A program made the position numbers and the translations under genes. Below the pieces are notes generated by a model. It worked only from the letters and a program-made list of their open reading frames with translations, was not told where the DNA came from and ran no database searches. From positions 7,172 through 71,171 of the forward strand of contig JAFGJU010000007.1 of the NCBI GenBank assembly GCA_016928935.1: 64,000 nt of DNA, written 5' to 3'. This document shows, piece by piece, positions 1-64,000 of the stretch; position 1 is the first letter of the stretch; every line of letters starts with the position of its first letter. The DNA is from Candidatus Eiseniibacteriota bacterium. Lineage in GTDB: Bacteria > Eisenbacteria > RBG-16-71-46 > JAFGJU01.

Positions 1-2
1 AG

Positions 3-1316
3 AAGTACCTGGAATACGAGCTCGCCTGGGGAGAGATGGCCAGGCTTCTGGACGAGCAGCGTGAGTACATGATCAAGGAGGAGCTCTGGGGCCTTTACAT
101 GAACAACGGGTCGCGCTTTCTCAACGCCTTCACTTCCAACGACGCGACCGTGTACCTCTGTTACCTACCGTCCAACCGTCTGGAGCTGTTCATGCTGTTG
201 GAATCGGACCGCATGGAGTCCCCGGTCTTCAGGGAATTCTGGTCCGAGCGCGACGTGGTCATGGAGGAGCGTCGTCTCAGCGAGAACGACCCGGACGACA
301 TGCTGGATGAGGCGTTCAACGCAGTCGCTTTCAGTGCAAGCCCTTACAGGTGGCCCGTGCTGGGATGGATGAGCGACATCCGGACCATCGACAGGAAGGA
401 ACTCGAGGACTACCACCGCATCTACTACGCTCCCAACAACGCGGTCTGCATGGTGGTGGGCGACGTCAGGCTGGAGGAAGTCCAGAAGTTGGCCCGGAGG
501 TACTTCGAGGCAATCCCCCCCCAGCCCGCCCCCCCGGCAGTGGAGACGAGCGAGCCGGAGCAGCAGGGCGAGCGCCGCATAGTGCTGGAGCACGCGGCCA
601 ACCCACGGTTGATGATGGGGTTCCACAGGCCGAGCCACCGGCACCCCGACGCGGTCACGATCGGAGTGCTGGAGAGCATCCTGGCCGGCGGGCGCACGTC
701 TCGTTTGTATAAAACCATCTACGAGGAGAAGCAGCTGACCGCGTCTCCTCCCCAAATGTACAGCGGGCCGGGCGACAGGTACGACAACCTGATGGTCATA
801 GTGGCCGAGCCCAGGCACCCGCATACTCTGGAGGAGGTCGAGGGGGCGATCCTGGAAGAGCTGGGCAAGCTCAAGACGGCTCCCGTCACGGAGCGCGAGC
901 TCCAGCGCGTCAAGAACCAGATAGACGCAAACATGGTCCGCTCGCTGGGCTCCAACATCGGCATCGCATTCCAGGTCGGATTCAGTCAGCTCTTCTACGG
1001 CGACTACCGCCTGATGTTCACGAACATAGAGCGCACAAAGAAGGTCACTGCGGAGGACCTCCAGCGAGTGGCCAAGCAGTACTTCACCGCGAAGAACCGC
1101 ACCGTCGCCCACCGCGTGCAGATAGAACAGGAAGACAACCCCGGCGGCGAAGAGCGGATTGACATGCAGGCGCTGATGCAGTTCGTCCAGACGCTGCCCC
1201 AGGAAGAAAAGATGGCCATCTTCCAGAAGTTTCAGAGCCTGAAGACGGATCAAGAGCGTGAGGCCTTCGGCATGGAGCTGTACCAGCGCATGAAGGCGGC
1301 GCAGGGAAAGAAGTAG
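3..1316 (+). CDS. M16 (pitrilysin) family zinc peptidase, C-terminal portion; the 5' end lies upstream of the window
   Basis: The frame is open from position 3 (KYLEYELAWGEMA...) with no stop before 1316. The translation shows the M16 two-domain fold, including the RIYYAPNNAVCMVVGDV and VEGAILEELGKLK regions. The track ATG at 36 is internal. Confidence 0.6.
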   Translation, partial: KYLEYELAWGEMARLLDEQREYMIKEELWGLYMNNGSRFLNAFTSNDATVYLCYLPSNRLELFMLLESDRMESPVFREFWSERDVVMEERRLSENDPDDMLDEAFNAVAFSASPYRWPVLGWMSDIRTIDRKELEDYHRIYYAPNNAVCMVVGDVRLEEVQKLARRYFEAIPPQPAPPAVETSEPEQQGERRIVLEHAANPRLMMGFHRPSHRHPDAVTIGVLESILAGGRTSRLYKTIYEEKQLTASPPQMYSGPGDRYDNLMVIVAEPRHPHTLEEVEGAILEELGKLKTAPVTERELQRVKNQIDANMVRSLGSNIGIAFQVGFSQLFYGDYRLMFTNIERTKKVTAEDLQRVAKQYFTAKNRTVAHRVQIEQEDNPGGEERIDMQALMQFVQTLPQEEKMAIFQKFQSLKTDQEREAFGMELYQRMKAAQGKK

Positions 1317-1363
1317 ATTACTGCGACCTGCTCGAACGACGGCACACACACAGGAGAGAGACT

Positions 1364-2797
1364 ATGCGCACTAATAGAATGACGGCCATACTCGCGGTTG
1401 CGCTGGGCGTCGGCCTGGTCTGGCTGGCGTCCGCGTCGCCCACCCTGGCGGCCAAGCGCCCCCACCCCACCAAGCTCTCGTACCCATCCCTCGGCCTGAC
1501 CACGCCGCAGGCCACCGACATCGCGCTGTCCAACGGGCTGGCGGGCTTCCTGATCGAGGACCACGAGATTCCGGTGGTCGACGTCGTGGTGCTGGTGAAA
1601 ACGTATTTCCCCGAGAGGGAGAGGTACGGTCTCAACGCCATGGCGCAGTGGGTCATTCGGAACGGCGGCACGGCCACGTGGCCCGGGGACAAGCTGAACG
1701 ACGAACTGGAGTTCCTGGCCGCAAACGTCGAGGTCTACGGCGGCGACCTGAGCACTATTTTCGCGTTCAACTGCATGAAGAAAGACCTTCCGCGGGTTCT
1801 GGACATCTTCGCGGACCTCATAATGAACCCTGCGTTCCCCGAGGACAAGGTAGAGATGAGGCGAAACACAATGCTGGAGGAGATACGGCGCAGGAACGAC
1901 GACCCAGGCACGGTCTCGAGGCGCGAGTTCTCCCAGCTCATATACGGGGACCATCCCTACGGGTGGGAGACTACGCCCGAGAGCGTCAAGGGCCTCACTC
2001 GGGACGACCTGGTCGGTTTCTACAACGCCTACTTCCACCCCAACAACGCCGTCATAGGAATAAGCGGGGACGTGACCAGGGACGAGATCGTCGCCGCACT
2101 CGAAAAGGCGCTCGCGGCCTGGCGGCCGGCAGACGTGACCGTCCCCACGGTCCCGGAGCTTGCGGCCCCGGCCGCTCCGACGTGCAACTACGCCTACATG
2201 GACATCAGCCAGGCCTACATCTCGATGGGGCACGAGGGCATCAACCTGAATGACCCCGATCGTTGCGCTGTCAACATCATGAACTTCATCCTCGGGGGCG
2301 GCAGCTTCACGTCTTGGATAACTGAGGAAGTGAGGAGCGACGAGGGCCTCGCCTACAGCGCCAACTCGAGGTACACGGCGGACCCGTGGGCCAAGGGTCT
2401 GTTCACCGCCTCCGCCCAAACCAAGGCGGACGCCTGCGGCCGCGCCATCACCATCCTTCAGGAGCAGCTCAAGCGCATGTGCGGTCCCGGTCCGACCGAG
2501 AAGGAAGTCGAGAGGGCCGTCGACACGTACGTGAACAGCCAGGTGTTCGACTACGAGTCCAAGGCTCAGGTGGTTCGCCGCCTGGTGGAACTGCGCTACC
2601 AGGGCCGTCCGCTCGACTCACCGGAGCGCGACATCGAGACCTACCGCAAGCTCACGGTGGCGGACATAAAGAGCGCGGCCCGGAAGTATCTTCGTCCTGA
2701 CAACCTGACTCTCTTGGTCGTGGGCAACAAGGAGTTGTTCGACCGTCCTCTGAGCGAGTTCGGGCCTGTGAACGAAATACGACTGGACAAGGAGTAG
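1364..2797 (+). CDS. M16 family peptidase-like protein, probably the non-catalytic partner subunit (secreted)
   Basis: SD AGGAGAGAG precedes the ATG. The N-terminus has a signal peptide (MTAILAVALGVGLVWLASASPTLA). The M16 fold is recognisable (FYNAYFHPNNAVIGISGDV), but no HxxEH zinc motif is visible. It sits adjacent to the first M16 gene, the usual pairing. Confidence 0.6.
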   Translation: MRTNRMTAILAVALGVGLVWLASASPTLAAKRPHPTKLSYPSLGLTTPQATDIALSNGLAGFLIEDHEIPVVDVVVLVKTYFPERERYGLNAMAQWVIRNGGTATWPGDKLNDELEFLAANVEVYGGDLSTIFAFNCMKKDLPRVLDIFADLIMNPAFPEDKVEMRRNTMLEEIRRRNDDPGTVSRREFSQLIYGDHPYGWETTPESVKGLTRDDLVGFYNAYFHPNNAVIGISGDVTRDEIVAALEKALAAWRPADVTVPTVPELAAPAAPTCNYAYMDISQAYISMGHEGINLNDPDRCAVNIMNFILGGGSFTSWITEEVRSDEGLAYSANSRYTADPWAKGLFTASAQTKADACGRAITILQEQLKRMCGPGPTEKEVERAVDTYVNSQVFDYESKAQVVRRLVELRYQGRPLDSPERDIETYRKLTVADIKSAARKYLRPDNLTLLVVGNKELFDRPLSEFGPVNEIRLDKE

Positions 2798-3092
2798 CCG
2801 GCGGCGGGACCGACGTAACAAGCTGCAGGGAGAGGCGTACTGGGGGCACCGCATGCACGCCCAATGTGTGGCGCTGCGGTTGACGCCCGGGCGGGACCGT
2901 GCTATCATGGGTACGGTGATGGTGTGGTGATTTGAGGTCCCGAGGGTGCCCTGCCCCCGACGCCACTACGACGCCTTCGACCGACTCCTGCCGAGGTTCA
3001 GGTTCAGATCGATTGCACAACGCCCGACGTTGCAGCCCGTTGGCTGCCCCGGGCGGCCGTCCGTGGACCAGAGCGAGCAGCACAAATGGAGG

Positions 3093-3122
3093 TTGACACT
3101 CGCCTTCTGGTGCGGCTATACT
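3093..3122 (+). promoter_or_regulatory. sigma70-like promoter candidate (TTGACA-18-TATACT) upstream of the exbB operon
   Basis: TTGACA at 3093-3098, an 18-nt spacer, TATACT at 3117-3122. It lies in a 735-bp non-coding stretch upstream of exbB. Confidence 0.3.
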
Positions 3123-3533
3123 GCCTGGACGGCTGAAATAGTCAGTGTCGCGACGACCTTTTGAGCCAAGGCGGACTTGACACTCCGGCGACTGTCGCCG
3201 ATTCATAGTGATCATAATCGATTAGGACTCGCGGCCCGTGGCGGCCGACCGATGCGGTAAGCCCGCGGCCGGTCCGGCCGCATTTCCGGGGTTGGAACTG
3301 CACCGGAGCGGACGGGTTAATGAGGACGAAAGGAGGGATCGGACCCAGGTCATCCGGACGGGCGCATCCAAGAAGGAGCGCCAAGCTGGTCCCGTGCAGG
3401 GCCCGGCTCGACCACAGACCTGGGAGGGATAACAAGAAGCTCTGAAGGCTCCGGCGGCTTCTGCGTCGGAAAGCGCATAGTGTAAGGTGTTCGCAATGGG
3501 TCGTCAGACCACTTGAACAGAGGATTAGGTGCA

Positions 3534-4262
3534 ATGAAACAATCCATCTTCATGTTCGTCGTGCTGGTAGTGGCTTTCGTAGTGGCGCTGGGCATCTTCC
3601 TGTACTTGCTCCCGGACTACCTCCGGGCCGGCGGTCCGCTCGTCGTCATCCTCATCATGCTCTCCATCATGGTCATCACGTTCATCTTCGAACGCAGTTT
3701 TGCCCTGCGGGCCTCACAGGGGAAGGGTTCGGTTCTGGCCTTCCTCAAATCGGTCAAGCAGGACGTGATAAAGAACAACATTGACGGCGCCATAGCCGCT
3801 TGCGACAAGCAGGGCGGCACCGCCGCGTCGGTGCTTCAGGCGGGACTGGAGAGGTACAAGGAACTGAAGGACCAGAAGGCCAAGCTCGGGCACAAGGAGA
3901 CCATGGAGGAGGTCCAGACCTCCATCAACGACGCCATGATGCTCGAGACTCCGCTCCTCGAGAAGAATCTGGTAGTGCTTTCGACGATCGCGACCGTTTC
4001 GGTTCTCACCGGCCTTCTGGGCACGGTTATCGGGATGATCAGGGCGTTCAACGCCCTCGCGCATGCGGGCGCCCCCGACGCCATTCAGCTCTCGCAGGGT
4101 ATTTCCGAGGCTCTCGTCAACACCGCCGGCGGCCTCTTGGCTGCCATCCTGGCCATCGTCTCGTACAACTACTTCTTCACGAAGATCGACAGCTTCACGT
4201 ACATGATTGACGAGGCCAGTTTTTCGATGATCAAGACCCTGTCGCTTCAGAAGGAAGAGTAG
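3534..4262 (+). CDS. exbB: MotA/TolQ/ExbB proton-channel protein
   Basis: Three TM helices and the family signature LSTIATVSVLTGLLGTVIGMIRAFNALA. SD GAGGA sits 11 nt upstream of the ATG at 3534; the track start at 3513 is an in-frame TTG. Confidence 0.85.
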   Translation: MKQSIFMFVVLVVAFVVALGIFLYLLPDYLRAGGPLVVILIMLSIMVITFIFERSFALRASQGKGSVLAFLKSVKQDVIKNNIDGAIAACDKQGGTAASVLQAGLERYKELKDQKAKLGHKETMEEVQTSINDAMMLETPLLEKNLVVLSTIATVSVLTGLLGTVIGMIRAFNALAHAGAPDAIQLSQGISEALVNTAGGLLAAILAIVSYNYFFTKIDSFTYMIDEASFSMIKTLSLQKEE

Positions 4263-4293
4263 TCGGTCGAAGCAGAAGAAAGAGGCATGAGCA

Positions 4294-4755
4294 ATGGCGA
4301 AAGGAAATAGAGCCAACATCTTTATCGACATGACGCCGATGGTGGACGTCTGTATGTTGCTCTTGACGTTCTTCATGCTCACCACGCAGTTCAGGCCGCC
4401 GGCAGAGGCGGAAGTAATCTTGCCGGCATCTCACGCGGCCTTCAAGTTGCCAGAGTCCAACGTGATGACAGTGTGGGTCACCAGGGACGAGAACATCTTC
4501 CTGGGCGTAGATTCCCAGCAGCTCAGGGTGAAGATCTTCGGCGAGGAGAACAGGCTGCGCACGAGCGTTCTGGTACAGGACAAGCAGACCCTGGCGGACC
4601 TGATGGTCCGCGCCAGGATTGCCAATCCCAAGTTGAGGACGGTAGTCCGCGGCGACAAGGACACGCCCTACGGTGTGGTTGAGGACGTCATGAACGTGCT
4701 CCAGCAGGTCAAGATCACCAGGTTCAGTCTGGTGACCGAGCTGGAGACACAATAG
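4294..4755 (+). CDS. exbD: ExbD/TolR biopolymer transport protein
   Basis: The N-terminus carries the MTPMVDVCMLLLTFFMLTT single-TM ExbD signature. SD AAGAGG. Confidence 0.8.
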   Translation: MAKGNRANIFIDMTPMVDVCMLLLTFFMLTTQFRPPAEAEVILPASHAAFKLPESNVMTVWVTRDENIFLGVDSQQLRVKIFGEENRLRTSVLVQDKQTLADLMVRARIANPKLRTVVRGDKDTPYGVVEDVMNVLQQVKITRFSLVTELETQ

Positions 4756-4770
4756 ACTGGAGAGGGAAAC

Positions 4771-5274
4771 ATGGCTGGCGCTGATGTTGCACAACCGAAG
4801 AAAGAACGCAAGAGCGGCACCAAGAAAGCCAAGAAGCTGCGTCGTGTCGGTGTGCGAGTTGACTTGACCCCGATGGTGGACGTGATAATGCTGCTCATCA
4901 CCTTCTTCATGCTCACCACGGTGTTCACCACGCCTCAGACGATGGAGATAAACCTTCCGCCGGATGAGACGCCCGTGGAGGTCGGCGAGTCCTCTCTGCT
5001 CACATTGCGGGTGATGGCTGACGGGACGATATACTGGAACATGGGCATTGAAAGGCCGCAAGCGATACGGTTCGCTGAGCTGCGTCCCCTGTTGATGGAA
5101 CGCGTCGCTTCCAACCCGAAGCTGATTACACTCGTGAAGGTGCAGAGAGACGGCACGTACAATCAAATGGTCGACGTCATGGACGAGCTGGGCCTGGCAA
5201 AGATCACCAGGTTCAGCATGGCGGCTTTCAAGGACGTCGACCTCAGGTTCATACAGAAGGGCCTGGGTTCCTAA
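4771..5274 (+). CDS. exbD: ExbD/TolR biopolymer transport protein, second paralog
   Basis: LTPMVDVIMLLITFFMLTT signature and SD GGAGAGGGA. A lysine-rich N-terminal tail precedes the TM helix. Confidence 0.8.
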   Translation: MAGADVAQPKKERKSGTKKAKKLRRVGVRVDLTPMVDVIMLLITFFMLTTVFTTPQTMEINLPPDETPVEVGESSLLTLRVMADGTIYWNMGIERPQAIRFAELRPLLMERVASNPKLITLVKVQRDGTYNQMVDVMDELGLAKITRFSMAAFKDVDLRFIQKGLGS

Positions 5275-5293
5275 CAATAGAGGTGAGCAGAAC

Positions 5294-6028
5294 ATGGTTG
5301 AAGTAGTCATACCACGTTACGTAGTCCACCTCGAAGAGCACGTGCTCAAGAGGAAGGCCGCGAGATTCCTGACCGTAGCTCTGATCATAGCGGCGGCAAT
5401 CCACCTGGGCGTCATGGGAGCCTACTGGGCCGGCGTCGCATTTTCCAAGGAGGAGCCGCCCACACGGGTCGTTAAGATCATGACGTACAGCGAGCTGGGC
5501 CCTCCGCCTTCGATCGACGCGACCAGCGCCGTGGCCCCTTCAGTCTCCGTGGCTCAGCAGGCCGCGAAGCCGACCGTCGGCATACCGGTCCCGGTGCCCG
5601 ACGCAGAGGTGAGCCCGGAGCAGACGTTCGCCACCCAGCAGGAGCTGAGCAACATAGCGAGCCCCATCGGAGAAGGGACCGGGATCTCGGTGCGCGAGGA
5701 GGAGATTCAGATCACTGACGACGACGCACCTCCGCCGGCCTTCGTGCCTTTTGAGAAGGAGCCGGTGTTGATAAAGAAGGTGGACCCGGCCTATCCGAAA
5801 CTGGCAAGGGAGGCCGAACTCGAGGGGACCGTACACGTCAACATATGGGTGGACAAGCAGGGCAAAGTGCGAGACGTGAAGGTGCTCAAGGCGACTTCGG
5901 AGATTTTCGTGCAGCCCGTTATCGACGCCGTCAAACAGTGGCAGTTCTCCCCTGCCATGATGAAGAACGGCCCGGTGGCGGTCTGGGTCGCCGTGCCGTT
6001 CCGGTTCTCTCTCGAGGACGTGAGATAG
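5294..6028 (+). CDS. tonB: TonB energy transducer (TonB C-terminal domain)
   Basis: N-terminal TM helix, a Pro-rich linker (PPPAFVPFEKEP), then a TonB-C domain (AYPKLAREAELEGTVHVNIWVDKQGKVRDVKVLKAT...). It follows exbB-exbD-exbD. Confidence 0.75.
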   Translation: MVEVVIPRYVVHLEEHVLKRKAARFLTVALIIAAAIHLGVMGAYWAGVAFSKEEPPTRVVKIMTYSELGPPPSIDATSAVAPSVSVAQQAAKPTVGIPVPVPDAEVSPEQTFATQQELSNIASPIGEGTGISVREEEIQITDDDAPPPAFVPFEKEPVLIKKVDPAYPKLAREAELEGTVHVNIWVDKQGKVRDVKVLKATSEIFVQPVIDAVKQWQFSPAMMKNGPVAVWVAVPFRFSLEDVR

Positions 6029-6034
6029 GTACGC

Positions 6035-6265
6035 ATGAGCGGCCATCTGAGCATCTCTAATGTCATGGCCTATTTGGTCGCTCTCGTGACGGGTGGCCTG
6101 GGCGTAGCCATAGCCGCTGATCTCTTGCAGTTGAACCTTCAGCCGACCGCACGCTACGTCTTCGGTGCGGTCTTGATTTTGATGGGTGTGTACCGTTTTC
6201 TGGTCACCTTCTTGAAGGCCAACGCCGCCAGGGAGCGAAAGAGGATCTTCGATGACGAGGAGTAG
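6035..6265 (+). CDS. small two-TM membrane protein (hypothetical)
   Basis: A 76-aa ORF with two hydrophobic helices, lying between tonB and the PstS-like gene. It overlaps the next gene by 14 nt and has a weak SD. Confidence 0.3.
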   Translation: MSGHLSISNVMAYLVALVTGGLGVAIAADLLQLNLQPTARYVFGAVLILMGVYRFLVTFLKANAARERKRIFDDEE

Positions 6266-7223
6266 ACCGGCTCGCCGGCCCCCATTCTCGCTGCGGAGAC
6301 GTCTGACCGCAGCCGTGTTGTGCTGCCTCCTTGCCGCCGTCGCATCCTGCGACCAGTTTGCGGACAAGGAGACTGCCACGAGCGGCACCATCTACGTTTG
6401 CGCCTCAGAGTCGCATTTCGAGCTCATCCAAGAGGAGGCCGACCAGTTCGTCAGTCTGTACAAGAAAGCCAGTGTCACGGTCCTCGGGGCCTCCACGAGG
6501 GAGGCCATAGTACACCTGCTCAAAGACAGTGTGTCGGTCGCCGTGGTGGACCGGGTGCTCAACCCGGAAGAGGAGCGGGTTCTGGAGGAGGCCGATTTCA
6601 AGCTGGACAGAGTCGAGGTGGCTCTGGACGCAGTCGCCATCGTGGTAAACCGCCTCAACGAAACGAAGGGCATCACCCGGGAGATGCTCAAGGACATCCT
6701 TGTCGGAAACCTGGCCGACTGGGGCCATGTCCCTGGCTCCGGGCTTACGGGACCGGTGGAATTGGTGATGACCGGGAGGAACTCGGGCACTTATGAGCTG
6801 GTAAAGGACCGTTTTTTCAACCTTTCGGAAGACATACAGGCGGCCGTGGTGCTCCCTTCCCAGAAAGAGGTCGTGGAGCACGTGGCCAAGCGCCCCCAGG
6901 CCGTGGGCATCGTCTCGCTGGCCGCCTTGAAGAGCCCGGCCCTCCAGCCCCTGACGGCGGATTCCACGAATGCGGTCGTCAGGGCGCTCCATTTTGCCGG
7001 CCGGGACTCGACTGGGAAGGCCACTTTCTTCAAGCTCCACCAGGCGCACATACATCTGGGGAAGTACCCTTTGACCTATCCGGTGTATGTATATTTTAGG
7101 AAGGACTCGGACCTGGCGCCGGGGTTCGTGGGTTTTCTTACCGGTGCCGCCGGACAGAAGATAATCTTGAACTGGGGCCTCGTCCCTGCCACTATGCCGG
7201 TCAGGATTGTCACGTTAACCTAG
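6252..7223 (+). CDS. PstS-family periplasmic binding-protein-like lipoprotein
   Basis: Signal peptide with a lipobox (LAAVASC). The GTIYVCASESHFELIQEEADQF...VVDRVL region looks like PBP_like_2 (PstS family). The same arrangement is typical downstream of exbBD-tonB in Bacteroidetes-like genomes. Confidence 0.6.
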   Translation: MTRSRPARRPPFSLRRRLTAAVLCCLLAAVASCDQFADKETATSGTIYVCASESHFELIQEEADQFVSLYKKASVTVLGASTREAIVHLLKDSVSVAVVDRVLNPEEERVLEEADFKLDRVEVALDAVAIVVNRLNETKGITREMLKDILVGNLADWGHVPGSGLTGPVELVMTGRNSGTYELVKDRFFNLSEDIQAAVVLPSQKEVVEHVAKRPQAVGIVSLAALKSPALQPLTADSTNAVVRALHFAGRDSTGKATFFKLHQAHIHLGKYPLTYPVYVYFRKDSDLAPGFVGFLTGAAGQKIILNWGLVPATMPVRIVTLT

Positions 7224-7301
7224 CTGGGTCCGCTCGATGCGGCGGCGCGTGGCCCCGCGGAAGACCGGACGTTTGCGCAAGGATCAGGAGAAGCTGCCGC
7301 C

Positions 7302-8969
7302 ATGAAGAAGACGCTCTGTTTGTTCGCGATTCTGGCTTTCATCGTGTTCGCCGCCGCTTCATCGGCAGCGGACCCTCTGACTGACGGCAGGCAATACCTG
7401 GAGGCCGGTAAGCCCAACGAGGCCATTTCAGTCCTGCTGCCCGCGTTCATGGCAGACCCGTTCAACGCGAAGGTTGTTTTGACTCTGGGAAGGGCCTACT
7501 TTGCCGCCGGAAAGCCTGACTCGGCCGAGATCATGGCCAAGTTTTACACCGGCATGGAGAAGAAGGACCCGGAGGGTTACATTCTGGCCGCCAGGGCCGC
7601 CCTCGAACGGAAAAGGTGCGACAACGCATACAGCATCCTCAAGAAGGGCCTTAAGGCCAACAAGAACAACGTCGTGCTACTCGTGGAGCTGGGTTACACG
7701 CACATGGCCTGTGATTCGGTAGACCAGGCCATAGTCAGTTTCACGCAGGCAAGTCAGATTTCACCCGGCTACGCTCCCGCGTACAAGGGCCTGGGCGACG
7801 CCTACATAAAACTCAATGCAGTGAGCGTGGCCATAATGCAGTTCGAGGAAGCCCTCAGGGCCGATTCCACTCTTGTCCCGCTCAGGTACGCGCTGGCAAA
7901 GCTCTACTTCAACGAGAGGCGGTTCAACGAGGCCGCCGACGCCTACAAGTACATCATCATCCAGAACCCCGAGGACGACGACGCGGCACGGGAGCTCGGC
8001 CTGATCTACTATTTGGCCGACCAGTTTGACAACGCCGCCAGTGTCCTGGCTCGCTACACCGAGCGCCATCCCGAGGACCTCGAGGCCTGGAAGATGTACA
8101 CTGAGTCTCTGGCCGAGAGCAAGAAATACGCCGAGGCGGTTGCGGCAGCTGACCACGTGCTGAAGACCGACCCCGTGTCGCCCGTGGCGCTCCGGGCCTC
8201 CGCCAAGAGCCAGTACATGCTCAAGGACTACGCCAAGTCCATTTCTCAGTACCTGGAACTGGAGCAGGTGGACACTCTGTCGGCCGACGACCAGAGGTAT
8301 CTGGGCAAGGCCTACTTCGAATCCGGCCCCAAGAACGATTCGCTTGCCATACTCTATATGTCACGGTCCGCCGTTCTGGACTCCGCCCAGGCGGACATAT
8401 ACCCTGAGCTGGGCGCGGCCCACATGAGAGCCAAAAATTTTGCCAAGGCGGCCGAGCAGTATAAGAAGAAGTTCACCATGGACCGCACCGCGGCCAGCGC
8501 CTACGTCAACTACGCCCTGTGCATGGAAGTACTCAAGAATTGGGAGGAGGCCAGGGGAGCACTGGCCATCGTGATGCGCGACAACCCCGACTACGCTCCA
8601 GGCCATTATCACCTGGGGTATGTCTACTCCCAAATGGACTCCATGCAGAACGCCAAGAAGTCCTACGAGACTTTCATCGCCCTGGCCGACACCCTTCAGT
8701 CGAAGTACTCGAACGAGCTCTACTACGCCTACAAGTTCATTTCCGTGGCCTATCTGGGAGAGAAAAAGTACCAGCAGGCCGAGGCCGCCCTGAACAAGGC
8801 GGTGACCCTCAGGCCGAACGACCCTGAGATGCATCTGTGGCTCGCGCAGACACTCCATGCGCTCAACAAGCGCGAGGAAGCCAGGAAGCAGTACCAGCTG
8901 GTGCTGAAATACGACCCGGGCAACAAGGATGCCAAGAAAGGGTTGGACATTCTCGAGCTGTACGAGTGA
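7302..8969 (+). CDS. tetratricopeptide (TPR) repeat protein, secreted
   Basis: Signal peptide followed by more than 10 TPR-like 34-aa repeats (AYxxLGxAY patterns). SD AGGAGAAG. Confidence 0.8.
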   Translation: MKKTLCLFAILAFIVFAAASSAADPLTDGRQYLEAGKPNEAISVLLPAFMADPFNAKVVLTLGRAYFAAGKPDSAEIMAKFYTGMEKKDPEGYILAARAALERKRCDNAYSILKKGLKANKNNVVLLVELGYTHMACDSVDQAIVSFTQASQISPGYAPAYKGLGDAYIKLNAVSVAIMQFEEALRADSTLVPLRYALAKLYFNERRFNEAADAYKYIIIQNPEDDDAARELGLIYYLADQFDNAASVLARYTERHPEDLEAWKMYTESLAESKKYAEAVAAADHVLKTDPVSPVALRASAKSQYMLKDYAKSISQYLELEQVDTLSADDQRYLGKAYFESGPKNDSLAILYMSRSAVLDSAQADIYPELGAAHMRAKNFAKAAEQYKKKFTMDRTAASAYVNYALCMEVLKNWEEARGALAIVMRDNPDYAPGHYHLGYVYSQMDSMQNAKKSYETFIALADTLQSKYSNELYYAYKFISVAYLGEKKYQQAEAALNKAVTLRPNDPEMHLWLAQTLHALNKREEARKQYQLVLKYDPGNKDAKKGLDILELYE

Positions 8970-9065
8970 CGGGCCCTGGCGCGACCGCACCGTCCGCCTT
9001 GCGTAAGGGCATCTTTCTGCACTGTTCCGGCGAGTCGCCGGGAGCTTTCCTGAAGGGGGCGAATC

Positions 9066-10082
9066 ATGAAACGTGGAGTCTCTTTTCTCCTGTCGGTCTT
9101 GGTCCTCGTGGCGTTGATCCTCCCGGGTTGCGGCCAGAAACGGGACTCGTTGCAGATCGCCGGATGGGAGCTGTATCAGGACACCTATTACGGGATCAGC
9201 TTCAAGTACCCCCAGGGCTGGCCGGTGACGCAGGAGGGCGGCAGATTCTCCGTCTATTCGTCCCAGGACGTCATCAATCGCTTCTACGACTTCACGGCTG
9301 AAGGCCCGGACGGTGTCCGAATCCTTGTCTCCACCCAGAAAATGGACACGCTGGAGACCCTCGAGGAGTACGTCGCCCAGCTATCCACCAACCTGCAGGG
9401 CTTCGGATTCGACATCACGACGACCGAACCTTCGACCTTGGTCGGCCTGCCCGGAGCCTTGGTCCACTACAAGGGCGCGGTGGATGCCAGGAACGTGATA
9501 GAGGCCGTTCAGCTGACCGCCATGCGCGATTCGAGCCTGTTCGCCGTTAAGATGGAGGCCTTCAACGAGCTCTTCGCCCCCGGCCGGGCCGTGTTCGACA
9601 CGGTAGTGGCCACACTCCACTTGCCGAAGCCCAGAAGCGAGATGACGCAGGAAGAGCTGGCGTCCCCCGCCACTGACTTCGTGAAGTTCGAGAACGACCG
9701 GCTCAGCGTCCAGCACCCGAGCAATTTCGAAGTGTCTATGCCCAAGCCCAAGGCGCCGTCCGAATTCGCCATGGACATCAAGGGTTACAGGCAGGACAGC
9801 TACGTTCACATAGACGTGATCCCTGCACAGGGCTTGGCGGCCGAGAAAGTCGTCGAGCAGAACGCCAAGTTCTTCAGGGAGACCTCACGCGGCACGGCGA
9901 CAGTGAGCGGCACCAGCACCACCTACATCAACTACTCGGCGACGAAGGACGTCCAGAGCCGCGTCTATTTCTTGGTAAAGAACGACAAGTTCTACCGGGT
10001 CATCTTCAACTACTACGCTCCCATGAGGGACGTGTACCTGTCGGCGTTTGAGAAGACGGTCGGCAGTCTCGCGGTGAAATAG
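9066..10082 (+). CDS. lipoprotein with two internally repeated PsbP/DUF1795-like domains (hypothetical)
   Basis: Lipobox LILPGC and SD AAGGGGG. There is an internal duplication (ISFKYPQGW.. / SVQHPSNFEV..; ..FNELFAPGRAVFDTVVATL / ..FNYYAPMRDVYLSAFEKTVGSL). Confidence 0.5.
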   Translation: MKRGVSFLLSVLVLVALILPGCGQKRDSLQIAGWELYQDTYYGISFKYPQGWPVTQEGGRFSVYSSQDVINRFYDFTAEGPDGVRILVSTQKMDTLETLEEYVAQLSTNLQGFGFDITTTEPSTLVGLPGALVHYKGAVDARNVIEAVQLTAMRDSSLFAVKMEAFNELFAPGRAVFDTVVATLHLPKPRSEMTQEELASPATDFVKFENDRLSVQHPSNFEVSMPKPKAPSEFAMDIKGYRQDSYVHIDVIPAQGLAAEKVVEQNAKFFRETSRGTATVSGTSTTYINYSATKDVQSRVYFLVKNDKFYRVIFNYYAPMRDVYLSAFEKTVGSLAVK

Positions 10083-10162
10083 GCCGCTTCCCGGCTGCCC
10101 CGGAGTGCTCCGGCAGCCGTCACGAGCGGCCGCCGGCTCTCAGCCGACGTCAACGCAACTCA

Positions 10163-10190
10163 GAAGGCCAGCTCCTCCCGGCTGGCCTTC
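10163..10190 (+). terminator. rho-independent-like hairpin downstream of the lipoprotein gene
   Basis: Perfect 10-bp stem gaaggccagc / gctggccttc with an 8-nt loop, followed by a pyrimidine-rich tract. Confidence 0.35.
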
Positions 10191-10256
10191 TCCCTTCTCG
10201 TCCCCCAGCCCGCTGCCCCGTCCCGGCCTCGACCCGCGAGGCCGGCTCTTCCCCGC

Positions 10257-10285
10257 TTGACGGCGCCGTGTCAAGCTGGTATTTT
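10257..10285 (+). promoter_or_regulatory. sigma70-like promoter candidate for hppA (TTGACG-17-TATTTT)
   Basis: TTGACG at 10257-10262, a 17-nt spacer, TATTTT at 10280-10285. SD AAGGAGG lies 4 nt upstream of the ATG at 10348. Confidence 0.3.
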
Positions 10286-10347
10286 TAGGCGTTTGTTCGT
10301 TCAGCCAATGGGCGGACTGAAACCCTGTTGAGTCTCAAGGAGGTACA

Positions 10348-12489
10348 ATGGCCGGCATCCCTTCCATCTTCTGGATAGTCCCAGTTGCAGGCATCGCGAC
10401 AGTCCTCTTCGCGGTCCTCCTCATCAGGCACGTGCTGCGCCGTGACCCCGGCACGCCCAAGATGAGAGAGATCGGTGACGTCATCTTCGAGGGGGCCTGG
10501 GCGTTCTTGAAGCGCCAGTACAGCACCATAGGCCTTCTGTCGCTTCTCGTGGCCGTCATAATAGGCATCCTCGTGGCCCTACTCGGCGGAGAAAAGGGCA
10601 TAGAGGGAATGACCGCGGTCGGAATCGGCTGGCGGACAGCGGTGGCCTTCTTGCTCGGCGCCTTCTGCTCCAGCATCTCCGGGTTCATCGGCATGTATGT
10701 GGCCGTGAAGTCGAACGTCCGGTGCGCGGCCGCGGCCCAGAAGAACCTGTCCCAGGCCGTTACTGTGGCCCTGAGGGGCGGCGCCGTGTCCGGCTTCCTG
10801 ATCACTGCACTGAGCCTGTTGGGGGTTACGGCCATCTTCTTCGCCTTTGGCGGCGCCACGCGGCCGCACATAGCCCCGCATCTCATAGTGGGATTCGGGT
10901 TCGGAGCGAGCTTCGTGGCCCTTTTCGCGCAGCTGGGGGGCGGGATATACACCAAGGCGGCGGACATGGGGGCGGACCTGGTTGGAAAGGTGGAGGCGGG
11001 CATTCCCGAGGACGACCCCCGGAACGCCGCGGTCATCGCCGATCTGGTGGGGGACAACGTCGGCGACTGCGCCGGCCGTGGAGCGGACCTGTTTGAGTCA
11101 ACGGCGGCCGAGAACATAGGAGCAATGATACTGGGCATCATAGCCTACCTGGCCACTCACAACGTGGCCTGGGTGCTGTTTCCTCTCGTCGTCCGTGGTT
11201 TCGGCTTGGTGGCCAGCATGGTGGGCCTTATGTGTGTGCGCGCCAGGGAAAACGAGAATGCCATGGATGCCCTGAACCGCGGGTACTTCGTGGCCGTCGG
11301 CCTCTCCATAATAGGCCTGGCAGTCACGATCCACGTCATGCTGCACAACTGGTGGCTGTTCGGAGCCGGCCTGGTCGGCATACTGGCGAGCGTCGTCACC
11401 ATCTTCGTGACCCAGTACTACACGGAATCCAGGTACAAGCCCGTGAAGGACATCGCCCAGGCCTCAAAGACGGGGCCGGCGACCAACATAGTCGTAGGGA
11501 TCGCAGTGGGCTTCGAAACCACTCTCGCAACGGCAATAGTCATAGGTGGCTCTCTGATGCTCTCGTACTGGATGGGACAGATGAGCGGCGTCCTGGGAGC
11601 GGGCGCCTTCGGCACTGCCGTGGCCACGATGGGCATGCTCATGACCTGCCCTTACATCCTGTCCATGGACACGTTCGGCCCAATCACGGATAACGCAAAC
11701 GGCATAAACCAAATGGCCGGGGTAGGCAAGGAAGTGCGCCACATCACGGACAGGCTGGACGCCGTCGGCAACACCACCAAGGCGTTGACCAAGGGTTATG
11801 CCATGGTGTCCGCCGGCCTCGCCGCCTTCCTGCTCTTCCAGGCCTACCTCGACAGAGTCTCCTTCCTCAGGTTCGGTGAGGAGGGCAAGTACAACGTGGT
11901 TGACATAGCCAAGGTGGAGGTCTTCGTAGGCGCCCTCCTGGCAGTCATGATCGTGTACCTATTCAGCTCCTGGGCCATAAGGGCGGTCGGCAAGACGGCC
12001 GGCGCCATAATCCAGGAGGTGCGACGGCAATTCCAGTCGGACCCGGGCATCATGGCCGGGACCTCCAAGCCGGATTACTCCAGGGCCGTGGACATAACGG
12101 CCCGAGCCGGCCTGCGTGAGATGGTCGCACCCGGGCTTCTGCCGGTACTGGCTCCCGTGGTCATAGGCCTGCTCTTCAAGTGGGCCGGCTACGACGCGGC
12201 CATGGTCGTGGCCGCCGTGCTGATGGTGGGGACCATCGCGGGCATCATGCTGGCCTCGTTCATGAACAACGGCGGCGGCGCCTGGGACAACGCCAAGAAA
12301 ATGATAGAGGACGGCCAGCTCAAGGACGAGAAGGGGAACGTCATTACCAAGGGCAGTTTCACCCACGCAGCTGCGGTCGTCGGAGACACGGTCGGCGACC
12401 CGTTCAAGGACACCGCGGGACCGTCTCTCCACGTGCTCGTGAAACTCTTGAGCACGATCACTCTGGTGATGTGCCCGCTGTTCATCTGA
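10348..12489 (+). CDS. hppA: membrane-bound proton-translocating pyrophosphatase (H+-PPase), K+-independent type
   Basis: Sixteen-TM V-PPase with its hallmark motifs (GGIYTKAADMGADLVGKVE, DLVGDNVGDCAGRGADLFES). The GNTTKA motif carries Lys, which marks K+-independent H+-PPases. Confidence 0.95.
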   Translation: MAGIPSIFWIVPVAGIATVLFAVLLIRHVLRRDPGTPKMREIGDVIFEGAWAFLKRQYSTIGLLSLLVAVIIGILVALLGGEKGIEGMTAVGIGWRTAVAFLLGAFCSSISGFIGMYVAVKSNVRCAAAAQKNLSQAVTVALRGGAVSGFLITALSLLGVTAIFFAFGGATRPHIAPHLIVGFGFGASFVALFAQLGGGIYTKAADMGADLVGKVEAGIPEDDPRNAAVIADLVGDNVGDCAGRGADLFESTAAENIGAMILGIIAYLATHNVAWVLFPLVVRGFGLVASMVGLMCVRARENENAMDALNRGYFVAVGLSIIGLAVTIHVMLHNWWLFGAGLVGILASVVTIFVTQYYTESRYKPVKDIAQASKTGPATNIVVGIAVGFETTLATAIVIGGSLMLSYWMGQMSGVLGAGAFGTAVATMGMLMTCPYILSMDTFGPITDNANGINQMAGVGKEVRHITDRLDAVGNTTKALTKGYAMVSAGLAAFLLFQAYLDRVSFLRFGEEGKYNVVDIAKVEVFVGALLAVMIVYLFSSWAIRAVGKTAGAIIQEVRRQFQSDPGIMAGTSKPDYSRAVDITARAGLREMVAPGLLPVLAPVVIGLLFKWAGYDAAMVVAAVLMVGTIAGIMLASFMNNGGGAWDNAKKMIEDGQLKDEKGNVITKGSFTHAAAVVGDTVGDPFKDTAGPSLHVLVKLLSTITLVMCPLFI

Positions 12490-12652
12490 AGCCTCGCGCG
12501 AGCCGGCGCGACAGCGCTTTCGGCCGGCTGGAGGCCTCGTGCATCCATACGGAGCCTCCCGCCGGCCTTGCCGTCCGGTGACCGTTCGACTGCCCATTCC
12601 GGGTTCCACAGGCTCGCACAGCGCCGGACGGGTCCGCCTGAGGAGGTGCTCA

Positions 12653-13054
12653 TTGGAGTACGTCGAGATCGACGCAAGAGACAGACAGCTCATTGCCGCC
12701 GCCGCGGAGGTCATCCGCAGAAATTTTCGCGAGGACAGACACACGGTGGGCGCCGCGGTGCGTTGTCCTTCCGGCAGGACGTACGTGGGGGTCAACGTGG
12801 ATTCCTGCGGATACGGACCCTGCGCGGAGCCCATCGCAATCGGCGCGGCGTTCAGTGCGGGAGAGAGCGGAATCGAGGCCATAGTCGCGGTGGAGGGCAA
12901 GAGCGGCAGCTACGGCGTCCTTTCTCCGTGCGGCAATTGCAGGCAGCTCCTCCTCGACTACGCGCCGGACGCGATGGTCATAGTGCTGCTCGACGGAAAC
13001 GCAGTCAAGGTCAGAGCCAGGGACCTCCTGCCCGCCCCCTACCGGAGCTACTGA
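12653..13054 (+). CDS. cytidine deaminase family protein with blasticidin-S-deaminase-like features
   Basis: Zinc ligands CAEP and SPCGNCRQ are present. GVNVDSCGYGPCAE..VLSPCGNCRQLLLDY..ARDLLPAPY resembles the BSD family. The start is placed at TTG 12653 with AGGAGG 6 nt upstream, whereas the track ORF begins at 12539. Confidence 0.7.
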   Translation: MEYVEIDARDRQLIAAAAEVIRRNFREDRHTVGAAVRCPSGRTYVGVNVDSCGYGPCAEPIAIGAAFSAGESGIEAIVAVEGKSGSYGVLSPCGNCRQLLLDYAPDAMVIVLLDGNAVKVRARDLLPAPYRSY

Positions 13055-13117
13055 GCCGCCGTCGACACGCCGCCCTGCCCTACCGTTCAGGCCGGCGTTC
13101 CGAGCACTCCGGCCGCG

Positions 13118-14599
13118 TCATTCAAGCCTCTCCAGCATCTTCGCGACTTTCCGACCCACCCTCACCGCCGCCGGCGGGTCGTAGTTCGAGAGGACCACGG
13201 TCGTGTAGCCCACCCCGGGCTGCGCTTCGAGGTACGCGCTGATTCCGGGAGCGCCGCCCGCGACTGCGATTCCGCCCTCGGACACCTCACGCGACGCCTC
13301 CGGTGCCGAGAGCTTCCCGGCCTTCAGCGCAAGCACGAGCCTCAAGAGGTCGTCCGCGTTCGAATAGCCTCCGCCGGCCGAGCTCCCCCGCGCGGGCCGA
13401 GTGTAGATGTTGTTGCGCCGTGGCTCACCACGGCGCTCCTCCTGGCCCCACGCATGAGTGTAGCCGCTGGCCACGTCGGGAACGGGCACGTCGGCTTCCA
13501 GATGCCCCGTGCTTTCCATGCCGGCCGGCGCGCATATGTGTTCGCGCACGTAGTCGAAGTAGGTCTGCCCGCTCGCTTTCTCCACTATCAGGCCGAGCAC
13601 CACGTAACCGCCGTTGGAATATGCGCTGCTCGTGCCCGGCTCGAACGCCAGGGAGTCGGACGCAAACAGCGGGAGGTAGTCAACGAGGTCCCTTATCCTG
13701 TCCTTGGGAGTGTCGGCGTATCTCTGACCGAAGAAATCCCCTATGCCAGACGTCATCTCCAACAGGTGTCGCACGGTCACTTTCGCTGCTGCTTCCGCGT
13801 TCGAATAGTCAGGCAGGAACTTCCCTATCGTGTCATCCAGAGTCAGGGCGCCCCTCGCCGCGAGCTGTTCCACCGCGATGCGCGTGAACAGCTTGTTTAT
13901 GGAGCCCAGGTTGAAACGAGTCTCTGCACGGTTCGGGACTCCGTATTCCTTGCTGGCCGTTCCGAACGCTCTTCTGAACACCGTGACGTCGGGCCTGGCC
14001 AAAAGGACTACTCCGGAGAACTCGTCACGCCTCGCGAGTGAGTCAAGGTATGCGGACAGCTCCGCAACCAGCTGTGTCTCGTTGAGCGGAGGCCCTTCCC
14101 CTTCCGGTGAAGGCGGACCCTCCAGCAACTCGAAACGCGCTCCCAGGAAACGATGAGGAGGCTCAGCCTCGAAGGCGAAAGATATCTCCAGCCACTTCCC
14201 GGTCCCGCCGCGCGCCACCACCGTGAGCGCGTCCTCCCGCACCCGAGTGATCCGCTCCAACTCGAGCACCCCCGTGTCCTCCCTGATCTGCCGCAGTGCC
14301 TGGAGCCGGCCCTCCACGGGCCTCTGGCGTGCTCCCTCCGGCGACAGGTTGGCCTCCAGGTAGACACGCATCTCGGCCTCCTGTCCGGCGTTGAAAGCCT
14401 CCAAGAAGCCGGCCACGCGCTTTCCCGCCTGTGTGTCCGGCAGTCGCGCCGTGCCCACTGAGTCGCGGCCCGCGGCCTCGGACCCGCTCTGTGTCCGGCT
14501 GTTCGGGGCCGCGCCCGCGTGCCTAGCCCAGCTTCCTGACGGGGTCAGCGCCAGCAGGCCGCAGACGAGCAACGTTGCCATGAGGGGTTCAGTCTTCAT
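13118..14599 (-). CDS. class C beta-lactamase / PBP-like serine hydrolase with an N-terminal domain of unknown function
   Basis: Signal peptide, SxxK motif (SINK) and YxN motif (YSNGGY). SD AAGGAGAAG. About 180 aa at the N-terminus precede the hydrolase domain. Confidence 0.75.
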   Translation of the reverse strand: MKTEPLMATLLVCGLLALTPSGSWARHAGAAPNSRTQSGSEAAGRDSVGTARLPDTQAGKRVAGFLEAFNAGQEAEMRVYLEANLSPEGARQRPVEGRLQALRQIREDTGVLELERITRVREDALTVVARGGTGKWLEISFAFEAEPPHRFLGARFELLEGPPSPEGEGPPLNETQLVAELSAYLDSLARRDEFSGVVLLARPDVTVFRRAFGTASKEYGVPNRAETRFNLGSINKLFTRIAVEQLAARGALTLDDTIGKFLPDYSNAEAAAKVTVRHLLEMTSGIGDFFGQRYADTPKDRIRDLVDYLPLFASDSLAFEPGTSSAYSNGGYVVLGLIVEKASGQTYFDYVREHICAPAGMESTGHLEADVPVPDVASGYTHAWGQEERRGEPRRNNIYTRPARGSSAGGGYSNADDLLRLVLALKAGKLSAPEASREVSEGGIAVAGGAPGISAYLEAQPGVGYTTVVLSNYDPPAAVRVGRKVAKMLERLE

Positions 14600-14740
14600 C
14601 AGCTTCTCCTTGTTTGCGGGTCCATTCCGCGTGCCGTCACTCGGTTATACGCCCTTCTGCCCAGACTGTTCCAGGAAATATGCCGCGCGCCGACAGCTTT
14701 GGCAAGCGCGCCGGCGCATCCCCCCACGTCCGCTTTGTGA

Positions 14741-14770
14741 TTGACATGACGCGTGCGCATTCCTTACAAT
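14741..14770 (+). promoter_or_regulatory. sigma70-like promoter candidate (TTGACA-18-TACAAT) for the FBP aldolase/phosphatase gene
   Basis: TTGACA at 14741-14746, an 18-nt spacer, TACAAT at 14765-14770. A leader of about 135 nt ends in GAAGGAGGAAAG immediately before the ATG at 14908. Confidence 0.35.
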
Positions 14771-14907
14771 ACCTTGCTAAGTTACTCATGTCCGCTCCGA
14801 CTCCTGCAACCTCACTCATGGGGAAGGCGGGGACCTACAAAACATGAGCCGAGATGTCTCTGGGCGAGAGTTCTGAGTGCAGCGACCTCTGCGACGAAGG
14901 AGGAAAG

Positions 14908-16014
14908 ATGGCTGGGAAGAAGACGACCGTCAGTGTCATTAAGGCCGACGTCGGCGGGTACGTAGGACACTCCGGCATGCACCCCGACGTGGTGGCAAAA
15001 GCGAACGAGATGCTGGAGGTGGCCGTTGAAAAGGGACTCGTGACCGACTTCCACGTGACCTGGTGCGGCGACGACCTTGAACTCATAATGACTCACGTCA
15101 GGGGCCTCGAAGCGGCCGACATACACAAGCTCGCATGGGACATCTTTCTGGCCGGCACAGAAGTCGCCAAGAAGCTCGGGCTGTACGGCGCGGGCCAGGA
15201 CATCCTCAAGGACGCCTTCAGTGGCACGGTCAAGGGACTCGGCCCGGGTGTGGCCGAGATGGAGTTTACCGAGAGAAGGAGCGACCCCATCATAGTGTTC
15301 ATGGCCGATAAGACCTCTCCTGGGGCCTGGAACCTTCCTCTCTACAAGATGTTCGCTGACCCGTTCAACACGGCGGGTCTGGTCATTGACCCCAGCATGC
15401 ACGAGGGCTTCAATTTCCTCGTGCTCGACGTAATCGACTCCAAGGAGATCATCCTCTCTGCGCCGGACGAGCTGTACGACATACTCGCCTTGATAGGCTC
15501 GCCCGCCAGGTACATGATAAAGTCCATTTACAGGCGCGCTGACGGGGAGATAGGAGCCAGCGCGTCAACCCAGAGACTCAGTCTCATAGCCGGCAAGTAC
15601 GTCGGCAAGGACGATCCCGTCCTCGTGGTCCGCGCTCAGAGCGGCCTGCCGGCCGTGGGCGAGATACTCGAGCCCTTCGCGTTCCCACACATCGTGGAGG
15701 GGTGGATGAGAGGCTCACACAACGGCCCTCTGATGCCGGTCGCCTTCCAGGACGCAACGCCGACCAGGTTCGACGGACCGCCAAGGGTCATAGCTGCCGG
15801 CTTCCAGGTGACGAACGGCCAGCTCATCGGGCCCGTGGACATGTTCGACGACCCCGGCTTTGACCTGGCGAGGAGCAAGGCCAACGAAATCGCTGACTAC
15901 ATGAGGCGGCACGGCCCGTTTGAGCCGCACAGGCTCCCGGCTGAGGCGATGGAGTACACCACCCTTCCGAGCCTCCTCGCGAAGCTGAAGGACAGGTTCA
16001 AGAACACCAAGTAG
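14908..16014 (+). CDS. fbp: bifunctional fructose-1,6-bisphosphate aldolase/phosphatase (class V FBPase, archaeal type)
   Basis: N-terminus MAGKKTTVSVIKADVGGYVGHSGMHPD and the length (~369 aa) match FBP aldolase/phosphatase. There is a strong SD, and the track start at 14854 is upstream and in frame. Confidence 0.85.
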   Translation: MAGKKTTVSVIKADVGGYVGHSGMHPDVVAKANEMLEVAVEKGLVTDFHVTWCGDDLELIMTHVRGLEAADIHKLAWDIFLAGTEVAKKLGLYGAGQDILKDAFSGTVKGLGPGVAEMEFTERRSDPIIVFMADKTSPGAWNLPLYKMFADPFNTAGLVIDPSMHEGFNFLVLDVIDSKEIILSAPDELYDILALIGSPARYMIKSIYRRADGEIGASASTQRLSLIAGKYVGKDDPVLVVRAQSGLPAVGEILEPFAFPHIVEGWMRGSHNGPLMPVAFQDATPTRFDGPPRVIAAGFQVTNGQLIGPVDMFDDPGFDLARSKANEIADYMRRHGPFEPHRLPAEAMEYTTLPSLLAKLKDRFKNTK

Positions 16015-16027
16015 CCGCCGGCCCCGG

Positions 16028-18610
16028 TCAGCGTCGGCGCAAGCCCCTGGCGAAGGAGAGCAGAGCGAACGCGCGCAGCGTCCGTTCTGCTCTCCACTTC
16101 TTTGCCCTCCCCAAGAACGGATGTGACGCTCCCGGGTCGGCCGTCCGCACCGAGAGCAGCCGGCTCACCTCGAAACTCACGCATCCGTCCACGTCAGTGC
16201 GAAACACCCGCGCTCCGACATGCTTGTACGACTCGACCACGTCCCTGGACGGATGGCCGAACCGGTTCTTCCGGCCCACGCTGAACACAACGTAGTCGGG
16301 CCTCACGCTCGCCACGAACCGCTCGCTCAGCGTCTCGGCGGCCCCGTGGTGCGCGGCCTTGACTATGGTGACGGCGGGACGGCTCTCGCCGCCGGGTCGC
16401 CCCACGCCGTGCGCCCGCGGCTCACCGTTCGCTCCGGGGTCGCCTGCCGGTGCGCCGATTCTGTCCGCAACGGCGTCGAGCACCGTCGCGCTCACGTCTC
16501 CGGTGAAGACCACCCTCACCCCTTCGTACTCCAGCACACACACCACGGACGAATCGTTGAGGGAAGAGGAGGACGTGTCCGGACTGGTCCTTCCAGTGGG
16601 GTGCAGGAACCGCATGACCGCCTCGCGGCGCCGCGCTCCGCCGGCCGCAGCGCGGATGACCGAACCCGAGCGCGCAGTCGCTTCCAGCGCGGTTCCACGC
16701 GCTCGCGCAGCCCGGGCCACCAGGCCCCACACTGCGCTTGTCGTGTCGGCCCCCGAGGTCATCACGCGGCCGACCTTCCCCCTCTGAATGAGCCACGGCA
16801 GGCCGCCTGCGTGGTCCGAATGAAAGTGCGTCACTATGGCGGCGTCAACTGCGCGGAGGTTCTTGGCCCGCAGGTACGGCGCGACAACTCTCTCGCCGCA
16901 GTTCCACCCTCCTTTCGCGTCGCCGACGTCGACAAGCAGGCTGCTCCCGTCGGGCAGGCGGAGCAGCGCGGCGTCCCCCTGGCCGACGTCCAGAAAGTCC
17001 ACGGTCATCCGTCCCTCGCCTCCCCACGGCAGGCCGGACAGTGCCCCGGCCGGTCCCACCCCGGCGAAACGACCCAGGAGCATCGCCACGCAGGACGCCG
17101 TCACGACGAGAGCCGCCGTCTTCCCGGGCGGGCCGCGCCTCTCAATTGTGGCGGCCAGGCTCAGAGCGGCGAAGAAGGCACCCAGGAAGACGACGACCTC
17201 CACCACATGCGGCCGCGACAACTCGAGGACTGCGTGCGGCGCTGAAGCTGCCAGCCCGGCCACCAGGTTGCAGAGCCGAAGAAGGAGCCAGGTGAGGTCG
17301 AACGAGTACCCGGCCACCCATGGGAAGACGCCGGCCAGCGCGAGCGAGCAGAACCCGCAGACCAGTCCTGCCGAGGCCAGCGGAATGCCCAGTAGGTTGG
17401 CCGGCACCGCCACGAGCGACACGCTCCCGAACTGAAGCGCGAGCAGCGGCAGCACTCCCAGTTGGGCCACCGAGGTGGTCAATGCGGTGGAGCCGGCGTA
17501 CTTCCACGCCCACCCGGGCATCCTGACCGCCTGTTTCAGTCGCCCGGCCAATCTGGCGGACATGATTATGGACCCGGTCGCCAGGTACGAAAGCTGAAAC
17601 CCCGCGTCCCAAAAGTAACGAGGGTTGACGAGCAGCAGTACGGCGCAGCTCCCGAACAGAGGGTTCATCAGGTCCGCGCTCCGTCTCAGCAGACGAGACG
17701 CCGCCACCCACGTCAGCATCAGGGCCGCTCGCACGGTCGGAGGCTGGAACCCGGAGAGGCTGCAGTAGAACCACACCAGGGCCGCCGCCCCTGCCAAGGC
17801 CGCGCGGTCACGAATTCCCACACCTTTCAAGAGAATGAGCGCCGCCAGCCCCACCAGAGCCGTGTGCATTCCCGACACGGACAGGATGTGCACCAGTCCC
17901 GAGTCTCTGAACGCGACCTTCGTCTCCTGCGAGAACTCCCCCCTCTCCCCAAGTACCAGGGCCAGCAGGAACGCTCTCTCCTCCCCCACCATCCGCTTCT
18001 GAATCGTCTCTCGTGCCCACCGCCTGAGCGGCGCCACGTAGGCCCCGACCACTCCGCCCGAAGAGCGCCCCCTCTTGACCAGCGGACGCAGAAACCCGGG
18101 CACATCCAGGACGTACCAGACATTCTGCTGGAAGAGATAGGCGGCCTCGCTGTATCCCCCGTCGTTGCGACGACCCGCCGAGTTTCTGAGGCTGCCGGTC
18201 ACAGTCAGTGTGTCGCCGGGGCGTAAGTCCGCCGGCAGGCTCCTCAGCCTGACGAGCACCCTTCTGCCCGAGGTCTTCATCACCACGGAACCGCCGGTCT
18301 GAGACTGCTGCGCAAACCCACACACTGTGCCGCGCAGCGTCACAGTCCTCTCTCCCAAGACCCGGACATTTGCGCACTGGGCCGTGACCCGTTCCGACGC
18401 AACCAGGCCCACCGCGGACACGAGGAGTGAGGCCGTCAACAAGCCGCGCAGGGTCCGGAGAACGGAGGAAGACCCTCCGGCGAGCCCCAGGACAACACCC
18501 GACCCGCACGCCACGGCGACGAGGAGCCAGCCCTCCGGACACAGGCACATGGAGAGCCCCGTGCCGGCCGCCACGCACACGCAGAATCTGGCGCTTCCGC
18601 AGTCCCACAC
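16028..18610 (-). CDS. comEC: DNA internalization competence protein ComEC/Rec2 (with metallo-beta-lactamase domain)
   Basis: Polytopic N-terminal region, a competence domain, and a C-terminal MBL domain (VTHFHSDHAGGLPWL, VDVGQGDAALLR). Confidence 0.85.
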   Translation of the reverse strand: MWDCGSARFCVCVAAGTGLSMCLCPEGWLLVAVACGSGVVLGLAGGSSSVLRTLRGLLTASLLVSAVGLVASERVTAQCANVRVLGERTVTLRGTVCGFAQQSQTGGSVVMKTSGRRVLVRLRSLPADLRPGDTLTVTGSLRNSAGRRNDGGYSEAAYLFQQNVWYVLDVPGFLRPLVKRGRSSGGVVGAYVAPLRRWARETIQKRMVGEERAFLLALVLGERGEFSQETKVAFRDSGLVHILSVSGMHTALVGLAALILLKGVGIRDRAALAGAAALVWFYCSLSGFQPPTVRAALMLTWVAASRLLRRSADLMNPLFGSCAVLLLVNPRYFWDAGFQLSYLATGSIIMSARLAGRLKQAVRMPGWAWKYAGSTALTTSVAQLGVLPLLALQFGSVSLVAVPANLLGIPLASAGLVCGFCSLALAGVFPWVAGYSFDLTWLLLRLCNLVAGLAASAPHAVLELSRPHVVEVVVFLGAFFAALSLAATIERRGPPGKTAALVVTASCVAMLLGRFAGVGPAGALSGLPWGGEGRMTVDFLDVGQGDAALLRLPDGSSLLVDVGDAKGGWNCGERVVAPYLRAKNLRAVDAAIVTHFHSDHAGGLPWLIQRGKVGRVMTSGADTTSAVWGLVARAARARGTALEATARSGSVIRAAAGGARRREAVMRFLHPTGRTSPDTSSSSLNDSSVVCVLEYEGVRVVFTGDVSATVLDAVADRIGAPAGDPGANGEPRAHGVGRPGGESRPAVTIVKAAHHGAAETLSERFVASVRPDYVVFSVGRKNRFGHPSRDVVESYKHVGARVFRTDVDGCVSFEVSRLLSVRTADPGASHPFLGRAKKWRAERTLRAFALLSFARGLRRR

Positions 18611-18817
18611 GTCTCATCACCCGACTGACCGGCGGGGCAACGTTTGTGCCAGACGGCACCGTCGAGCATTCAGCGCCGTATGCGGGGTGCGCGCCGAGAG
18701 CGTGTGAACAAAGTCTACGGAAGCGAACTCAGGGTTGGCGGAAGCCGCGGCGCCCGCGCCGCGGCGCGAGGAAAGACAATGCAGTGCTCAGTCAACCGGC
18801 ATGCGAACTGCGTCTAC

Positions 18818-20962
18818 CTAGGGAACACTCCGCACTTCCGAGTAGTATTCCATTCCTTCGGAGGTTCTCGCCCTGGCGAAGTACTTGAGCACCCCTCCTC
18901 CGGACAGGATGCTCTCGGGTATCACTGAGGCGTAGACGCCACGCGAGCCCGGCACGAGGACCATCGGTTGCCACCGCACCTGCGTCCCCCCGGACTTCTC
19001 CAGGTACAACGACACGTCCGACAGAATGGCCTCTCGCTTGTTCACAAGGGACGCGTACACCATAAGCTCGCCGCCGGGGGCGCGCGTCTCCAGGCAGTCG
19101 ATGACGACCGGCTCTCCACCGCCGAACTCCGCCCGGATGAAGTGCTTGCCTCCCGGTCTGACGTCTATGACGAACACGGAAGCGGAGTGCCCCTCCAGGC
19201 CGCCGACCTTGACACTGTGGAGGCCCGGCTTCGCGTCTATCTTGGCCGGGGTGGTCCCGACCCTCTTTGCGTCAAGGTACACTGGGGCGCCGCCGGCGTC
19301 CTCAAAACCCTCCTCCGTCATCACCCGGGAAGTCACCCGCACCTGGCCGGTAGTCGGCAGCTTACCGGCTTTCACATCAACTTCCGAGATTCCGCCGTAG
19401 GTGACCACCACTTCCTCCTGCCACGGACTGAAGCCCTCTCCCTCAACCTTGACTACGTGCAGACCCGCGGGGATGCTCTCCAGGAGACAGGGGGTGTACC
19501 CCTTTAGCTCATCGTCCAGATAGACGGACAGACCGCCCTTCGCGCCCGAGCTCACGGATATGCCGCCTATGAAGGCAACGTTCACGCTGGCCGTGTCGCC
19601 GGGCTGGAGCGACACGCTCCCCGCCCATTCACCCAGTTCGCCCAACCGCAGCTTCACTTCGTGCATTCCGGGTGAGATCGGCACTGTCGAGACCGGGGTG
19701 CGGGACGAGATGACTCTGTCGTCGATGACGACCTCCGCTCCCGACGGAACAGACCCCAGGACGAGCGTGCCCATGCCGGCATTCGCGGCCACGCCCTCCG
19801 GCTCCCCGTTCCGGCCACCGCCCAACGAGAATAAGCGCAGCGTCCTGCCCTGACCCGACCAAAGAGCGTACCCAGCCACGCAGACCGCAACTGCGGCGAT
19901 GACCACGCCAAGGCTGCGCACCGGCACGTTCAGCGTGTGCCTCCCTGCCGCGTCCGGCGCCGCCTCCATCGTCGCCGCCCCTTCCGTGGTTCCCCGTTCG
20001 TAAGGCTGCTGCTCGGCAGCGGCTACCGCGCTCTGCCGGCTCGCCCCCTCCCATACGTTGGCATCTTCTTCCGGCTGGGGCTCCTTCGTCCCCTGGGATG
20101 GCATTCCAGGCTCCACCGCCCCCTCGGGTCCCGCGAGCGACCCGGCGGCCCCGGTCGTCGGGCTCGTCTCCTGGCGCTCGCCCTCCTCACGTCCGTCTTC
20201 ACGCAACAGCTCTTCGGACAACAGGCCGCCGGCCCCCCTCTTGATGTCCTCCCTGAGCGTCGTATACCAGGTCACATCTGTCTCGCCGGCCGCGCTGCGC
20301 CCGCCGACCGCCGAGAGCGCCGCCTGCGACCCCACAACGACGAGTCCTCCACCCCCGCCCCCGAAGACGGCCTCGCAGCACTCCGAGGCACTGCCCTGCG
20401 CACACCTCACTGCCTGCCTCAAGCTCTCAACCCAAGCCTCCCCACCTTCGACCCCCGGCGTGGCCAGGACCAAGACCGCGTCGTCGGACACACCCCTCTT
20501 CACCATCTCCATGCTCACCTTGAGCGACGTACCCAACCCCGATTGGTCTTCCCCTCCCTCTTCGGTGGGCAGAAGACGCCGGACGCCCGCCGCAGTGACC
20601 GTGTAGGCGGCGCACTTGCCGGCCCCGGCCACCTCGATCACGTCCCCCACGACGCGGACGGCCGCCAGCGACACCTCCCCGATTCCCTGGGCGGGTCCCT
20701 GTTTCTCACCGAAGAGGCCCGCATGCACTGCCTGGAAGAACCGGACGAGCAAGTCCGGGCCCTGCCCCGCGTCTCCCTTCAACCGTGCCGCGGCAAAGCT
20801 CTCAGCTAGGAACCTTCTCAGCCAGGCCAAGCTTTCTTCGTCAAGCTCCCTGTGCGCGCAAGCCACAAAACCGCACGCGCCGCTCTCGTCAGCCAGAGCG
20901 AACGTGCCGGTCGTGTTCGAGAAACACGAGATGACCCTGGTTTCCAATGATCTCTGCCTCAC
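18818..20962 (-). CDS. membrane protein with an N-terminal degenerate PP2C/SpoIIE-like domain and C-terminal PEGA repeats
   Basis: The GTG start overlaps the upstream TPR stop as GTGA. The N-terminal ~230 aa resemble the PP2C fold but with degenerate motifs (ADESGA instead of DGMGG; VVGDVIEV; AVLVLATPG). A central TM helix is followed by three or more PEGA-like repeats (GMHEVKL, GLHVVKV, GLHSVKV). Confidence 0.55.
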   Translation of the reverse strand: MRQRSLETRVISCFSNTTGTFALADESGACGFVACAHRELDEESLAWLRRFLAESFAAARLKGDAGQGPDLLVRFFQAVHAGLFGEKQGPAQGIGEVSLAAVRVVGDVIEVAGAGKCAAYTVTAAGVRRLLPTEEGGEDQSGLGTSLKVSMEMVKRGVSDDAVLVLATPGVEGGEAWVESLRQAVRCAQGSASECCEAVFGGGGGGLVVVGSQAALSAVGGRSAAGETDVTWYTTLREDIKRGAGGLLSEELLREDGREEGERQETSPTTGAAGSLAGPEGAVEPGMPSQGTKEPQPEEDANVWEGASRQSAVAAAEQQPYERGTTEGAATMEAAPDAAGRHTLNVPVRSLGVVIAAVAVCVAGYALWSGQGRTLRLFSLGGGRNGEPEGVAANAGMGTLVLGSVPSGAEVVIDDRVISSRTPVSTVPISPGMHEVKLRLGELGEWAGSVSLQPGDTASVNVAFIGGISVSSGAKGGLSVYLDDELKGYTPCLLESIPAGLHVVKVEGEGFSPWQEEVVVTYGGISEVDVKAGKLPTTGQVRVTSRVMTEEGFEDAGGAPVYLDAKRVGTTPAKIDAKPGLHSVKVGGLEGHSASVFVIDVRPGGKHFIRAEFGGGEPVVIDCLETRAPGGELMVYASLVNKREAILSDVSLYLEKSGGTQVRWQPMVLVPGSRGVYASVIPESILSGGGVLKYFARARTSEGMEYYSEVRSVP

Positions 20963-22302
20963 TCCGTCATGTTCTTCCTGACGTCCTGCATCTCCGCGTC
21001 CTCCTGGGCCCTGTCCATGTACGCCTTCCAGGCGCGACGCGCCTTTTCCTTCTGACCCTTCGCCTGATACGCAAGCCCGAGCTGATAGTAGGCGGGTGCA
21101 TAGCCCGGGTTGAGCGAGACGGCCTTGTCAAAGCACTCGACCGCCTTGTCCAGGGCTCCCTTCTCCCTCAGTATGATGCCCATATTGACCAGAATGTCCG
21201 ACGAACACAGCCCTCCTGCCACGACCTTGCGGTACTCGTCCAGGGCCGCGTCCAGGTCCCCTTTCTTGAACAGCGCGAATGCCAGGCTGTTCCTGGCGAC
21301 GAGATAGCCCGGGTTCACCTTCAGGGCCACCCGCAGCTCCTCGAGCGCCTCGTCCTGTCTACCCATCTCGAGATAGAGCAGACTCAGGTTGTACCGCACG
21401 TCGGGGTACCCCGGCTTGAGAGCCCTGGCCGCCTCGAACTGCTCCGCAGCCTCCTGGGCCATGCCTCTCGCCGAATACTCGAAACCCAGCGACACGCACG
21501 CCTTCACCGAGTCCGGCTCGGCCTCCACGGCCTTCCGTAGGTGCGCCAGAGACTCGTCCTCCTTGTCCTGGGCCGACTCTATCAGGGCCAGGTTCCCGTA
21601 GTAGTTTGCCAGACTCGGCATGGCCCGCAGGCTCAACCTGTACTCACCCTCGGCCTGAGCGAAGAGTCCGTTGGCCGCGTAGGCGTGCCCCATCTGGTCG
21701 TGAAGCTCATGCAGGAACGGGTTGAACTCGTGGCCGCCGATGTACTCCCGGAAAGCCTCAGTGCACAGCCTGCCGTCCTGAATGAGCCCGAACTCAGCGA
21801 ACACCTCGCCGTAAGGCGGACACAATCTCACCGCTTCAGCCAGTCTCGCCATTGCCGCGTCCCTGTCGCCCAGAAGGAAGTACGCAATACCGAGGTTGTG
21901 AGGGAAAAGCGCGCTCCGCGGGCTCGCGGCTGCACCGTCCCTCAGGTGGGCCGCCGCTTCATCGTATTTCTTTTCCTTCATCCTGAGGCAGGCCAGAGCT
22001 CCCAAGGCCTGCGGCCTCGTGTCCTCTCCGAGCGCCTCCACAAACAGGGACTCGGCCTCAACACCCCTTCCCAGCTCGGCGAGGGCATATCCGAGGTTGA
22101 ACCTGGCGACGGAGTATGTCCGGTTTATGCGCACGGCCGTTTCGAAACAAACCCTCGCAGCGTCGAACTTGCCCTGCTTGAATCGGATCAGGCCAAGGCG
22201 GTTGTGGAGGTCGGGAAAACGCGGGTGCATCTCCAGTTCCTCGGTAATGACCCGCTCGACCTCGTTCATGATGTCAAGCACTACGCGGAGCCCGCCTGGC
22301 AT
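20959..22302 (-). CDS. TPR repeat protein
   Basis: Multiple TPR repeats. The ATG at 22302 overlaps the upstream stop as TGATG, suggesting translational coupling. The track start at 22332 is 10 codons upstream. Confidence 0.75.
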   Translation of the reverse strand: MPGGLRVVLDIMNEVERVITEELEMHPRFPDLHNRLGLIRFKQGKFDAARVCFETAVRINRTYSVARFNLGYALAELGRGVEAESLFVEALGEDTRPQALGALACLRMKEKKYDEAAAHLRDGAAASPRSALFPHNLGIAYFLLGDRDAAMARLAEAVRLCPPYGEVFAEFGLIQDGRLCTEAFREYIGGHEFNPFLHELHDQMGHAYAANGLFAQAEGEYRLSLRAMPSLANYYGNLALIESAQDKEDESLAHLRKAVEAEPDSVKACVSLGFEYSARGMAQEAAEQFEAARALKPGYPDVRYNLSLLYLEMGRQDEALEELRVALKVNPGYLVARNSLAFALFKKGDLDAALDEYRKVVAGGLCSSDILVNMGIILREKGALDKAVECFDKAVSLNPGYAPAYYQLGLAYQAKGQKEKARRAWKAYMDRAQEDAEMQDVRKNMTE

Positions 22303-22685
22303 CACGTCAACGTCGTGACTCTTCTTGTCCATTTGCCGCTCTTCTTCTCAAAATTGCTCAGCCTGAATATGACGTCCTTCACCCCGCTGATCGAACGGAT
22401 GTCCTTCTCCAGCCTGTGTACCACCCTCACCAGATCCTCCTCTTCCTCCAACTCGTCACAGATCCTCCTCCGGTATGTCTGCCGGAACATCCCCTTGAGA
22501 TACACGACACCGTTGGACGTCCCGAAGTCCATCCTTGAGGTGTCTATCCACCGCCTCACAAGGACGCTCCTCACGAACGCGTTGATTCTGTAATCTTCAA
22601 CCGACACCAGGTCCTCCGGAGTCGCTGCCGCCGTAGCGCCGCCACCTCGCGGGTGTCCGAGCAAGAGCGAGACCATCCAATACAT
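22302..22685 (-). CDS. small hypothetical protein, possibly with a BON-like domain
   Basis: 127-aa ORF whose stop overlaps the TPR start (TGATG). DFGTSNGVVYLKGMF...ISGVKDVIFRL resembles the BON-domain pattern. This is a weak call. Confidence 0.35.
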   Translation of the reverse strand: MYWMVSLLLGHPRGGGATAAATPEDLVSVEDYRINAFVRSVLVRRWIDTSRMDFGTSNGVVYLKGMFRQTYRRRICDELEEEEDLVRVVHRLEKDIRSISGVKDVIFRLSNFEKKSGKWTRRVTTLT

Positions 22686-23150
22686 ATTTTCGGCCGCAAC
22701 ATACTACAGCACCAGTTGGTTGTCAACTGCCCCCGGCGCCTTGCGCGACACGGGCCTGGGAGTGTCCGGATGGCGCCGAGAGTGTCGCATGGGGGAGGGT
22801 TCAACAGAAGTGCTGGTATATCATATTGTCATATAGTAGGTTAACTCTTGAGCGCTTTCTCCTAACATGGGGCCGATTGGCGTCCGATATCCCAAATGAC
22901 GCAAGGTCTGCTGCAGGCGCTCGCGCGAGACGGATTTCACACCGGCCGTGGACGCAATTCTGGCTGCGAAGCAAAGGGGCGGACCCTGCACGCCGTACCG
23001 GTGTATTACTGGTAACTGATGATGTGGCAACCTATTGCTCCCCTCATTAGGGTCCTGACAGGCTCCGCTTGAGCGCCCGGGGCAGGACGAAAAAAAGCTT
23101 GCACGCCGGAGAGGGGTCTAGTATCATGCCGTTCATTCGGCGGCTTCAAC

Positions 23151-24857
23151 TTGGGAGGTCTGACCCTCTTGGTTTCCTACTGTTCGCTGCTTCGGTGTAC
23201 TGCATGGACGGCCTTGGCCTCTTGCATACTACTGGCTGGGGTCGCCGCGGCCGCCCCACAACAGATGGGGCATTCCCATAGAAGTCGTGCACTTCAGAAG
23301 ACCAACGCCCTCTACGATTCCGGCCTGAGGTTGCTCGCGCAGGGCGAATATGAGAAGGCATCTGACAGCTTTCACTCTGCCCTGCTGGAGGCGCGGGAGC
23401 TCCTGGCTGAAGGTCACCTTGACGCCGACGAGGCCCGGGCCATGAAGACGCTGTCAGAAAAGGCCGAGCACTTGTCATCACGCGCCTTGCACCGGAAGCT
23501 GTTCCTGGACTACACAGGGCCGTCGTCGGCCGCCCAGGTAACGACTGACGAGTCGTCGTACGCCGGCTACGATTCCCTGACGGTTCCTGACATGCTCCCT
23601 TCCGTCCGACCCGAGATGAACGCCAAGGTCAAGAAATGGATAGAGTTCTACGGCCGTGACGGCGGCAAGCTCTTCGTGAATTGGTTGAAGAGGTCGGCCC
23701 AGTACATGGGGCTCGTGAAGGGCATACTCAGGCAGGAGGGTGTTCCGGAGGAACTGGCCTACCTGATTCTCGTCGAAAGCGGCTTCAACTTGCAGGCCAG
23801 GAGCTGGGCTCACGCAGTCGGTCCGTGGCAGTTTATCCTTGGCACGGCTCGGCTGTTCGGTCTCAAGGTGGACCCGTGGCTGGACGAACGGTGCGACCCC
23901 GAGAGGTCCACCGTGGCGGCGGCCAGGTACCTCAAACACCTTTACTCGTTGTTCGATTCCTGGCCCCTGGCAATAGCCGCCTACAACAGCGGCGAGGGCA
24001 CCATAACCAGGGCGTTGGCGCGCCAGAAGACAGACAACTTCTGGTCTCTGAGGCTGCCCAGGCAGACCGAGGAATACGTGCCGCAGTTCATGGCGGCCCT
24101 CCACATGGCGAACGACCCGACTAGGTACGGGCTCACCCAGGAGGTGCCGGCCGCTCTGCCCTACGACGAGGTCATTGTGGACGGGCCCGTGGACCTCAAG
24201 ACCATATGCAAGGCTTGCGAGATCCCCCTGGACACGGTGAAGCTCCTGAACCCGTCATTCAGGAAGAACAGGAGTCCGGCGCGGAGCGGGGGCATCAGAG
24301 TGAGAGTACCGCAATCGAAGACCCAGGAATACGTCGCTGTGCTGGCCCAGCAGGGCATAGAGGCGACACTCAGGCCGACGTCCCAAGCGCCCGCGCGCAC
24401 ACCAGACTACCTGCGCTCGGTCGGCACGTCGGGACGACCGGACAACGCCTCTGCTACCCAGACAGCCGCGAAGACTGTCACTCCCGCCGTATCGTCCACC
24501 GCAGAGGAGGAGCTCTACCTAACCTACAAGGTTCGAAAGGGCGACTCTGTGTACAGGATCGCCAGGAATTTCGACGTGAGCATCGAAGACATCAAGGAGC
24601 ATAACGACATAGGCAGGGTAATCAGGCCGGGACAGAAACTGCTCATACCCAGAGACGCCGTCAAGCTGGCGGCGGCCCCTTCGCCGAGAGAGGTCAGCCG
24701 CTCCAGCAAACTCGAACACGTCGTGCGCCGCGGCGACACACTGTACGGCATTGCCAGGGCCTACGGTGTGAGAGTGGACGAGATCGTGAAGTGGAACGGC
24801 CTCAGGTCGGCTCGCGTCATACGGCCGGGTCAAAGACTCGTGCTTTTTCCCGACTAG
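23151..24857 (+). CDS. membrane-bound lytic murein transglycosylase (SLT domain + 2 LysM), MltD-like
   Basis: SLT catalytic region (LILVESGFNLQARSWAHAVGPWQF, AAYNSGEG) and two C-terminal LysM domains (YKVRKGDSVYRIARNF, HVVRRGDTLYGIARAY). The signal peptide and exact start are uncertain (TTG at 23151). Confidence 0.85.
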   Translation: MGGLTLLVSYCSLLRCTAWTALASCILLAGVAAAAPQQMGHSHRSRALQKTNALYDSGLRLLAQGEYEKASDSFHSALLEARELLAEGHLDADEARAMKTLSEKAEHLSSRALHRKLFLDYTGPSSAAQVTTDESSYAGYDSLTVPDMLPSVRPEMNAKVKKWIEFYGRDGGKLFVNWLKRSAQYMGLVKGILRQEGVPEELAYLILVESGFNLQARSWAHAVGPWQFILGTARLFGLKVDPWLDERCDPERSTVAAARYLKHLYSLFDSWPLAIAAYNSGEGTITRALARQKTDNFWSLRLPRQTEEYVPQFMAALHMANDPTRYGLTQEVPAALPYDEVIVDGPVDLKTICKACEIPLDTVKLLNPSFRKNRSPARSGGIRVRVPQSKTQEYVAVLAQQGIEATLRPTSQAPARTPDYLRSVGTSGRPDNASATQTAAKTVTPAVSSTAEEELYLTYKVRKGDSVYRIARNFDVSIEDIKEHNDIGRVIRPGQKLLIPRDAVKLAAAPSPREVSRSSKLEHVVRRGDTLYGIARAYGVRVDEIVKWNGLRSARVIRPGQRLVLFPD

Positions 24858-24905
24858 AGCCCGGAATAGCCTGTCGACTCGACCCGGGCTAACCGCCTAC
24901 AGCCC

Positions 24906-26012
24906 CTAGAACCTTGCGCTGGCCGACACCCTGTGGGAGTTATCCAGGTCGTTGTGGCTCAAGAATGCGTAGTCAAACCCAAACCGGGAGAACCTGGCTC
25001 CGGCCCCTGCCGTGAACCGGCCCGCGTCCAATCCCGTGCGAAGGGCCACCGTCCGCTTCACCCAGTATTCCAGCCCAGCTCTCAGGTCGGCAGTGAACGG
25101 GCCCGCCCAGAACTGGCTCGCCAGACGCCTCTTCTCAAAACCCACGTCCAGGTCCAGGCATCCTGTAACGACGCCGTCCAGAGGCCCCAGGCTGCGAGTG
25201 TACTGGCCGCCCAGGCGAAGAGTGGGGGCCACGAACTCGTGGTGCCCAGTGTCCCACACGAGCTGAGTGGTCGTGGCGTCGCAAAGCACAGCTCCCAGTG
25301 AGGCGGACTTGTTGACGGAGTAGATGACTCCCAGGTCCACTCCCGCGCCCAGGCTGCTGTTGTCCATCAGCTCCTGCCTCACCAACTTGAAGGTCCCGCC
25401 TATGCGGAACCGTTCGTTCAATTGGGTGGCGTAGGAAAGGAACAGCGCCATGTCGGCGTTGTTCTTCCAGACTATCTTACCCTCGTCCAGCAGTATCCTC
25501 TCGCCGGGGTCCCATTCCCCGTTTCCCTCGCCCGTGTCGTACGTGCTCTGCACGCCGTCCAGGCCGAAGTCCTCCCACTCCAGGTCCTTCGTGTAAGGGA
25601 TGTCGTCCACCGCCAACCTCACGAGCGCCACTCCGATCGCGGACTTCCTTTCGTCGAGTGACGACGACGGGAAACCGGCCGCCAGGAAGTCGTAGTTCAC
25701 TATGTCCCCGAACTGCTCCGCATGCATGGCCTCGACTTGAGTGTCCACGAGCGACACCAGCCCGGCGGGATTCCAGTATACGGAGCTCGCGTCGTCGGCC
25801 AGCGCGACAAAGGCTCCGCCCATGCCCAACGCTCTCGCTCCGGCGCCGACTTTCAAGAACTCCGCGGCGTACTTGTCAGCGCCTGCGCTCGGCGCCAGGC
25901 CGCAAGACAAAGCCAGGACCGCACACACCGAGACTCCCCTGATGAGGAAGCTTCTGCTCACTAGTCTGTCCTCCTGTTGGCAGGTCGCGCTTTCCGAGCT
26001 TGAGTCACCCAT
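24906..26012 (-). CDS. outer-membrane beta-barrel protein, PorV/PorQ-like family
   Basis: Signal peptide, then FLKVGAGARALGMGGAFVALADDASSVYWNPAGL typical of PorV/PorQ-like barrels. Alternating beta-strand pattern and a C-terminal aromatic residue (ARF). Confidence 0.5.
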   Translation of the reverse strand: MGDSSSESATCQQEDRLVSRSFLIRGVSVCAVLALSCGLAPSAGADKYAAEFLKVGAGARALGMGGAFVALADDASSVYWNPAGLVSLVDTQVEAMHAEQFGDIVNYDFLAAGFPSSSLDERKSAIGVALVRLAVDDIPYTKDLEWEDFGLDGVQSTYDTGEGNGEWDPGERILLDEGKIVWKNNADMALFLSYATQLNERFRIGGTFKLVRQELMDNSSLGAGVDLGVIYSVNKSASLGAVLCDATTTQLVWDTGHHEFVAPTLRLGGQYTRSLGPLDGVVTGCLDLDVGFEKRRLASQFWAGPFTADLRAGLEYWVKRTVALRTGLDAGRFTAGAGARFSRFGFDYAFLSHNDLDNSHRVSASARF

Positions 26013-26406
26013 TGCCGCCCAATCGCGCCAGCAGCCGCCATATTACGTACTCCCTTATCAGCTCTTTCTCGTTTTCGTCCATACCGGTAAAGCAGCACGC
26101 TATGCGATACCTGGCCACCTTCCTGCCCTGTCTTTCCGGCAGTGTTCGGACAACCACTCCCTCGGCCATTATCTCGCGGGGCCTCGTGAGCCTCTCCCCG
26201 AACGCCGGCAGCAGAAGGCTTATGCCGACCTTGGTGAGCGGTGCCAGGTACTTCTCTACGTCACAATACACCCCACCCTCGCTTAAGTTCGCGCTCTGGC
26301 CGGGTATCGAAGCGCCGCGAGGCTCCTCCTCGCGCTCTTCAAGCCGCACAGGCACTCTGACCTCAACTCGATGGCTCTTTCTTCTCTCTTCCATGGGTTT
26401 GGTCAT
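26005..26406 (-). CDS. PilZ domain protein (c-di-GMP-binding candidate)
   Basis: RKSHRVEVRVPV (RxxxR) and NLSEGGVY (DxSxxG) PilZ motifs. Start taken at ATG 26406 (MTKPMEE); the track start at 26463 is 19 codons upstream. Confidence 0.65.
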   Translation of the reverse strand: MTKPMEERRKSHRVEVRVPVRLEEREEEPRGASIPGQSANLSEGGVYCDVEKYLAPLTKVGISLLLPAFGERLTRPREIMAEGVVVRTLPERQGRKVARYRIACCFTGMDENEKELIREYVIWRLLARLGGNG

Positions 26407-26452
26407 CTGCACCGCCTTTCGGTTCGAGCGCCGGCCAGCATGCACGGCGTGA

Positions 26453-28372
26453 CTACCGCACAAGGACCAGGTCCATTGTGCGCGCCAGCGGGTCCACCCT
26501 CGCGACTTTCACGCGCACGACCTGCCCCAGCGTGTAACGTCTGCCTTTTCTCCTTCCTACTAGAGAAAACCCGTCTTCGTCAAGATGGTAGAAGTCGTCC
26601 CGCAGGGACTCCCTGGTCACCATTCCCTCCACCCAGTGCCCCGAGACTTCCACGAAGAACCCCGAATTTACCACACCCACCACCAAACCTTCAAACACTT
26701 CTCCGAGGAAACGCTGCATGTAGCGAAGTGCCTTCATGTTGACCGCCTCGCGCTCAGCCTGGTCCGCCCTGATTTCCCTTTCAGTGCAGACCTCCGCAGC
26801 CACTGGCAGCTTTGCCTCCAGAGCTGCCGGAAGGCTCTTGGCCTTCCTGACTAGGCAGCGCTTGACCACCCTGTGGTTCAGGAGGTCAGCATATCTCCTT
26901 ATGGGAGAAGTGAAGTGACAGTATCCCTCCAAGCCAAGCCCGTAGTGGCCGATGTCGGTCACGTCGTAGCGGGCCTTCTCCATGGCGCGCACATACAGGT
27001 AGTTGAGCAGGCGCCTCCTGGCCGCTCCGTGCGACCCGCCGTCGACCGAAGGCCTGAGTCTCCTGAACTCCCCTCGGGGCATCTTCAGGTCCGCAGCGCC
27101 GACTGTCTTGGCCGCACGCAGGAACTCCTCTATCTTCTCCTTCTTGGCCCTGGGATGGACCCTGAAAATGAGCGGCACGCCCGCGGCGGCGGCGTGTCGG
27201 CCCACCTCAGCGTTGGCCAGAATCATCAGCTCCTCTATCAGCGAATGGGACGCCAGCTTGCCCTCGAAGAAGACTCTCTGGGGCACTCCCCTGTCGGTAA
27301 GCTCGACCCTGAGCTCCGGCACCTCCACCTCGACTGCGTTTCGCATGAGCCTCTGCTCGTTCAGTGCGGTGGCCAGAGCACTCAGCGTCTTGAGGTCCCG
27401 TTCGACTGCCCCGCCGGCTCCCCCCCTTCCGTCCAGCACGTCCTGGACCTCCTCGTACGTGAACCGCCTGGAGCTCGTAATCCGCGTCTCCATGAACCTG
27501 GTGCGCGTGACCCGCCCGTCGACGGTCAGCTCAATTAGGACGCTCATGCACAGCTTCGGCGTGCCCGGGACAAGGCTGCAAACACTGCTTGAGAGTCTCT
27601 CCGGAAGCATCGGGAACACGGCGTCGGGCAGGTAGACGCTGTTGCCGCGTTCCATGGCCTCCGTGTCCAGAGCGCCGCCCTCTCTAACCAAAGACGACAC
27701 ATCGGCTATGTGCACGCCCACCTCGAGCGACGCGCGTGACAACTGCTTGACTGACACCGCATCGTCGAAGTCGTGGGCGCGCGCCGGGTCAACGGTGAAG
27801 ATCGTATGGTCACGGAGCTCGGGCCGGGCGCCCTCCTCCTGAGAAACCTGCTCGGCCTCCTCCAGAGCCAGCTCGCCGAAGTCCGTCGGGATCGCCAGTT
27901 CGCACGCCACGATCTCGCTGTCCAGCGTGGCGTCCTCGGAGTCTCCCAGCACCCGCACTACCCTGCACCTGTTCAGCTCGCCTGGCTGCCTTGCCTCCGG
28001 CGACGCCAGGACCCTGTCTCCGTCGTCAAACCCCCCTCCCTTGCCCGGCGAGATGGGCATGACCGCCGGGAATCTCGGGTTGTCCGGCACCAACGCGTAT
28101 CCGGTCTTGACCCTGGCCACCCTGCCGGTGATTTCCCTGTACGGACGGTGCAATACGCGCGACACCCTGCCCTCCAGGAGCCCCGACCTGGCACTGCGCC
28201 TGACCTCCACCTCCACCTCGTCCCCATCCAGCGCACCGGCCAGGTGTCTGGACGGCACGTAGACGTCGTCGTGGCCTCCGTCCACGACCACAAACGCGAA
28301 TCGGCTGTCGGGTCTCTGCAATCGGCCCACGGTCTTCCAAGTCCTGGTGCGCGCTCTGTTCTTCCTGGGCAA
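26453..28372 (-). CDS. rnr: ribonuclease R (RNB family 3'-5' exoribonuclease with S1 domain)
   Basis: Cold-shock-like N-terminus (DSRFAFVVVDGGHDDVYVP), an RNB catalytic region and a C-terminal S1 domain (GLVVGVVNSGFFVEV). TTG start with GGGAGG SD. Confidence 0.9.
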   Translation of the reverse strand: MPRKNRARTRTWKTVGRLQRPDSRFAFVVVDGGHDDVYVPSRHLAGALDGDEVEVEVRRSARSGLLEGRVSRVLHRPYREITGRVARVKTGYALVPDNPRFPAVMPISPGKGGGFDDGDRVLASPEARQPGELNRCRVVRVLGDSEDATLDSEIVACELAIPTDFGELALEEAEQVSQEEGARPELRDHTIFTVDPARAHDFDDAVSVKQLSRASLEVGVHIADVSSLVREGGALDTEAMERGNSVYLPDAVFPMLPERLSSSVCSLVPGTPKLCMSVLIELTVDGRVTRTRFMETRITSSRRFTYEEVQDVLDGRGGAGGAVERDLKTLSALATALNEQRLMRNAVEVEVPELRVELTDRGVPQRVFFEGKLASHSLIEELMILANAEVGRHAAAAGVPLIFRVHPRAKKEKIEEFLRAAKTVGAADLKMPRGEFRRLRPSVDGGSHGAARRRLLNYLYVRAMEKARYDVTDIGHYGLGLEGYCHFTSPIRRYADLLNHRVVKRCLVRKAKSLPAALEAKLPVAAEVCTEREIRADQAEREAVNMKALRYMQRFLGEVFEGLVVGVVNSGFFVEVSGHWVEGMVTRESLRDDFYHLDEDGFSLVGRRKGRRYTLGQVVRVKVARVDPLARTMDLVLVR

Positions 28373-28641
28373 CTCCCCGCCTCCCGTCGGTGGCCCCGCG
28401 ACCTCAACAGAAACGCCGGAGCGGGCCCATTACGAAGGGCCCCACTCTCCGGCGCGATCACTCATCGGACTTTCATCAACAGATTCGGACTCGAGCCAAG
28501 ACGGCCACCGGGCTACCTCTGTCTCTTCTTGTGGCGGTCCCTGCGGAGTCTCTTCTTCCTCTTGTGCGTTGCGATCTTCTTTCTCTTGCGCTTTCTCCCA
28601 CAGCCCATTAACGCTACCTCCGTCTCCCGCAGCAGTACGCT

Positions 28642-28920
28642 CTATTGCTCCGACACGATGGATTTCAACGCGGATGCCGGCTTGAAGACCGGGACCAGTC
28701 TTGCCGGAACGATCAAGTCCGAACCTGTCCTGGGATTCTTGCCCATGGCCAGCGCCTTCTCGGCAACAGAGAAGGTGCCGAACCCCCGTAGCTTGACTTC
28801 AGTGCCTTCACTCAGAGCTCTGGAAATGGAACCGAAAATCTGCTCCACCACCTCGGCCGTCTGAGCCCGCGGCATCTTGGTCCTTCTCGACACATCCGCT
28901 ATTATGTCATGCTTGGTCAT
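28642..28920 (-). CDS. hup: HU/IHF family DNA-binding protein
   Basis: GFGTFSVAEKALAMGKNPRTGSDLIVPARLVPVFKPASALK. SD GGAGGAG. Confidence 0.9.
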   Translation of the reverse strand: MTKHDIIADVSRRTKMPRAQTAEVVEQIFGSISRALSEGTEVKLRGFGTFSVAEKALAMGKNPRTGSDLIVPARLVPVFKPASALKSIVSEQ

Positions 28921-28947
28921 CGCAGCTCCTCCGGCCGGTCTCGTCAG

Positions 28948-29172
28948 CTAATCGCATATGGAGCAGCTTCCGTCGCCGCACGTGCTGCATGACGACTTCG
29001 ACCCGGAAGTACCCGTCGTTCTTCCGGACGAACGCACGCCAAACACCGAAAACAGCCGCTCCGTTTTGCTGGCCCCGCACTCGGGACACCGGACACCGCG
29101 GTCCTTGCCCACCGGGCAGAGTTTCTCAAACTCCTTGCCGCACACGCTGCATTTGAATTCGTATATCGGCAT
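28948..29172 (-). CDS. FmdB-family zinc-ribbon putative regulatory protein
   Basis: MPIYEFKCSVCGKEFE...CPECG (two CxxC pairs) with a Ser/Gly-rich tail. ATG at 29172 with GGGGTG SD; the track ORF starts 11 codons upstream. Confidence 0.7.
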   Translation of the reverse strand: MPIYEFKCSVCGKEFEKLCPVGKDRGVRCPECGASKTERLFSVFGVRSSGRTTGTSGSKSSCSTCGDGSCSICD

Positions 29173-29214
29173 ATTCATCACCCCTGTTAAACGTATCACG
29201 CCCACACGACCCTG

Positions 29215-29484
29215 TCAACCGTCGGGTGTCACTTCGTCCGGTATGCCCACTATGGTGGCGTCGCTCGGGTTGAACCTTTCGGGAAGCGCGTTCGCCGCCT
29301 CCCTGCCCTTGACGAAGAACACAACCTGGCCCGGCGCCGCGCTCACCGTGTCCACGGCGACGATGGCCGGGCCCGTGACCTGGCCGCTCTCGTCCAGCGG
29401 CTCCACCACCAGCAACCGCTGCCCTTTCAAGGACGCCACTTTGGCGGTCGCCACCACTGTCCCTATGACTCTGCCCAGGTGCAA
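29215..29484 (-). CDS. BMC vertex protein (EutN/PduN/CcmL family, BMC-P)
   Basis: MHLGRVIGTVVATAKV...LLVVEPLDESG...AVDTVSAAPGQVVFFVKGREAA matches the PduN pattern. TTG start with AGGAGAG SD. Confidence 0.85.
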   Translation of the reverse strand: MHLGRVIGTVVATAKVASLKGQRLLVVEPLDESGQVTGPAIVAVDTVSAAPGQVVFFVKGREAANALPERFNPSDATIVGIPDEVTPDG

Positions 29485-29499
29485 ACCCCACTCTCCTGG

Positions 29500-30120
29500 C
29501 TACAGGACCTTCTGAAACAAAGATTCGTCGGGCCGAGGTATGACCACGCTTCTGACCAACAGGCCCTTCTTGCTGGCGTAGGCGCTTCCCGCACTGACCG
29601 AGGCCTCCACCTCGCTCACTGCACCCGTCATGGTTACGAACGCCTTTCCACCCAGACCCTTCGCCAGCCGTATCTCGATTATCTTCACCCGTGCGGCCTT
29701 CCCGGCCAGGTCGGCAGACATGATCGTGGAAGCGACCGAGAACGTTTCGATCACTCCCAGCGAGTCCAGCCGCTGCACCTCCGACGTCCCTGTCAGCGCC
29801 GGAAAGATGCCCGGGTGCGGGTTCGGCAGGAAGAGCGTATCGACCACGCTCTCAGCTCCTATCGCCTCGCCCCTCGCAACGCTCGCGTCCACGCTGGCCA
29901 CGTCACCCTTGACTATGACCACGTACTTGCCTGCGCACACGGGCGTGGCCTCGACCAGCTCGACCGGAGCCACCTTCAACATCTCGTCTGCCGCCTGAAC
30001 GCCTATGGCGACGCTGTTGAGCTCCACCAAGCCGAGGGCCGCGGACGCCGACACCCGACCCGCCAGCTCCGGTCCGCTTTCCGGACCCGCCTTGCCACGT
30101 CTGTCTCCGTCTCCGGTCAT
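29500..30120 (-). CDS. tandem BMC-domain shell protein (BMC-T, PduT-like)
   Basis: Two consecutive BMC domains (ALGLVELNSVAIGVQAADEMLK... and SLGVIETFSVASTIMSADLAGKAARV...). Domain 1 carries a Cys (PVCAGKY) at the position used for a pore Fe-S cluster in PduT. ATG at 30120; the track GTG is at 30132. Confidence 0.8.
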   Translation of the reverse strand: MTGDGDRRGKAGPESGPELAGRVSASAALGLVELNSVAIGVQAADEMLKVAPVELVEATPVCAGKYVVIVKGDVASVDASVARGEAIGAESVVDTLFLPNPHPGIFPALTGTSEVQRLDSLGVIETFSVASTIMSADLAGKAARVKIIEIRLAKGLGGKAFVTMTGAVSEVEASVSAGSAYASKKGLLVRSVVIPRPDESLFQKVL

Positions 30121-30217
30121 GTCACTTCTCACTCTCGTTCGCTCTTCCGCCTACAAGGCAGACTCAGTTCTCACGCTTCGGGCGCCAGTCCGGTCGGGCC
30201 AGACAGTGCCGCGCGAA

Positions 30218-31540
30218 TCAGCTCGTGACGTGCAGGTACTCCTCGGTTATCGACGTCACCTGTCCGTCTATGCTGGCGTGCGCGACCGCCCCGGGGCCCG
30301 GCCCCTCGGGCTCAGCCACCACGGTGCCGCGGGTCACGCTCGCGCCCTTGGACACACACGGCCTGAGCCTGCCCCACTTTTCCCGCAGCGGGATCTTGAC
30401 CACCGTCGCTTCCAGGGCGCTTCTCGGCACAGGGTGAGGTCCCGCGTACCCGGCCAGGCCGAACCTGGCCGTCAGCCGCTCCACCGGGACGCGCCTGCCG
30501 CTCCGCTCGGGCAGCGGCGCCGTGGCCGCACGCTTGACCGTCAGCCGCACGCCTTTCGCCACCAGCTCCTGCTTGACGGCCTGAAAGATCAGCACCGGAG
30601 AGAGCTCCATCGGGCACACGAAGTGCCCGCACAACCCGCACTCCGAACAGAGCATTGCGCTCGCCAACTCTTCTTCCGACCCCTCAATCCAGAGCGCCAC
30701 AGACCGCATGATCTTGTGCGGAAACAGCTGATGTCCCATGAGGTACCTCGGACACATGAGGGTGCAGTCCATGCACTGCATGCACGCCGCCATGGCTCGC
30801 CTGACGCTCACGGACAGTCTCACTCTCCGCCTTCTGACAAGCGGATTGTCCGGCGGAAGGACTATGACGGCGGTCGTGGTCTTCCTGACCGGCGTATCCG
30901 CGTCCTCGGTAATCTCTCCCATCATGGGGCCGCCCATGACTATCACGAACGGCCGCACCGATGCCCCACCGCATGCCTCTATCAACGCGTTTGCGCTGGT
31001 TCCTATCGGCACCAGCAGCGTGCGCGGCTTCCGCACCTCTCCTACGACCGTCACGTATCTCTCGGTGAAGGCTCTGCCCTCGTTCGAGAGTGCCACCCGC
31101 CACAGTGTCGTGACGTTGCTCACCAGAACCGAGACCTCCGGCGGAATGCCTCCCTGCGGCACGACTCGTCCCGTGACTTCCTCCACCAGCAGGTGCTCGT
31201 CACCAGCCGGATAGACGTCGTCGAGCAGGTGCAGCGTGAAATCCCCCCTCTTCCTGGAGAGCTCTTCAAGCACCGCCACCTGCTCCTTCCTCTTCCGTTT
31301 TAACGCCACGATCGCCCTGGTGGCGCCCACGGCGCCGCGCATCAGAGCCAGTCCCTCCAGCATCCGTTCCGGGTCCGCGGAGATGACCGCGCTGTCCGAT
31401 GCCACAAGCGGTTCGCACTCGGCGTAATTCGCCACCACCGTGTCCACGCAGGCCGCGGCCTTCACGTGAGTCGGAAAACCGGCTCCGCCGGCCCCCGCCA
31501 CCCCCGCCTGTTCTATCTTCCGTACGATGTCGTTGGCCAA
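30218..31540 (-). CDS. PduS-like RnfC-family Fe-S flavoprotein (NADH-dependent oxidoreductase)
   Basis: N-terminal GAGGAGFPTHVK NADH/FMN motif near the start, as in PduS. Two 4Fe-4S ferredoxin motifs (CMQCMDCTLMCP, CSECGLCGHFVCP). A C-terminal extension of about 100 aa. Confidence 0.8.
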   Translation of the reverse strand: MANDIVRKIEQAGVAGAGGAGFPTHVKAAACVDTVVANYAECEPLVASDSAVISADPERMLEGLALMRGAVGATRAIVALKRKRKEQVAVLEELSRKRGDFTLHLLDDVYPAGDEHLLVEEVTGRVVPQGGIPPEVSVLVSNVTTLWRVALSNEGRAFTERYVTVVGEVRKPRTLLVPIGTSANALIEACGGASVRPFVIVMGGPMMGEITEDADTPVRKTTTAVIVLPPDNPLVRRRRVRLSVSVRRAMAACMQCMDCTLMCPRYLMGHQLFPHKIMRSVALWIEGSEEELASAMLCSECGLCGHFVCPMELSPVLIFQAVKQELVAKGVRLTVKRAATAPLPERSGRRVPVERLTARFGLAGYAGPHPVPRSALEATVVKIPLREKWGRLRPCVSKGASVTRGTVVAEPEGPGPGAVAHASIDGQVTSITEEYLHVTS

Positions 31541-31615
31541 ACCGTCCCCGTCACGCCCTGCCCGCGCTGCGTCGCCCGCCCGGCCGCGCCCATGCGACGA
31601 CTCCCCATACGCGGG

Positions 31616-33130
31616 TCATACTATCCTGAAATAGTCCACAAGAACGCAGCGCCGCATCCTGGCGAAATGCCTGGCCGAGGTCAAACCCTCTCCGGTCGGG
31701 CTGGCTATCGTGAAGCTGGTGTAGCCCTCGCCGCCCAGGCCCAGTCCGGCGTAGGACGGCCCGTTCTTCACGAATATCGAGACGTCCATCTCCCTGGCCA
31801 TCCGGCTCAAGTGCTCGATGTTCTTGGAGTGCATGACCGCCGTGTGTCCCAGGTCCCGCTCGACCCTCTTCGCCAGGGTGATTGCCTCTGCCGCGTCCTT
31901 CACCCTGACCAGCGGTATTATCGGCATGAGCATTTCGGTCCAGACGAACGGATGGTCCCATTGAACTTCTATGAACCCAAGCCGGGACCCGTTGCTCACC
32001 CGCACGCCCGCCTCCGCCAAAATCAAGGGCAGGTCTCTGCCGACGAATTCTCTCCTCGCCGCTGACGGCCGCGCCGGTCCACGATTCTCCGCCAGGACGA
32101 GGCCGGCCAGCTTCGAGGCCAGCCCGCTGTCCAGCTCAACCCCGCCGGCCTTCACCAGAGCCGCCTTCAGCTCGGCCGCGACCGAATCCACGACTATGAT
32201 CTCCTTCTCCGAGATGCACACGATGCCGTTGTCCAACGACGCGCCGCCGAAGATGTCCCTACCCGCTTTGTCTATGTCGGCAGTGTCGTCAACCACTACG
32301 GGAGGGTTTCCCGGCCCTCCGGCTATGACCTTTTTTCCGCAGTCCATCGCCGCCCGCACCACGGCGGGCCCCCCCGTCACCACCAAAAGGTCCACCCCGC
32401 CGTGCTTCATCAACTCCTGAGAGAGCTGTATGGAAGGCTCCTCGAACGTCACGAGCAGGTTATTGATGCCCGACGCGGAGGCGATTGCGTCGTTCAGGAG
32501 CTGCACCGCCGCCAGCGTAGTCTGTTTGGCGGAAGGATGGGGACAGAACACCACCGCGTTTCCGGCGGCCACCATGCCTATTGCGTTGTTGATGACTGTC
32601 TCGGACGGATTGGTGGAAGGCGTTATGGCCGCTATGACCCCGTACGGAGCCCATTCCGTAAGTGTGAGTCCCCTGTCCCCCGTCCAGGACACCGGCACAA
32701 GGTCCTCCACTCCGGGCGTCTTCTCCGCCACGAGCAGGTTCTTCTTGACCTTGTCGTCCACCCTCCCCAGGCCGGTCTCCTTGACCGCCATACTGGAGAG
32801 CAAGAGTGCGTTTCTGGCCGAGGTCTCCCGCATGGCGGCGATCATCTTTTTCCTCGTCTCGAGGGCGGTGGCCGCCAGCGCTTCCCGGGCTCTGTTGGCC
32901 GCGCGCGCCGCTGACTCGGCGTCTCTGAACACCGAGTCCGAACTCGACCGCACCCCGGCCGCGGCGGGCGGTCTGAAATTCCCCTTGATGAGTGCGTCGT
33001 CCCTCCCGGCAGTCCGCCGAGCCACATCCCGGACCGCCGGCTCCGCGGCCGACGCCTCGGCCTTCAGTCTCCTCAGCACCGAATCCACCAGTGCCGAGAT
33101 TCTGTCTTCGTCCGACACCATGACGTCCAT
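31616..33130 (-). CDS. CoA-acylating aldehyde dehydrogenase (PduP/EutE-like) with an N-terminal encapsulation-peptide-like extension
   Basis: ALDH fold with a catalytic Cys region (IVCISEKE) and GGPGNPPVVVD. An extension of about 65 aa begins with the amphipathic DRISALVDSVLRRLKAE helix, followed by a linker. Confidence 0.9.
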   Translation of the reverse strand: MDVMVSDEDRISALVDSVLRRLKAEASAAEPAVRDVARRTAGRDDALIKGNFRPPAAAGVRSSSDSVFRDAESAARAANRAREALAATALETRKKMIAAMRETSARNALLLSSMAVKETGLGRVDDKVKKNLLVAEKTPGVEDLVPVSWTGDRGLTLTEWAPYGVIAAITPSTNPSETVINNAIGMVAAGNAVVFCPHPSAKQTTLAAVQLLNDAIASASGINNLLVTFEEPSIQLSQELMKHGGVDLLVVTGGPAVVRAAMDCGKKVIAGGPGNPPVVVDDTADIDKAGRDIFGGASLDNGIVCISEKEIIVVDSVAAELKAALVKAGGVELDSGLASKLAGLVLAENRGPARPSAARREFVGRDLPLILAEAGVRVSNGSRLGFIEVQWDHPFVWTEMLMPIIPLVRVKDAAEAITLAKRVERDLGHTAVMHSKNIEHLSRMAREMDVSIFVKNGPSYAGLGLGGEGYTSFTIASPTGEGLTSARHFARMRRCVLVDYFRIV

Positions 33131-33162
33131 CTCACGGTCAACTCAGACTCGCGCCGGGGCCG

Positions 33163-33462
33163 TCAGCCGGAAATGCCCTTCTGGTACGTCTCCTTACCGC
33201 CGATCTCCAGAGTGTCGACAATGCCCATTATCACGGAGTCGACGGGTTTGTCCCTGGTCACGTCCGTCAACCTCGCGGAGCTCCCGGACGAGTACAGCAC
33301 CACTTCCCCCACCCCGGCGCCGACCGCGTCCGCAGCCACCACGAACCCGGGCTTGAGCTTCATGTCGATATCCAGCTCTCTGACCACCAGAAGCTTGATT
33401 CCGCTGAGAGCTTCTTCCTTGCGCGTGGACACGACTGTGCCCACGACTCTGCCGAGAATCAC
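33163..33462 (-). CDS. BMC vertex protein (EutN/PduN/CcmL family, BMC-P)
   Basis: [17 protein letters not shown]...LLVVRELD...[25 protein letters not shown] start with GAGGAGGAG SD. Confidence 0.85.
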
Positions 33463-33474
33463 TTCTCCTCCTCA

Positions 33475-33768
33475 CTATCTCTTAGATTCGGAGGCTCTGC
33501 CTATGGGCAGCACGTCCTCAAGGCTGGAGTGAGGTCTCGGGATAATGTGCACCGACACCACCTCGCCGACCTTGCTCGCGGCGCTGCCGCCCGCGTCCGT
33601 CGCGGCCCTCACCGCGGCCACGTCACCTCTCACAATCGCGGTCACGTACCCGCCGCCGGTCCTCTCGTATCCTATGAGTCTGACCTTGGCCGCCTTGACC
33701 ATCGCGTCCGAAGCCTCGACCATCGCGACGAAGCCTCGCGTCTCGATCAAACCAAGAGCTTCTTCCAT
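33475..33768 (-). CDS. BMC hexamer shell protein (BMC-H, PduA/EutM-like)
   Basis: [29 protein letters not shown]...HIIPRPH is the canonical PF00936 pattern. The ATG at 33768 has better SD spacing than the track start at 33774. Confidence 0.9.
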
Positions 33769-33799
33769 CTCCATTCCTCCGTTCGGGACTGGCCGACGT

Positions 33800-34072
33800 C
33801 TACTTCAACAACGGCTCCTCAAGCTGAGAGTGAGGACTGGGTATCACGTGCGAAGACACCAGCTCCCCCGTCTTCTGCGCCGCCGCGGCTCCGGCCTGCA
33901 CAGCGGCCTTGACGGCGCCGACGTCCCCTCTCACCAGCGCGGTCACGTACCCGCCGCCGGTCCTCTCGTACTTCACTAAAGTCACTTTGGCGGCCTTGAC
34001 CATCGCGTCCGACGCCTCCACCATCCCCACGAACCCCTTGGTCTCAATCATCCCCAGAGCTTCTCCCTGCAA
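33800..34072 (-). CDS. BMC hexamer shell protein (BMC-H), paralog
   Basis: [30 protein letters not shown]...HVIPSPH. TTG at 34072 lies 9 nt after GGCAGGAG; the track GTG is at 34081. Its nucleotide sequence is near-identical to the adjacent paralog over long stretches. Confidence 0.9.
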
Positions 34073-34134
34073 TAGAATCACCTCCTGCCGAAGACGGCGT
34101 TAGTCTCTACCCCCAAAATTAGCATTGACCCACG

Positions 34135-34878
34135 TCACAGTATCTCGACCAACGTGCCGCAATGAACGTCCGCCGCGTTGGCGTCGTCCGTGTCCAGATG
34201 CATCTCCAACACGTAGGAAGAACTCACCCGCATAAGCACGTTCTCAAAGACGACTCCCTTCTGACCGTACACGCGCACCGACACCGTCTGTCCGTCCTCC
34301 ACACCCAGCCTCTCCGCGTCTTCGGGCGCGGCGTGCACGTGCCTCAACGCTCTTATGCCGCCCTCCTTCAGGCTGATCGCGCCCCTGGGCCCGACCAACA
34401 CGATCGGCGCGCTGCCCTCGAGTTTTCCCGAGTCTCTGACCGGAAGCTCCATGCCCAGCGCCACGCCGTCCGTCCTGGACAGCTCCGCCTGCGTGTACTC
34501 CCGGATGGGCCCGATGATACGCACGTCCTGAATTGAGTGCATCCGCGGCCCCACTACCGTGAGGGTCTCCTTCGCGGAGAACTCACCGGGCTGGCTCAGG
34601 TCTCGAAACCTCGTGAGCTCGCATCCCGCCCCGTACGTGGCGTCCAGCACTCCCCTCGTCAGGTGCACGTGCCTCGCGGATACCGCCACCGGCACCAGCC
34701 GCGACGCGACACCCTTCAGGCGCTCTCTCACTCTGGCCAGCACCGCTGCCGTGAGCTGGCTCAGGTCTGTTTCACCCAGGCTCGCGAGCCCCGCTTCCGC
34801 GTCGCCGGTCCATCCCACACCCTCGCAGTAACCGCATTCCTGGCAGGCCGTGCTTCTTCTTTCCACTCGGACCCCCAA
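34135..34878 (-). CDS. pduL: phosphate propanoyl/acetyltransferase PduL (PTAC) with an N-terminal extension
   Basis: Two PduL repeats with VSARHVHL and HVHAAPEDAERLG motifs and GQFAAEETV-like GEFSAKETLTVVGPRMHS. The start codon is uncertain (TTG at 34878, GTG at 34866). The extension contains CQECGYCEG and the amphipathic LTAAVLARVRERL helix. Confidence 0.85.
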   Translation of the reverse strand: MGVRVERRSTACQECGYCEGVGWTGDAEAGLASLGETDLSQLTAAVLARVRERLKGVASRLVPVAVSARHVHLTRGVLDATYGAGCELTRFRDLSQPGEFSAKETLTVVGPRMHSIQDVRIIGPIREYTQAELSRTDGVALGMELPVRDSGKLEGSAPIVLVGPRGAISLKEGGIRALRHVHAAPEDAERLGVEDGQTVSVRVYGQKGVVFENVLMRVSSSYVLEMHLDTDDANAADVHCGTLVEIL

Positions 34879-34916
34879 TGACCGTCGACCGCTGGCGCAA
34901 CTGATTAGGTGTGGGT

Positions 34917-34946
34917 AAATTAGCAGAGGGCCGCAATTACTGTCAA
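34917..34946 (-). promoter_or_regulatory. sigma70-like promoter candidate for the BMC operon (TTGACA-18-TAATTT on the minus strand)
   Basis: On the minus strand, TTGACA corresponds to plus 34941-34946 and TAATTT to plus 34917-34922. It lies about 40 nt upstream of the pduL start. Confidence 0.3.
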
Positions 34947-35582
34947 CTCTTAAAGAGACTCCTGGCTGCGAGCCCGGAGAGGCGCCGGGTGGCGCGGGTC
35001 GCGAGGTGAAGCGGGCTATCTCCTGCCGGTTGAGACGTGGAATCGGCCACGGCCAGAGGCCGCGGAGCCGCGTTCCGCGAGGGGTGCGAGGTCCCCGGTG
35101 GTTCCTCGTTCAAGAAGAATGGAAGCGCGGGGAGCCTCCCGGGCACAAGATCCCTCCCCTGCGACGACGGAGGAAATCGCAAGGCGAGTTTCTCGCTGAG
35201 GCAGAAGTCGGAAGGATTGTTGATGAGAAGAACAGGACCCTTGCCGCGTTTGTCTCCCCGGCCTCCTACTCGACTGTGTTGTTCGCACCACGCGGTGAAT
35301 ACAACTTCCGTGCCATCCGCTCGGGGCACGCTGCAAGCCGGCGTGGCTGTTCAGGCTCAACGAGTTGGCCGTGGGATAACACAGACTTCACAGGACTGCG
35401 CTCAATTCACAGCGTGAACCCCGTGCACGCCCGCCGGGGCCGTCCCGGATTTCCCCAAGTCAACACGCGACATGCGGCCGGGAACTGAGTTCACGCATAC
35501 GCAACCGGCGCGCCGCTCGGGGCTCCGGGGCCGAGCATATGGGCCCGGCCCCGAGCCAAACGGCCCCGGCCTGGAAGCAAGA

Positions 35583-35646
35583 GGCTCCGTCCGACGACTC
35601 TCTGGCGGTCACCCGGGTGAGGGGTGACCGCCTGTCGGACGGAGCC
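35583..35646 (-). terminator. long GC-rich nested hairpin downstream of the PDZ gene (terminator-like, no U-tract)
   Basis: Outer 13-bp inverted repeat ggctccgtccgac / gtcggacggagcc encloses an inner 11-bp stem ggcggtcaccc / gggtgaccgcc with a 7-nt loop. It lies about 35 nt after the stop of the 35681-36697 gene. Confidence 0.4.
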
Positions 35647-35680
35647 TAATTCCCAATCTCGCCTGACGGAGTGTCGGCGG

Positions 35681-36697
35681 CTATCGTGAGCCCAGTTCCT
35701 CGTCGAGCTCCTCCAAACGCTCCTTCAGCTTCTCCAGTTCCTCGGACAGGGCCTCCATGCGGCGCTCCAGATCGGCGTTACGCTTCATGTCCTCCAGCCC
35801 GGGCACGATGAAATCGTGCTTGAACTCCAGGCCCTTCTCGCCGATGCCCTCCATCCACGCGCGGAACGGACCCTTCTCCAGCGTGACCTTGAGGCTGAGC
35901 GGCTTGCCCTTCCTCACCAGCGAGACTTCCACCGTCTCGCCGTCCTCCTTGTCCCCCAGGGTATCGGTGAGCTCTCTCGTGTCAGCCACCTTCTCGCCGT
36001 CGATCGCCGTGATGACGTCGCCGGCCTTCATGCCGGCCTCTTCGGCCGCGCTCCCGTCCAGGACCTCAGTCACGAGCACGCCCTCCTCGACGCCGAAGTA
36101 CTCTCCCAGGCCTCCACTCACCTCCTGGACGTTGACTCCCAGATGCCCGCGGTCCAACTCGATCCTGAGCCGTCTGAGCGGCGGCATGGTCTCGGACCAC
36201 ATGGACCTCGATTTGGGAAACAGGATCGCCTTGTCCCCGGGTTTCTTCGCGGGCACCGCCCCCAGAGTCACGCCGATTCTGCGTTTCTTCCCGTCCCTCA
36301 CCACGGAGACGACCACCTCGCTGCCCGGCTTCTTCGCCCGTATCAACTCCACCAGGTCGTCAGGCGCCTCTACGTCCTTTCCGCTCACGGACTGTATGAG
36401 GTCCCCGAGGCGTATGCCGGCCTTGTCGGCCGGGCTTCCGTCCGTCACGCCCGCCACCACCACGCCCGTGAACTCGTCCTCGATGTCCAGTACCTCTCTA
36501 AGCTCTTCATCCAGGTCCTGCACGACCACTCCCAACCACGCATTCCCCGCCGTCGACTTCTCGGAGGAAGTGCTCGCGCACGGGAGCACTCCCGCCTGCG
36601 CGTCGCACTCGCCCGCCGACGCCGACGGTGAGAGAATGAGCGACCAGAGGACCAGCCACACCGGAAGACCCAGAAGAGCTTCATAGCGACGACTCAT
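35681..36697 (-). CDS. periplasmic tandem-PDZ domain protein (no protease domain) with a C-terminal coiled coil
   Basis: Signal peptide. Two PDZ domains (GVVVAGVTDGSPADKAGIRLGDLIQSVSG; GVLVTEVLDGSAAEEAGMKAGDVITAIDG). A charged coiled-coil tail. SD AAGGAGG. Confidence 0.7.
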   Translation of the reverse strand: MSRRYEALLGLPVWLVLWSLILSPSASAGECDAQAGVLPCASTSSEKSTAGNAWLGVVVQDLDEELREVLDIEDEFTGVVVAGVTDGSPADKAGIRLGDLIQSVSGKDVEAPDDLVELIRAKKPGSEVVVSVVRDGKKRRIGVTLGAVPAKKPGDKAILFPKSRSMWSETMPPLRRLRIELDRGHLGVNVQEVSGGLGEYFGVEEGVLVTEVLDGSAAEEAGMKAGDVITAIDGEKVADTRELTDTLGDKEDGETVEVSLVRKGKPLSLKVTLEKGPFRAWMEGIGEKGLEFKHDFIVPGLEDMKRNADLERRMEALSEELEKLKERLEELDEELGSR

Positions 36698-36972
36698 GTC
36701 CTGACCTCCTTACGCAAAGAGTTTCCCGCCGTGGAATTTCGGAACCGCCTGCACCTGAGGCGCCCCGAGCCTCGCAACCAGGTTCTTGAACACCCCGTGC
36801 CCACGCGAAGTTCCGTGCGCTGCGGACCGGCGAGGGTCGCGCATTGAAGCCCGGGCCACAAGCCGCGGGAGACAGCACCAGCCGGCCGCGGCGTCAGTCG
36901 AGACGGGCCCGCCGACAATGCAGTCTCGTGCTCGCCGGTGCCGCGAACCTCGCGACCGCGCCCGACTCGCGG

Positions 36973-38169
36973 TCAGCGGCGCTCGGCCCCCTTGCCCTGC
37001 GCGCCGATCACACCACACGAGTCGCTCAGGGCTGGAGAACCTTCCTTGAGCCTGAAGTCTCCCTTCTCAGGAGAGTGAAGCAGCGGGTCCTCGCGCAGTT
37101 CATGAGTGTCCGTGAGAACTCCGAAATAGTCGCCCGTGGAGTTCTTCCAGAACAGGTTGCACGAAAGCACCGGAGTGGCGTTGTCCTTGCAGTAGACCGC
37201 GTAGCCCGGCGAATTGCCGTAGAACAGGTTGTTCACGATGCTGGGAAACACGCCTTCGAAGTACGCGCCGGCGCAGAGAGAATCCACTCCGGAGTTCAGC
37301 GCGATTGTGTTTCCCTCCAGGTTCGGCGCCGCACCCCTCGTCATGGCTACCGCCCCACCTCTGGCGCCGCTGTTCTCGACCAGAATGTTTCCCCTTATGA
37401 CGCCTCCGGACTCTATGGCGCCAATCGCACCCCCCTCCTCCGATTCGTCCCGCTCACCCTTGACGGCCCTGTTGCGCTTGAACAGGTTTCCCTCGATCAA
37501 CGGCTCGGCCCCGTTCAGGAACATTCCTCCGCCGCTCTGCGCCAGGTTCTCCAAAATCACGTTGCCCCTGACCCGGGCGGCCGACGACTTCGCCAGGAAT
37601 ATCCCTCCGCCCAACTCGGCGCTGTTTCCCTCGACGAGGTTCGAGTCTATATCGGGGCTTATGAACATGCTGTACACCGCGCCGCCGAAAGAGGCCCTGT
37701 TCCGGATGAACTTGTTATCTCTTATCTTGGAATTCGACCACAGCGCACAGAGCCCTCCGCCGTACTTGGCCGAGTCCTGCGTGAACACGTTGCCGACCAC
37801 CGTGGGAAACGAACTGCTCAGAAGGACACCCCCGCCGTTCACGCCCACGCCGTTCCTGAACGTGAAGCCCTTTATGACGGCCGTGCTGTCCACCTGCTCG
37901 CACCGCAAGGCGATGTCTTTACGCCCGGCGTCTATGACGGTCTTCGCCGCCCCCGCCGTTCCGATGAGCGACACGGTCTTCCTGACTATCAGGTTTTCCT
38001 TGTACACCCCCGGCCCCACCAGCACCGTGTCCCCGGGCGACGCCGCGTCAATCGCCCTCTGAACCGTCTTGTAACGCGACGGGACTTTGAAAGTGCGGCC
38101 GAATGCGGCCGGGACCGCCGAGGCCGCCACCAGTGCCGCCAGCAGCACAAACACACAAGTCTTCTTCAC
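36973..38169 (-). CDS. secreted right-handed parallel beta-helix repeat protein
   Basis: Signal peptide, then repeated GN(V/L)(F/I)..N..xGGG(I/V) beta-helix turns. GTG start with AAAGGAG SD. Confidence 0.7.
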   Translation of the reverse strand: MKKTCVFVLLAALVAASAVPAAFGRTFKVPSRYKTVQRAIDAASPGDTVLVGPGVYKENLIVRKTVSLIGTAGAAKTVIDAGRKDIALRCEQVDSTAVIKGFTFRNGVGVNGGGVLLSSSFPTVVGNVFTQDSAKYGGGLCALWSNSKIRDNKFIRNRASFGGAVYSMFISPDIDSNLVEGNSAELGGGIFLAKSSAARVRGNVILENLAQSGGGMFLNGAEPLIEGNLFKRNRAVKGERDESEEGGAIGAIESGGVIRGNILVENSGARGGAVAMTRGAAPNLEGNTIALNSGVDSLCAGAYFEGVFPSIVNNLFYGNSPGYAVYCKDNATPVLSCNLFWKNSTGDYFGVLTDTHELREDPLLHSPEKGDFRLKEGSPALSDSCGVIGAQGKGAERR

Positions 38170-38336
38170 TCTCGACTCCTTTCAGCACGGGGGTTCTCAT
38201 GTTTTACACAACTGGGAAGTCCGGAAGTTCCGGCCTGTTGGCGAATTGTAGACGTCTGACCGGCCCGCTGTCAAGGCGCGGGGACGCGCCGCGGAGCGCA
38301 GCGCGGGTCGGTGGGCAGGCGCACGGCAGGAGACGG

Positions 38337-38882
38337 CTAAAGGCCCAGCTCGGCGTCGATCTCGGACATGGCCTCCAGGGACAGCGCGAGGAACTCCTCC
38401 AGCTCCAGTCCCAGGGTAGAGCAGGTCTTGATCTGCTCCCGATTGGCGCCCCTCGCGAAGCTCTTCTCCTTGAACCTGTTCAATACGAACGAAAGATCGA
38501 CGTTCCGCAGCTTCTTGGTCGGGTGCATCAGAGCGCTGGCCACTATGAGCCCCGTCACGGGATCGGCAGCGATTATCGCCTTGTCCATCGCGGACACGGC
38601 TTCGGCGTGATTGACGTGGCTCCTTATCGCCCGCAGGACCTCGGCCGGCAGGCCCTTGTCGGACAGCATCTCCACGGCCATGAGTCCGTGCCTGGCGGGG
38701 TCCTTGGAAGTGTAGTCGTAATCGAGGTCGTGCACCAGGCCGGCCAGGCCCCATTGCTCCTCGTCTCCACCCAGCCGGCGCGCCAACTTCTTCATGACGG
38801 CTTCCACGGCCAGCATGTGCTTTACGAGGTTCGACGATGAGACGTGCGAGTTGACGAGGTCCAGCGCTTCCTGGCGCGTCAT
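38337..38882 (-). CDS. HD-domain phosphohydrolase
   Basis: HxxxxxxD...HD motif region (VKHMLAVEAVMKKLA...LAGLVHDLDY). ATG at 38882 with AGGAG SD; the track ORF extends 62 codons upstream. Confidence 0.7.
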   Translation of the reverse strand: MTRQEALDLVNSHVSSSNLVKHMLAVEAVMKKLARRLGGDEEQWGLAGLVHDLDYDYTSKDPARHGLMAVEMLSDKGLPAEVLRAIRSHVNHAEAVSAMDKAIIAADPVTGLIVASALMHPTKKLRNVDLSFVLNRFKEKSFARGANREQIKTCSTLGLELEEFLALSLEAMSEIDAELGL

Positions 38883-38890
38883 AGAGACTC

Positions 38891-39247
38891 CTAAAGCCAG
38901 TAGAGAATCCTGCCGCAGTTCTCGCACAGCTGGATTTCCGAGTCTTCCAGCTTCTTGGGGGCCATTGACGTGGGCAGAGTGACGAAACAGCCCAGGCAGA
39001 CCCTGCCTTCGACCGGCACGACGGCCCTGCCGTACCGCTTCGATATCCTTTCGTACAGACTCAACCATCTGGGCCCTATCTGCTCAGCCAGCTTCGCCCT
39101 CGCCGTCTGCAGCGTCTCCAGATTCTTGAGGCTGAATCCCAGATTCTTCTCTTCACCCGAGGCCTCGGGGTCGTGCGCTTCACGAATCATCAGGTCGAGG
39201 TCCTGGAGTGCCACCAGCAGCCGCAACGTTCGCTTGCTATTGGGCAT
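38891..39247 (-). CDS. C4-type zinc-ribbon domain protein (COG1579-like)
   Basis: Coiled-coil region followed by CLGCFVTLP...CENCGRILY (two CxxC pairs). Confidence 0.6.
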   Translation of the reverse strand: MPNSKRTLRLLVALQDLDLMIREAHDPEASGEEKNLGFSLKNLETLQTARAKLAEQIGPRWLSLYERISKRYGRAVVPVEGRVCLGCFVTLPTSMAPKKLEDSEIQLCENCGRILYWL

Positions 39248-39749
39248 CGGGGAAAAACACCTTCTTCAGTTCATCCAGGTTATCCAACTTCATCAACTTG
39301 GAGCGTACCCGAGACTCCTTCACCTTCTCGACGATCTTCCCGAGCACCGGCAGATAGATGTTGGTCCGCTCCTGCGGAGGCGCGACTATCATGAAGAAGA
39401 GATGCACGGGCTGCCTGTCCAGTGAGTCGTAATCGACCCCGCCCACCGAGCGCGCGAACACCAAGCTCAATTCCGGCGCGGCCAGGGAGCGGCCGTGAGG
39501 GATCGCGATGCCCTTTCCGATTCCGGTGCTTCCGAGGTTCTCCCGTCTGGAAATCATCTCCAGCACCAGCGCCTTGTCCTTGACTCGGCCGTTCTGAAAA
39601 AGATGGTCCACCATCTCTTCCAGGACCTGGTGCTTGGCTGTGGCTTTGAGTTCGGGGACGAAGAGGGCGGCGCCGAAACAAGCGGCGAGTTTGGCTTCTT
39701 TCATGATAGTAAGTGTCGACATAGGGAGCACGGTGGCCGTGGGGCTCAA
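39237..39749 (-). CDS. ptsN: PTS EIIA(Ntr)-type nitrogen regulatory protein PtsN
   Basis: EIIA fold with the IAIPHG active-site His motif and LHFMIVAP-like region. Start may be at the internal MKEAK. Confidence 0.75.
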   Translation of the reverse strand: MSPTATVLPMSTLTIMKEAKLAACFGAALFVPELKATAKHQVLEEMVDHLFQNGRVKDKALVLEMISRRENLGSTGIGKGIAIPHGRSLAAPELSLVFARSVGGVDYDSLDRQPVHLFFMIVAPPQERTNIYLPVLGKIVEKVKESRVRSKLMKLDNLDELKKVFFPDAQ

Positions 39750-39842
39750 CCGTGGCCCGCCTCAACGACCACTTCCGTCCGGTAGTATAGACAACCGGGC
39801 CGCCGTCAGTCAACAGCTATTTTCCGGCTTCCACGGGCCCCG

Positions 39843-42326
39843 CTACTTCTTCTTCATCAGCTCCTCCAGGAGCTTCTTTCCTGCTTCGCTGGCTTCCTTC
39901 TTCAGGCTGTCCGCTTTCTGCTCGAGCTGTCTTCTGGCCTCCGGCGTAATCCCCAGCTTCTCCTCAATCTGTTTCTCCATCTCACGTTTCATCCTGCCGG
40001 CCAGATAGTCCTTTGCGCGCCTTTCCATCCTGGCGCTGTCCCAGCGAAGGGCGGGCTTCTTTACGGTCCCGCCCAAGAAAAGGTCCACCACCACTCTGCC
40101 CCGTTCGTCCTTCAGGACGTGCGCGAGGCCCTTGAGGGAGTCGACGCGTTTCGAGTACTCCGGCGAGAGGACGACGTTCACTTTCTGGTCCAGACTCCCG
40201 TCCAGGCCAGTGGAACCGGAGAAGTTCCAGGTCGAGTGCTTCTCCACAAGACTGCAGGCCGGCACTATCAGGCGGCCGTCTCTCACAGAGAATGACGTCG
40301 CGAAGTCCTTCACGGCGTATTCCTTCCTGCTGTCCAGGCCGACCCAGGACGCAAGCGCCGACACGACGGGCCCGGCGATGGCCGTCGCCTGCGACGACCT
40401 CACGCCTCCCTGAGCGGTGATGCTCTTGAGCGGCAGCGGTTCTTTCCCAAGCGCGCCGCCGAGCTCCACCTCGAGCGACGCGACGCCCGTCATGACACCT
40501 TTCAACGGCGTAAGCGTATCCAGTAACGCCGCGAGCTGGAGGTTGCCACCGGAGAATGCCGCCGTGTACGTAGGTGCGCCGTCCCTGGGAACCTTGAGCC
40601 GTGCCTTTCCCCCGGCCTCCCCACCCAGTGCCCGCATGGTGACCTTCGTGACCGACAGGCTGTCCCCGGCCATGTGCACTTTCGCGTCCAGGTCCCGGGC
40701 CTCAAACTTGCCGTACGTCAACCTGTCCACTTTGATCTCGACCGCCCCCTGCATGCCCAGCGCTCCAAGCGGCAGCAAGGGCCCGGCGGCCGCCTTCTTC
40801 TCCACCCCCTCACCTCCGGGCGGCGGTTCCAGAAGTTCCTTCAGGTTGAGAAACGGTGAGTGCACCACGAGCTGGAAGCTTCGCTTGCTCCAGTCGGGCA
40901 CGATTCCGCTGACGTTGAAAGTGGAGCTTCCCAACCCAACCACCGTCTGGCTCACTTCGGCACGCCTCCCGGCGAGGCTTACGTTGAGCTTCTCCACCAC
41001 CACGTCGGACGCGGCCTGTCCCGTCTCGATTCTCACGTTCCGAGCCAGCACCTGGCCGAGCGCTTCCACGGAGTAAGGGTTTTTTTTGAGGCCTTCAAGC
41101 GGCGCCGTTGCCCGCAGGCGCAACGTTACGTCGCCTGTCCTGGCCCTGGGACCCTTGCCCGCGGAGAGCAACGACTGGAGCTCCTCCAGCCTGAGTGTGC
41201 CGTCAGTCTCGAGCACCAGCTCGCGCGGCTCCGCACTTGACAATTCCAGCCGGCCGTCCAGTCTCGTCGCCGAGCCGGCGGTCAGGTTGAACCTGGTATC
41301 GACGCGCGGGGACGGCACCCTGCCGGCGACCCGGGACTCCACGTTGAGCGTACCCCCTCGCCCCCAGTCCCCCACCTTGAAAGCGACCTTCCCGGGCACC
41401 AGCGAGGCGAGCTTTTCCAGCTCCACATTCTTCATCACTATCTTCAAGTCCACGTCCGGGCCCGTCTCCTTCCGCGACCCACCGGCGGTCTCCGTCCCTG
41501 CCGGCGACTCACGCTCGGCCAGGCCGACCAGGCCCGTAACCTCGATGGGCACCTCCGCCACGGTCAGGAAGACCCTTTTCAGCTCGAGCACTTCCTGTTT
41601 GAGCCTGACGAGCGTCTTCCAGTCACCCCTCACACTCTGGTCCGGCAGGATGGCCTCGCCCTTCGCCAGAGAGGCCACAGAGACGCGTCGAATCGAGAAC
41701 TTGCCGTCCGACGTCACAGTCTCAAACTTTGGACCCGCCTTCGCACTCGAAGTGACTTCCAATCCTTCCAGCCTCACCTCTCGACCCGCCACCGGGTCCC
41801 GGAACACCACCTCTCCGTCGCTGATGACCGCCTTGGGAACCTGAAAAGACACGGCCGGCGCGGCCCCCCGGCCCTCTCCAGCGTCGGCGGCCGGACCCGC
41901 TTCCCGCGGCTTCTTCGCAACGATCTCGACACGCGGCTTGTCCACGTAGACCTCGGTCACGACTATCTCGCGCCTGAACAAGGCCAACAGCGCCAGGGTG
42001 GCGCCGGCCCGCGGGACAACGGCCAGCTTCGCGCCGTCCTCTGGTCTCGACACCTCGATGTCCGACACCCTGACTCCCAGGCGCCAGTGAACGAACGAAA
42101 TTCGCGCGTCCCTGACACTGATGTCCAGTCCCGTCGCCTGTTCCAGCTTTGTCACGGCCAACTCTCTGAGTCTCGCGGCCGGAAACATCGCTCTGGCGAC
42201 CGAAAACAACACCAGCACGACGACCGCCACGGCTCCGGCCGCGATGAGAGCTCGCCTCAGGACTCTGCTCATGCGAGACGCCGCACTGCCCGACGTTCCG
42301 TCGGCTCGGGATTCCGCTGCGTTCAT
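39843..42326 (-). CDS. AsmA-family outer-membrane biogenesis/lipid-transfer protein
   Basis: N-terminal TM anchor (LIAAGAVAVVVLVLF) followed by a long beta-rich periplasmic region typical of AsmA/TamB-like proteins, and a charged C-terminal tail. ATG at 42326 with GGGGAGAG SD; the track start at 42479 is upstream. Confidence 0.7.
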   Translation of the reverse strand: MNAAESRADGTSGSAASRMSRVLRRALIAAGAVAVVVLVLFSVARAMFPAARLRELAVTKLEQATGLDISVRDARISFVHWRLGVRVSDIEVSRPEDGAKLAVVPRAGATLALLALFRREIVVTEVYVDKPRVEIVAKKPREAGPAADAGEGRGAAPAVSFQVPKAVISDGEVVFRDPVAGREVRLEGLEVTSSAKAGPKFETVTSDGKFSIRRVSVASLAKGEAILPDQSVRGDWKTLVRLKQEVLELKRVFLTVAEVPIEVTGLVGLAERESPAGTETAGGSRKETGPDVDLKIVMKNVELEKLASLVPGKVAFKVGDWGRGGTLNVESRVAGRVPSPRVDTRFNLTAGSATRLDGRLELSSAEPRELVLETDGTLRLEELQSLLSAGKGPRARTGDVTLRLRATAPLEGLKKNPYSVEALGQVLARNVRIETGQAASDVVVEKLNVSLAGRRAEVSQTVVGLGSSTFNVSGIVPDWSKRSFQLVVHSPFLNLKELLEPPPGGEGVEKKAAAGPLLPLGALGMQGAVEIKVDRLTYGKFEARDLDAKVHMAGDSLSVTKVTMRALGGEAGGKARLKVPRDGAPTYTAAFSGGNLQLAALLDTLTPLKGVMTGVASLEVELGGALGKEPLPLKSITAQGGVRSSQATAIAGPVVSALASWVGLDSRKEYAVKDFATSFSVRDGRLIVPACSLVEKHSTWNFSGSTGLDGSLDQKVNVVLSPEYSKRVDSLKGLAHVLKDERGRVVVDLFLGGTVKKPALRWDSARMERRAKDYLAGRMKREMEKQIEEKLGITPEARRQLEQKADSLKKEASEAGKKLLEELMKKK

Positions 42327-42604
42327 CTCTCCCCTCGCTTGAATCGATTCCACGACTCGGGCGCCTGTCCTCGGTCGCCCCGCCCGGCGCCGACTGCCTT
42401 CCAGGCGCCGGCTTCGAACATTAAGCTCCGACCGAGCCCAAGTCAAGTCTGGCGCCTCGCTCCGAACGGGCCGAGCCACGGCGCCCGCCTCTTCGGCAAC
42501 TCGCGCGAGGGTGGGTGCCGGGCTCGACAGCCCACGTGGATAACAGAAGCCCCGCTCCCGACGTCGCCGTCAGGTAACGGGGCCTTCTTCCGTCCCGGCA
42601 GGGA

Positions 42605-43099
42605 TTATCTGGGCTCGTTAGCCGGTTCGACGCGTTCCTGCGCCACGATTGCGCCTATCAGCTCGCAAGGCAGGGCAGAATCCAGCTCCGCCAGGATTGC
42701 TTCTTCTTCGATCCTGGCCTGGTGTTCCGCCGCGGCCTCGCCGATGAAAAGGGTCTTGTCTTCCATCCAGTTGCGCAACACTTCCCTGGAATCGACTGGG
42801 GCAAAAGGCGGCAACGGAGATTCTATCTCCGCAAGCTTGCTCAACCTGAGCACTACTTCCTCCACGATCCTTCGCTTTTCAGTAGCACTCGCTTCTGCCT
42901 TGTACTTCACCATGAGCTGGTGTGCCCTCAGCCTTGCGAGCTTTTCAACTGCCTCTTCCTTCCTGAACCTCAGGGCCGCCTCCTCGAAAAGCTCCATCGC
43001 CCGCGTGAGCTCGCCCTCGTGGGCGTCCTTGAGGGCTCTCTGGAAAAGAGTATCCCCATTCACTGCGTTGTCCAGCAACCTCCGCAAGAATTCGAGCAT
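42605..43099 (-). CDS. hypothetical alpha-helical protein
   Basis: A 164-aa ORF with ATG and SD-like GGGGAACGGA. No recognisable motif. Confidence 0.45.
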   Translation of the reverse strand: MLEFLRRLLDNAVNGDTLFQRALKDAHEGELTRAMELFEEAALRFRKEEAVEKLARLRAHQLMVKYKAEASATEKRRIVEEVVLRLSKLAEIESPLPPFAPVDSREVLRNWMEDKTLFIGEAAAEHQARIEEEAILAELDSALPCELIGAIVAQERVEPANEPR

Positions 43100-43344
43100 T
43101 CGTCCGTTCCCCGAGCGGCCTCAGAAACAAACAGGGCCGCAATGTCGCCGTGCCAGAAGTGACTCAAACCAACGTGGCAGCAACTTCCGTACCACGGCCT
43201 TCGGGGCAGGAGCTGGATTTTCTCTTGGAAGACAAGGGGTTACGGCCTGCGCCTGCGGCCAGTCGGCCGGACCGAGGCCGGCCCGTTGCAAACTTGCGGG
43301 TCCTGCGGGTGAAATTGCAACGCCCAGATTACGATTGCGGCGTC

Positions 43345-45063
43345 TCAGTAGGCCGGGAACCTGGCGCAAAGCTCCCTGACGCCCGCCCGCACCTTCGCGT
43401 TCTCTGACGGGTCCGAGCCCTTGCGCACGCACGCGTCTATCAACCGAGCCACCTCGCCCATTTCCTCCACCTTCATTCCTCTTCCGGTTGCCGACAGGGT
43501 TCCAACGCGGATGCCGCCGGCCTGGAACTTCGTGTCGAACGGCACTGCGCAGGCGTTCACCAGGAGTCCCGCGTCCTCCAGCCAGTTCCAGGCAGCCGAC
43601 GCGTCCACCCCCAGCCTGCCTATGTCGGCCACGAAAAGGTGCGTGTCCGTGCCGCCCGCCAGTATGCGGTGTCCCAACTTCTCCAACGCGGCTGCCAGCG
43701 CCCGGGCGTTCTCAATCACCGCCAACTGGAACTGTCTGAACTCAGGCCTGAGGGCCAGGCCGAAGCAGGCCGCTTTGGCGGCGATCGCGTGCATCAGGGG
43801 CCCTCCCTGCACGACGGGGAACACGGCGTCGTCCACGGCCGGGGCGTGTTCCTTCCTGGCCAGTATGAGCCCGCCTCGCGGGCCCAGCAGTGTCTTGTGC
43901 GTGGTGCTCGTCATCACGTCCGCGAACGGAACCGGGCTGGGGTGGATTCCCGCCGCGACGATTCCGGACAGGTGTGCCATGTCCACCATCAAGCGTGCTC
44001 CGCACGCGTCGGCTATCGACCGGAATCGGGCGAAGTCCACAAACCTGGAATAGGCGCTGCCCCCGGCAATGATGAGGTTCGGCCGTTCCTTCGTTGCCAA
44101 TCTCTCAACTTCCTCATAATCAATCAGTTCCGTCTCTCTCTTCACACCGTACATCAGAGACCCGTACAGTCTCCCCGCGAACGTCTCCGGGTCGCCGTGT
44201 GTGGGATGCCCGCCGTGGTCAAAGCGCATGCCCAGAATTTTCTGGCCCGGCTTGAGTAGAGCGAAGTACGCGGCCATGTTGGCCTGTGTCCCGGAGTAGG
44301 GCTGGACGTTGGCGTGGTCGGCTCCGAAAAGGGTCTTCGCCCTGTCCCTGGCCAGCGTTTCCACCTCGTCCACGACCCGGCAGCCGGGGTACAGCCTGGC
44401 GCCTGGATAGCCCTCGGCGTACTTGAGCGTGAACAACGAACCCGTCGTCTCGAATATGGCCGTGTCCGCGATGCCCTCAGACGCAACCAGGGTCAGAGTC
44501 TCGTTCTGCCGCGCTCTCTCCCGGTCCATCAGCTCCTTAAGGCGCGGGTCAACCTCCCGGGTCCTCTGGCCGTGATGCAACCAAAACCCGGGAGTCTCGT
44601 AAGCGGAGATCTTGCCTATTCTCCTCTCGTGGCGCCCCCCTTCGAACTCAGTCTGCAGCCACACTCTCACGAATTCCTCCGCTTCGACGGGCTTCGTGAA
44701 GGCCGCGGCCAGGACCAGCACGTTGGCGTTGTTGTGGACCCTCGACAGCCTGGCAGATTCCCTGTCGCGGCACAGGGCGGCCCGTACACCTCTCACCTTG
44801 TTGGCGGCAATCGACATGCCGATTCCCGTGTGGCAGATGAGAATGGCCCTGTCCGCCCGACCCTCCGCCACGGCTCTGGCCGCGGCAAGGCCGAAGTCAG
44901 TGTAATCCACGGACTCCGACGAGAAAGTCCCCATGTCGTCTACCTCGTGGCCAAGCGAGGTCACGTACTGCGCCACGTGTTGCTTCAGAGCGAAACCGGC
45001 GTGGTCGGAGCCCACGGCAATCTTGATGCGCTCACCAGCGCCACCGCTAGTCTGTCCTTTCAC
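43345..45063 (-). CDS. glyA: fused ribose-5-phosphate isomerase B / serine hydroxymethyltransferase (RpiB::GlyA)
   Basis: The N-terminal ~150 aa are RpiB/LacAB (IKIAVGSDHAGFALK...ICHTGIGMSIAANK). The remainder is SHMT (LVASEGIADTAIFETTGSLFTLKYAEGYPGARLYPGC; TSTTHKTLLGPRGG). GTG start with AAGGGAGGA SD. Confidence 0.9.
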   Translation of the reverse strand: MKGQTSGGAGERIKIAVGSDHAGFALKQHVAQYVTSLGHEVDDMGTFSSESVDYTDFGLAAARAVAEGRADRAILICHTGIGMSIAANKVRGVRAALCRDRESARLSRVHNNANVLVLAAAFTKPVEAEEFVRVWLQTEFEGGRHERRIGKISAYETPGFWLHHGQRTREVDPRLKELMDRERARQNETLTLVASEGIADTAIFETTGSLFTLKYAEGYPGARLYPGCRVVDEVETLARDRAKTLFGADHANVQPYSGTQANMAAYFALLKPGQKILGMRFDHGGHPTHGDPETFAGRLYGSLMYGVKRETELIDYEEVERLATKERPNLIIAGGSAYSRFVDFARFRSIADACGARLMVDMAHLSGIVAAGIHPSPVPFADVMTSTTHKTLLGPRGGLILARKEHAPAVDDAVFPVVQGGPLMHAIAAKAACFGLALRPEFRQFQLAVIENARALAAALEKLGHRILAGGTDTHLFVADIGRLGVDASAAWNWLEDAGLLVNACAVPFDTKFQAGGIRVGTLSATGRGMKVEEMGEVARLIDACVRKGSDPSENAKVRAGVRELCARFPAY

Positions 45064-45577
45064 CGCGATCCTCCCTTGCTGTAATCAGGTCCGCCAAGAA
45101 CTCTGCGCCCCTCGCCAGACTTATCTCTATCCGCGAGAAACAACGGCCGTAGCCTTCCGCCGTGCCGCCAGCCGGGTCCTCGACCTCATCCCCGTCCTTT
45201 CCCTGCGGCTCTCCCAGCTCCGTAATCAGCAGCACGTGCTCCAGCTTGGACGGGCACAACTCCCGGACTCTCAGGATGTGACTCTTCTGCATGACCAGGA
45301 TGAGGTCGGCCTTCCGCAGGAGTTCCCGGGTGAGCCTCTTTGTGACGTGGCCCGAGATGTCCACACCACGGGCCGCCGCGGCCTCAACGGCACCGGCCGA
45401 CGCCGGTTCGCCCTCGCAGGCCGACACTCCGGCCGAGTCGATCTCCACCCTCCGCAGCAGTCCCGCCGGCAGCTGCTTCTTCAGGATACCCTTGGCCATC
45501 GGACTCCGGCACGTGTTGCCGCTGCACACGAACAGTATCTTGAACGCCCCACGCTTTGCCTTGCGCGACTCTGCCAA
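45047..45577 (-). CDS. low-molecular-weight protein tyrosine/arginine phosphatase (YwlE-like)
   Basis: CSGNTCRSP P-loop and a DP motif. TTG start with GAGGAGG SD. Positioned between tsaC and rpiB, as ywlE is in Bacillus. Confidence 0.85.
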   Translation of the reverse strand: MAESRKAKRGAFKILFVCSGNTCRSPMAKGILKKQLPAGLLRRVEIDSAGVSACEGEPASAGAVEAAAARGVDISGHVTKRLTRELLRKADLILVMQKSHILRVRELCPSKLEHVLLITELGEPQGKDGDEVEDPAGGTAEGYGRCFSRIEISLARGAEFLADLITAREDRGERTD

Positions 45578-45586
45578 CGGTCCTCC

Positions 45587-46216
45587 TCACCCTTCAACCA
45601 GGAGCATGCCGGGGTCCACTCTCAGCGTCCCCTGTCTCAATACCCTGTGGGGCCTGACCGTCAGGTCCACGACCGTGGACGGGACCTCGGACGCTGCCGG
45701 CCCCGAGTCTACGACCATGTCCACCCTGTCCAGGAAGTTGGCCGCCGCATCCGCGCCGGTCAGGCAGGGCGCTCCGCCGGTCGAGTTCGCGCTCGTGGAC
45801 ACGACGGGCGCTTCGAGCTTCCTCAACACCTCGGCGCAGTTACGGTCCCTGGGGCAGCGCACCGCGACCGTGTCCCCAGGCCCAACCACCCACCTCGGAG
45901 CCTCACGAGACGCCCTGAGCACGAGGGTGAGAGGTCCCGGCCAGTAGGCCTCCACAAGCCGCCTGCCTGACCTCGGCACCTCCGCAGCGACATCGTCCAG
46001 ACCCGATGGCTCAGCCACGAGGAGTATGAACGGCCTCTCGCCCGAGCCTTTCAGGACCCGCACCCGTGAGACCGATGCCTCTGAGTCGGCCAGGCAGTGC
46101 AGGCCGTAGACTGTGTCGGCCGCCATGCACACTACGCCCCCCCTCTTGAGCGTGCTCACGACAGCCGCCAGCTGCACGCAGCTGAACCTGCCCGACACCG
46201 TCATCAACTGTCCCAT
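45587..46216 (-). CDS. tsaC: L-threonylcarbamoyladenylate synthase TsaC/YrdC
   Basis: YrdC fold motifs (MAADTVYGL, PGPLTLVL, VSTSANSTG). Confidence 0.85.
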   Translation of the reverse strand: MGQLMTVSGRFSCVQLAAVVSTLKRGGVVCMAADTVYGLHCLADSEASVSRVRVLKGSGERPFILLVAEPSGLDDVAAEVPRSGRRLVEAYWPGPLTLVLRASREAPRWVVGPGDTVAVRCPRDRNCAEVLRKLEAPVVSTSANSTGGAPCLTGADAAANFLDRVDMVVDSGPAASEVPSTVVDLTVRPHRVLRQGTLRVDPGMLLVEG

Positions 46217-46239
46217 GGGACCACCTGCCCGAACCCCTC

Positions 46240-46752
46240 CTACGTCACGTCAGCCGACTCCCGGGACACCACTCTCCCCCGGGCGGCCTTCCCGGAAGCG
46301 AGCCCCTTCCGGTACTGGTCCAGTCTCGAGCCCAGGGACTTGTCCGTCAACGAGAGCATCTCCACGGCCAACAGCGCGGCGTTGACGGCCCCGGCTCGTC
46401 CGGGCGACACTACCGCCACCGGCACTCCGGCGGGCATGTTCACAGTTGAGAGCAACGAGTCGAGCGCTCCGAAAGGTTCCGTTTCCAGAGGAACTCCTAT
46501 GACCGGAAGAGTTGTCTGGGCCGCGATTGCGCCGGCCAGGTGAGCAGCCATGCCCGCAGCCGCGATGACGACCTTGACCCCCTCTCCCCGGGCCTTTCTG
46601 GCGAGCGCCCTTACCCTGTCGGGTTCCCTGTGCGCCGACGCGACCACTACCCGGACCGGAACGCCGAACCAGTCCAGGGTCCGCCGAGCCTCAGCCATGG
46701 CCTCAAGGTCGGAACGGCTTCCAATGAATACCAGCACGACTGGACGTCCCAT
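46240..46752 (-). CDS. purE: phosphoribosylaminoimidazole carboxylase catalytic subunit / N5-CAIR mutase PurE
   Basis: VVLVFIGSRSDLEAM...VVIAAAGMAAHLAGAIAAQTTLPVIGVP. Confidence 0.9.
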   Translation of the reverse strand: MGRPVVLVFIGSRSDLEAMAEARRTLDWFGVPVRVVVASAHREPDRVRALARKARGEGVKVVIAAAGMAAHLAGAIAAQTTLPVIGVPLETEPFGALDSLLSTVNMPAGVPVAVVSPGRAGAVNAALLAVEMLSLTDKSLGSRLDQYRKGLASGKAARGRVVSRESADVT

Positions 46753-46791
46753 CGTCTCACCTCGCTTGAATCCTTTCTCACAAAACAGCGC

Positions 46792-48069
46792 TCAGCCGGC
46801 TACCCCAAGCGCGCGGGTCCCTATGTCCCTTCTGAAGTGCATGCCCCTGAAACTGACCGCCCGCACGGCGGCGTAGGCCCTGCCGAGAGCAACTTCCAGG
46901 CTGGGTCCCGTGCCCGTAATCCCCAGGACGCGGCCGCCCGCCGTCACGGTGCGACCTCCGTCTTCCCGAGTGGCAGCGTGAAACACCAGCACTCCGTCTT
47001 CGTCCGACAGCGAATCCAGGCCCGTGATGGGCAGGCCTGTCTCGTACTCCCCCGGGTACCCCGCCGACGCCAGTACGACGCAGGCCGAGTGGCGCCCGCT
47101 TTCCGCTCTGTTGACACCCGACAGCTCGCCCCTGGCCGCCGCCAGCAGGGTCTCTCCCAGACGCACGTCCGCCGAGGGCAGCACCGCTTGAGTCTCGGGG
47201 TCGCCGAAACGGCAGTTGAACTCGAGCACCCTTATCCCGGCCGGAGTGAGCATGATCCCCGCGTAGAGCACGCCGGTGTAAGGAGTGCCGTCCGAGGCCA
47301 TGCCTTCCAGGGCCGGTCTCACGACCGCAGACTCTATCTCCTCCGCCAGGCCCCGTCCCACGAACGGCACCGGGCAGTAAGCGCCCATGCCTCCCGTGTT
47401 CGGGCCTCGGTCGCCCTCCAACGCTCTCTTGTGGTCCTGCGAAAACGGCAACAGCAGATGACGCCTGCCGTCGCACACCGCCGTGACGGAGAGCTCCGGG
47501 CCTTCCAGTCGCTCCTCCACCACCACGCGGTTCCCCGAGTCCCCGAACCGCCGGTCGACCATCATGCCCTTGAGGGCGACCGACCCGCTCTCCGCGTCGT
47601 CACACACGACAACACCCTTGCCCTTCGCCAGGCCGTCCGCCTTTATGACCAGGGGGCCTCTTTTTTCCTCCACGTAAGCGCGCGCCTTCTCGTAGTCATC
47701 GAACACCTCGAAGTCCGCCGAAGGAATGCCGTGTCTTTTCATGAACACCTTCGCGAAAACCTTGCTCCCCTCCAGGCGGCTGGCCGACTGCGAAGGCCCG
47801 AACACGGTCAACCCGGCCTTCCGTAGTGCGTCCGCGGCGCCGTTGACGAGCGGCTCCTCCGGCCCGAACACCACGAGGTCGCATCCCTCTTCGGACGCGG
47901 CCGCCAAGAGCCCGGCCGTGTCGTTAACCCGGACCGGCAGGCACTTCGCCGTTTTCGCGATCCCCGCGTTCCCCGGACAGCACACGACTCGACTCACCGA
48001 CTCGTCCTGCGCTAGCTTCCACGCTATCGCGTGCTCCCTGCCGCCGCTTCCGACGACCATCACCTTCAT
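46792..48069 (-). CDS. purD: phosphoribosylamine--glycine ligase PurD
   Basis: MKVMVVGSGGREHAIAWKLAQ...ATP-grasp region...GPNTGGMGAY. Confidence 0.95.
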   Translation of the reverse strand: MKVMVVGSGGREHAIAWKLAQDESVSRVVCCPGNAGIAKTAKCLPVRVNDTAGLLAAASEEGCDLVVFGPEEPLVNGAADALRKAGLTVFGPSQSASRLEGSKVFAKVFMKRHGIPSADFEVFDDYEKARAYVEEKRGPLVIKADGLAKGKGVVVCDDAESGSVALKGMMVDRRFGDSGNRVVVEERLEGPELSVTAVCDGRRHLLLPFSQDHKRALEGDRGPNTGGMGAYCPVPFVGRGLAEEIESAVVRPALEGMASDGTPYTGVLYAGIMLTPAGIRVLEFNCRFGDPETQAVLPSADVRLGETLLAAARGELSGVNRAESGRHSACVVLASAGYPGEYETGLPITGLDSLSDEDGVLVFHAATREDGGRTVTAGGRVLGITGTGPSLEVALGRAYAAVRAVSFRGMHFRRDIGTRALGVAG

Positions 48070-48087
48070 GTCGCCGCGCCTCCTAAG

Positions 48088-49362
48088 CTACTCAACCACG
48101 GGCAGTGTCTCGGAACCGTCCGGGAAGACGTACGTCGTGAGGTCTCCGTCGGCCTTCGCCAGGACGTCGGCCACCGCTTCCTGGGCCGTGGCCGCAGGAA
48201 TGAGCCCCATCCGCCTGACCACGTCGTCTCCAAGGCTCGAAACCATGTACACCTTGAAACGCGCCGCCTTCTCGGACAAGGCCAGCGCCGTGTGGCCGTG
48301 GAACGTGTACTTGGACGCCAGCTTCCGCCTTATCCCGGATAGACCACCTTCCTCGAACCACCCCAGAAGCTCCTCAGAACCCATACCGTGCCTGTTCTCG
48401 GCCAGCAACACCATGGGTGCGCCGTCCTTCAGCACCGAGGCCATGTTGTCTATGGCCTTGTGAGACTGAACCATGGTCGAGTCCCTGGGATAGCCCCCGC
48501 AGCTCACGATCACGCAGTCCGCTTTGGCCGGCACTCTGACGGCCACGTCCCGCAGGAGCGCCCTGCACCCGGCCAGGTGCGCCTCCACGGCCTCGCCGGC
48601 GAACACGCCGAGTATGTTGCCTGCCGCGTCCGTCATGGTGTTGAGAAGGAACGCCGGAGGAATCATCCCCAGACTTTCCATCATTTCTTCGTGCACCGGG
48701 TTTCCGTCCAGGGAGGCGCTTCTGCACATGGGGTGAAAGCCCTCGGCCTCTCTCAGCGTGAGCCGGTGGTTGGCGCATATCGCTTCGAACGACGCGACTC
48801 CGGGCAGGACGGACTTCCGGCCGCCCCTGAAACCCGCGAAGTAATGCAGTCCGATCGAACCCGTCAGGATCACGAGGTCCGCCTCCGCCACCTTCCTGTT
48901 CAGGTAGATTTCGTTCCCCTTGCTCGACTTCCCCGCCAGGAAGTGACCGGCCTTGTCGCGGCAGTCGTGCTCCGTCACCGGGAATCTCTCGAGCACGCTT
49001 CGCGGCAGGAATTCGGGCAGGCCGTCCGGCCCCGCCAGTTCGTGCATCCCGTTGGCCACCAGTATCTGTACGGACTGGCTGCTCAGGCCGCAGTCAAGCA
49101 GGAATTCCGTCAGCACCGGGAGATAGCTCTTCACCCCCGCCACCCTTGTCCTGTCCGGCACTATCACCAGCACGCGCCTCGCTCCGCTCAACAGCTCGTC
49201 CAGCGGGCGGCCGACGGGCCTGGTCAGGGCGCCGCGCACGGCGCCGGCCGAGTCGACCAGGGCCGGCGAGTAGTCCGGCACGAAAACCCGCGCCTTCATG
49301 CGCTCAGGCAACCGCACTCTCACCTTTCCGCCGCCCAGCGCCAGCTCGAAGTCCTGGCTCAT
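48088..49362 (-). CDS. LarA-family (lactate racemase-like, DUF2088) protein
   Basis: LarA-like N-terminal domain with GLHYFAGFRGGRKSVLPG and conserved His residues. Its stop overlaps the gatB start by 4 nt. Confidence 0.75.
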   Translation of the reverse strand: MSQDFELALGGGKVRVRLPERMKARVFVPDYSPALVDSAGAVRGALTRPVGRPLDELLSGARRVLVIVPDRTRVAGVKSYLPVLTEFLLDCGLSSQSVQILVANGMHELAGPDGLPEFLPRSVLERFPVTEHDCRDKAGHFLAGKSSKGNEIYLNRKVAEADLVILTGSIGLHYFAGFRGGRKSVLPGVASFEAICANHRLTLREAEGFHPMCRSASLDGNPVHEEMMESLGMIPPAFLLNTMTDAAGNILGVFAGEAVEAHLAGCRALLRDVAVRVPAKADCVIVSCGGYPRDSTMVQSHKAIDNMASVLKDGAPMVLLAENRHGMGSEELLGWFEEGGLSGIRRKLASKYTFHGHTALALSEKAARFKVYMVSSLGDDVVRRMGLIPAATAQEAVADVLAKADGDLTTYVFPDGSETLPVVE

Positions 49363-50816
49363 GTGTTCGCGTCTCCTTCCCTCACGCCTTCCAGCCGTTC
49401 CCTCAACACACTTTCGGCCAGCGTGGGGCTGGCCTGCCCCGCGGTCTTCTCCATTATCCGGCCCATCAGGAAACCGAAGAGCTTCTTTTTCCCGCGGGCG
49501 TAGTCCGCGACCGACTTCGGATTCTCCGACAGCACTGCGTCCACTATTGTACGCATTTCCCGGACGTCGGTCACCTGTCTCAAGCCCATCCTGGACACGG
49601 CATCGTCGGCCGTCTCACCCGTGCCCGCCATCCGGGCGAACACGTCCTTGGCCATCTTACCGCTGATTCGGCCGCTGCGCACGAGCGTCAGAAGGTCCGC
49701 GAGGTTCGCCGCGGTCACGGGGAACTCGTCCGTCGCCCCCTCCTTCGCCGTCCGGAGCACTTCGGTCATTATCCAGTTGGACGCGGACTTCGGTTCGCCG
49801 GTCAGGCGGGCGACCTCCTCGAAGTAATCGGCCAGCGCCCGCCGGCCGCACAGCACGGCCGCGTCGTACGGCGGCAGTCCCAACGACTCCACGAAGCGGC
49901 TCTCCCTCGCCTCGGGCAGCTCGGGGAGACGCGATTTCACGTCGTCTATCCAGTCCCCTTTCAACTCCAGCCGCAGCAAGTCCGGTTCGGGAAAATACCG
50001 GTAGTCGTGCGCCTCCTCCTTCGAGCGCATGGACACCGCCCGGTCCCGGCCGGCGTCCCACATCAGAGTCTCGTTAAGGACAGCAGTCCCGCCCGCGAGA
50101 AGGCCGGCCTGTCTCTCGATTTCGTACTCAAGAGCCCGTTCCACGTTCCTGAACGAGTTGAGGTTCTTTATCTCGGTCTTGCTGCCCAACGCGCGTTCTC
50201 CGACTCGCCTGAGCGACACGTTGACGTCGCAGCGGAGGCCGCCCTCCTCCATGTTCCCGCTGCTGGCCCCGGTGTACTCGAGGATCTGCTTGAGTGCCTT
50301 CAGAAGGGCGTGCGCCTCGGAAGGGGAACGCAGCTCCGGCTCTGTGACAATCTCTATGAGCGGCACGCCGCAGCGGTTGAAGTCCACGAGAGTGCGCCTT
50401 CCGCCCGCGTCGTCAAGGTGAACGCTCTTGCCCGCGTCCTCCTCGAGGTGGACTCGTGTGACCCTCACTCGGCGCCGCTTCCCCCCGTCCGACACATACA
50501 GGTGGCCCCCGGAGCACAGGGGCCGGTCGAACTGCGAGATCTGGTAGTTCTTGGGCAGGTCCGGGTAGAAATAGTTCTTTCTCGCGAAGACGCTGGACGT
50601 GTTCGTGTGTGCGTGCAGGGCCTCTCCCACCAACACGGCCAGCTCCACCGCCCTCCTGTTCAGCACCGGGAGCGCTCCGGGCAGCCCCAGGCAGACCGGA
50701 CAAACCTGAGTGTTGGGCTCCGCCCCAAACCCGGTGCCGCATCCGCAGAAGAGCTTGCTCCTGGTCAGAAGCTGCGCGTGTATCTCCAGGCCGATTACGG
50801 ACTCAAACCCCTTCAC
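49359..50816 (-). CDS. gatB: Asp-tRNA(Asn)/Glu-tRNA(Gln) amidotransferase subunit B
   Basis: GatB N-terminus MKGFESVIGLEIHAQL...CGCG and a GatB/YqeY C-terminal domain. Confidence 0.95.
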   Translation of the reverse strand: MKGFESVIGLEIHAQLLTRSKLFCGCGTGFGAEPNTQVCPVCLGLPGALPVLNRRAVELAVLVGEALHAHTNTSSVFARKNYFYPDLPKNYQISQFDRPLCSGGHLYVSDGGKRRRVRVTRVHLEEDAGKSVHLDDAGGRRTLVDFNRCGVPLIEIVTEPELRSPSEAHALLKALKQILEYTGASSGNMEEGGLRCDVNVSLRRVGERALGSKTEIKNLNSFRNVERALEYEIERQAGLLAGGTAVLNETLMWDAGRDRAVSMRSKEEAHDYRYFPEPDLLRLELKGDWIDDVKSRLPELPEARESRFVESLGLPPYDAAVLCGRRALADYFEEVARLTGEPKSASNWIMTEVLRTAKEGATDEFPVTAANLADLLTLVRSGRISGKMAKDVFARMAGTGETADDAVSRMGLRQVTDVREMRTIVDAVLSENPKSVADYARGKKKLFGFLMGRIMEKTAGQASPTLAESVLRERLEGVREGDANT

Positions 50817-52318
50817 GCCCCACCTCTCCCGCTCTCCAGGAGACCCTTCAGGCCCGCGGGCGTCCGCGCCTCCAGCGCCACAACCTGCTCGAAGAGTCGC
50901 GCCGCCTCGAGAAGCGTTTGGTCCTCGAACGCGCGCCCGATGAGCTGTAGCCCGATGGGCAGACCGCTGCGTGAGTACCCCGACGGCAGCGACACCGCCG
51001 GAAGACCCGCCAGGTTGACTCCCACCGTGAACACGTCGGAGAGGTACATCGCGAGCGGGTCGTGCAGCTTCTCCCCCAGCCTGAACGCGGCAGTGGGTGA
51101 CGTCGGCATCAGCACCAAGTCGACTCTCCGAAGAACCTCTTCGTAGTCCCGTTTGATGAGCGTCCGCGCCTTCTGCGCCCGCAAGTAGTAAGCCTCGTAG
51201 TATCCTGCGCTCAGCGCGTAGGTCCCCAGCATGACTCGTCTCTTGACTTCCGTGCCCAGGCCCGCCGTCCTCGTGCGCACGTACATTTCCCAGAGGTCGT
51301 CAGTGCCGCCTTCGCGCTCCCCGTACCTGACGCCGTCGTACCTCGCCAGGTTGGACGACGCCTCCGCGTCGGCCACGAGGTAGTACGCGGCGATGGAGTA
51401 CTCCGCGTGCGGCAGGTCAATCTCCTCGAACGCCCATCGCTCCTTCTCCAGCTTGGAGACGACGGCCCGGGTCACGTCCGACACGTCGGGGTCCAGCCCT
51501 TCGGAAAAAAAGCCCCAGGGCACCCCCACCCTCAACACACCCGACTTACCCACTTCGCCCGTCTGCCGCGCTCTGACCTGGCCCCTCCGCGCGCTCGTGG
51601 AATCCCACGCGTCCCAGCCGGAGACCGCCTCCAGGACTGCTGCGGTGTCTTCGACGGTCCTCGCTATCACGCCTATCTGGTCGAGTGACGAAGCGAACGC
51701 AACGAGCCCACGCCTCGACACCACGCCGTACGTCGGCTTGTATCCCACAAGCCCGCACAGGGCGGCCGGCTGTCTGACCGAACCCCCTGTGTCGGTCCCG
51801 AGCGCGGCCGCGGCCATGCCCGCGGCCACCGCAGCCGCGGAACCCCCGCTCGAGCCGCCCGGCACGCGCTCCAGGTCCCACGGGTTTCTCGTCGGTCCGA
51901 AGAATGAGTTCTCGGTCGAAGAGCCCATTCCGAACTCGTCCAGGTTCGTCTTTCCGATGAGAAGGCATCCTCTGTCCCTGAGCCGGCTCACGGCCGTGGC
52001 GTCGTACGGCGGGACGTAGTTCCTGAGGATCCGCGAACCGCAGGTTGTGCGCAAACCCTTCGTGCAGATGTTGTCCTTGACCGCAATCGGTATACAGTTG
52101 AGCGGCGCCGCGACCCCCGGCGGGCCTCCGGACTGCCGCCCCCTGTCTCGCGCCAGCCTCTCGCACTCGGCCTCGTTCACCGTCACGTACGCCCGCAGCG
52201 TCGGGTCGCAAACTCGTATGCGCGACAGGTGGGCCTCCACGAGCTCGGCCGGACTCACCTTCCGCCGCGCCACGGCCGACCCCATCTCGCGCAGGCTCAA
52301 TTCGCAGATTCCCATCAC
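50813..52318 (-). CDS. gatA: Asp-tRNA(Asn)/Glu-tRNA(Gln) amidotransferase subunit A (amidase)
   Basis: Amidase signature GGSSGGSAAAVAAG and a Ser-cisSer-Lys triad region. 4-nt overlaps with gatC and gatB. Confidence 0.95.
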   Translation of the reverse strand: MMGICELSLREMGSAVARRKVSPAELVEAHLSRIRVCDPTLRAYVTVNEAECERLARDRGRQSGGPPGVAAPLNCIPIAVKDNICTKGLRTTCGSRILRNYVPPYDATAVSRLRDRGCLLIGKTNLDEFGMGSSTENSFFGPTRNPWDLERVPGGSSGGSAAAVAAGMAAAALGTDTGGSVRQPAALCGLVGYKPTYGVVSRRGLVAFASSLDQIGVIARTVEDTAAVLEAVSGWDAWDSTSARRGQVRARQTGEVGKSGVLRVGVPWGFFSEGLDPDVSDVTRAVVSKLEKERWAFEEIDLPHAEYSIAAYYLVADAEASSNLARYDGVRYGEREGGTDDLWEMYVRTRTAGLGTEVKRRVMLGTYALSAGYYEAYYLRAQKARTLIKRDYEEVLRRVDLVLMPTSPTAAFRLGEKLHDPLAMYLSDVFTVGVNLAGLPAVSLPSGYSRSGLPIGLQLIGRAFEDQTLLEAARLFEQVVALEARTPAGLKGLLESGRGGA

Positions 52319-52602
52319 AGGACTCCAGGCACTTTGAAGTGTCCATTCTCTTCGTCGGGAGCTCCGGCCAGCGCGTCCTCACGAGCGAGCGTGTCCTCAC
52401 CAGGCACGTCCTCTCTGAGCGGAGTGCTCCCGGCCAGGCCGTACAGCGTGGGCTCCACCTCGGTCACGTCCAGCTCCCGCAGCTTCTCCACGTATTCGAG
52501 TATTCTGCCCAGCTCGCCTCTCAGAGTCTCGAGCTCATCCGGGCTGAATTCCAGTCTGCACAGCCTTGCCGCGTGCTCCACGTCCGACCTGGTTACAGAC
52601 AT
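52315..52602 (-). CDS. gatC: Asp-tRNA(Asn)/Glu-tRNA(Gln) amidotransferase subunit C
   Basis: A 95-aa protein with VEHAARLCRLEFSPDELETLRGELGRILEYVEKL, lying upstream of gatA and gatB. Confidence 0.85.
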   Translation of the reverse strand: MSVTRSDVEHAARLCRLEFSPDELETLRGELGRILEYVEKLRELDVTEVEPTLYGLAGSTPLREDVPGEDTLAREDALAGAPDEENGHFKVPGVL

Positions 52603-52603
52603 C

Positions 52604-54742
52604 CTATGCCCCCTTGAGCTGGACGTATCGCGCCATTATCTTTCTGACCACGTTTCCCGGAAACTGGACAGTCAGCTTGGCCCTCTGGCCCCTGCCCTCC
52701 TGCTCCACCACCCGCCCCCAACCAAACTCCCCGTGCAACACCTCTCTGCCCACCAGCCTCCCGCCTTCCGCCGGTTCCCACACCCGGGCCGTGGAGAGGA
52801 GTGCCTCCGGTATTTCGTTCACGAACCTGGAGACCCCCGCTCCTCCGAAACTGTCGAACCTCCGCCGGCTGGCGGCCGCAGTCAGCACCACTCTCTTGCG
52901 CGCCCGCGTCAGGGCCACGTAGAAGAGCCTTCTTTCCTCCTCTATCTCCTCGTCGCTGTCCATTGACGCGCAGTGAGGGAACAGTCCCTCCTCCAGGCCC
53001 GTGATGAACACGCAGTCGAATTCCAGCCCCTTCGCGTTGTGCGCCGTCATGAGCGTGACCCTGTCCTCCTCCGGGTGCCACGCGTCTATCTGCGAGATGA
53101 GCGATATGTCGCTCAGGAAAAGGGTCACCGGGGAGGGCTCCGGTTCGTCTGTCGCCCCGCGCTCCAACGCGCCGCGGGTTCCGTCCGCAAGCTCCTCGTC
53201 GAACTGCCTGGCCGACGCGATCAGCTCCAACACGTTCTCCAGTCTGTCCTCGAAGCTGCTCGCCTCTCTCTCCAGGTACTCCCTGTACCCCACTGCCTTG
53301 ACCACCGCCTCCACAAGCTCCGCCACGCTTTCCGGCCTCTCGCCGCTCAATCTCCGGATGAAGGCCGCGAAGTCGGCCATGGACGCTCTCGTGGCCGCCG
53401 GCAAGCCCATGTCTTCGGCCGAGTGCTCCAGGGCCTCGAACATCGTTACACCCCGCTCGCGCGCCAGCTCCTCAAGTCTCTCCAGCGCTGTCCGGCCTAT
53501 CCTTCTCGGCGGCACGTTCAGCACCCGCCTCAGGCTCACCTCGTCGTTCGGGTTCACGCAGAGCCGGAGATACGCCAACACGTCCTTGACCTCCCTCCGC
53601 TCGTAGAACGACACCGCTCCCACTATCTGGTAGTTTATGCGGGCGTTACGCAGCGCAATCTCCAGCGACCTGGACTGGGCGTTGGTCCTGTACAGGACCG
53701 CCATCCGTGAGAGCGGAGTCCCCCTTTGCACCTGCTCGGCCGCGATCTCCTCGGCGACGCTCTCCGCCTCTTCTTCCTCTCCGGGGAGCAGATGAAGGGT
53801 GAGCCTCTCCCCGTATTCGTTCTCAGTAGTCAACGTCTTTCCTTTGCGGCCCCTGTTGTGTTTGATGACGCTGTTTGCCGCGTCCAGTATCAGTCCCGTG
53901 GACCTGTAATTCTGCTCCAGCCTTATGACCCTCGTCTCGGGAAAACTGGATTCGAACTCCAGTATGTTCCTGATGTCCGCGCCCCTCCAGCCGTAGATTG
54001 ACTGGTCGTCGTCTCCCACCACGCACAGGTTTCTCCGGTCTCGGCACAGCTCCGCCAGGATCCTGTACTGCGCATGGTTGGTGTCCTGGTATTCGTCCAC
54101 CAGGACGTGCCTGAAGCGCTCGGAATAGTGCCTGCGCGAGTCATCCGAGCCCGACAGCAGCAGAACCGTGTTGACCAGCAGGTCGTCGAAGTCCATGGCG
54201 TTGTTCTTGAGCAGGGCCGCCTGGTACGCCTCGTAGACCCTGGCCACGGTCTTGTCGTAGTGCGTCATGGACAGCCGCTTCATCTCGTCCGCGCCGACGA
54301 GCTCCGACTTGAGCCGGCTTATCCGCTCCAGCACGCGTGCCGGCGGGAATTCGCGGTCGGAAACCTCCATGTCCCTCATCAGGCGCTTGACAAGGCTTCT
54401 CTGGTCGTCCTCGTCGTAGATGACAAAGTCGCGGCCTCTGCCCTCGGGGTCGCCGCGCTGTCTCAGCATTCTGGCGCAGACTGAATGGAACGTGCCGACC
54501 CACATACCGGCCACGCCGGCGCCGACCAAAGACTCTATCCTCCACCGCATCTCGCCCGCTGCCTTACGCGTGAAGGTTATCGCGAGTATCTGGTGGGGTG
54601 CCACGCCGCACTCGCGCACGAGGAAGGCCACTCGGTGGGCGATGACGCGCGTCTTCCCGCTGCCCGCGCCGGCCAGCACCAGCAGCGGGCCCGTCACGTG
54701 GGAGACGGCCTCCCGCTGCTGCGGATTGAGCTCGTCGTGCAT
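52604..54742 (-). CDS. uvrD: ATP-dependent DNA helicase UvrD/PcrA (SF1)
   Basis: Walker A motif GAGSGKT, DEYQDTN, and helicase motifs IV-VI (VLYRTNAQSR, MTAHNAKGLEFD). Confidence 0.9.
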   Translation of the reverse strand: MHDELNPQQREAVSHVTGPLLVLAGAGSGKTRVIAHRVAFLVRECGVAPHQILAITFTRKAAGEMRWRIESLVGAGVAGMWVGTFHSVCARMLRQRGDPEGRGRDFVIYDEDDQRSLVKRLMRDMEVSDREFPPARVLERISRLKSELVGADEMKRLSMTHYDKTVARVYEAYQAALLKNNAMDFDDLLVNTVLLLSGSDDSRRHYSERFRHVLVDEYQDTNHAQYRILAELCRDRRNLCVVGDDDQSIYGWRGADIRNILEFESSFPETRVIRLEQNYRSTGLILDAANSVIKHNRGRKGKTLTTENEYGERLTLHLLPGEEEEAESVAEEIAAEQVQRGTPLSRMAVLYRTNAQSRSLEIALRNARINYQIVGAVSFYERREVKDVLAYLRLCVNPNDEVSLRRVLNVPPRRIGRTALERLEELARERGVTMFEALEHSAEDMGLPAATRASMADFAAFIRRLSGERPESVAELVEAVVKAVGYREYLEREASSFEDRLENVLELIASARQFDEELADGTRGALERGATDEPEPSPVTLFLSDISLISQIDAWHPEEDRVTLMTAHNAKGLEFDCVFITGLEEGLFPHCASMDSDEEIEEERRLFYVALTRARKRVVLTAAASRRRFDSFGGAGVSRFVNEIPEALLSTARVWEPAEGGRLVGREVLHGEFGWGRVVEQEGRGQRAKLTVQFPGNVVRKIMARYVQLKGA

Positions 54743-54745
54743 CTA

Positions 54746-57700
54746 TCAGAATTCTCCGCCGAAGGAGACGTGCGCCCGATACCCGGACACCTCCTGGAAG
54801 TCGGTACGCCAGGCGAAGTCCAGCTTCACGAGTATGAAAGAAATGCCCGTCCTGATTCCCGTCCCGAAAGACGCGCCGCCGTATTGGCCGTCTATGTGCA
54901 GGCCGCCGGCCCTGGAGAACGGCCTGAAAGTCTCGTCGTCGCTCCACGCCAGTCCCACGTCCGCGAACAAAACGCCCCCCACGTTGCGCACCCCGATGGG
55001 AAGAGGCCACACCAGCCCGAGCCGGTCTATGAACGGGAACCTGAATTCCGAGTTCAGGAACGCGACCCTGGTGCCGACGAACTCAAAGTCTTCGTACCCC
55101 CTAAGGGTGTACGCCCCGCCCACGAAAAAGCTCTGCGCGTCCCGTCCCTCGCTCATCGCTCCCACCAGCCGGAAGGCGAAAGAGTATCCCGGCGACACCC
55201 GGAAATACTTCCGCATGTCGGCCCACACCGTCTGGAACCTCATGCTCTCCCGGGAGACCTTGAGGGCGGTGGAGTAGGACAGCGCCCACCTGGAACCCGA
55301 CACGGGCCCGAACATGCCCCATTGGACGGTGTCCCCCACGAACGTGATGCCCGGCGAGAACATGCGCCTGGTCTGGGTGGAAACCGACTCCAGCGTGAGG
55401 TAGCCCCCAGAGGTGGTGTCGTACTCGAAGAACTCCCTGTCCACCGAGAGATGAGTCAGGTCCAAGTCCACCCTGTTGAACCTGCCGAAGGGATAGCTGG
55501 CCAGGAGCATGAACCCGTAGTTCCGGTCGGAGAAGTACTTCTCCTCCGAGAACTCCTCCCCCAGCGCCGTCGTCCGGGAATAGTAGTAGCTCTTGTAGTG
55601 AAAAGCGCCCACACCCAGGTCCAGCCGCCTCGGCAGGTAGTAGTATATTCCCACCAAGTCCGTCTCCTCAAAGGAGGAGAAAAAGTCAGTCGCCACGTAG
55701 ATCCTGTGGTTGCCCAGGAAGTCGCTCAAGGAAAGCTGGGTGCTTCCGCCGAAGCCGTAGGCCGAGCTGTACTCGAACCCTCCGGTCACCCAGTCGGGAG
55801 AAAACCTGATGCTGTAGTCCCTGGCCTGCGCCAGCGCTGTCGCGCTGCTCCACGGCACTCCCGGCGTCGAGTCCGTGGCCGCCAGCGTGTCCAATCCGAG
55901 CGGAAGCAGCGCCGGCCCGCCGGCCGGCAGAAGCCCCAACCCCGCCTCTGAGCTGTCCCGGTCCGCGCCCGCCTCCGTCGGCCACGGCGCGCTCACGTCG
56001 GGCCCTCCGAACATCTCCGCCACTCGGAGGCTCTCCGGCTCCGCCGCGTACGGCCGGATGCGACCCTCACGCTTTAGGTCTTCCATGACTGCCTTGAGCC
56101 CCATCGGCTCCTTGGACACGTACACGTCGTAGCCCGCCTCGGAGAAGCCGTAGAACGCCAGCCGGTCCCCGGCCGACCAGTGCGGGGAGAACACCCCTCC
56201 CAGGACGTCGGTCAGCTGCAACACCGTGGAGTCGCGCAGGTCAAACACGTACAGGTTGCTGGTGCGGTCCGGGCTGGACGAGAAAACGATGCTGCCGCCG
56301 TCGGGCGACCACGAGGGGCTCCTGTCGCTCCCACCCGTGTCCACGACCTTGCGGATTTCCCGGGTGACCGGGTCGATCACGTGAATCGAATAGACCCCGA
56401 TTCCGGTCCGGGAGGCGTCCACCCCCAGCGAAAACGGCTCTCTTCTGTCCGACGAGAACGCGATCAACCGGCCGTCCCTTGACCACGATGCCTCAACGTC
56501 GTCGTAGCGGTCGCAGGTCAGCCGCTCGAGCCGGCCGCTGTCCACGTCGAGCAGGTAAAGGTCGGACAAACCGTCCTTGAGGCCGGTCAGCGCGATTCGT
56601 TTTCCGTCAGGCGACCAGCTCGGGAAAGAAATAGTCTTCAGGTCCGGCCTGAACTTCTTCTTCACCCGTCCCGAGCCCGAGTCAATCAGGTACAGCACGT
56701 CCCCCTTCCCGCTCTTGGCCACGAACGCGATTCTCCGCTCGTCCGGCGACCACGTCACTGAAGACCTGAAAAGCGGAATCACCTCGAACTGCATGGACTT
56801 CTCGCCCCTCACCAAACGGCGCATAACCTTGCCGTCAATCGCGGAGGCCACCACAACGTCCATGTATCCGTACCTGTCCGTGAGGTACGCCAGCTTGTCG
56901 CCCTTCGGGGACACGGCCGGGCTGATGTTCATGAAGGAGCCGTCCTTGCCGTGGTCGGTTATGCGGCGGCCGAACTTCTCGGCGGCTTCCCGATTGGCCA
57001 CCTCGGGCCAGTATTCCTTCCTGACCGCCTCCATCCAGGCCTCGCTGAACTTCTCGGTATCGGTGCCCAGGGCTCTCTCGAAGGCGTGGTCTATGTTCTT
57101 GTTTATCCTCAGATTCTTGAGTATCTCCTTCAGCTTCTCCGGGCCGTGACGCTGAACAAGAAAGCCGATGGCCGACTGGCCCATCTTGTAAGTCAGGTAG
57201 CTCTCCCCCAGGCGGTCCAGGCTCACGGCGTAGCCGGACACCGCGGCGTCCCTAACCACCATCTCCAGCGTCTCGTCCCAGCCGAGCGACTCGTATTCGG
57301 CCAGCCCCTCATTGAACCACAGCGGTATCTGGTAGAGGTACTGGGCGCTCAGAATCGAGTTGAACACTCCGCCGAACATCATGTCGAACACGTAGGCGTG
57401 CACCAGCTCATGCACCACGACGTGCCTCAGGTCCTCGTAGGAGCCCGTGAACGGGACGACCACTCGATTCTTGAACAGCTCGGTGAACCCGCCTACTCCC
57501 TCTTCCAGAAGCTCCGTCACGACGTTGGTCTGCTGGAAATCGTACTGGGAGCCGTAGACGATTATCGGGACCTTCTTCTGAAGCCTGTGCCCGAGGTCCG
57601 CCGTCAGCTTTACCGCGGCCTGCTCCGCCAGGTCCAGCACTACTGCGGCCAGACTGTCGCCCCCGGAGTAGAAGTAGACGTCGAAATTCTGGGACGACGC

Positions 57701-57838
57701 CACTCGCCAGTCAAACTGCCTGTACTGGACCTTGTTCTTGCCGAAGGTCTGCGCCGTTGCCTGAGTCCCGTGGAAGAGACCCGTCGCCAGCGCGGCCGCA
57801 AATAAAGTCACGATTGCCCGATGCCTTTTCCTAAACAA
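54746..57838 (-). CDS. multi-domain outer-membrane protein: peptidase-MA-like (HExxH) domain + TolB-like PD40 beta-propeller + C-terminal Omp85-family beta-barrel
   Basis: TTG start at 57838 with GAGGAGG SD gives the signal peptide MFRKRHRAIVTLFAAALATGLFHGTQATAQ. N-terminal HELVHAYVFD...NEGLAEYE is zincin-like. At least six PD40 repeats (WSPDGKRIA..). The C-terminus shows an Omp85 barrel signature (LRGY, GVLFADVG, ...HVSFGGEF). Confidence 0.7.
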   Translation of the reverse strand: MFRKRHRAIVTLFAAALATGLFHGTQATAQTFGKNKVQYRQFDWRVASSQNFDVYFYSGGDSLAAVVLDLAEQAAVKLTADLGHRLQKKVPIIVYGSQYDFQQTNVVTELLEEGVGGFTELFKNRVVVPFTGSYEDLRHVVVHELVHAYVFDMMFGGVFNSILSAQYLYQIPLWFNEGLAEYESLGWDETLEMVVRDAAVSGYAVSLDRLGESYLTYKMGQSAIGFLVQRHGPEKLKEILKNLRINKNIDHAFERALGTDTEKFSEAWMEAVRKEYWPEVANREAAEKFGRRITDHGKDGSFMNISPAVSPKGDKLAYLTDRYGYMDVVVASAIDGKVMRRLVRGEKSMQFEVIPLFRSSVTWSPDERRIAFVAKSGKGDVLYLIDSGSGRVKKKFRPDLKTISFPSWSPDGKRIALTGLKDGLSDLYLLDVDSGRLERLTCDRYDDVEASWSRDGRLIAFSSDRREPFSLGVDASRTGIGVYSIHVIDPVTREIRKVVDTGGSDRSPSWSPDGGSIVFSSSPDRTSNLYVFDLRDSTVLQLTDVLGGVFSPHWSAGDRLAFYGFSEAGYDVYVSKEPMGLKAVMEDLKREGRIRPYAAEPESLRVAEMFGGPDVSAPWPTEAGADRDSSEAGLGLLPAGGPALLPLGLDTLAATDSTPGVPWSSATALAQARDYSIRFSPDWVTGGFEYSSAYGFGGSTQLSLSDFLGNHRIYVATDFFSSFEETDLVGIYYYLPRRLDLGVGAFHYKSYYYSRTTALGEEFSEEKYFSDRNYGFMLLASYPFGRFNRVDLDLTHLSVDREFFEYDTTSGGYLTLESVSTQTRRMFSPGITFVGDTVQWGMFGPVSGSRWALSYSTALKVSRESMRFQTVWADMRKYFRVSPGYSFAFRLVGAMSEGRDAQSFFVGGAYTLRGYEDFEFVGTRVAFLNSEFRFPFIDRLGLVWPLPIGVRNVGGVLFADVGLAWSDDETFRPFSRAGGLHIDGQYGGASFGTGIRTGISFILVKLDFAWRTDFQEVSGYRAHVSFGGEF

Positions 57839-57907
57839 CTCGTTCCTCCTCAGGGCATTCTCGGCTCCGAGACCGGAAACCTCCGGAGAACGGCGAGACG
57901 ACACCCG

Positions 57908-60900
57908 TCAGTACTCGTACTTGAGCCTCAAGTCCAGCGTGTACTCGTCTCTGTCCTTCCCCGTCAGTCTGTCTTTGCTTGTCACGCCACCCCTTAAGAA
58001 AAGCAGTTCGCTCAGCCTGTATTCTATCGAAACGTCTCTCTCGGATGACCTTACCAATCCCTGGGAGTACCGCAGGTAGAGCTCGGGCGTCACGTACTTG
58101 CCCAGACCCCATCTGAGCTCGTTCAGAGAACTCCCACCTTCCAGACTACCACCAAGCTCAATGGAGTCAACCCACTTCAACTCCCTCGCCAGCCTCCTCT
58201 CCACCTGCCGCAGGAAGTAATTGCCCACCGATCCTGTGACTCCTGGCACGATGCCGGTCTCGGAAGTCTCACTGGGGGACGCGTCCACGTACTTGCCGAG
58301 GGTCAGCAGCCGCAGCACCTCCGCCTGCGTGAGGTTCTCGTCCTCGCACGTGAACCGGATGTTCGGCTCGCTCAGCTTTCCGGTCAGCGTCAGGAGTATC
58401 TCACGACCGGACGCGCTGGTTTGAGCTTCTATGTTCAATTCCGGGTCGATCCGGCCGACGTCCTTGAACTCCAGGCTGCCGGACACTATCCTGAACTCGT
58501 TGTCGAAGACGTAGTACTTGCCCCGCAGGATCCTCAGAGTGCCCAACAGGACCATCCCGCCCGTGTCTTTTTTCGCCGTCAGGGACCCGGCAAGCTCTAT
58601 CTCGGCGTCGATGTTCTTCAGCCAGACGTTGTTCGGCACCTCAAGCTCTACGTCGCACAGCCACCTGGATGCTCCCCCTCCTCCGACTCCGCTCGTGAAC
58701 TCGCGGGCTATGACGCCCTGTCTCACGTCGATTCTACCCGTTATCAGGGGCCACGTTCCGGAGCCGGCCACTTCGACCGAGGAGATCACGAGGTCGCAGT
58801 CAAACTTCATGGCCATGTCGTCGGGGTCACCAGCGGTGACCTTCTTGCCCTTGACCGCGAACCTGTACTCACCCCGTCTTGGCTGGCCGATGTGAATGCG
58901 GCCGTTTCCTTCCAGACGCCCTTCCTGCCCCTGCGTGGCGGAGAACCTGACCAGCTCCAGGACCTTCTCGTCCAGCGTGACCTCCGCCTCCAGGTGCTCG
59001 AACACCTCCTCCCTTCCGGCCGGCCTGAGGGTCGCTCCGGACACGCTGAAGGCGCCCTCCATTTCCGGATCCTTGACTCGCCCGGACATCCGCACGGAAC
59101 CCCGAATCATCCCCGACGAAGAGGCGATCTGCTTTATGAACAACGAGGCCACCGCGAAATCGCTCTCCGCAAGCTGTACGTCCAGGTCCAGCGGGCCGTC
59201 CGGAATCATCACTCTTCCCCTACACAGGTCCACGTCCAGCGGAAAAGACCCCCGCATGCTTCCCCTTGCATTTCTCTCGGTGACTTCCAGCCGCGACACG
59301 GTGCAGACGCCGCCCGACAGCGACGCCTCGGCTCCCACCCCGGAAACCTCATACCCATCTATCCTCACGTCCGTTCCCGAGACCGCCAGTTTGACACTGG
59401 GCTCCTCGAGCCGGCCCTCCACGCGGAGCGACGCGCTCACGCGGCCGCCGAGAGAATCCAGCGTCTCGTGCCAATCCGCCAGGGAGGACATGTCCAGGTC
59501 GTGCACTTCCGCAACGAGGTCCGCCGAGGCTCCCGAGGGCAGCGACCGCCTGGCGGAAAGCGTGTCCGCTAGCCCCGGAAGGCCGCACGGCAGAGACACC
59601 CTGCCCGACACTTCCACCGTCCCGCCCGCCTTGAGCAGCTTGAGCTTCCTTATATCGACCTCTCTCTCGTCCGCGACGGCGGACAAGGACAGCCCGTCGA
59701 ATCTCCTGCCCGAGATGGATGCGTCTTTCCAGTCGAGCTCCGCCTCAAGCCGCGTAGAACCTCCGTCTCGCTCCGCCTCCAGGCGGCCCTTCAATTTCCC
59801 CGCCACGGGCAGGAACCTGCCCGCCACGGCGGACAGGTCCGTGACGTCGGCCTCCAGCGTTCCGACGGACTTCTCGGCCCGGGGCTCAATAGACCCGTCG
59901 AGAGACAGAGTCCCGTGCTGCGACGCCAGCTTGAGCCCCGACACGCGCAACGTGCCGTGTTCCCAGTCCAGTCTGAACGACCGGGGAGCCGTCCATCGAG
60001 TCCTGCCGGCGGCCAGCGTGAGCCCGGTCACGCCCGCATGCACTCCATCGCGGTTCACCTCGACCGAGGCGTCCGCGGACAACGAAGTGTCCGCTCTCAG
60101 GGCGCTCAGGCTGGCCATGATCAGCGTCTCGCCGGGCCCGGTCGGCTGAACACCCAGGAGCTCGAGGCCCGGTGGCTGTGCCGCCGACTCCGCTCCTCCT
60201 TTGAGAAGCACGGCCCTGGCTCCCACGGAGTCCACGGACGAGCCGAACAGCGTCGCCGGCGCGAAGCTGGCGCTCGTCCCGAGGCACACCACCGGCCACA
60301 CCTGGCCTTTGACCACCGCAGCCTTCATCAGTCCGCTCACCGTGCTGGGCGACGTGCCGTCCACGGCACCGTAAGCGGAGGCGTCAAGGAGCAGCTTCCG
60401 GCTGTCGCCCTCAAGCCTTCCGTTCACCCTCAGGTCTCCGGTGAGACCGAACCGGTCCCTGACCCACGAGAACTCATCCAGCTCCTTAACAGTCCCGTCG
60501 AAGTCGAACTCCTTGGCGCCCTCTGGGCTCATCCGTCCGCTGACGGTCGCGCTGTACCCTGCCCCCTGTATCTCCACCCCCGGGACCACGAGCCCGCCCT
60601 GGCCGTCGAACTCGCCGATTAGGTCCGCGCGCAGGAACGAGAACCCGGCGTAGTCACCGCCGTCCAGGATTACCTCAAAAGTGCCCTGCCGGCCGGACGA
60701 CGTGAGTGACTTCCCCGCGAACCTGAACGCTCCGTCCAGCGACCCGTGGGGGATCTCCTCCTGTCCGAGCAACTCCGGCCAGTCCCCAGGGTCGAACACC
60801 CGGAAGTCCACAGCGCACTCCTGGCGCGAGTCAGGCATCGCGTCGAACGTGCCCTCCAGCACACTCCCGTTCGACAGAAGTCTGAACCCGGCGTGCCACC

Positions 60901-61852
60901 TCTTGTGTCCCAGCTCCGCGGAGGCCTCAAGTGATTCCACCGGGTGGTTCCCGTACGCGCCCGCCAGGTCGCACTCGAGGGCCGTCGGCCCGTAGCCCTT
61001 CCGCGTCACACTCGCCCTGCCCGAGAGCTCTCCCCCGTCAGGCAGGAAAGAAAGCTGCTGGAACCTTCTCATCTCCCCGAGCGACAGCCTCTCGACCAGA
61101 AAGTCGAGGTCGATTACCTTCTCGCCGCCGAACGCATAAAGGCCGCGCACTGAGAAGGACGACGACGGCGTGGTCACACTCAAGCTGTCCGAGCCCACAC
61201 TACTGCCTCTGAAGAAGAGGTCGCCGCTCAACTTCTCTGCGGTGTGGCCCCACGGCAGGACTGAGAAGCTCGTCGTCGTGCCCTTCAGGCCGATGACTCC
61301 GCTCGTGTCACGCTCGAACGAAGTCTCGAGGTCGATGTCCGAGAACAACAGGTCGTCCTTCCGCCTGTGGACTTTGAAGAACCCCCCTCTCACGATGAGC
61401 CGGTCTATGCCTATCTTGAAACCGGGTCCGACTCGCGGACCCTTCTTCTTCTTGAAGTGCGGCCAGAGACGTCGCCCCGATGAGCCTCTCTCCGCCGACA
61501 CGACCGGGCGCTCCACGTCCACGACGTCCACTTCAACGGCATGCCTGGATATCTTCGACACGCTGAAGTCCACCTTGATTGCCTGCACGGTCACGAAGGT
61601 CTTCCATGCGTTGCCGTCTCTGACGAGCAGGCTCACGTCGTGGAGCTTGAGTGCTCCCAGAGGATTCCCGGACACGTTGCCGATTTCTATTCTGGTGGAG
61701 TCGTTGTCTATGAGATTATTCTGCAGGAGCTGTTCCAGCCTCGCGGCAAGCGCGGGCCTTCGAGTCTGCCACACGACCACTGCGGCCGCCAGCGCCACCA
61801 CGACCAGTAGTGCCAGCGAGATGAACGCTATCCTGAGACCCTTTCGAATCAT
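57908..61852 (-). CDS. tamB: translocation and assembly module protein TamB (DUF490/AsmA-like)
   Basis: 1314 aa with an N-terminal TM anchor (LRIAFISLALLVVVALAAAVVVW), a long beta-helical taco region, and a conserved C-terminal DUF490-like segment ending ...LDLRLKYEY. Confidence 0.8.
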   Translation of the reverse strand: MIRKGLRIAFISLALLVVVALAAAVVVWQTRRPALAARLEQLLQNNLIDNDSTRIEIGNVSGNPLGALKLHDVSLLVRDGNAWKTFVTVQAIKVDFSVSKISRHAVEVDVVDVERPVVSAERGSSGRRLWPHFKKKKGPRVGPGFKIGIDRLIVRGGFFKVHRRKDDLLFSDIDLETSFERDTSGVIGLKGTTTSFSVLPWGHTAEKLSGDLFFRGSSVGSDSLSVTTPSSSFSVRGLYAFGGEKVIDLDFLVERLSLGEMRRFQQLSFLPDGGELSGRASVTRKGYGPTALECDLAGAYGNHPVESLEASAELGHKRWHAGFRLLSNGSVLEGTFDAMPDSRQECAVDFRVFDPGDWPELLGQEEIPHGSLDGAFRFAGKSLTSSGRQGTFEVILDGGDYAGFSFLRADLIGEFDGQGGLVVPGVEIQGAGYSATVSGRMSPEGAKEFDFDGTVKELDEFSWVRDRFGLTGDLRVNGRLEGDSRKLLLDASAYGAVDGTSPSTVSGLMKAAVVKGQVWPVVCLGTSASFAPATLFGSSVDSVGARAVLLKGGAESAAQPPGLELLGVQPTGPGETLIMASLSALRADTSLSADASVEVNRDGVHAGVTGLTLAAGRTRWTAPRSFRLDWEHGTLRVSGLKLASQHGTLSLDGSIEPRAEKSVGTLEADVTDLSAVAGRFLPVAGKLKGRLEAERDGGSTRLEAELDWKDASISGRRFDGLSLSAVADEREVDIRKLKLLKAGGTVEVSGRVSLPCGLPGLADTLSARRSLPSGASADLVAEVHDLDMSSLADWHETLDSLGGRVSASLRVEGRLEEPSVKLAVSGTDVRIDGYEVSGVGAEASLSGGVCTVSRLEVTERNARGSMRGSFPLDVDLCRGRVMIPDGPLDLDVQLAESDFAVASLFIKQIASSSGMIRGSVRMSGRVKDPEMEGAFSVSGATLRPAGREEVFEHLEAEVTLDEKVLELVRFSATQGQEGRLEGNGRIHIGQPRRGEYRFAVKGKKVTAGDPDDMAMKFDCDLVISSVEVAGSGTWPLITGRIDVRQGVIAREFTSGVGGGGASRWLCDVELEVPNNVWLKNIDAEIELAGSLTAKKDTGGMVLLGTLRILRGKYYVFDNEFRIVSGSLEFKDVGRIDPELNIEAQTSASGREILLTLTGKLSEPNIRFTCEDENLTQAEVLRLLTLGKYVDASPSETSETGIVPGVTGSVGNYFLRQVERRLARELKWVDSIELGGSLEGGSSLNELRWGLGKYVTPELYLRYSQGLVRSSERDVSIEYRLSELLFLRGGVTSKDRLTGKDRDEYTLDLRLKYEY

Positions 61853-61866
61853 GTCCTGCAGTAACC

Positions 61867-63783
61867 TCAGAAGGCCTGACCCAGGCTGAAGTGGAACTGC
61901 CCCCTGTCGCCTTCGTCGTACGGCGACAGCTTGAGCTTTCGGCCGTAGTCAACTCTGATGGGACCCACTGGAGTCCTCAGTCTCAGCCCCCCGCCGTAGG
62001 AGTACCTGTAGTCGGCGTCACCGGCCGTGGCGCCCCGAAGCGAAAACTGGCCGGTCTTTATGTCCGACGGATTCGCCCACACGTTGCCCCCGTCGAAGAA
62101 GACCGCTCCCGACAATCGCCAGAAGAGAGGGAACCTCACCTCCACGTTGCTCAGAATGAGAAACCTGCCTCCGGCTATGTTGCCGGAGGAGTCTCTCGGG
62201 CCTATTTCGTCGTCCTCCAGGTACCCGCGCACGCTCATGGCCCCACCCGTCCTGAAACGCTCCTCGAACGGAACCCTTTCGAGGGGGCTCACGCCGAAGG
62301 TCCTGCCGAAAGGCTCCTCGTACCCGACCTTGAACCGTGCTGCCACGACCGCCGATCCCGCAGGCGTGTACCAGCTGGACGAGAAGGAGAGCTTGTGGAA
62401 GCTGTAGTTGCCCCCCAGTGCGCCGCCCGCGACTTTCCACGACGACTCCTGGTAAGACCCCCTGCCGGGGTCGAATATGTCGTCCCTGAGGTCGCGCGTT
62501 CCGGAGAGGTAAAGGCTCCTTGTGACGTATTCGTCTCTTATGGCAGTGGGGTCGGTCGTGTTCACCCATCTGTTGTCGTAGCTCAGGTACACCTTGGAGA
62601 ACGACGACAGGTCTCGCTTTGCGGTGAAGGTGACGCCGTCGAAGTCCTGCGAAAACGCGGCCTCCTTCTTGTATTCGTGGTAGGCCACCAACTGTCCCGC
62701 AGTCCGCGTGCCGAAGAGCCACGGCTCCACGAACCCCACTTCCAGCCGCGACTGGTCCAGCACCGCCTCGCCCTCGGCGAGCCACCTCCTGCCGAAGGCC
62801 ACTTCGGCGGAGCTGACAAGCCGCCTGCCCATCCCGCCGACGTTCCGGTGACCCCATTCCCCGAACACCTTGAGCTGGTCACTCGAGCCGTAGCCGATGC
62901 CGGTCCCGACCCAAGACATCTTCCGCTCCTTCACTCGCACGACCAAGTCGACGACGGGCACGACGCTGTCCGCGTTCACCGGCGAGAGGTCCACGTCCGA
63001 GAAAAGCCCGCTATCGAATATGCGCTGCTGGGTCTCTACAAGCTGCGAACGCTTGAGTACGTCGCCCTGCTTGAAGGTGACCTCCCTTCTCACCAGGCGC
63101 TCGGCGACAGTCTTGTTGCCCTGGACGGAGACGCCGCCGGCCACGGCCTGGATTCCCTCGCTCACCACGTAATTGGCGTCAGCCAGGTCCCCGTCGAACA
63201 CGGCGTTGTCCGACACCGTGGCATAGAAGTAGCCCGCCTCGGCGTATTTCTCCAAGATGGACTGCCTGTCTTCCTCCACCGCCACCGGGCTGAAAGGCCC
63301 TCCGGGCTGGAGCTTCAGTCCCTTCGCCAGACGGGCCTCCTGCAGCGCGGCCTCTCCGTCTATGCTGACCGACCTCACCACGACCATCGGTCCCTCCACG
63401 AATTCCAGATGGATGCTGACGGAGTTGCCTCTCGACGACCTCTCGACCCGCTCCGACAGGAGCTTGGCCTTCAGGTAGCCGTGCCTTCTGTACATACCCA
63501 GGATGGATTCGATGTCCGCGCTGAGGAAATCCTTCCGATAGACACTCTTCCTGAACGGCCTCAGGTAGGAGCGCTCCTTCGTCCTCATCACCTTCTTCAG
63601 GGTTCCGTCGGAGAACACCCGATTGCCGTCGATCTCTATGGAAGAAACGGAGGGCGGCTTGAAGGCGTCCTGGCAGAGCGACGTCCCCGGCGACGCAACG
63701 AGAAGCGAGGAAAGCGCGAGCGCGACTAGGCCTCTACTCAGTTTTGACCGCCCCTGCTGTGTCGGGTTCACCAGGGCTTCCAC
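61867..63783 (-). CDS. Omp85-family outer-membrane protein (BamA/TamA-like; about 3 POTRA domains + 16-strand barrel)
   Basis: POTRA-like repeats (VSSIEIDGNRVFSDGTLKKVM...), a barrel with VRGY, and a C-terminal ...FHFSLGQAF. The track GTG start overlaps rseP by 50 nt; an alternative GTG at 63771 gives the signal peptide MNPTQQGRSKLSRGLVALALSSLLVA. Confidence 0.8.
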   Translation of the reverse strand: MEALVNPTQQGRSKLSRGLVALALSSLLVASPGTSLCQDAFKPPSVSSIEIDGNRVFSDGTLKKVMRTKERSYLRPFRKSVYRKDFLSADIESILGMYRRHGYLKAKLLSERVERSSRGNSVSIHLEFVEGPMVVVRSVSIDGEAALQEARLAKGLKLQPGGPFSPVAVEEDRQSILEKYAEAGYFYATVSDNAVFDGDLADANYVVSEGIQAVAGGVSVQGNKTVAERLVRREVTFKQGDVLKRSQLVETQQRIFDSGLFSDVDLSPVNADSVVPVVDLVVRVKERKMSWVGTGIGYGSSDQLKVFGEWGHRNVGGMGRRLVSSAEVAFGRRWLAEGEAVLDQSRLEVGFVEPWLFGTRTAGQLVAYHEYKKEAAFSQDFDGVTFTAKRDLSSFSKVYLSYDNRWVNTTDPTAIRDEYVTRSLYLSGTRDLRDDIFDPGRGSYQESSWKVAGGALGGNYSFHKLSFSSSWYTPAGSAVVAARFKVGYEEPFGRTFGVSPLERVPFEERFRTGGAMSVRGYLEDDEIGPRDSSGNIAGGRFLILSNVEVRFPLFWRLSGAVFFDGGNVWANPSDIKTGQFSLRGATAGDADYRYSYGGGLRLRTPVGPIRVDYGRKLKLSPYDEGDRGQFHFSLGQAF

Positions 63784-64000
63784 CTTTCACTTCGACCGAT
63801 TTGCCCAGTGTCGCCCTTCCTCTCTGGACGATTCTGGCGAAGTCGACCCAGAAGGAAAAAAGAATCAGGGTGCCCACGATCGCGAGTCCGATCCGTTGGA
63901 GCACCAGCTGCTTTGACATGCTCAGGGCCTTTCCTCTCAACCCCTCGACCAGACAGAACATCACGTGGCCCCCGTCCATTATCGGAATCGGCAGCAGGTT
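63734..64000 (-). CDS. rseP: RIP zinc metalloprotease RseP, C-terminal part (gene continues beyond the window)
   Basis: The frame is open to the window edge. IPIMDGGHVMFCLVEGLRGKALS...IGLAIVGTLILFSFWVDF matches the RseP C-terminus (PDGGH and last TM). Confidence 0.6.
   Translation of the reverse strand, partial: NLLPIPIMDGGHVMFCLVEGLRGKALSMSKQLVLQRIGLAIVGTLILFSFWVDFARIVQRGRATLGKSVEVKGGSPGEPDTAGAVKTE

Follow-up and report, generated by a model that had tools for sequence, protein, structure and literature searches.

A Pfam scan of the window, the whole 64-kb stretch of DNA analyzed here, recovers eight tightly packed minus-strand bacterial microcompartment (BMC) genes at 29215-34878 (Table 1). 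Its shell genes make up a full set of two BMC-H (PF00936), one PduT-like BMC-T (tandem PF00936) and two BMC-P (PF03319), with E values of 1e-27 to 1e-43 for the three shell classes, and the operon also encodes three cargo enzymes, a PduL-type phosphotransacylase (PTAC), a CoA-acylating aldehyde dehydrogenase (AldDH) and a PduS homolog. A preliminary description of this DNA had listed nine consecutive minus-strand genes in the order PduL, BMC-H, BMC-H, BMC-P, AldDH, PduS, BMC-T and BMC-P, with FmdB zinc-ribbon and HU genes downstream. The order, the complete shell inventory and the two downstream genes all hold, and the Pfam check of each product found all of the domains in question (PF00936, PF03319, PF06130, PF00171 and PF13375), but the gene count is eight: the 128-codon ORF at 34943-35329 overlies a conserved non-coding element and is no gene.

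Table 1. Features of the BMC locus, its upstream region and two housekeeping genes of the window.
Feature	Position	Strand	Basis or context
PduL-type phosphotransacylase (PTAC)	34135..34878	-	PF06130, E 1e-66; NF011652, 230 bits (cutoff 209)
BMC-H shell hexamer 1, KAAK/PSPH motifs	33800..34081	-	PF00936, E 8e-31
BMC-H shell hexamer 2, KAAK/PRPH, EutM-like	33475..33774	-	PF00936, E 4e-29; EutM equivalog, 138 bits (cutoff 133)
BMC-P shell pentamer 1	33163..33462	-	PF03319, E 9e-28
CoA-acylating AldDH, PduP/EutE type	31616..33130	-	PF00171; NCBIfam NF011927, 623 bits (cutoff 403)
PduS homolog (metabolosome NADH dehydrogenase, MNdh)	30218..31540	-	PF01512 + PF10531 + PF13534 + PF13375
PduT-like BMC-T, tandem BMC domains, pore cysteine in CAGK	29500..30132	-	PF00936 x2; best NCBIfam match PduT
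BMC-P shell pentamer 2	29215..29484	-	PF03319, E 5e-27
FmdB-family zinc-ribbon protein, Cys-rich tail	28948..29205	-	PF09723 / TIGR02605
HU	28642..28920	-	Pfam scan
Promoter-like motif TTGACA-N18-TAATTT	34917..34946	-	about 40 nt upstream of PduL
Conserved ~150-nt structured non-coding RNA candidate	35119..35268	-	alignments, RNAalifold, covariance model
Sigma-54-like -24/-12 motif TGGCACGGAAGTTGTAT	35299..35315	-	~30 nt upstream of the RNA element
FBP aldolase/phosphatase	14854..16014		housekeeping context
RpiB-SHMT fusion	43345..45063		sua5-LMW-PTP-rpiB-glyA housekeeping cluster

The locus is a real, intact BMC operon of the candidate phylum Eisenbacteria. Its closest genomes are Candidatus Eisenbacteria/Eiseniibacteriota MAGs, in keeping with the earlier guess of an under-sampled FCB-related lineage, and its AldDH is 71-83% identical to those of three Eisenbacteria-type genomes with full synteny that includes the flanks; 13 further metagenome loci group with this AldDH clade (clade A). 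At least six divergent complete or near-complete loci have all eight genes intact, and comparison with an 83%-identical relative (L002) gives dN/dS values of 0.05-0.16 across the eight, which indicates purifying selection and is similar to the values of neighboring housekeeping genes. The FmdB zinc-ribbon gene (dN/dS 0.14) is the constant 3' neighbor of the operon in all complete clade A loci, and in that clade only.

A sister group, clade B, has an AldDH identity of 59-63%, and its complete loci all lie at the same chromosomal site with the gene order PTAC-H-H-P-AldDH-PduS-T-P-P-[PF00596 aldolase]-S49-HU, the BMC family being kept at one position upstream of HU across Candidatus Eisenbacteria. 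The clade B operon extends into a third BMC-P (BMC-P3) and a class II aldolase (PF00596), both of which are missing from the clade A locus, where the zinc-ribbon gene occupies the place of BMC-P3, the aldolase and the S49 peptidase. The AldDH, PduL and shell proteins of the window are orthologous to those of this aldolase-containing operon, and PF00596 aldolases are likewise encoded in the loci of more distant AldDH relatives (Myxococcota HO-like and Clostridia). From these comparisons we infer that the ancestral operon had BMC-P3 and the aldolase at its end, and that the window has a derived, split form of it.

No aldehyde-generating signature enzyme is encoded in the locus or the window: Pfam searches covering nearly every ORF of 150 aa or longer, together with a tblastn search using an aldolase as the query, were negative for class II aldolase, DeoC, glycyl-radical enzyme, EutBC/PduCDE, Fe-ADH and acetate kinase. 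The preliminary description had likewise reported the lack of a signature enzyme, alcohol dehydrogenase and acyl kinase. The FBP aldolase/phosphatase and the RpiB-SHMT fusion, the latter 8.5 kb from the locus, both belong to housekeeping contexts.

The AldDH begins with an amphipathic helix resembling an encapsulation peptide (EP) (DRISALVDSVLRRLKAE), followed by a linker, and the PDB entries that it matches best, 5JFL and 4C3S, are BMC aldehyde dehydrogenases. When N-termini are compared across the clades, PduL is found to have an N-terminal extension consisting of an ERRSxxCxECGYC motif, a linker and then an amphipathic EP-like helix (DLSQLTAAVLARVRERL), and its translation may in fact begin at the GTG at 34866. 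The PduS homolog contains FMN/NADH, SLBB, 2x[4Fe-4S] and C-terminal RnfC_N domains, the same four-domain architecture as MNdh (PMC11626177), and its gene adjoins that of the BMC-T, a putative BMC-T(SE)-like electron conduit. The pore motif of this BMC-T is CAGK in the window, CSGK in L002, C(A/S)GK across clade A and CPGK in clade B, and the pore cysteine motif is missing from the BMC-T of loci without PduS. Judged by sequence, the PduS homolog and the pore-cysteine BMC-T are the described MNdh/BMC-T(SE) NAD+-regeneration module, present in 361 loci without alcohol dehydrogenase (Sutter et al. 2024, PMC11626177), which has in common with the window a four-domain PduS homolog beside a pore-cysteine PduT-like BMC-T, an AldDH locus and no alcohol dehydrogenase, but which differs in its reportedly universal CP(G/S)K pore motif. 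The locus would lack an alcohol dehydrogenase because this module recycles NAD+. The view that the aldehyde-handling core is only partial accordingly fails with respect to the missing alcohol dehydrogenase, and the argument that function and substrate are open because PduS is the only extra enzyme is not supported.

The clade B aldolases are 255-320 aa long, compared with about 215 aa for FucA (solved structures), and each has the invariant CxxCGxC motif, a linker that varies and an amphipathic EP-like helix at the C-terminus; EPs of BMC aldolases are about 17 aa long and follow a linker of 23-81 aa (PMC4594438), which the clade B tails fit. In the clade A MAG JAZDPI01, which has a window-type main locus (L014), a PF00596 aldolase (P0116) with the same motif and C-terminal EP-like helix is encoded at a distal site on another contig, with compatible GC content. 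P0116 has about 20 close homologs that form one discrete clade, and its HAD-ACPS-nnr-aldolase-glnA/methyltransferase neighborhood is conserved in all five homologs whose context was looked up. The clade A link to the aldolase comes from this one MAG, in which the aldolase contig is only 4.4 kb and a binning error is possible, and the candidate aldolase proteins that were looked up all trace to samples other than that of the window organism.

We favor, with moderate confidence, the reading that the locus is the main operon of a split-locus, aldolase-type metabolosome of Candidatus Eisenbacteria, the aldolase of which is encoded elsewhere in clade A. A ketose-1-phosphate (candidates are L-fuculose-1-P, L-rhamnulose-1-P, and 5-deoxy- or D-ribulose-1-P) would enter the shell and be cleaved to DHAP and a short aldehyde (lactaldehyde, acetaldehyde or glycolaldehyde) by the class II aldolase, which in clade A would be sent to the lumen from outside the locus by its C-terminal EP. 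The EP-tagged AldDH would turn the aldehyde into acyl-CoA and NADH, and the EP-tagged PduL would regenerate CoA and release an acyl-phosphate from which a cytosolic kinase could form ATP. The PduS homolog would reoxidize NADH, and the electrons would leave the shell by way of its two Fe-S clusters and then a cluster bound by the pore cysteines of the neighboring BMC-T; we propose that with this exit no alcohol dehydrogenase would be needed.

Several observations count against this reading. The third BMC-P of clade A was looked for and not located, leaving two in the locus compared with three in its relatives; the distal aldolase has no adjoining shell gene; the aldolase scores below every NCBIfam equivalog cutoff, which leaves its substrate and its aldolase activity putative, with epimerase or dehydratase activity as alternatives; and CAGK departs from the published CP(G/S)K, although the BMC-T cysteine and GK are conserved. 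In models of SPU-type BMCs, moreover, the class II aldolase is an accessory enzyme and not the signature enzyme (PMC11585597).

The unlinked position of the aldolase, among housekeeping genes and with no shell genes, would also suit the view behind the preliminary description's new type, namely that the locus serves a different, unrecognized signature enzyme and substrate and that the distal class II aldolase is an ordinary cytosolic enzyme. The search of the window organism's own genome spans 64 kb only, and clade A differs from clade B in the loss of BMC-P3, the gain of the zinc-ribbon gene, the PduL Cys motif, the CAGK pore motif and an upstream RNA specific to clade A. We nevertheless consider this view unlikely, as the distal aldolase keeps the BMC-specific CxxCGxC, linker and C-terminal helix, which would be purposeless in a cytosolic FucA-like enzyme, and orthology ties the operon to its aldolase-containing sister.

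It is also rather unlikely that the system is an SPU-like BMC in which the true signature enzyme, DeoC/DERA, is encoded elsewhere and forms acetaldehyde from deoxyribose-5-P that derives from DNA, with the relatives' class II aldolase as an accessory enzyme. A locus with a 51%-identical AldDH (L016) does combine the same PduL-H-P-AldDH-PduS-T core with RpiB, TIM and a flavoprotein-DeoC fusion, the MIC7 and HO AldDHs adjoin those of SPU3, SPU5 and SPU7 in the BMC catalogue, with EP-bearing DeoC at distal sites in some HO genomes (PMC8217296), and SPU1, SPU4 and SPU7 combine PTAC and PduS without BMC-T(dp), like the window locus (PMC11585597). However, DeoC/DERA (PF01791) is absent from the window and related loci, including every clade A and clade B Eisenbacteria locus and the aldolase satellite loci, the only RpiB (PF02502) of the window is the housekeeping SHMT fusion, and the locus has two BMC-P compared with the three or more of SPU loci; it is the class II aldolase that travels with the sister-clade operon and keeps its EP when relocated.

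Less probable still is a signature-less scavenger, into which cytosolic aldehydes diffuse and are oxidized with no dedicated aldehyde-generating cargo, as this leaves unexplained both the conserved EP-tailed aldolase in the same MAG and the aldolase in the sister-clade operon. Metabolosomes are usually explained as a means of keeping in an aldehyde that is made within the shell, and the scavenger view runs contrary to this, even though minimal MIC7-like relatives consist of shell genes and AldDH only (L045; PMC8217296). Finally, a decaying remnant that has lost the genes for the aldolase and the third pentamer by deletion would account for the two sister-clade genes missing from the window, but is highly improbable given the intact genes and purifying selection described above.

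With respect to known systems, the locus appears from these comparisons not to be a new organelle type, and is related to the MIC7, HO and MIC4 types of the catalogue. Signature-less AldDH metabolosomes are a catalogued class (ACI, FRAG, HO, MIC2-7 and MUF2-3; PMC8217296), and Eisenbacteria loci are filed there under MIC7 (Supplementary Data 2), which, together with the EP-tailed aldolases of clades A and B, argues against a possibly undescribed BMC type. A match to a known type with its signature enzyme encoded nearby, which the preliminary description had set against its own reading, was found in spirit only, the signature enzyme being encoded elsewhere.

MIC7 (Sutter et al. 2021; Candidatus Eisenbacteria, Latescibacteria) is similar in phylum, N-terminal-EP AldDH, two BMC-H and PduT-like BMC-T(s), and PduS is adjacent in two of its six catalogued loci, but its description names no enzyme besides AldDH and includes a BMC-P triplet and a satellite BMC-T(dp). 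In a minimal MIC7-like locus (L045) at the same chromosomal site, the gene order is H-H-P-AldDH-T-P-P and the next genes are HU and one with an RNB domain (RNase II/R-type), though the AldDH of L045 is only 52% identical to that of the window. With PTAC and PduS (MNdh) added and only two BMC-P, the window locus departs from the MIC7 description, and the points in favor of assigning it to MIC7 are taxonomy (Eisenbacteria) and chromosomal site. The HO type (Haliangium ochraceum type I and type II) has an N-terminal-EP AldDH that is 50-55% identical and no alcohol dehydrogenase, and its PF00596 aldolase is in the main locus (type II) or distal (type I), a parallel to the split between clades B and A; it differs in having BMC-T(dp), a BMC-P triplet and a BMC-T without pore cysteine, usually with no PduS and no PTAC, and its satellite holds BMC-P genes and aldolase together, whereas the distal Eisenbacteria aldolase lies alone.

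MIC4, MUF2 and MUF3 combine AldDH, PTAC and class II aldolase with a PduS/PduT pair, in MUF2 (Gemmatimonadetes) usually with the aldolase in a satellite locus, and resemble the Eisenbacteria system in their EPs at the AldDH N-terminus, PTAC N-terminus and aldolase C-terminus. These types add acetate kinase (MIC4, MUF3) or more shell paralogs, belong to other phyla, and have AldDHs in other parts of the catalogue's tree. The PVM type (Planctomycetes/Verrucomicrobia) has the same working model, in which an EP-tagged class II aldolase yields lactaldehyde and DHAP ahead of AldDH and PTAC (PMC4594438; PMC8217296), but PVM is experimentally tied to fucose and rhamnose, whereas the substrates named above for the Eisenbacteria system are candidates; in PVM the MNdh/BMC-T(SE) genes are mostly in satellite loci (PMC11626177).

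Upstream of PduL, the conserved promoter-like motif fails a generic sigma-70 scan; its GTTGACA and CTCTG.TAA.TT blocks do not vary among the window, L002, L003 and L014. Farther upstream, the RNA candidate, for which Rfam has no family, is predicted to form a 12-bp closing helix, a long-range helix with covariation and two invariant hairpins, and to expose CCUUCC/CCUCC motifs; RNAalifold gives 41 pairs, with 97% of cells paired and 2 pairs covarying, and the covariance model scores 169 bits and matches only at this element. The sigma-54-like motif is in the same place in all 15 other clade A loci that cover the position (the sequence of L060 ends short of it) and is almost absent elsewhere in 64 loci. 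Each of the 17 clade A loci has the RNA candidate immediately upstream of its operon, and a structured RNA behind such a promoter may be more novel than the BMC finding itself.

The BMC operon of the window consists of eight consecutive genes, all on the minus strand between 29215 and 34878 and separated by gaps of 12 to 85 nt, as found from the ORF listing and from Pfam and NCBIfam scans, which recover shell domains and enzymes for all eight products. The scans also recover the gene inventory of the preliminary description (PduL, two BMC-H, a BMC-P, an acylating aldehyde dehydrogenase or AldDH, a PduS-like protein, a BMC-T and a second BMC-P, followed by an FmdB zinc-ribbon gene and then HU), the count of nine genes given there being a miscount. 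A 128-codon ORF considered as the ninth gene has a low-complexity translation without a Pfam match, and its seeming conservation reflects a nucleotide-level block that runs across reading frames. Among solved structures, 5JFL and 4C3S, both of them BMC aldehyde dehydrogenases, are nearest to the AldDH, and at the level of sequence both AldDH and PduL carry helices resembling encapsulation peptides (EPs).

Features of the window considered in this analysis
Feature	Position	Strand	Basis
PduL	34135-34878	-	Pfam/NCBIfam
N-terminus of PduL with cysteine motif	34720-34878	-	
BMC-H 1	33800-34081	-	Pfam/NCBIfam
BMC-H 2	33475-33774	-	Pfam/NCBIfam
BMC-P 1	33163-33462	-	Pfam/NCBIfam
PduP/EutE-type acylating AldDH	31616-33130	-	NF011927, 623 bits (cutoff 403)
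PduS-like protein (Complex1_51K, SLBB, Fer4_17, C-terminal RnfC_N)	30218-31540	-	Pfam/NCBIfam
PduT-like tandem-domain BMC-T	29500-30132	-	Pfam/NCBIfam
BMC-P 2	29215-29484	-	Pfam/NCBIfam
FmdB zinc-ribbon gene	28948-29205	-	
Rejected ninth ORF	34943-35329		
Upstream RNA element	35119-35268	-	
Sigma-54-like motif	35299-35315	-	
Putative RpiB-SHMT fusion	43345-45063	-	
Class V fructose-1,6-bisphosphate aldolase/phosphatase	14854-16014	+	PF01950, E 1e-183

The window AldDH is found in exact form on a Logan metagenome contig from SRR13394437, and the closest sequences in species-representative genomes are that of locus L002 from an uncultured bacterium (83% identical) and those of Candidatus Eisenbacteria/Eiseniibacteriota MAGs, with L003 on the complete chromosome CP070702.1 and L014 in the MAG JAZDPI01 at approximately 70% identity. 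The full neighborhood is syntenic in L002, L003, and L014, in the order EIIA, HD, beta-helix, PDZ, PduL-H-H-P-AldDH-PduS-T-P, zinc ribbon, HU, RNase R, PilZ, PorV-like, and a metagenome scan yields 13 further loci of identical architecture, a group that we term clade A. Between the window and L002, dN/dS is 0.05 to 0.16 across all eight BMC genes, which is close to the 0.12 of the neighboring RNase R, indicating that the BMC locus has been kept by selection. Judged by its sequence, the window locus is a genuine and evidently functional BMC operon. The FmdB gene, which encodes a Cys-rich C-terminal tail (CSTCGDGSCSIC) and is under purifying selection, is, in clade A alone, the constant 3' neighbor of the operon.

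No signature enzyme is found beside this core. Pfam scans, together with tblastn for the aldolase, detect no class II aldolase, DeoC, glycyl-radical enzyme, or B12-dependent lyase or dehydratase in the window, and in the Pfam scans the remainder of the window likewise lacks an Fe-alcohol dehydrogenase and an acetate kinase, in agreement with what had been said of the 64-kb stretch from sequence inspection. Three other products were weighed as hidden signature enzymes and rejected. The putative RpiB-SHMT fusion, a single 572-aa ORF (RpiB at residues 15-152, serine hydroxymethyltransferase at residues 170-542), is part of a sua5/LMW-phosphatase/rpiB/glyA housekeeping cluster, and the bifunctional class V aldolase/phosphatase, which is gluconeogenic and lies in a context unrelated to the BMC, and a LarA-like protein have unrelated neighbors and no EP.

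A candidate for the missing enzyme comes from a sister Eisenbacteria clade (clade B), where the operon recurs at this chromosomal site with an AldDH 59-63% identical to that of the window, and where the second BMC-P is followed by a third BMC-P (P3), a PF00596 class II aldolase, and an S49 peptidase, and then by HU. It is the place of these three genes that FmdB occupies in clade A. The aldolase sequence contains the metal-ligand region (HAHPP and NHG), and the clade-B proteins are 255 to 320 aa long, compared with approximately 215 aa for solved FucA-type enzymes, with the catalytic core being followed by an invariant CxxCGxC, a low-complexity linker that varies between the proteins, and an amphipathic helix at the C terminus. 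This predicted tail matches the published description of the BMC aldolase EP, in which a peptide of approximately 17 residues follows a linker of 23 to 81 residues (PMC4594438). Neither an aldolase nor a P3 ortholog is present in any clade-A locus examined, and a P3 search with three look-ups for a third BMC-P of clade A led only to clade-B, MIC7-like, and unrelated loci.

In the MAG that carries the clade-A main locus L014, however, a separate contig (JAZDPI010000347.1) encodes P0116, a 283-aa class II aldolase that is 49% identical to the clade-B enzyme and has both the cysteine motif (CESCGYCE) and the C-terminal helix. A search with P0116 reveals a discrete group of approximately 20 proteins, 62-77% identical and sharing the tail, which lie, where the context can be read, in a conserved gene order (HAD, ACPS, nnr (YjeF), the aldolase, glnA and/or a methyltransferase, and GH32/43), with no shell genes nearby in the contexts read. 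The GC content is compatible with clade A. Look-ups of the clade-A aldolases P0124, P0123, P0128, and P0126 for the aldolase of the window organism itself led to other samples, and CP070702.1 was not among the protein-search matches. We infer that the signature aldolase of clade A left the operon and kept its targeting tail, and the signature enzyme of the window locus is most likely encoded elsewhere in this way. On comparative genomic grounds, the aldehyde in Eisenbacteria BMCs probably comes from a class II aldolase tagged with an EP. With regard to its substrate, no NCBIfam equivalog cutoff is reached, the best NCBIfam and PDB matches are generic FucA-family aldolases, and the FucA, ribulose-1-phosphate aldolase, and 3-oxo-tetronate-4-phosphate decarboxylase models score similarly, with the MtnB dehydratase models somewhat lower, so that the aldehyde could be lactaldehyde, acetaldehyde, glycolaldehyde, or another. 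For this metabolosome we infer encapsulation, substrate, and electron acceptor alike.

These comparisons make a seemingly orphan microcompartment testable. They also illustrate how a signature enzyme can quit its operon and yet retain its targeting tail, which calls for care when BMCs are classified by locus, as an enzyme missing from the locus need not be missing from the organelle. Many AldDH metabolosomes lack an obvious signature enzyme (ACI, FRAG1-7, HO, MIC2-7, and MUF2-3), and the 2021 catalogue files the Eisenbacteria BMCs under incomplete core, function unknown, recording type MIC7 for Eisenbacteria and Latescibacteria (Sutter et al. 2021, PMC8217296). MIC7 is characterized by AldDH as the only enzyme, a BMC-P triplet, and BMC-T(s), which PduS may or may not accompany, a description that fits L045 (Logan ERR1884145, 3821-9731), a minimal H-H-P-AldDH-T-P-P locus that has no PduL-type phosphotransacylase (PTAC), PduS, or aldolase and shares its chromosomal site with the window locus; after its BMC genes come HU, a 31-aa ORF, and then an RNB-domain gene of the RNase II/R type. 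Types I and II of HO differ in main-locus versus satellite placement of the PF00596 aldolase, as in Eisenbacteria, MUF2 combines AldDH and PTAC with an aldolase in a satellite, and MIC4 has AldDH, PTAC, aldolase, and PduS/T. By gene content, the window locus fits best as a split-locus variant in the HO/MIC7/MIC4-like aldolase-associated group. The preliminary description was accurate about the genes, and overstated the case in suggesting a possibly undescribed BMC type: the locus appears to be a lineage-specific form of an already known kind of metabolosome rather than a new type of organelle, and its remaining biology appears to stay within known metabolosome principles.

An SPU-like function, with DERA encoded distally, remains a rival explanation. 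The same core is found in the SPU-like locus L016 (7434-17650), whose AldDH is 51% identical and which adds RpiB, TIM, and a flavoprotein-DeoC fusion, although no DeoC occurs among the Eisenbacteria loci examined. L016 has a PduL-H-P-AldDH-PduS-T core and two BMC-P, its TIM bears a 90-aa N-terminal extension, and a 2025 preprint on archaeal microcompartments calls the flavoprotein-DERA fusion uncommon (PMC12747264). Another locus, L046 (JGI 3300057053, 5810-14300), contains a lone P3-type BMC-P inside a nucleoside-salvage cluster of deoxynucleoside kinase, uridine kinase, thymidine kinase, Bmp/ABC nucleoside transporter, and PNP. RpiB lies close by, and the arrangement suggests an SPU/FRAG-type satellite.

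[quoted passage not shown] Such a pair restores NAD+ by sending electrons across the shell through Fe-S clusters, and it occurs in 361 AldDH loci without an alcohol dehydrogenase (PMC11626177), so that the lack of this enzyme here is expected; an acyl kinase is also missing from the locus in many catalogued BMC types. The BMC-T of the window retains the pore cysteine in the motif CAGK. This is CSGK in L002 and C(A/S)GK in clade A as a whole, clade B having CPGK, whereas CP(G/S)K is reported as universal for BMC-T adjoining MNdh (PMC11626177). The cysteine is missing from related Myxococcota loci that have no PduS. The MNdh/BMC-T(SE) pair would be the NAD+ recycler of the Eisenbacteria BMC.

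Upstream of PduL lies a nearly invariant element of approximately 150 nt, present in 17/17 clade-A loci and preceded in the window by the sigma-54-like motif TGGCACGGAAGTTGTAT, which takes the form TGGCAY-N5-TTGYW in all 16 clade-A loci that cover the position. RNAalifold predicts 41 pairs, with a 12-bp helix that closes the structure and two invariant hairpins, the central hairpin being invariant by construction because the homologs were gathered by an exact 26-mer. In a long-range helix, two pairs covary, switching UA/CG and CG/UA in four to six sequences. Over the predicted pairs, 97% of cells are paired, and the observed number of double changes is matched by only 1/500 shuffles; G-U pairs favor the minus strand, and the single-sequence folding z-score is unremarkable (-0.99). 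A covariance model finds one copy in the window and none in clade-B, HO-like, and aldolase-satellite loci (approximately 0.43 Mb searched in all), and an Rfam search of the window and the upstream region returns no match. A generic sigma-70 and terminator scan gives nothing above shuffled background, and a conserved TTGACA-N18-TAATTT lies between the element and PduL. The predicted fold exposes CCUUCC/CCUCC motifs, and the element could be an sRNA with an exposed anti-Shine-Dalgarno sequence or a leader or riboswitch sensing the compartment substrate. That it is a new regulatory RNA dedicated to the organelle, absent from Rfam and under a sigma-54-like promoter, which together with the clade-specific CxxCGYC of PduL would mark a re-wired scheme of control and assembly for a split-locus metabolosome, is a speculative proposal that we consider rather doubtful.

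The PduL motif, ERRSxxCxECGYC, precedes the EP helix in clade A and is not found in clade B. It mirrors the CxxCGxC that BMC-type class II aldolases from several phyla (P0116, P0001, and others) carry ahead of their EP, a motif that is invariant in the Eisenbacteria enzymes and may be a metal site for cargo assembly. The aldolase motif recurs, in sometimes degenerate form, in BMC aldolases of Firmicutes, Bacteroidota, and Latescibacteria.

Follow-up and report, generated by a model that had tools for sequence, protein, structure and literature searches.

The window, by which we mean the whole 64-kb stretch of DNA analysed, carries an eight-gene BMC operon on the minus strand in the order PduL, BMC-H, BMC-H, BMC-P, AldDH, MNdh, BMC-T, BMC-P. 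Its genes, with the landmarks of the MNdh protein, are listed here in the direction of transcription:

34135..34866, minus strand: PduL-type phosphotransacylase (PTAC), 243 aa (PF06130, 9.6e-67)
33800..34081, minus strand: BMC-H shell protein 1 (PF00936, 8.3e-31)
33475..33774, minus strand: BMC-H shell protein 2 (PF00936, 4e-29)
33163..33462, minus strand: BMC-P vertex protein 1 (PF03319, 9.2e-28)
31616..33130, minus strand: CoA-acylating aldehyde dehydrogenase (AldDH) of the PduP/EutE type, 504 aa (Pfam PF00171)
30218..31540, minus strand: MNdh, a PduS-family metabolosome NADH dehydrogenase, 440 aa (Pfam, motifs, AF2)
31460-31495, minus strand: FMN/NADH loop of MNdh, GAGGAGFPTHVK, residues 16-27
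30749-30784, minus strand: first Fe-S motif of MNdh, CMQCMDCTLMCP, residues 253-264, CxxCxxCxxxCP
30611-30649, minus strand: second Fe-S motif of MNdh, CSECGLCGHFVCP, residues 298-310, CX2CX2CX4CP
~30221-30403, minus strand: permuted RnfC_N-like barrel at the C-terminus of MNdh (weak Pfam match, AF2)
29500..30120, minus strand: BMC-T(SE), a PduT-type tandem BMC shell protein, 206 aa (Pfam, PDB matches)
29215..29484, minus strand: BMC-P vertex protein 2, the final gene of the BMC cluster (PF03319, 5.2e-27)

Pfam assigned the domains Complex1_51K (PF01512, 1.7e-39), SLBB (PF10531, 7e-9) and Fer4_17 (PF13534, 2.4e-14) to MNdh, and residues 380-435 gave a weak RnfC_N match of 23.6 bits, slightly below the 25.6-bit cut-off. 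The AF2 model (pLDDT 93.8) showed a confident beta domain at residues 380-439, and this C-terminal RnfC_N-like domain matches the circular permutation published for MNdh. The initial annotation had described an RnfC/PduS-type protein with an NADH/FMN site and two CxxCxxCxxxCP ferredoxin motifs, and had named missing FMN/NADH-binding residues as evidence against its proposal. These residues and both Fe-S motifs proved intact: GAGGAGFPTHVK, NYAECEP, YPAGDE and VSNVTT aligned with RnfC, and GAGGAGFPTHVK, N-x-AECEP, YPAGDE and V-x-NV-x-T were invariant or nearly so in the 120 closest MNdh homologs. Furthermore, C253, C256, C259 and C263 as well as C298, C301, C304 and C309 were present in 120/120 of these homologs. 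The first Fe-S motif has the spacing originally described, whereas the second is CX2CX2CX4CP, which is the family norm among the same 120 proteins. By analogy with a homolog from C. botulinum, MNdh is predicted to have NADH:acceptor oxidoreductase activity and to transfer electrons to a cluster in the shell.

The closest relatives of known structure are RnfC proteins (9eri_C, 7zc6_C, 8ahx_C), which gave the best PDB sequence matches (5e-44) and the best structural matches to the model, with NuoF next, and which share the FMN/NADH site and the two [4Fe-4S] motifs. However, the barrel-sandwich domain is C-terminal in MNdh and N-terminal in RnfC, no rnf genes (rnfABDEG) were found by Pfam among 57 ORFs of the 64-kb window, and MNdh scored 222.7 bits against the 245.95-bit cut-off of NCBIfam rnfC TIGR01945; it is thus not identified as an RnfC subunit. 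Its partner is a shell protein, whereas that of RnfC is a membrane complex.

The BMC-T ORF spans 29500-30132 on the minus strand, with the ATG at 30120 as the likely start; NCBI and Logan gene calls place the start of the 206-aa protein at the same site. A single chain carries two tandem PF00936 BMC domains (E=5.6e-43), which, at the ~180 aa of that class, makes the protein a single-layer BMC-T(S) type. It scored 106 bits against the 250-bit cut-off of the NCBIfam equivalog eut_PduT, and its PDB sequence matches included 3nwg (3.4e-53) and C. freundii PduT 3pac (3e-43). Domain 1 contains the sequence PVCAGKY, in which the pore Cys62 is encoded at 29935-29937. In gap-free HMMER alignments this Cys paired with Cys38 of C. 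freundii PduT (3pac, TICPGKF), a [4Fe-4S] ligand in PduT, and with the Ser of the S. enterica PduT C38S mutant (3n79). The proposal of a PduT-like BMC-T with a pore Cys at the cluster position, which a Cys out of register with the PduT ligand would have contradicted, therefore withstood the comparison. The pore Cys was kept without exception in the 120 closest BMC-T homologs.

The structure predictions were made on single-chain monomers. In the BMC-T model (pLDDT 90.6) the pore Cys sits in a hairpin turn, and the first ~25 residues form a disordered N-terminal extension. Foldseek matched the model to 3nwg with a TM of 0.95 and an rmsd of 1.0 A and to PduT 3pac with a TM of 0.86, and superposition on these two structures covered 177-179 columns. 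From 40-50% identity and TM values of 0.86-0.95 to trimeric crystal structures, we infer that three Cys62 residues would converge on the trimer pore and could there bind a [4Fe-4S] cluster.

The two genes lie side by side: BMC-T is encoded 97 nt downstream of MNdh on the same strand, and among 80 species-representative loci, 65 have a tandem BMC-T with this pore Cys immediately downstream of MNdh and in the same orientation. Directly upstream of MNdh, in the same BMC locus, lies the AldDH gene, whose product scored 622.7 bits against the 403-bit cut-off of NCBIfam NF011927 and has, on inspection, its catalytic Cys305 in IVCISEKE and an N-terminal amphipathic helix, DRISALVDSVLRRLKAE, resembling an encapsulation peptide. 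The PduL protein passed the cut-off of NCBIfam NF011652. Across related Eisenbacteria the eight-gene operon with MNdh and BMC-T is syntenic and strictly kept within the clade, in which MNdh always adjoins BMC-T.

We also surveyed the window for enzymes that would give the compartment a substrate or another route to NAD+. Pfam scans of 57 ORFs, which are nearly all of the predicted genes in the 64 kb, revealed no member of an alcohol dehydrogenase (ADH) family, in agreement with the absent ADH of the initial annotation, and no B12-dependent diol or ethanolamine enzyme, reactivase or adenosyltransferase. No ADH was found within ~10 kb of either side of the operon in orthologous loci, and no B12 enzymes in syntenic loci. 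No BMC signature enzyme was found anywhere in the 64-kb window, and none adjoined the operon either there or in orthologous loci. In a sister Eisenbacteria clade a class II aldolase (PF00596) and a third BMC-P follow right after the operon. With this aldolase as query, the complete bin56 chromosome contributed no protein to the best 120 homologs, so a satellite aldolase in the window's own clade is hypothetical. An RpiB-SHMT fusion (43345-45063) was considered as an SPU-like signature and rejected as BMC-specific on two grounds: it lies in housekeeping surroundings (Sua5, LMW-phosphatase, RpiB, GlyA), and no obvious encapsulation peptide was seen in it. Similarly, a role as external electron acceptor found no support for the Zn-ribbon gene after the last BMC-P, which encodes a generic FmdB-family protein and has no counterpart in the sister clade's locus.

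We interpret the two genes as the MNdh/BMC-T(SE) module of a small metabolosome, belonging to Candidatus Eisenbacteria, that oxidises an aldehyde and regenerates NAD+ through export of electrons across the shell, and we put the probability of this reading at roughly 70%. It builds on the families to which the proteins belong, on cofactor motifs that are intact, on the alignment of the pore Cys, on the conserved adjacency of the genes and on a window free of ADH and B12 genes. Inside the compartment the CoA-acylating AldDH would oxidise an aldehyde, made by an enzyme encoded outside the window, with reduction of NAD+ to NADH; we take AldDH as the source of lumenal NADH and assume flux through it. 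PduL would turn the acyl-CoA into acyl-phosphate and so recycle CoA. MNdh would dock on the side of the BMC-T trimer that faces the lumen and oxidise NADH at its FMN. Electrons would then pass over its two [4Fe-4S] clusters to a further [4Fe-4S] cluster, bound in the BMC-T pore by Cys62 of each of the three subunits, and from there to an acceptor in the cytosol, for which ferredoxin, flavodoxin and O2 are candidates. Lumenal NAD+ would thereby be restored without an alcohol dehydrogenase and without loss of substrate as alcohol. Cluster binding, docking, the direction of electron flow and the physiological role are here modelled on work on homologs.

This interpretation is not new. The pair owes the name MNdh/BMC-T(SE) to Sutter et al. 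(2024, PNAS), who proposed electron export from the BMC (PMC11626177). The C. botulinum pair forms a stable purified complex that was studied by NADH oxidation, EPR and voltammetry with stepped potentials, and its BMC-T cluster was reduced in an NADH-dependent manner by EPR (PMC11626177). Homology, these experiments on a homolog and the operon context support the proposal, made in the initial annotation, that NAD(H) is recycled by electron export instead of by an ADH; the fitting context consists of an acylating AldDH with an encapsulation-peptide-like N-terminus and PduL, with neither an ADH nor a B12 enzyme.

A rather unlikely alternative is that the module is real but auxiliary, NAD+ being regenerated mainly by an ADH encoded elsewhere or by leakage of NAD(H) through larger pores, so that MNdh/BMC-T would only add flexibility under some redox conditions. 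Both systems, ADH and MNdh/BMC-T, occur together in 1,725 catalogued loci, and Salmonella knockouts of either system, including those of pduS and pduT, have mild phenotypes only (discussed in PMC11626177). Moreover, the window shows 64 kb of the genome and an ADH gene could lie outside it; the signature enzyme, too, is missing from the clade's locus, and parts of the system are thus evidently encoded elsewhere. However, ADH is absent both from the 64 kb and from the ~10-kb flanks of the orthologous operons, the strict retention of the eight-gene operon with MNdh and BMC-T argues against an auxiliary role, and 361 catalogued BMC loci likewise have MNdh/BMC-T(SE) without an ADH, which is the explicit basis of the published model (PMC11626177).

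We consider it very unlikely that the pair runs in reverse or conducts no electrons at all, that is, that it delivers electrons inward to reduce an enzyme or cofactor of the lumen, uses the pore cluster for redox sensing or gating, or contributes a cluster-free structural tile in which the Pro of the pore motif has become Ala. Sequence does not fix the direction of flow, the proline of the published motif is missing in this clade, and some BMC-T(S) proteins retain the Cys after loss of PduS (Sutter 2021 catalog). Nevertheless, the clade keeps the Cys without exception and always has MNdh beside BMC-T, and CSGK is common beside MNdh in other phyla, which indicates that the proline is not essential for co-occurrence. 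AldDH, the sole redox enzyme in the operon, makes NADH, which argues for export, and for the homolog EPR and voltammetry support a flow from FMN towards the shell (PMC11626177). Finally, the classical role of PduS, in which it reduces corrins (cob(III)alamin/cob(II)alamin) and so helps to reactivate a lumenal B12 enzyme, with the BMC-T cluster supplying or removing electrons, is also very unlikely to apply here. The first characterisation of PduS, in Salmonella and Citrobacter, was as a PduT-binding corrin reductase (PMC2982820), and the window protein is of the same family, but the hallmark of such a system, a B12 signature enzyme with its reactivase and adenosyltransferase, was not found by Pfam in nearly all predicted genes of the 64 kb and B12 enzymes are likewise lacking in syntenic loci, and the family is widespread in B12-free BMC types and oxidises NADH without cobalamin (PMC11626177).

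We then compared the electron-export module of the window with known systems. The C. botulinum GRM1 pair resembles it in its two protein families, adjacent genes, proposed function and missing-ADH argument, and also in the four MNdh domains with a C-terminal permuted RnfC_N, the domain-1 pore Cys and the single-layer BMC-T. In contrast, the window encodes a MIC7-like rather than a glycyl-radical GRM1 BMC, in a different phylum, and has CAGK in place of CPGK and a ~25-aa disordered BMC-T extension. The C(A/S)GK pore motif and the CX2CX2CX4CP second Fe-S motif are small differences from the published kind. PduS and PduT of Salmonella and Citrobacter (3pac, 3n79) are homologous and are known to interact in the Pdu system; the BMC-T model shares 37-40% sequence identity with PduT (TM ~0.86), and PduT Cys38 is the equivalent of Cys62. 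The Pdu locus, however, has a B12-dependent diol dehydratase, the ADH PduQ and many more genes, whereas the window has neither a B12 enzyme nor an ADH.

The window locus is orthologous to that of 'Ca. Latescibacteria DG_63' (AMJ46_09200-09215), which the trees of the Sutter 2021 catalog assign to MIC7, and is therefore itself of the MIC7 type. The DG_63 locus (L002/L003) agrees with the window in its gene order and in the genes that flank it, and its proteins are 62-89% identical to ours (BMC-T 75%, MNdh 64%). The amphipathic helix of the window AldDH would correspond to the N-terminal encapsulation peptide of MIC7 AldDHs. MIC7 is also characterised by a BMC-P triplet and by a BMC-T(dp) in a satellite locus; the window has two BMC-P genes, and in the sister clade a third follows the operon. 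The DG_63 and window loci depart from the MIC7 catalog description in also having PduL and MNdh, in having only two BMC-P, and in having a Cys-bearing BMC-T beside MNdh; in the catalog tree file the BMC-T of DG_63 bears the label Ts_drab, a type that the catalog describes as free of the pore Cys and not adjoining PduS. An MNdh-AMC-T(s) module has also been described in the 'archaeal microcompartments' of Hodarchaeales (bioRxiv 2025, PMC12747264). In the Hodarchaeales loci L008 and L082 the order is similar (PTAC, H, P, AldDH and MNdh, then T after one BMC-H), and MNdh is 40% identical to that of the window. These loci are of the SPU type, with DeoC, RpiB, acetate kinase and a citrate synthase-PTAC fusion, and their pore motif is CPGK.

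The literal published motif CP(G/S)K is not matched by the window BMC-T, which has CAGK, and the clade as a whole has C(A/S)GK rather than CPGK. Among BMC-T proteins beside MNdh in the 80 species loci we counted CPGK in 46, CSGK in 17 and CAGK in 2. On these counts the working pore motif is C-[PSA]-G-K, in which Cys, Gly and Lys are retained. Speculatively, the lack of proline in C(A/S)GK might adjust the redox potential of the cluster in the shell.

Upstream of the operon, and at its first gene, we observed the following elements:

35301..35315, minus strand: sigma54-type promoter-like site TGGCACGGAAGTTGT, upstream of the candidate RNA and conserved in aligned orthologous loci
35120..35267, minus strand: candidate structured RNA, either a leader or an sRNA, that precedes the operon, from nucleotide conservation in orthologous loci
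34917..34946, minus strand: sigma70-like TTGACA-18 nt-TAATTT, a consensus match ~50 nt upstream of the PduL start

The candidate RNA, ~150 nt long, is highly conserved in alignments of orthologous loci, between which 1-nt indels indicate that it is not coding. Thirteen metagenome copies all showed the same synteny. Two compensatory pairs were found, both in one helix, and the single-sequence fold was not clearly better than those of shuffles (z = -1.35). Rfam gave no match at E<=1 over positions 28000-36500, and a covariance model of the RNA, applied to the window and to 60 further loci (mostly BMC loci), detected no other copy. Its position suggests that it belongs to the BMC system. The sigma54-like pattern has just 3 matches on both strands of the whole 64-kb window, and the sigma70-like site is conserved in a 5-locus alignment. 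Speculatively, a sigma54-driven structured RNA of ~150 nt could control the operon. PduL starts at a conserved GTG/TTG behind a GGAGG-like site, and its N-terminus consists of M-ERRSTA-CQECGYC (CxxCxxC), a variable linker, an EP-like helix and the PTAC domain. The CxxCxxC is conserved in the clade and is among the newer observations made here. This Cys3 site, which lies ahead of the encapsulation peptide, could bind a metal or Fe-S cluster and might link CoA recycling to the redox state.

A more far-reaching reading is that MNdh/BMC-T(SE) forms the sole NAD+ route of a minimal, core-only metabolosome with clade-specific parts, namely the PduL Cys3 site, the sigma54-driven RNA and C(A/S)GK tuning; in this full form we regard it as quite unlikely. 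The finding itself adds one more example, from an uncultured phylum, of a mode of electron export already proposed and biochemically tested, and its value is confirmatory. Possible novelty lies in the C(A/S)GK pore motif, the CxxCxxC of PduL and the conserved RNA behind a sigma54-type promoter, and these clade-specific features might help to identify the substrate of the MIC7 compartment. Moreover, MNdh/BMC-T(SE) would be expected to be indispensable in an ADH-less, core-only operon of this kind, strictly kept throughout a clade of Eisenbacteria, and the clade thus lends itself to a clean natural test of the 2024 model.

Eight genes of the bacterial microcompartment (BMC) cluster are packed compactly on one strand of a contig region of high GC content (~62-65%) from a Candidatus Eisenbacteria MAG, an assignment resting on 100% identity of the flavoprotein to an NCBI 'SLBB domain-containing protein', with the gene of a PDZ-domain protein upstream and housekeeping genes (FmdB zinc ribbon, HU and RNase R) downstream:

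34135-34866, minus strand, PduL/PTAC
33800-34081, minus strand, BMC-H
33475-33774, minus strand, BMC-H
33163-33462, minus strand, BMC-P
31616-33130, minus strand, CoA-acylating aldehyde dehydrogenase (AldDH)
30218-31540, minus strand, PduS-like flavoprotein
29500-30120, minus strand, tandem BMC-T
29215-29484, minus strand, BMC-P

Synteny of all eight operon genes and of their flanking genes was observed in related Eisenbacteria genomes and metagenome contigs. The locus holds only two BMC-P genes, and no signature enzyme was found in it. RpiB is among the signature enzymes of SPU-type BMCs; in the window, RpiB (residues 15-152) is fused to serine hydroxymethyltransferase (residues 170-542) in one 572-aa ORF (43345-45063, minus strand) in housekeeping surroundings (Sua5/LMW-phosphatase/RpiB/GlyA), and nothing seen here connects this ORF with the BMC. 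Elsewhere in the window are genes for a class V (archaeal-type) fructose-1,6-bisphosphate aldolase/phosphatase (14854-16014, plus strand; PF01950, 1e-183) and for a LarA-like protein of the lactate racemase family (48088-49362, minus strand).

The flavoprotein contains Complex1_51K, SLBB and 4Fe-4S dicluster domains and a weak C-terminal RnfC_N match (Pfam). Its best solved-structure matches were RnfC subunits, both by sequence (5e-44) and by fold (TM ~0.62-0.64), with NuoF-type proteins ranking after them. When the 120 closest homologs were aligned, the GAGGAGFPTHVK loop and three motifs (N-x-AECEP, YPAGDE and V-x-NV-x-T) proved invariant or nearly so, and the eight Fe-S cysteines invariant throughout. 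The RnfC match and the retained loop bear out the initial annotation of an RnfC/PduS-type protein with an FMN/NADH site. Of the two CxxCxxCxxxCP motifs it proposed, the eight Fe-S cysteines stand, while the second motif proved to be CX2CX2CX4CP, which is the norm for this family. Assignment as a true RnfC was rejected on the C-terminal barrel domain and a score of 222.7 bits against the NCBIfam rnfC cut-off of 245.95.

The BMC-T contains two PF00936 domains and aligned without gaps (HMMER) to the PduT homolog of D. hafniense (3nwg, 3.4e-53), C. freundii PduT (3pac, 3e-43) and the S. enterica PduT C38S mutant (3n79). The cysteine of its domain-1 motif PVCAGKY pairs with that of TICPGKF in 3pac and with the engineered serine of 3n79; from these gap-free alignments it is the counterpart of the [4Fe-4S] ligand Cys38, the position originally proposed for it. 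This cysteine was present in 120 of 120 closest homologs (CPGK 95, CSGK 18, CAGK 7). The AF2 model (pLDDT 90.6) superimposes on 3nwg with a TM of 0.95 (rmsd 1.0 Å, 50% identity) and on 3pac with a TM of 0.86, and places Cys62 (of 206 aa) in the turn joining strands 54-62 and 65-73. About 25 N-terminal residues are disordered in the model. They belong to a charged, Gly/Pro-rich, disordered extension of ~10-55 aa in BMC-Ts of this clade (window 30055-30120, minus strand), which PduT and most homologs do not have and whose sequence is kept only between close relatives.

We examined the gene pair in 80 loci from species-representative genomes encoding a relative of MNdh, the name given to PduS homologs by Sutter et al. 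(2024; PMC11626177), who renamed the partner BMC-T(SE). A tandem BMC-T with a pore cysteine lay directly downstream on the same strand in 65 of the 80; most of the other 15 were contig-end cuts or lineages without a similar BMC-T detected within the fetched flanks. The pore motif was CPGK in 46 loci, CSGK in 17 and CAGK in 2. CSGK was common beside MNdh in Bacteroidota, Ignavibacteria and Acidobacteriota loci, and in the window's clade, where the motif is C(A/S)GK (pore loop, window 29926-29946), the proline is entirely lost. Thus, whereas CP(G/S)K next to MNdh was stated to be universally conserved (PMC11626177), we observed C-[P/S/A]-G-K (fetched loci L004-L006, L028, L031 and L063-L079), and the proline is dispensable for co-occurrence with MNdh.

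The locus of 'Latescibacteria bacterium DG_63' (AMJ46_09200-09215), catalogued as MIC7 (Sutter 2021 catalog), shares gene order and flanks with the window, its proteins being 62-89% identical. The catalog's tree file labels the DG_63 BMC-T Ts_drab, a type its text describes as lacking the pore cysteine and not adjacent to PduS; however, this BMC-T carries PVCAGKY and adjoins a PduS homolog (AMJ46_09210), and the locus includes a PduL gene. A mix-up in the catalog text may account for the mismatch, or the colour class may be heterogeneous. A sister Eisenbacteria clade (L007, L032, L070, L080) has the same gene order, with MNdh 44-56% identical. In the two of its loci whose contigs extend further past the operon, a third BMC-P and a class II aldolase (PF00596, 1.6e-46) follow (L032 12201-13269; L070 12180-13287). 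This aldolase is a candidate signature enzyme absent from the window's locus, and a homolog search with it found no counterpart for the window's clade, the best 120 matches including no protein of the complete bin56 chromosome. The aldolase suggests that the aldehyde comes from an aldolase reaction, one example being lactaldehyde formed from substrates resembling fuculose- or rhamnulose-phosphate, the situation in PVM and MUF types. Separately, an SPU-like locus was found in contigs of Candidatus Hodarchaeota (Asgard; L008 5288-16227, L082). Besides MNdh and a CPGK BMC-T it encodes RpiB, acetate kinase, a DeoC-like protein and a fusion of citrate synthase with PTAC, and it shares its contig with a gene for a ubiquitin-conjugating E2. 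These loci match the 'archaeal microcompartments' of a 2025 bioRxiv preprint (PMC12747264).

PduL in the window's clade starts with GTG/TTG behind a conserved GGAGG-like site, and its N-terminus reads M-ERR-x3-C-x-E-C-G-Y-C, i.e. CxxCxxC (window 34825-34866, minus strand), followed by a variable linker and an encapsulation-peptide-like helix. The motif recurs in L001/L005, L002/L003 (DG_63), L004 and L006, with synonymous codon changes within the conserved stretch, and was absent from the sister clade and the other PduL genes of the fetched loci. It could be a metal or Fe-S site. Three conserved elements lie between the PDZ gene and PduL, the first two being:

35315-35301, minus strand, near-consensus sigma54 promoter-like site TGGCACGGAAGTTGT, conserved across loci
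35267-35120, minus strand, ~150-nt element conserved at the nucleotide level

These two are ~35-40 nt apart, and the third, a sigma70-like site (TTGACA-18-TAATTT), lies nearer PduL. The ~150-nt element, with an invariant 31-nt core, is highly conserved even between loci that share only 60-80% protein identity, and its 1-nt indels show it to be non-coding. It separates the PDZ gene from the BMC operon in five genome loci; its core occurs in 13 metagenome contigs, in the order PDZ-element-PduL wherever flanking genes are visible. RNAalifold predicted five helices, one of them long-range with two compensatory pairs (UA/CG, CG/UA); the remaining helices are invariant and therefore neutral as evidence. 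The single-sequence fold was no better than shuffles (z = -1.35), Rfam gave no match, and a covariance model found no further copies in the window and 60 other loci, mostly BMC loci. The element is a candidate leader RNA or sRNA, tied to the BMC operon by position only.

The gene pair and its motifs are confirmed as first annotated, minor corrections aside. MNdh occurs in 2,172 of >7,000 BMC loci, always accompanied by AldDH, and in 97% of these MNdh-bearing loci its direct neighbour encodes BMC-T(SE); 361 loci have the pair and no alcohol dehydrogenase (ADH) (PMC11626177). PduS had earlier been shown to bind PduT (PMC2982820), and the C. botulinum pair was purified as a complex containing FMN and Fe-S that oxidizes NADH (kcat ~20 per second); EPR showed that NADH reduces the BMC-T cluster, and voltammetry resolved stepped potentials (PMC11626177). 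Nearly every predicted gene of the 64-kb window was scanned with Pfam, which revealed no ADH, as initially noted, and no rnf genes, B12-dependent enzyme, reactivase or adenosyltransferase. An ADH may be encoded elsewhere in the genome, beyond the window. The classical corrin-reductase role of PduS has no partner here, since the B12-dependent enzyme, reactivase and adenosyltransferase were not found. Trans-shell electron export, the initial proposal, is supported and coincides with the Sutter et al. (2024) model; for the direction of electron flow it rests on the experiments with homologs. Given that model and the MIC7 entry of the orthologous locus, it correctly and independently re-derives a mechanism already published. 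In this organism the pair would recycle NAD(H) by passing electrons out through the shell, which would account for the lack of an ADH.
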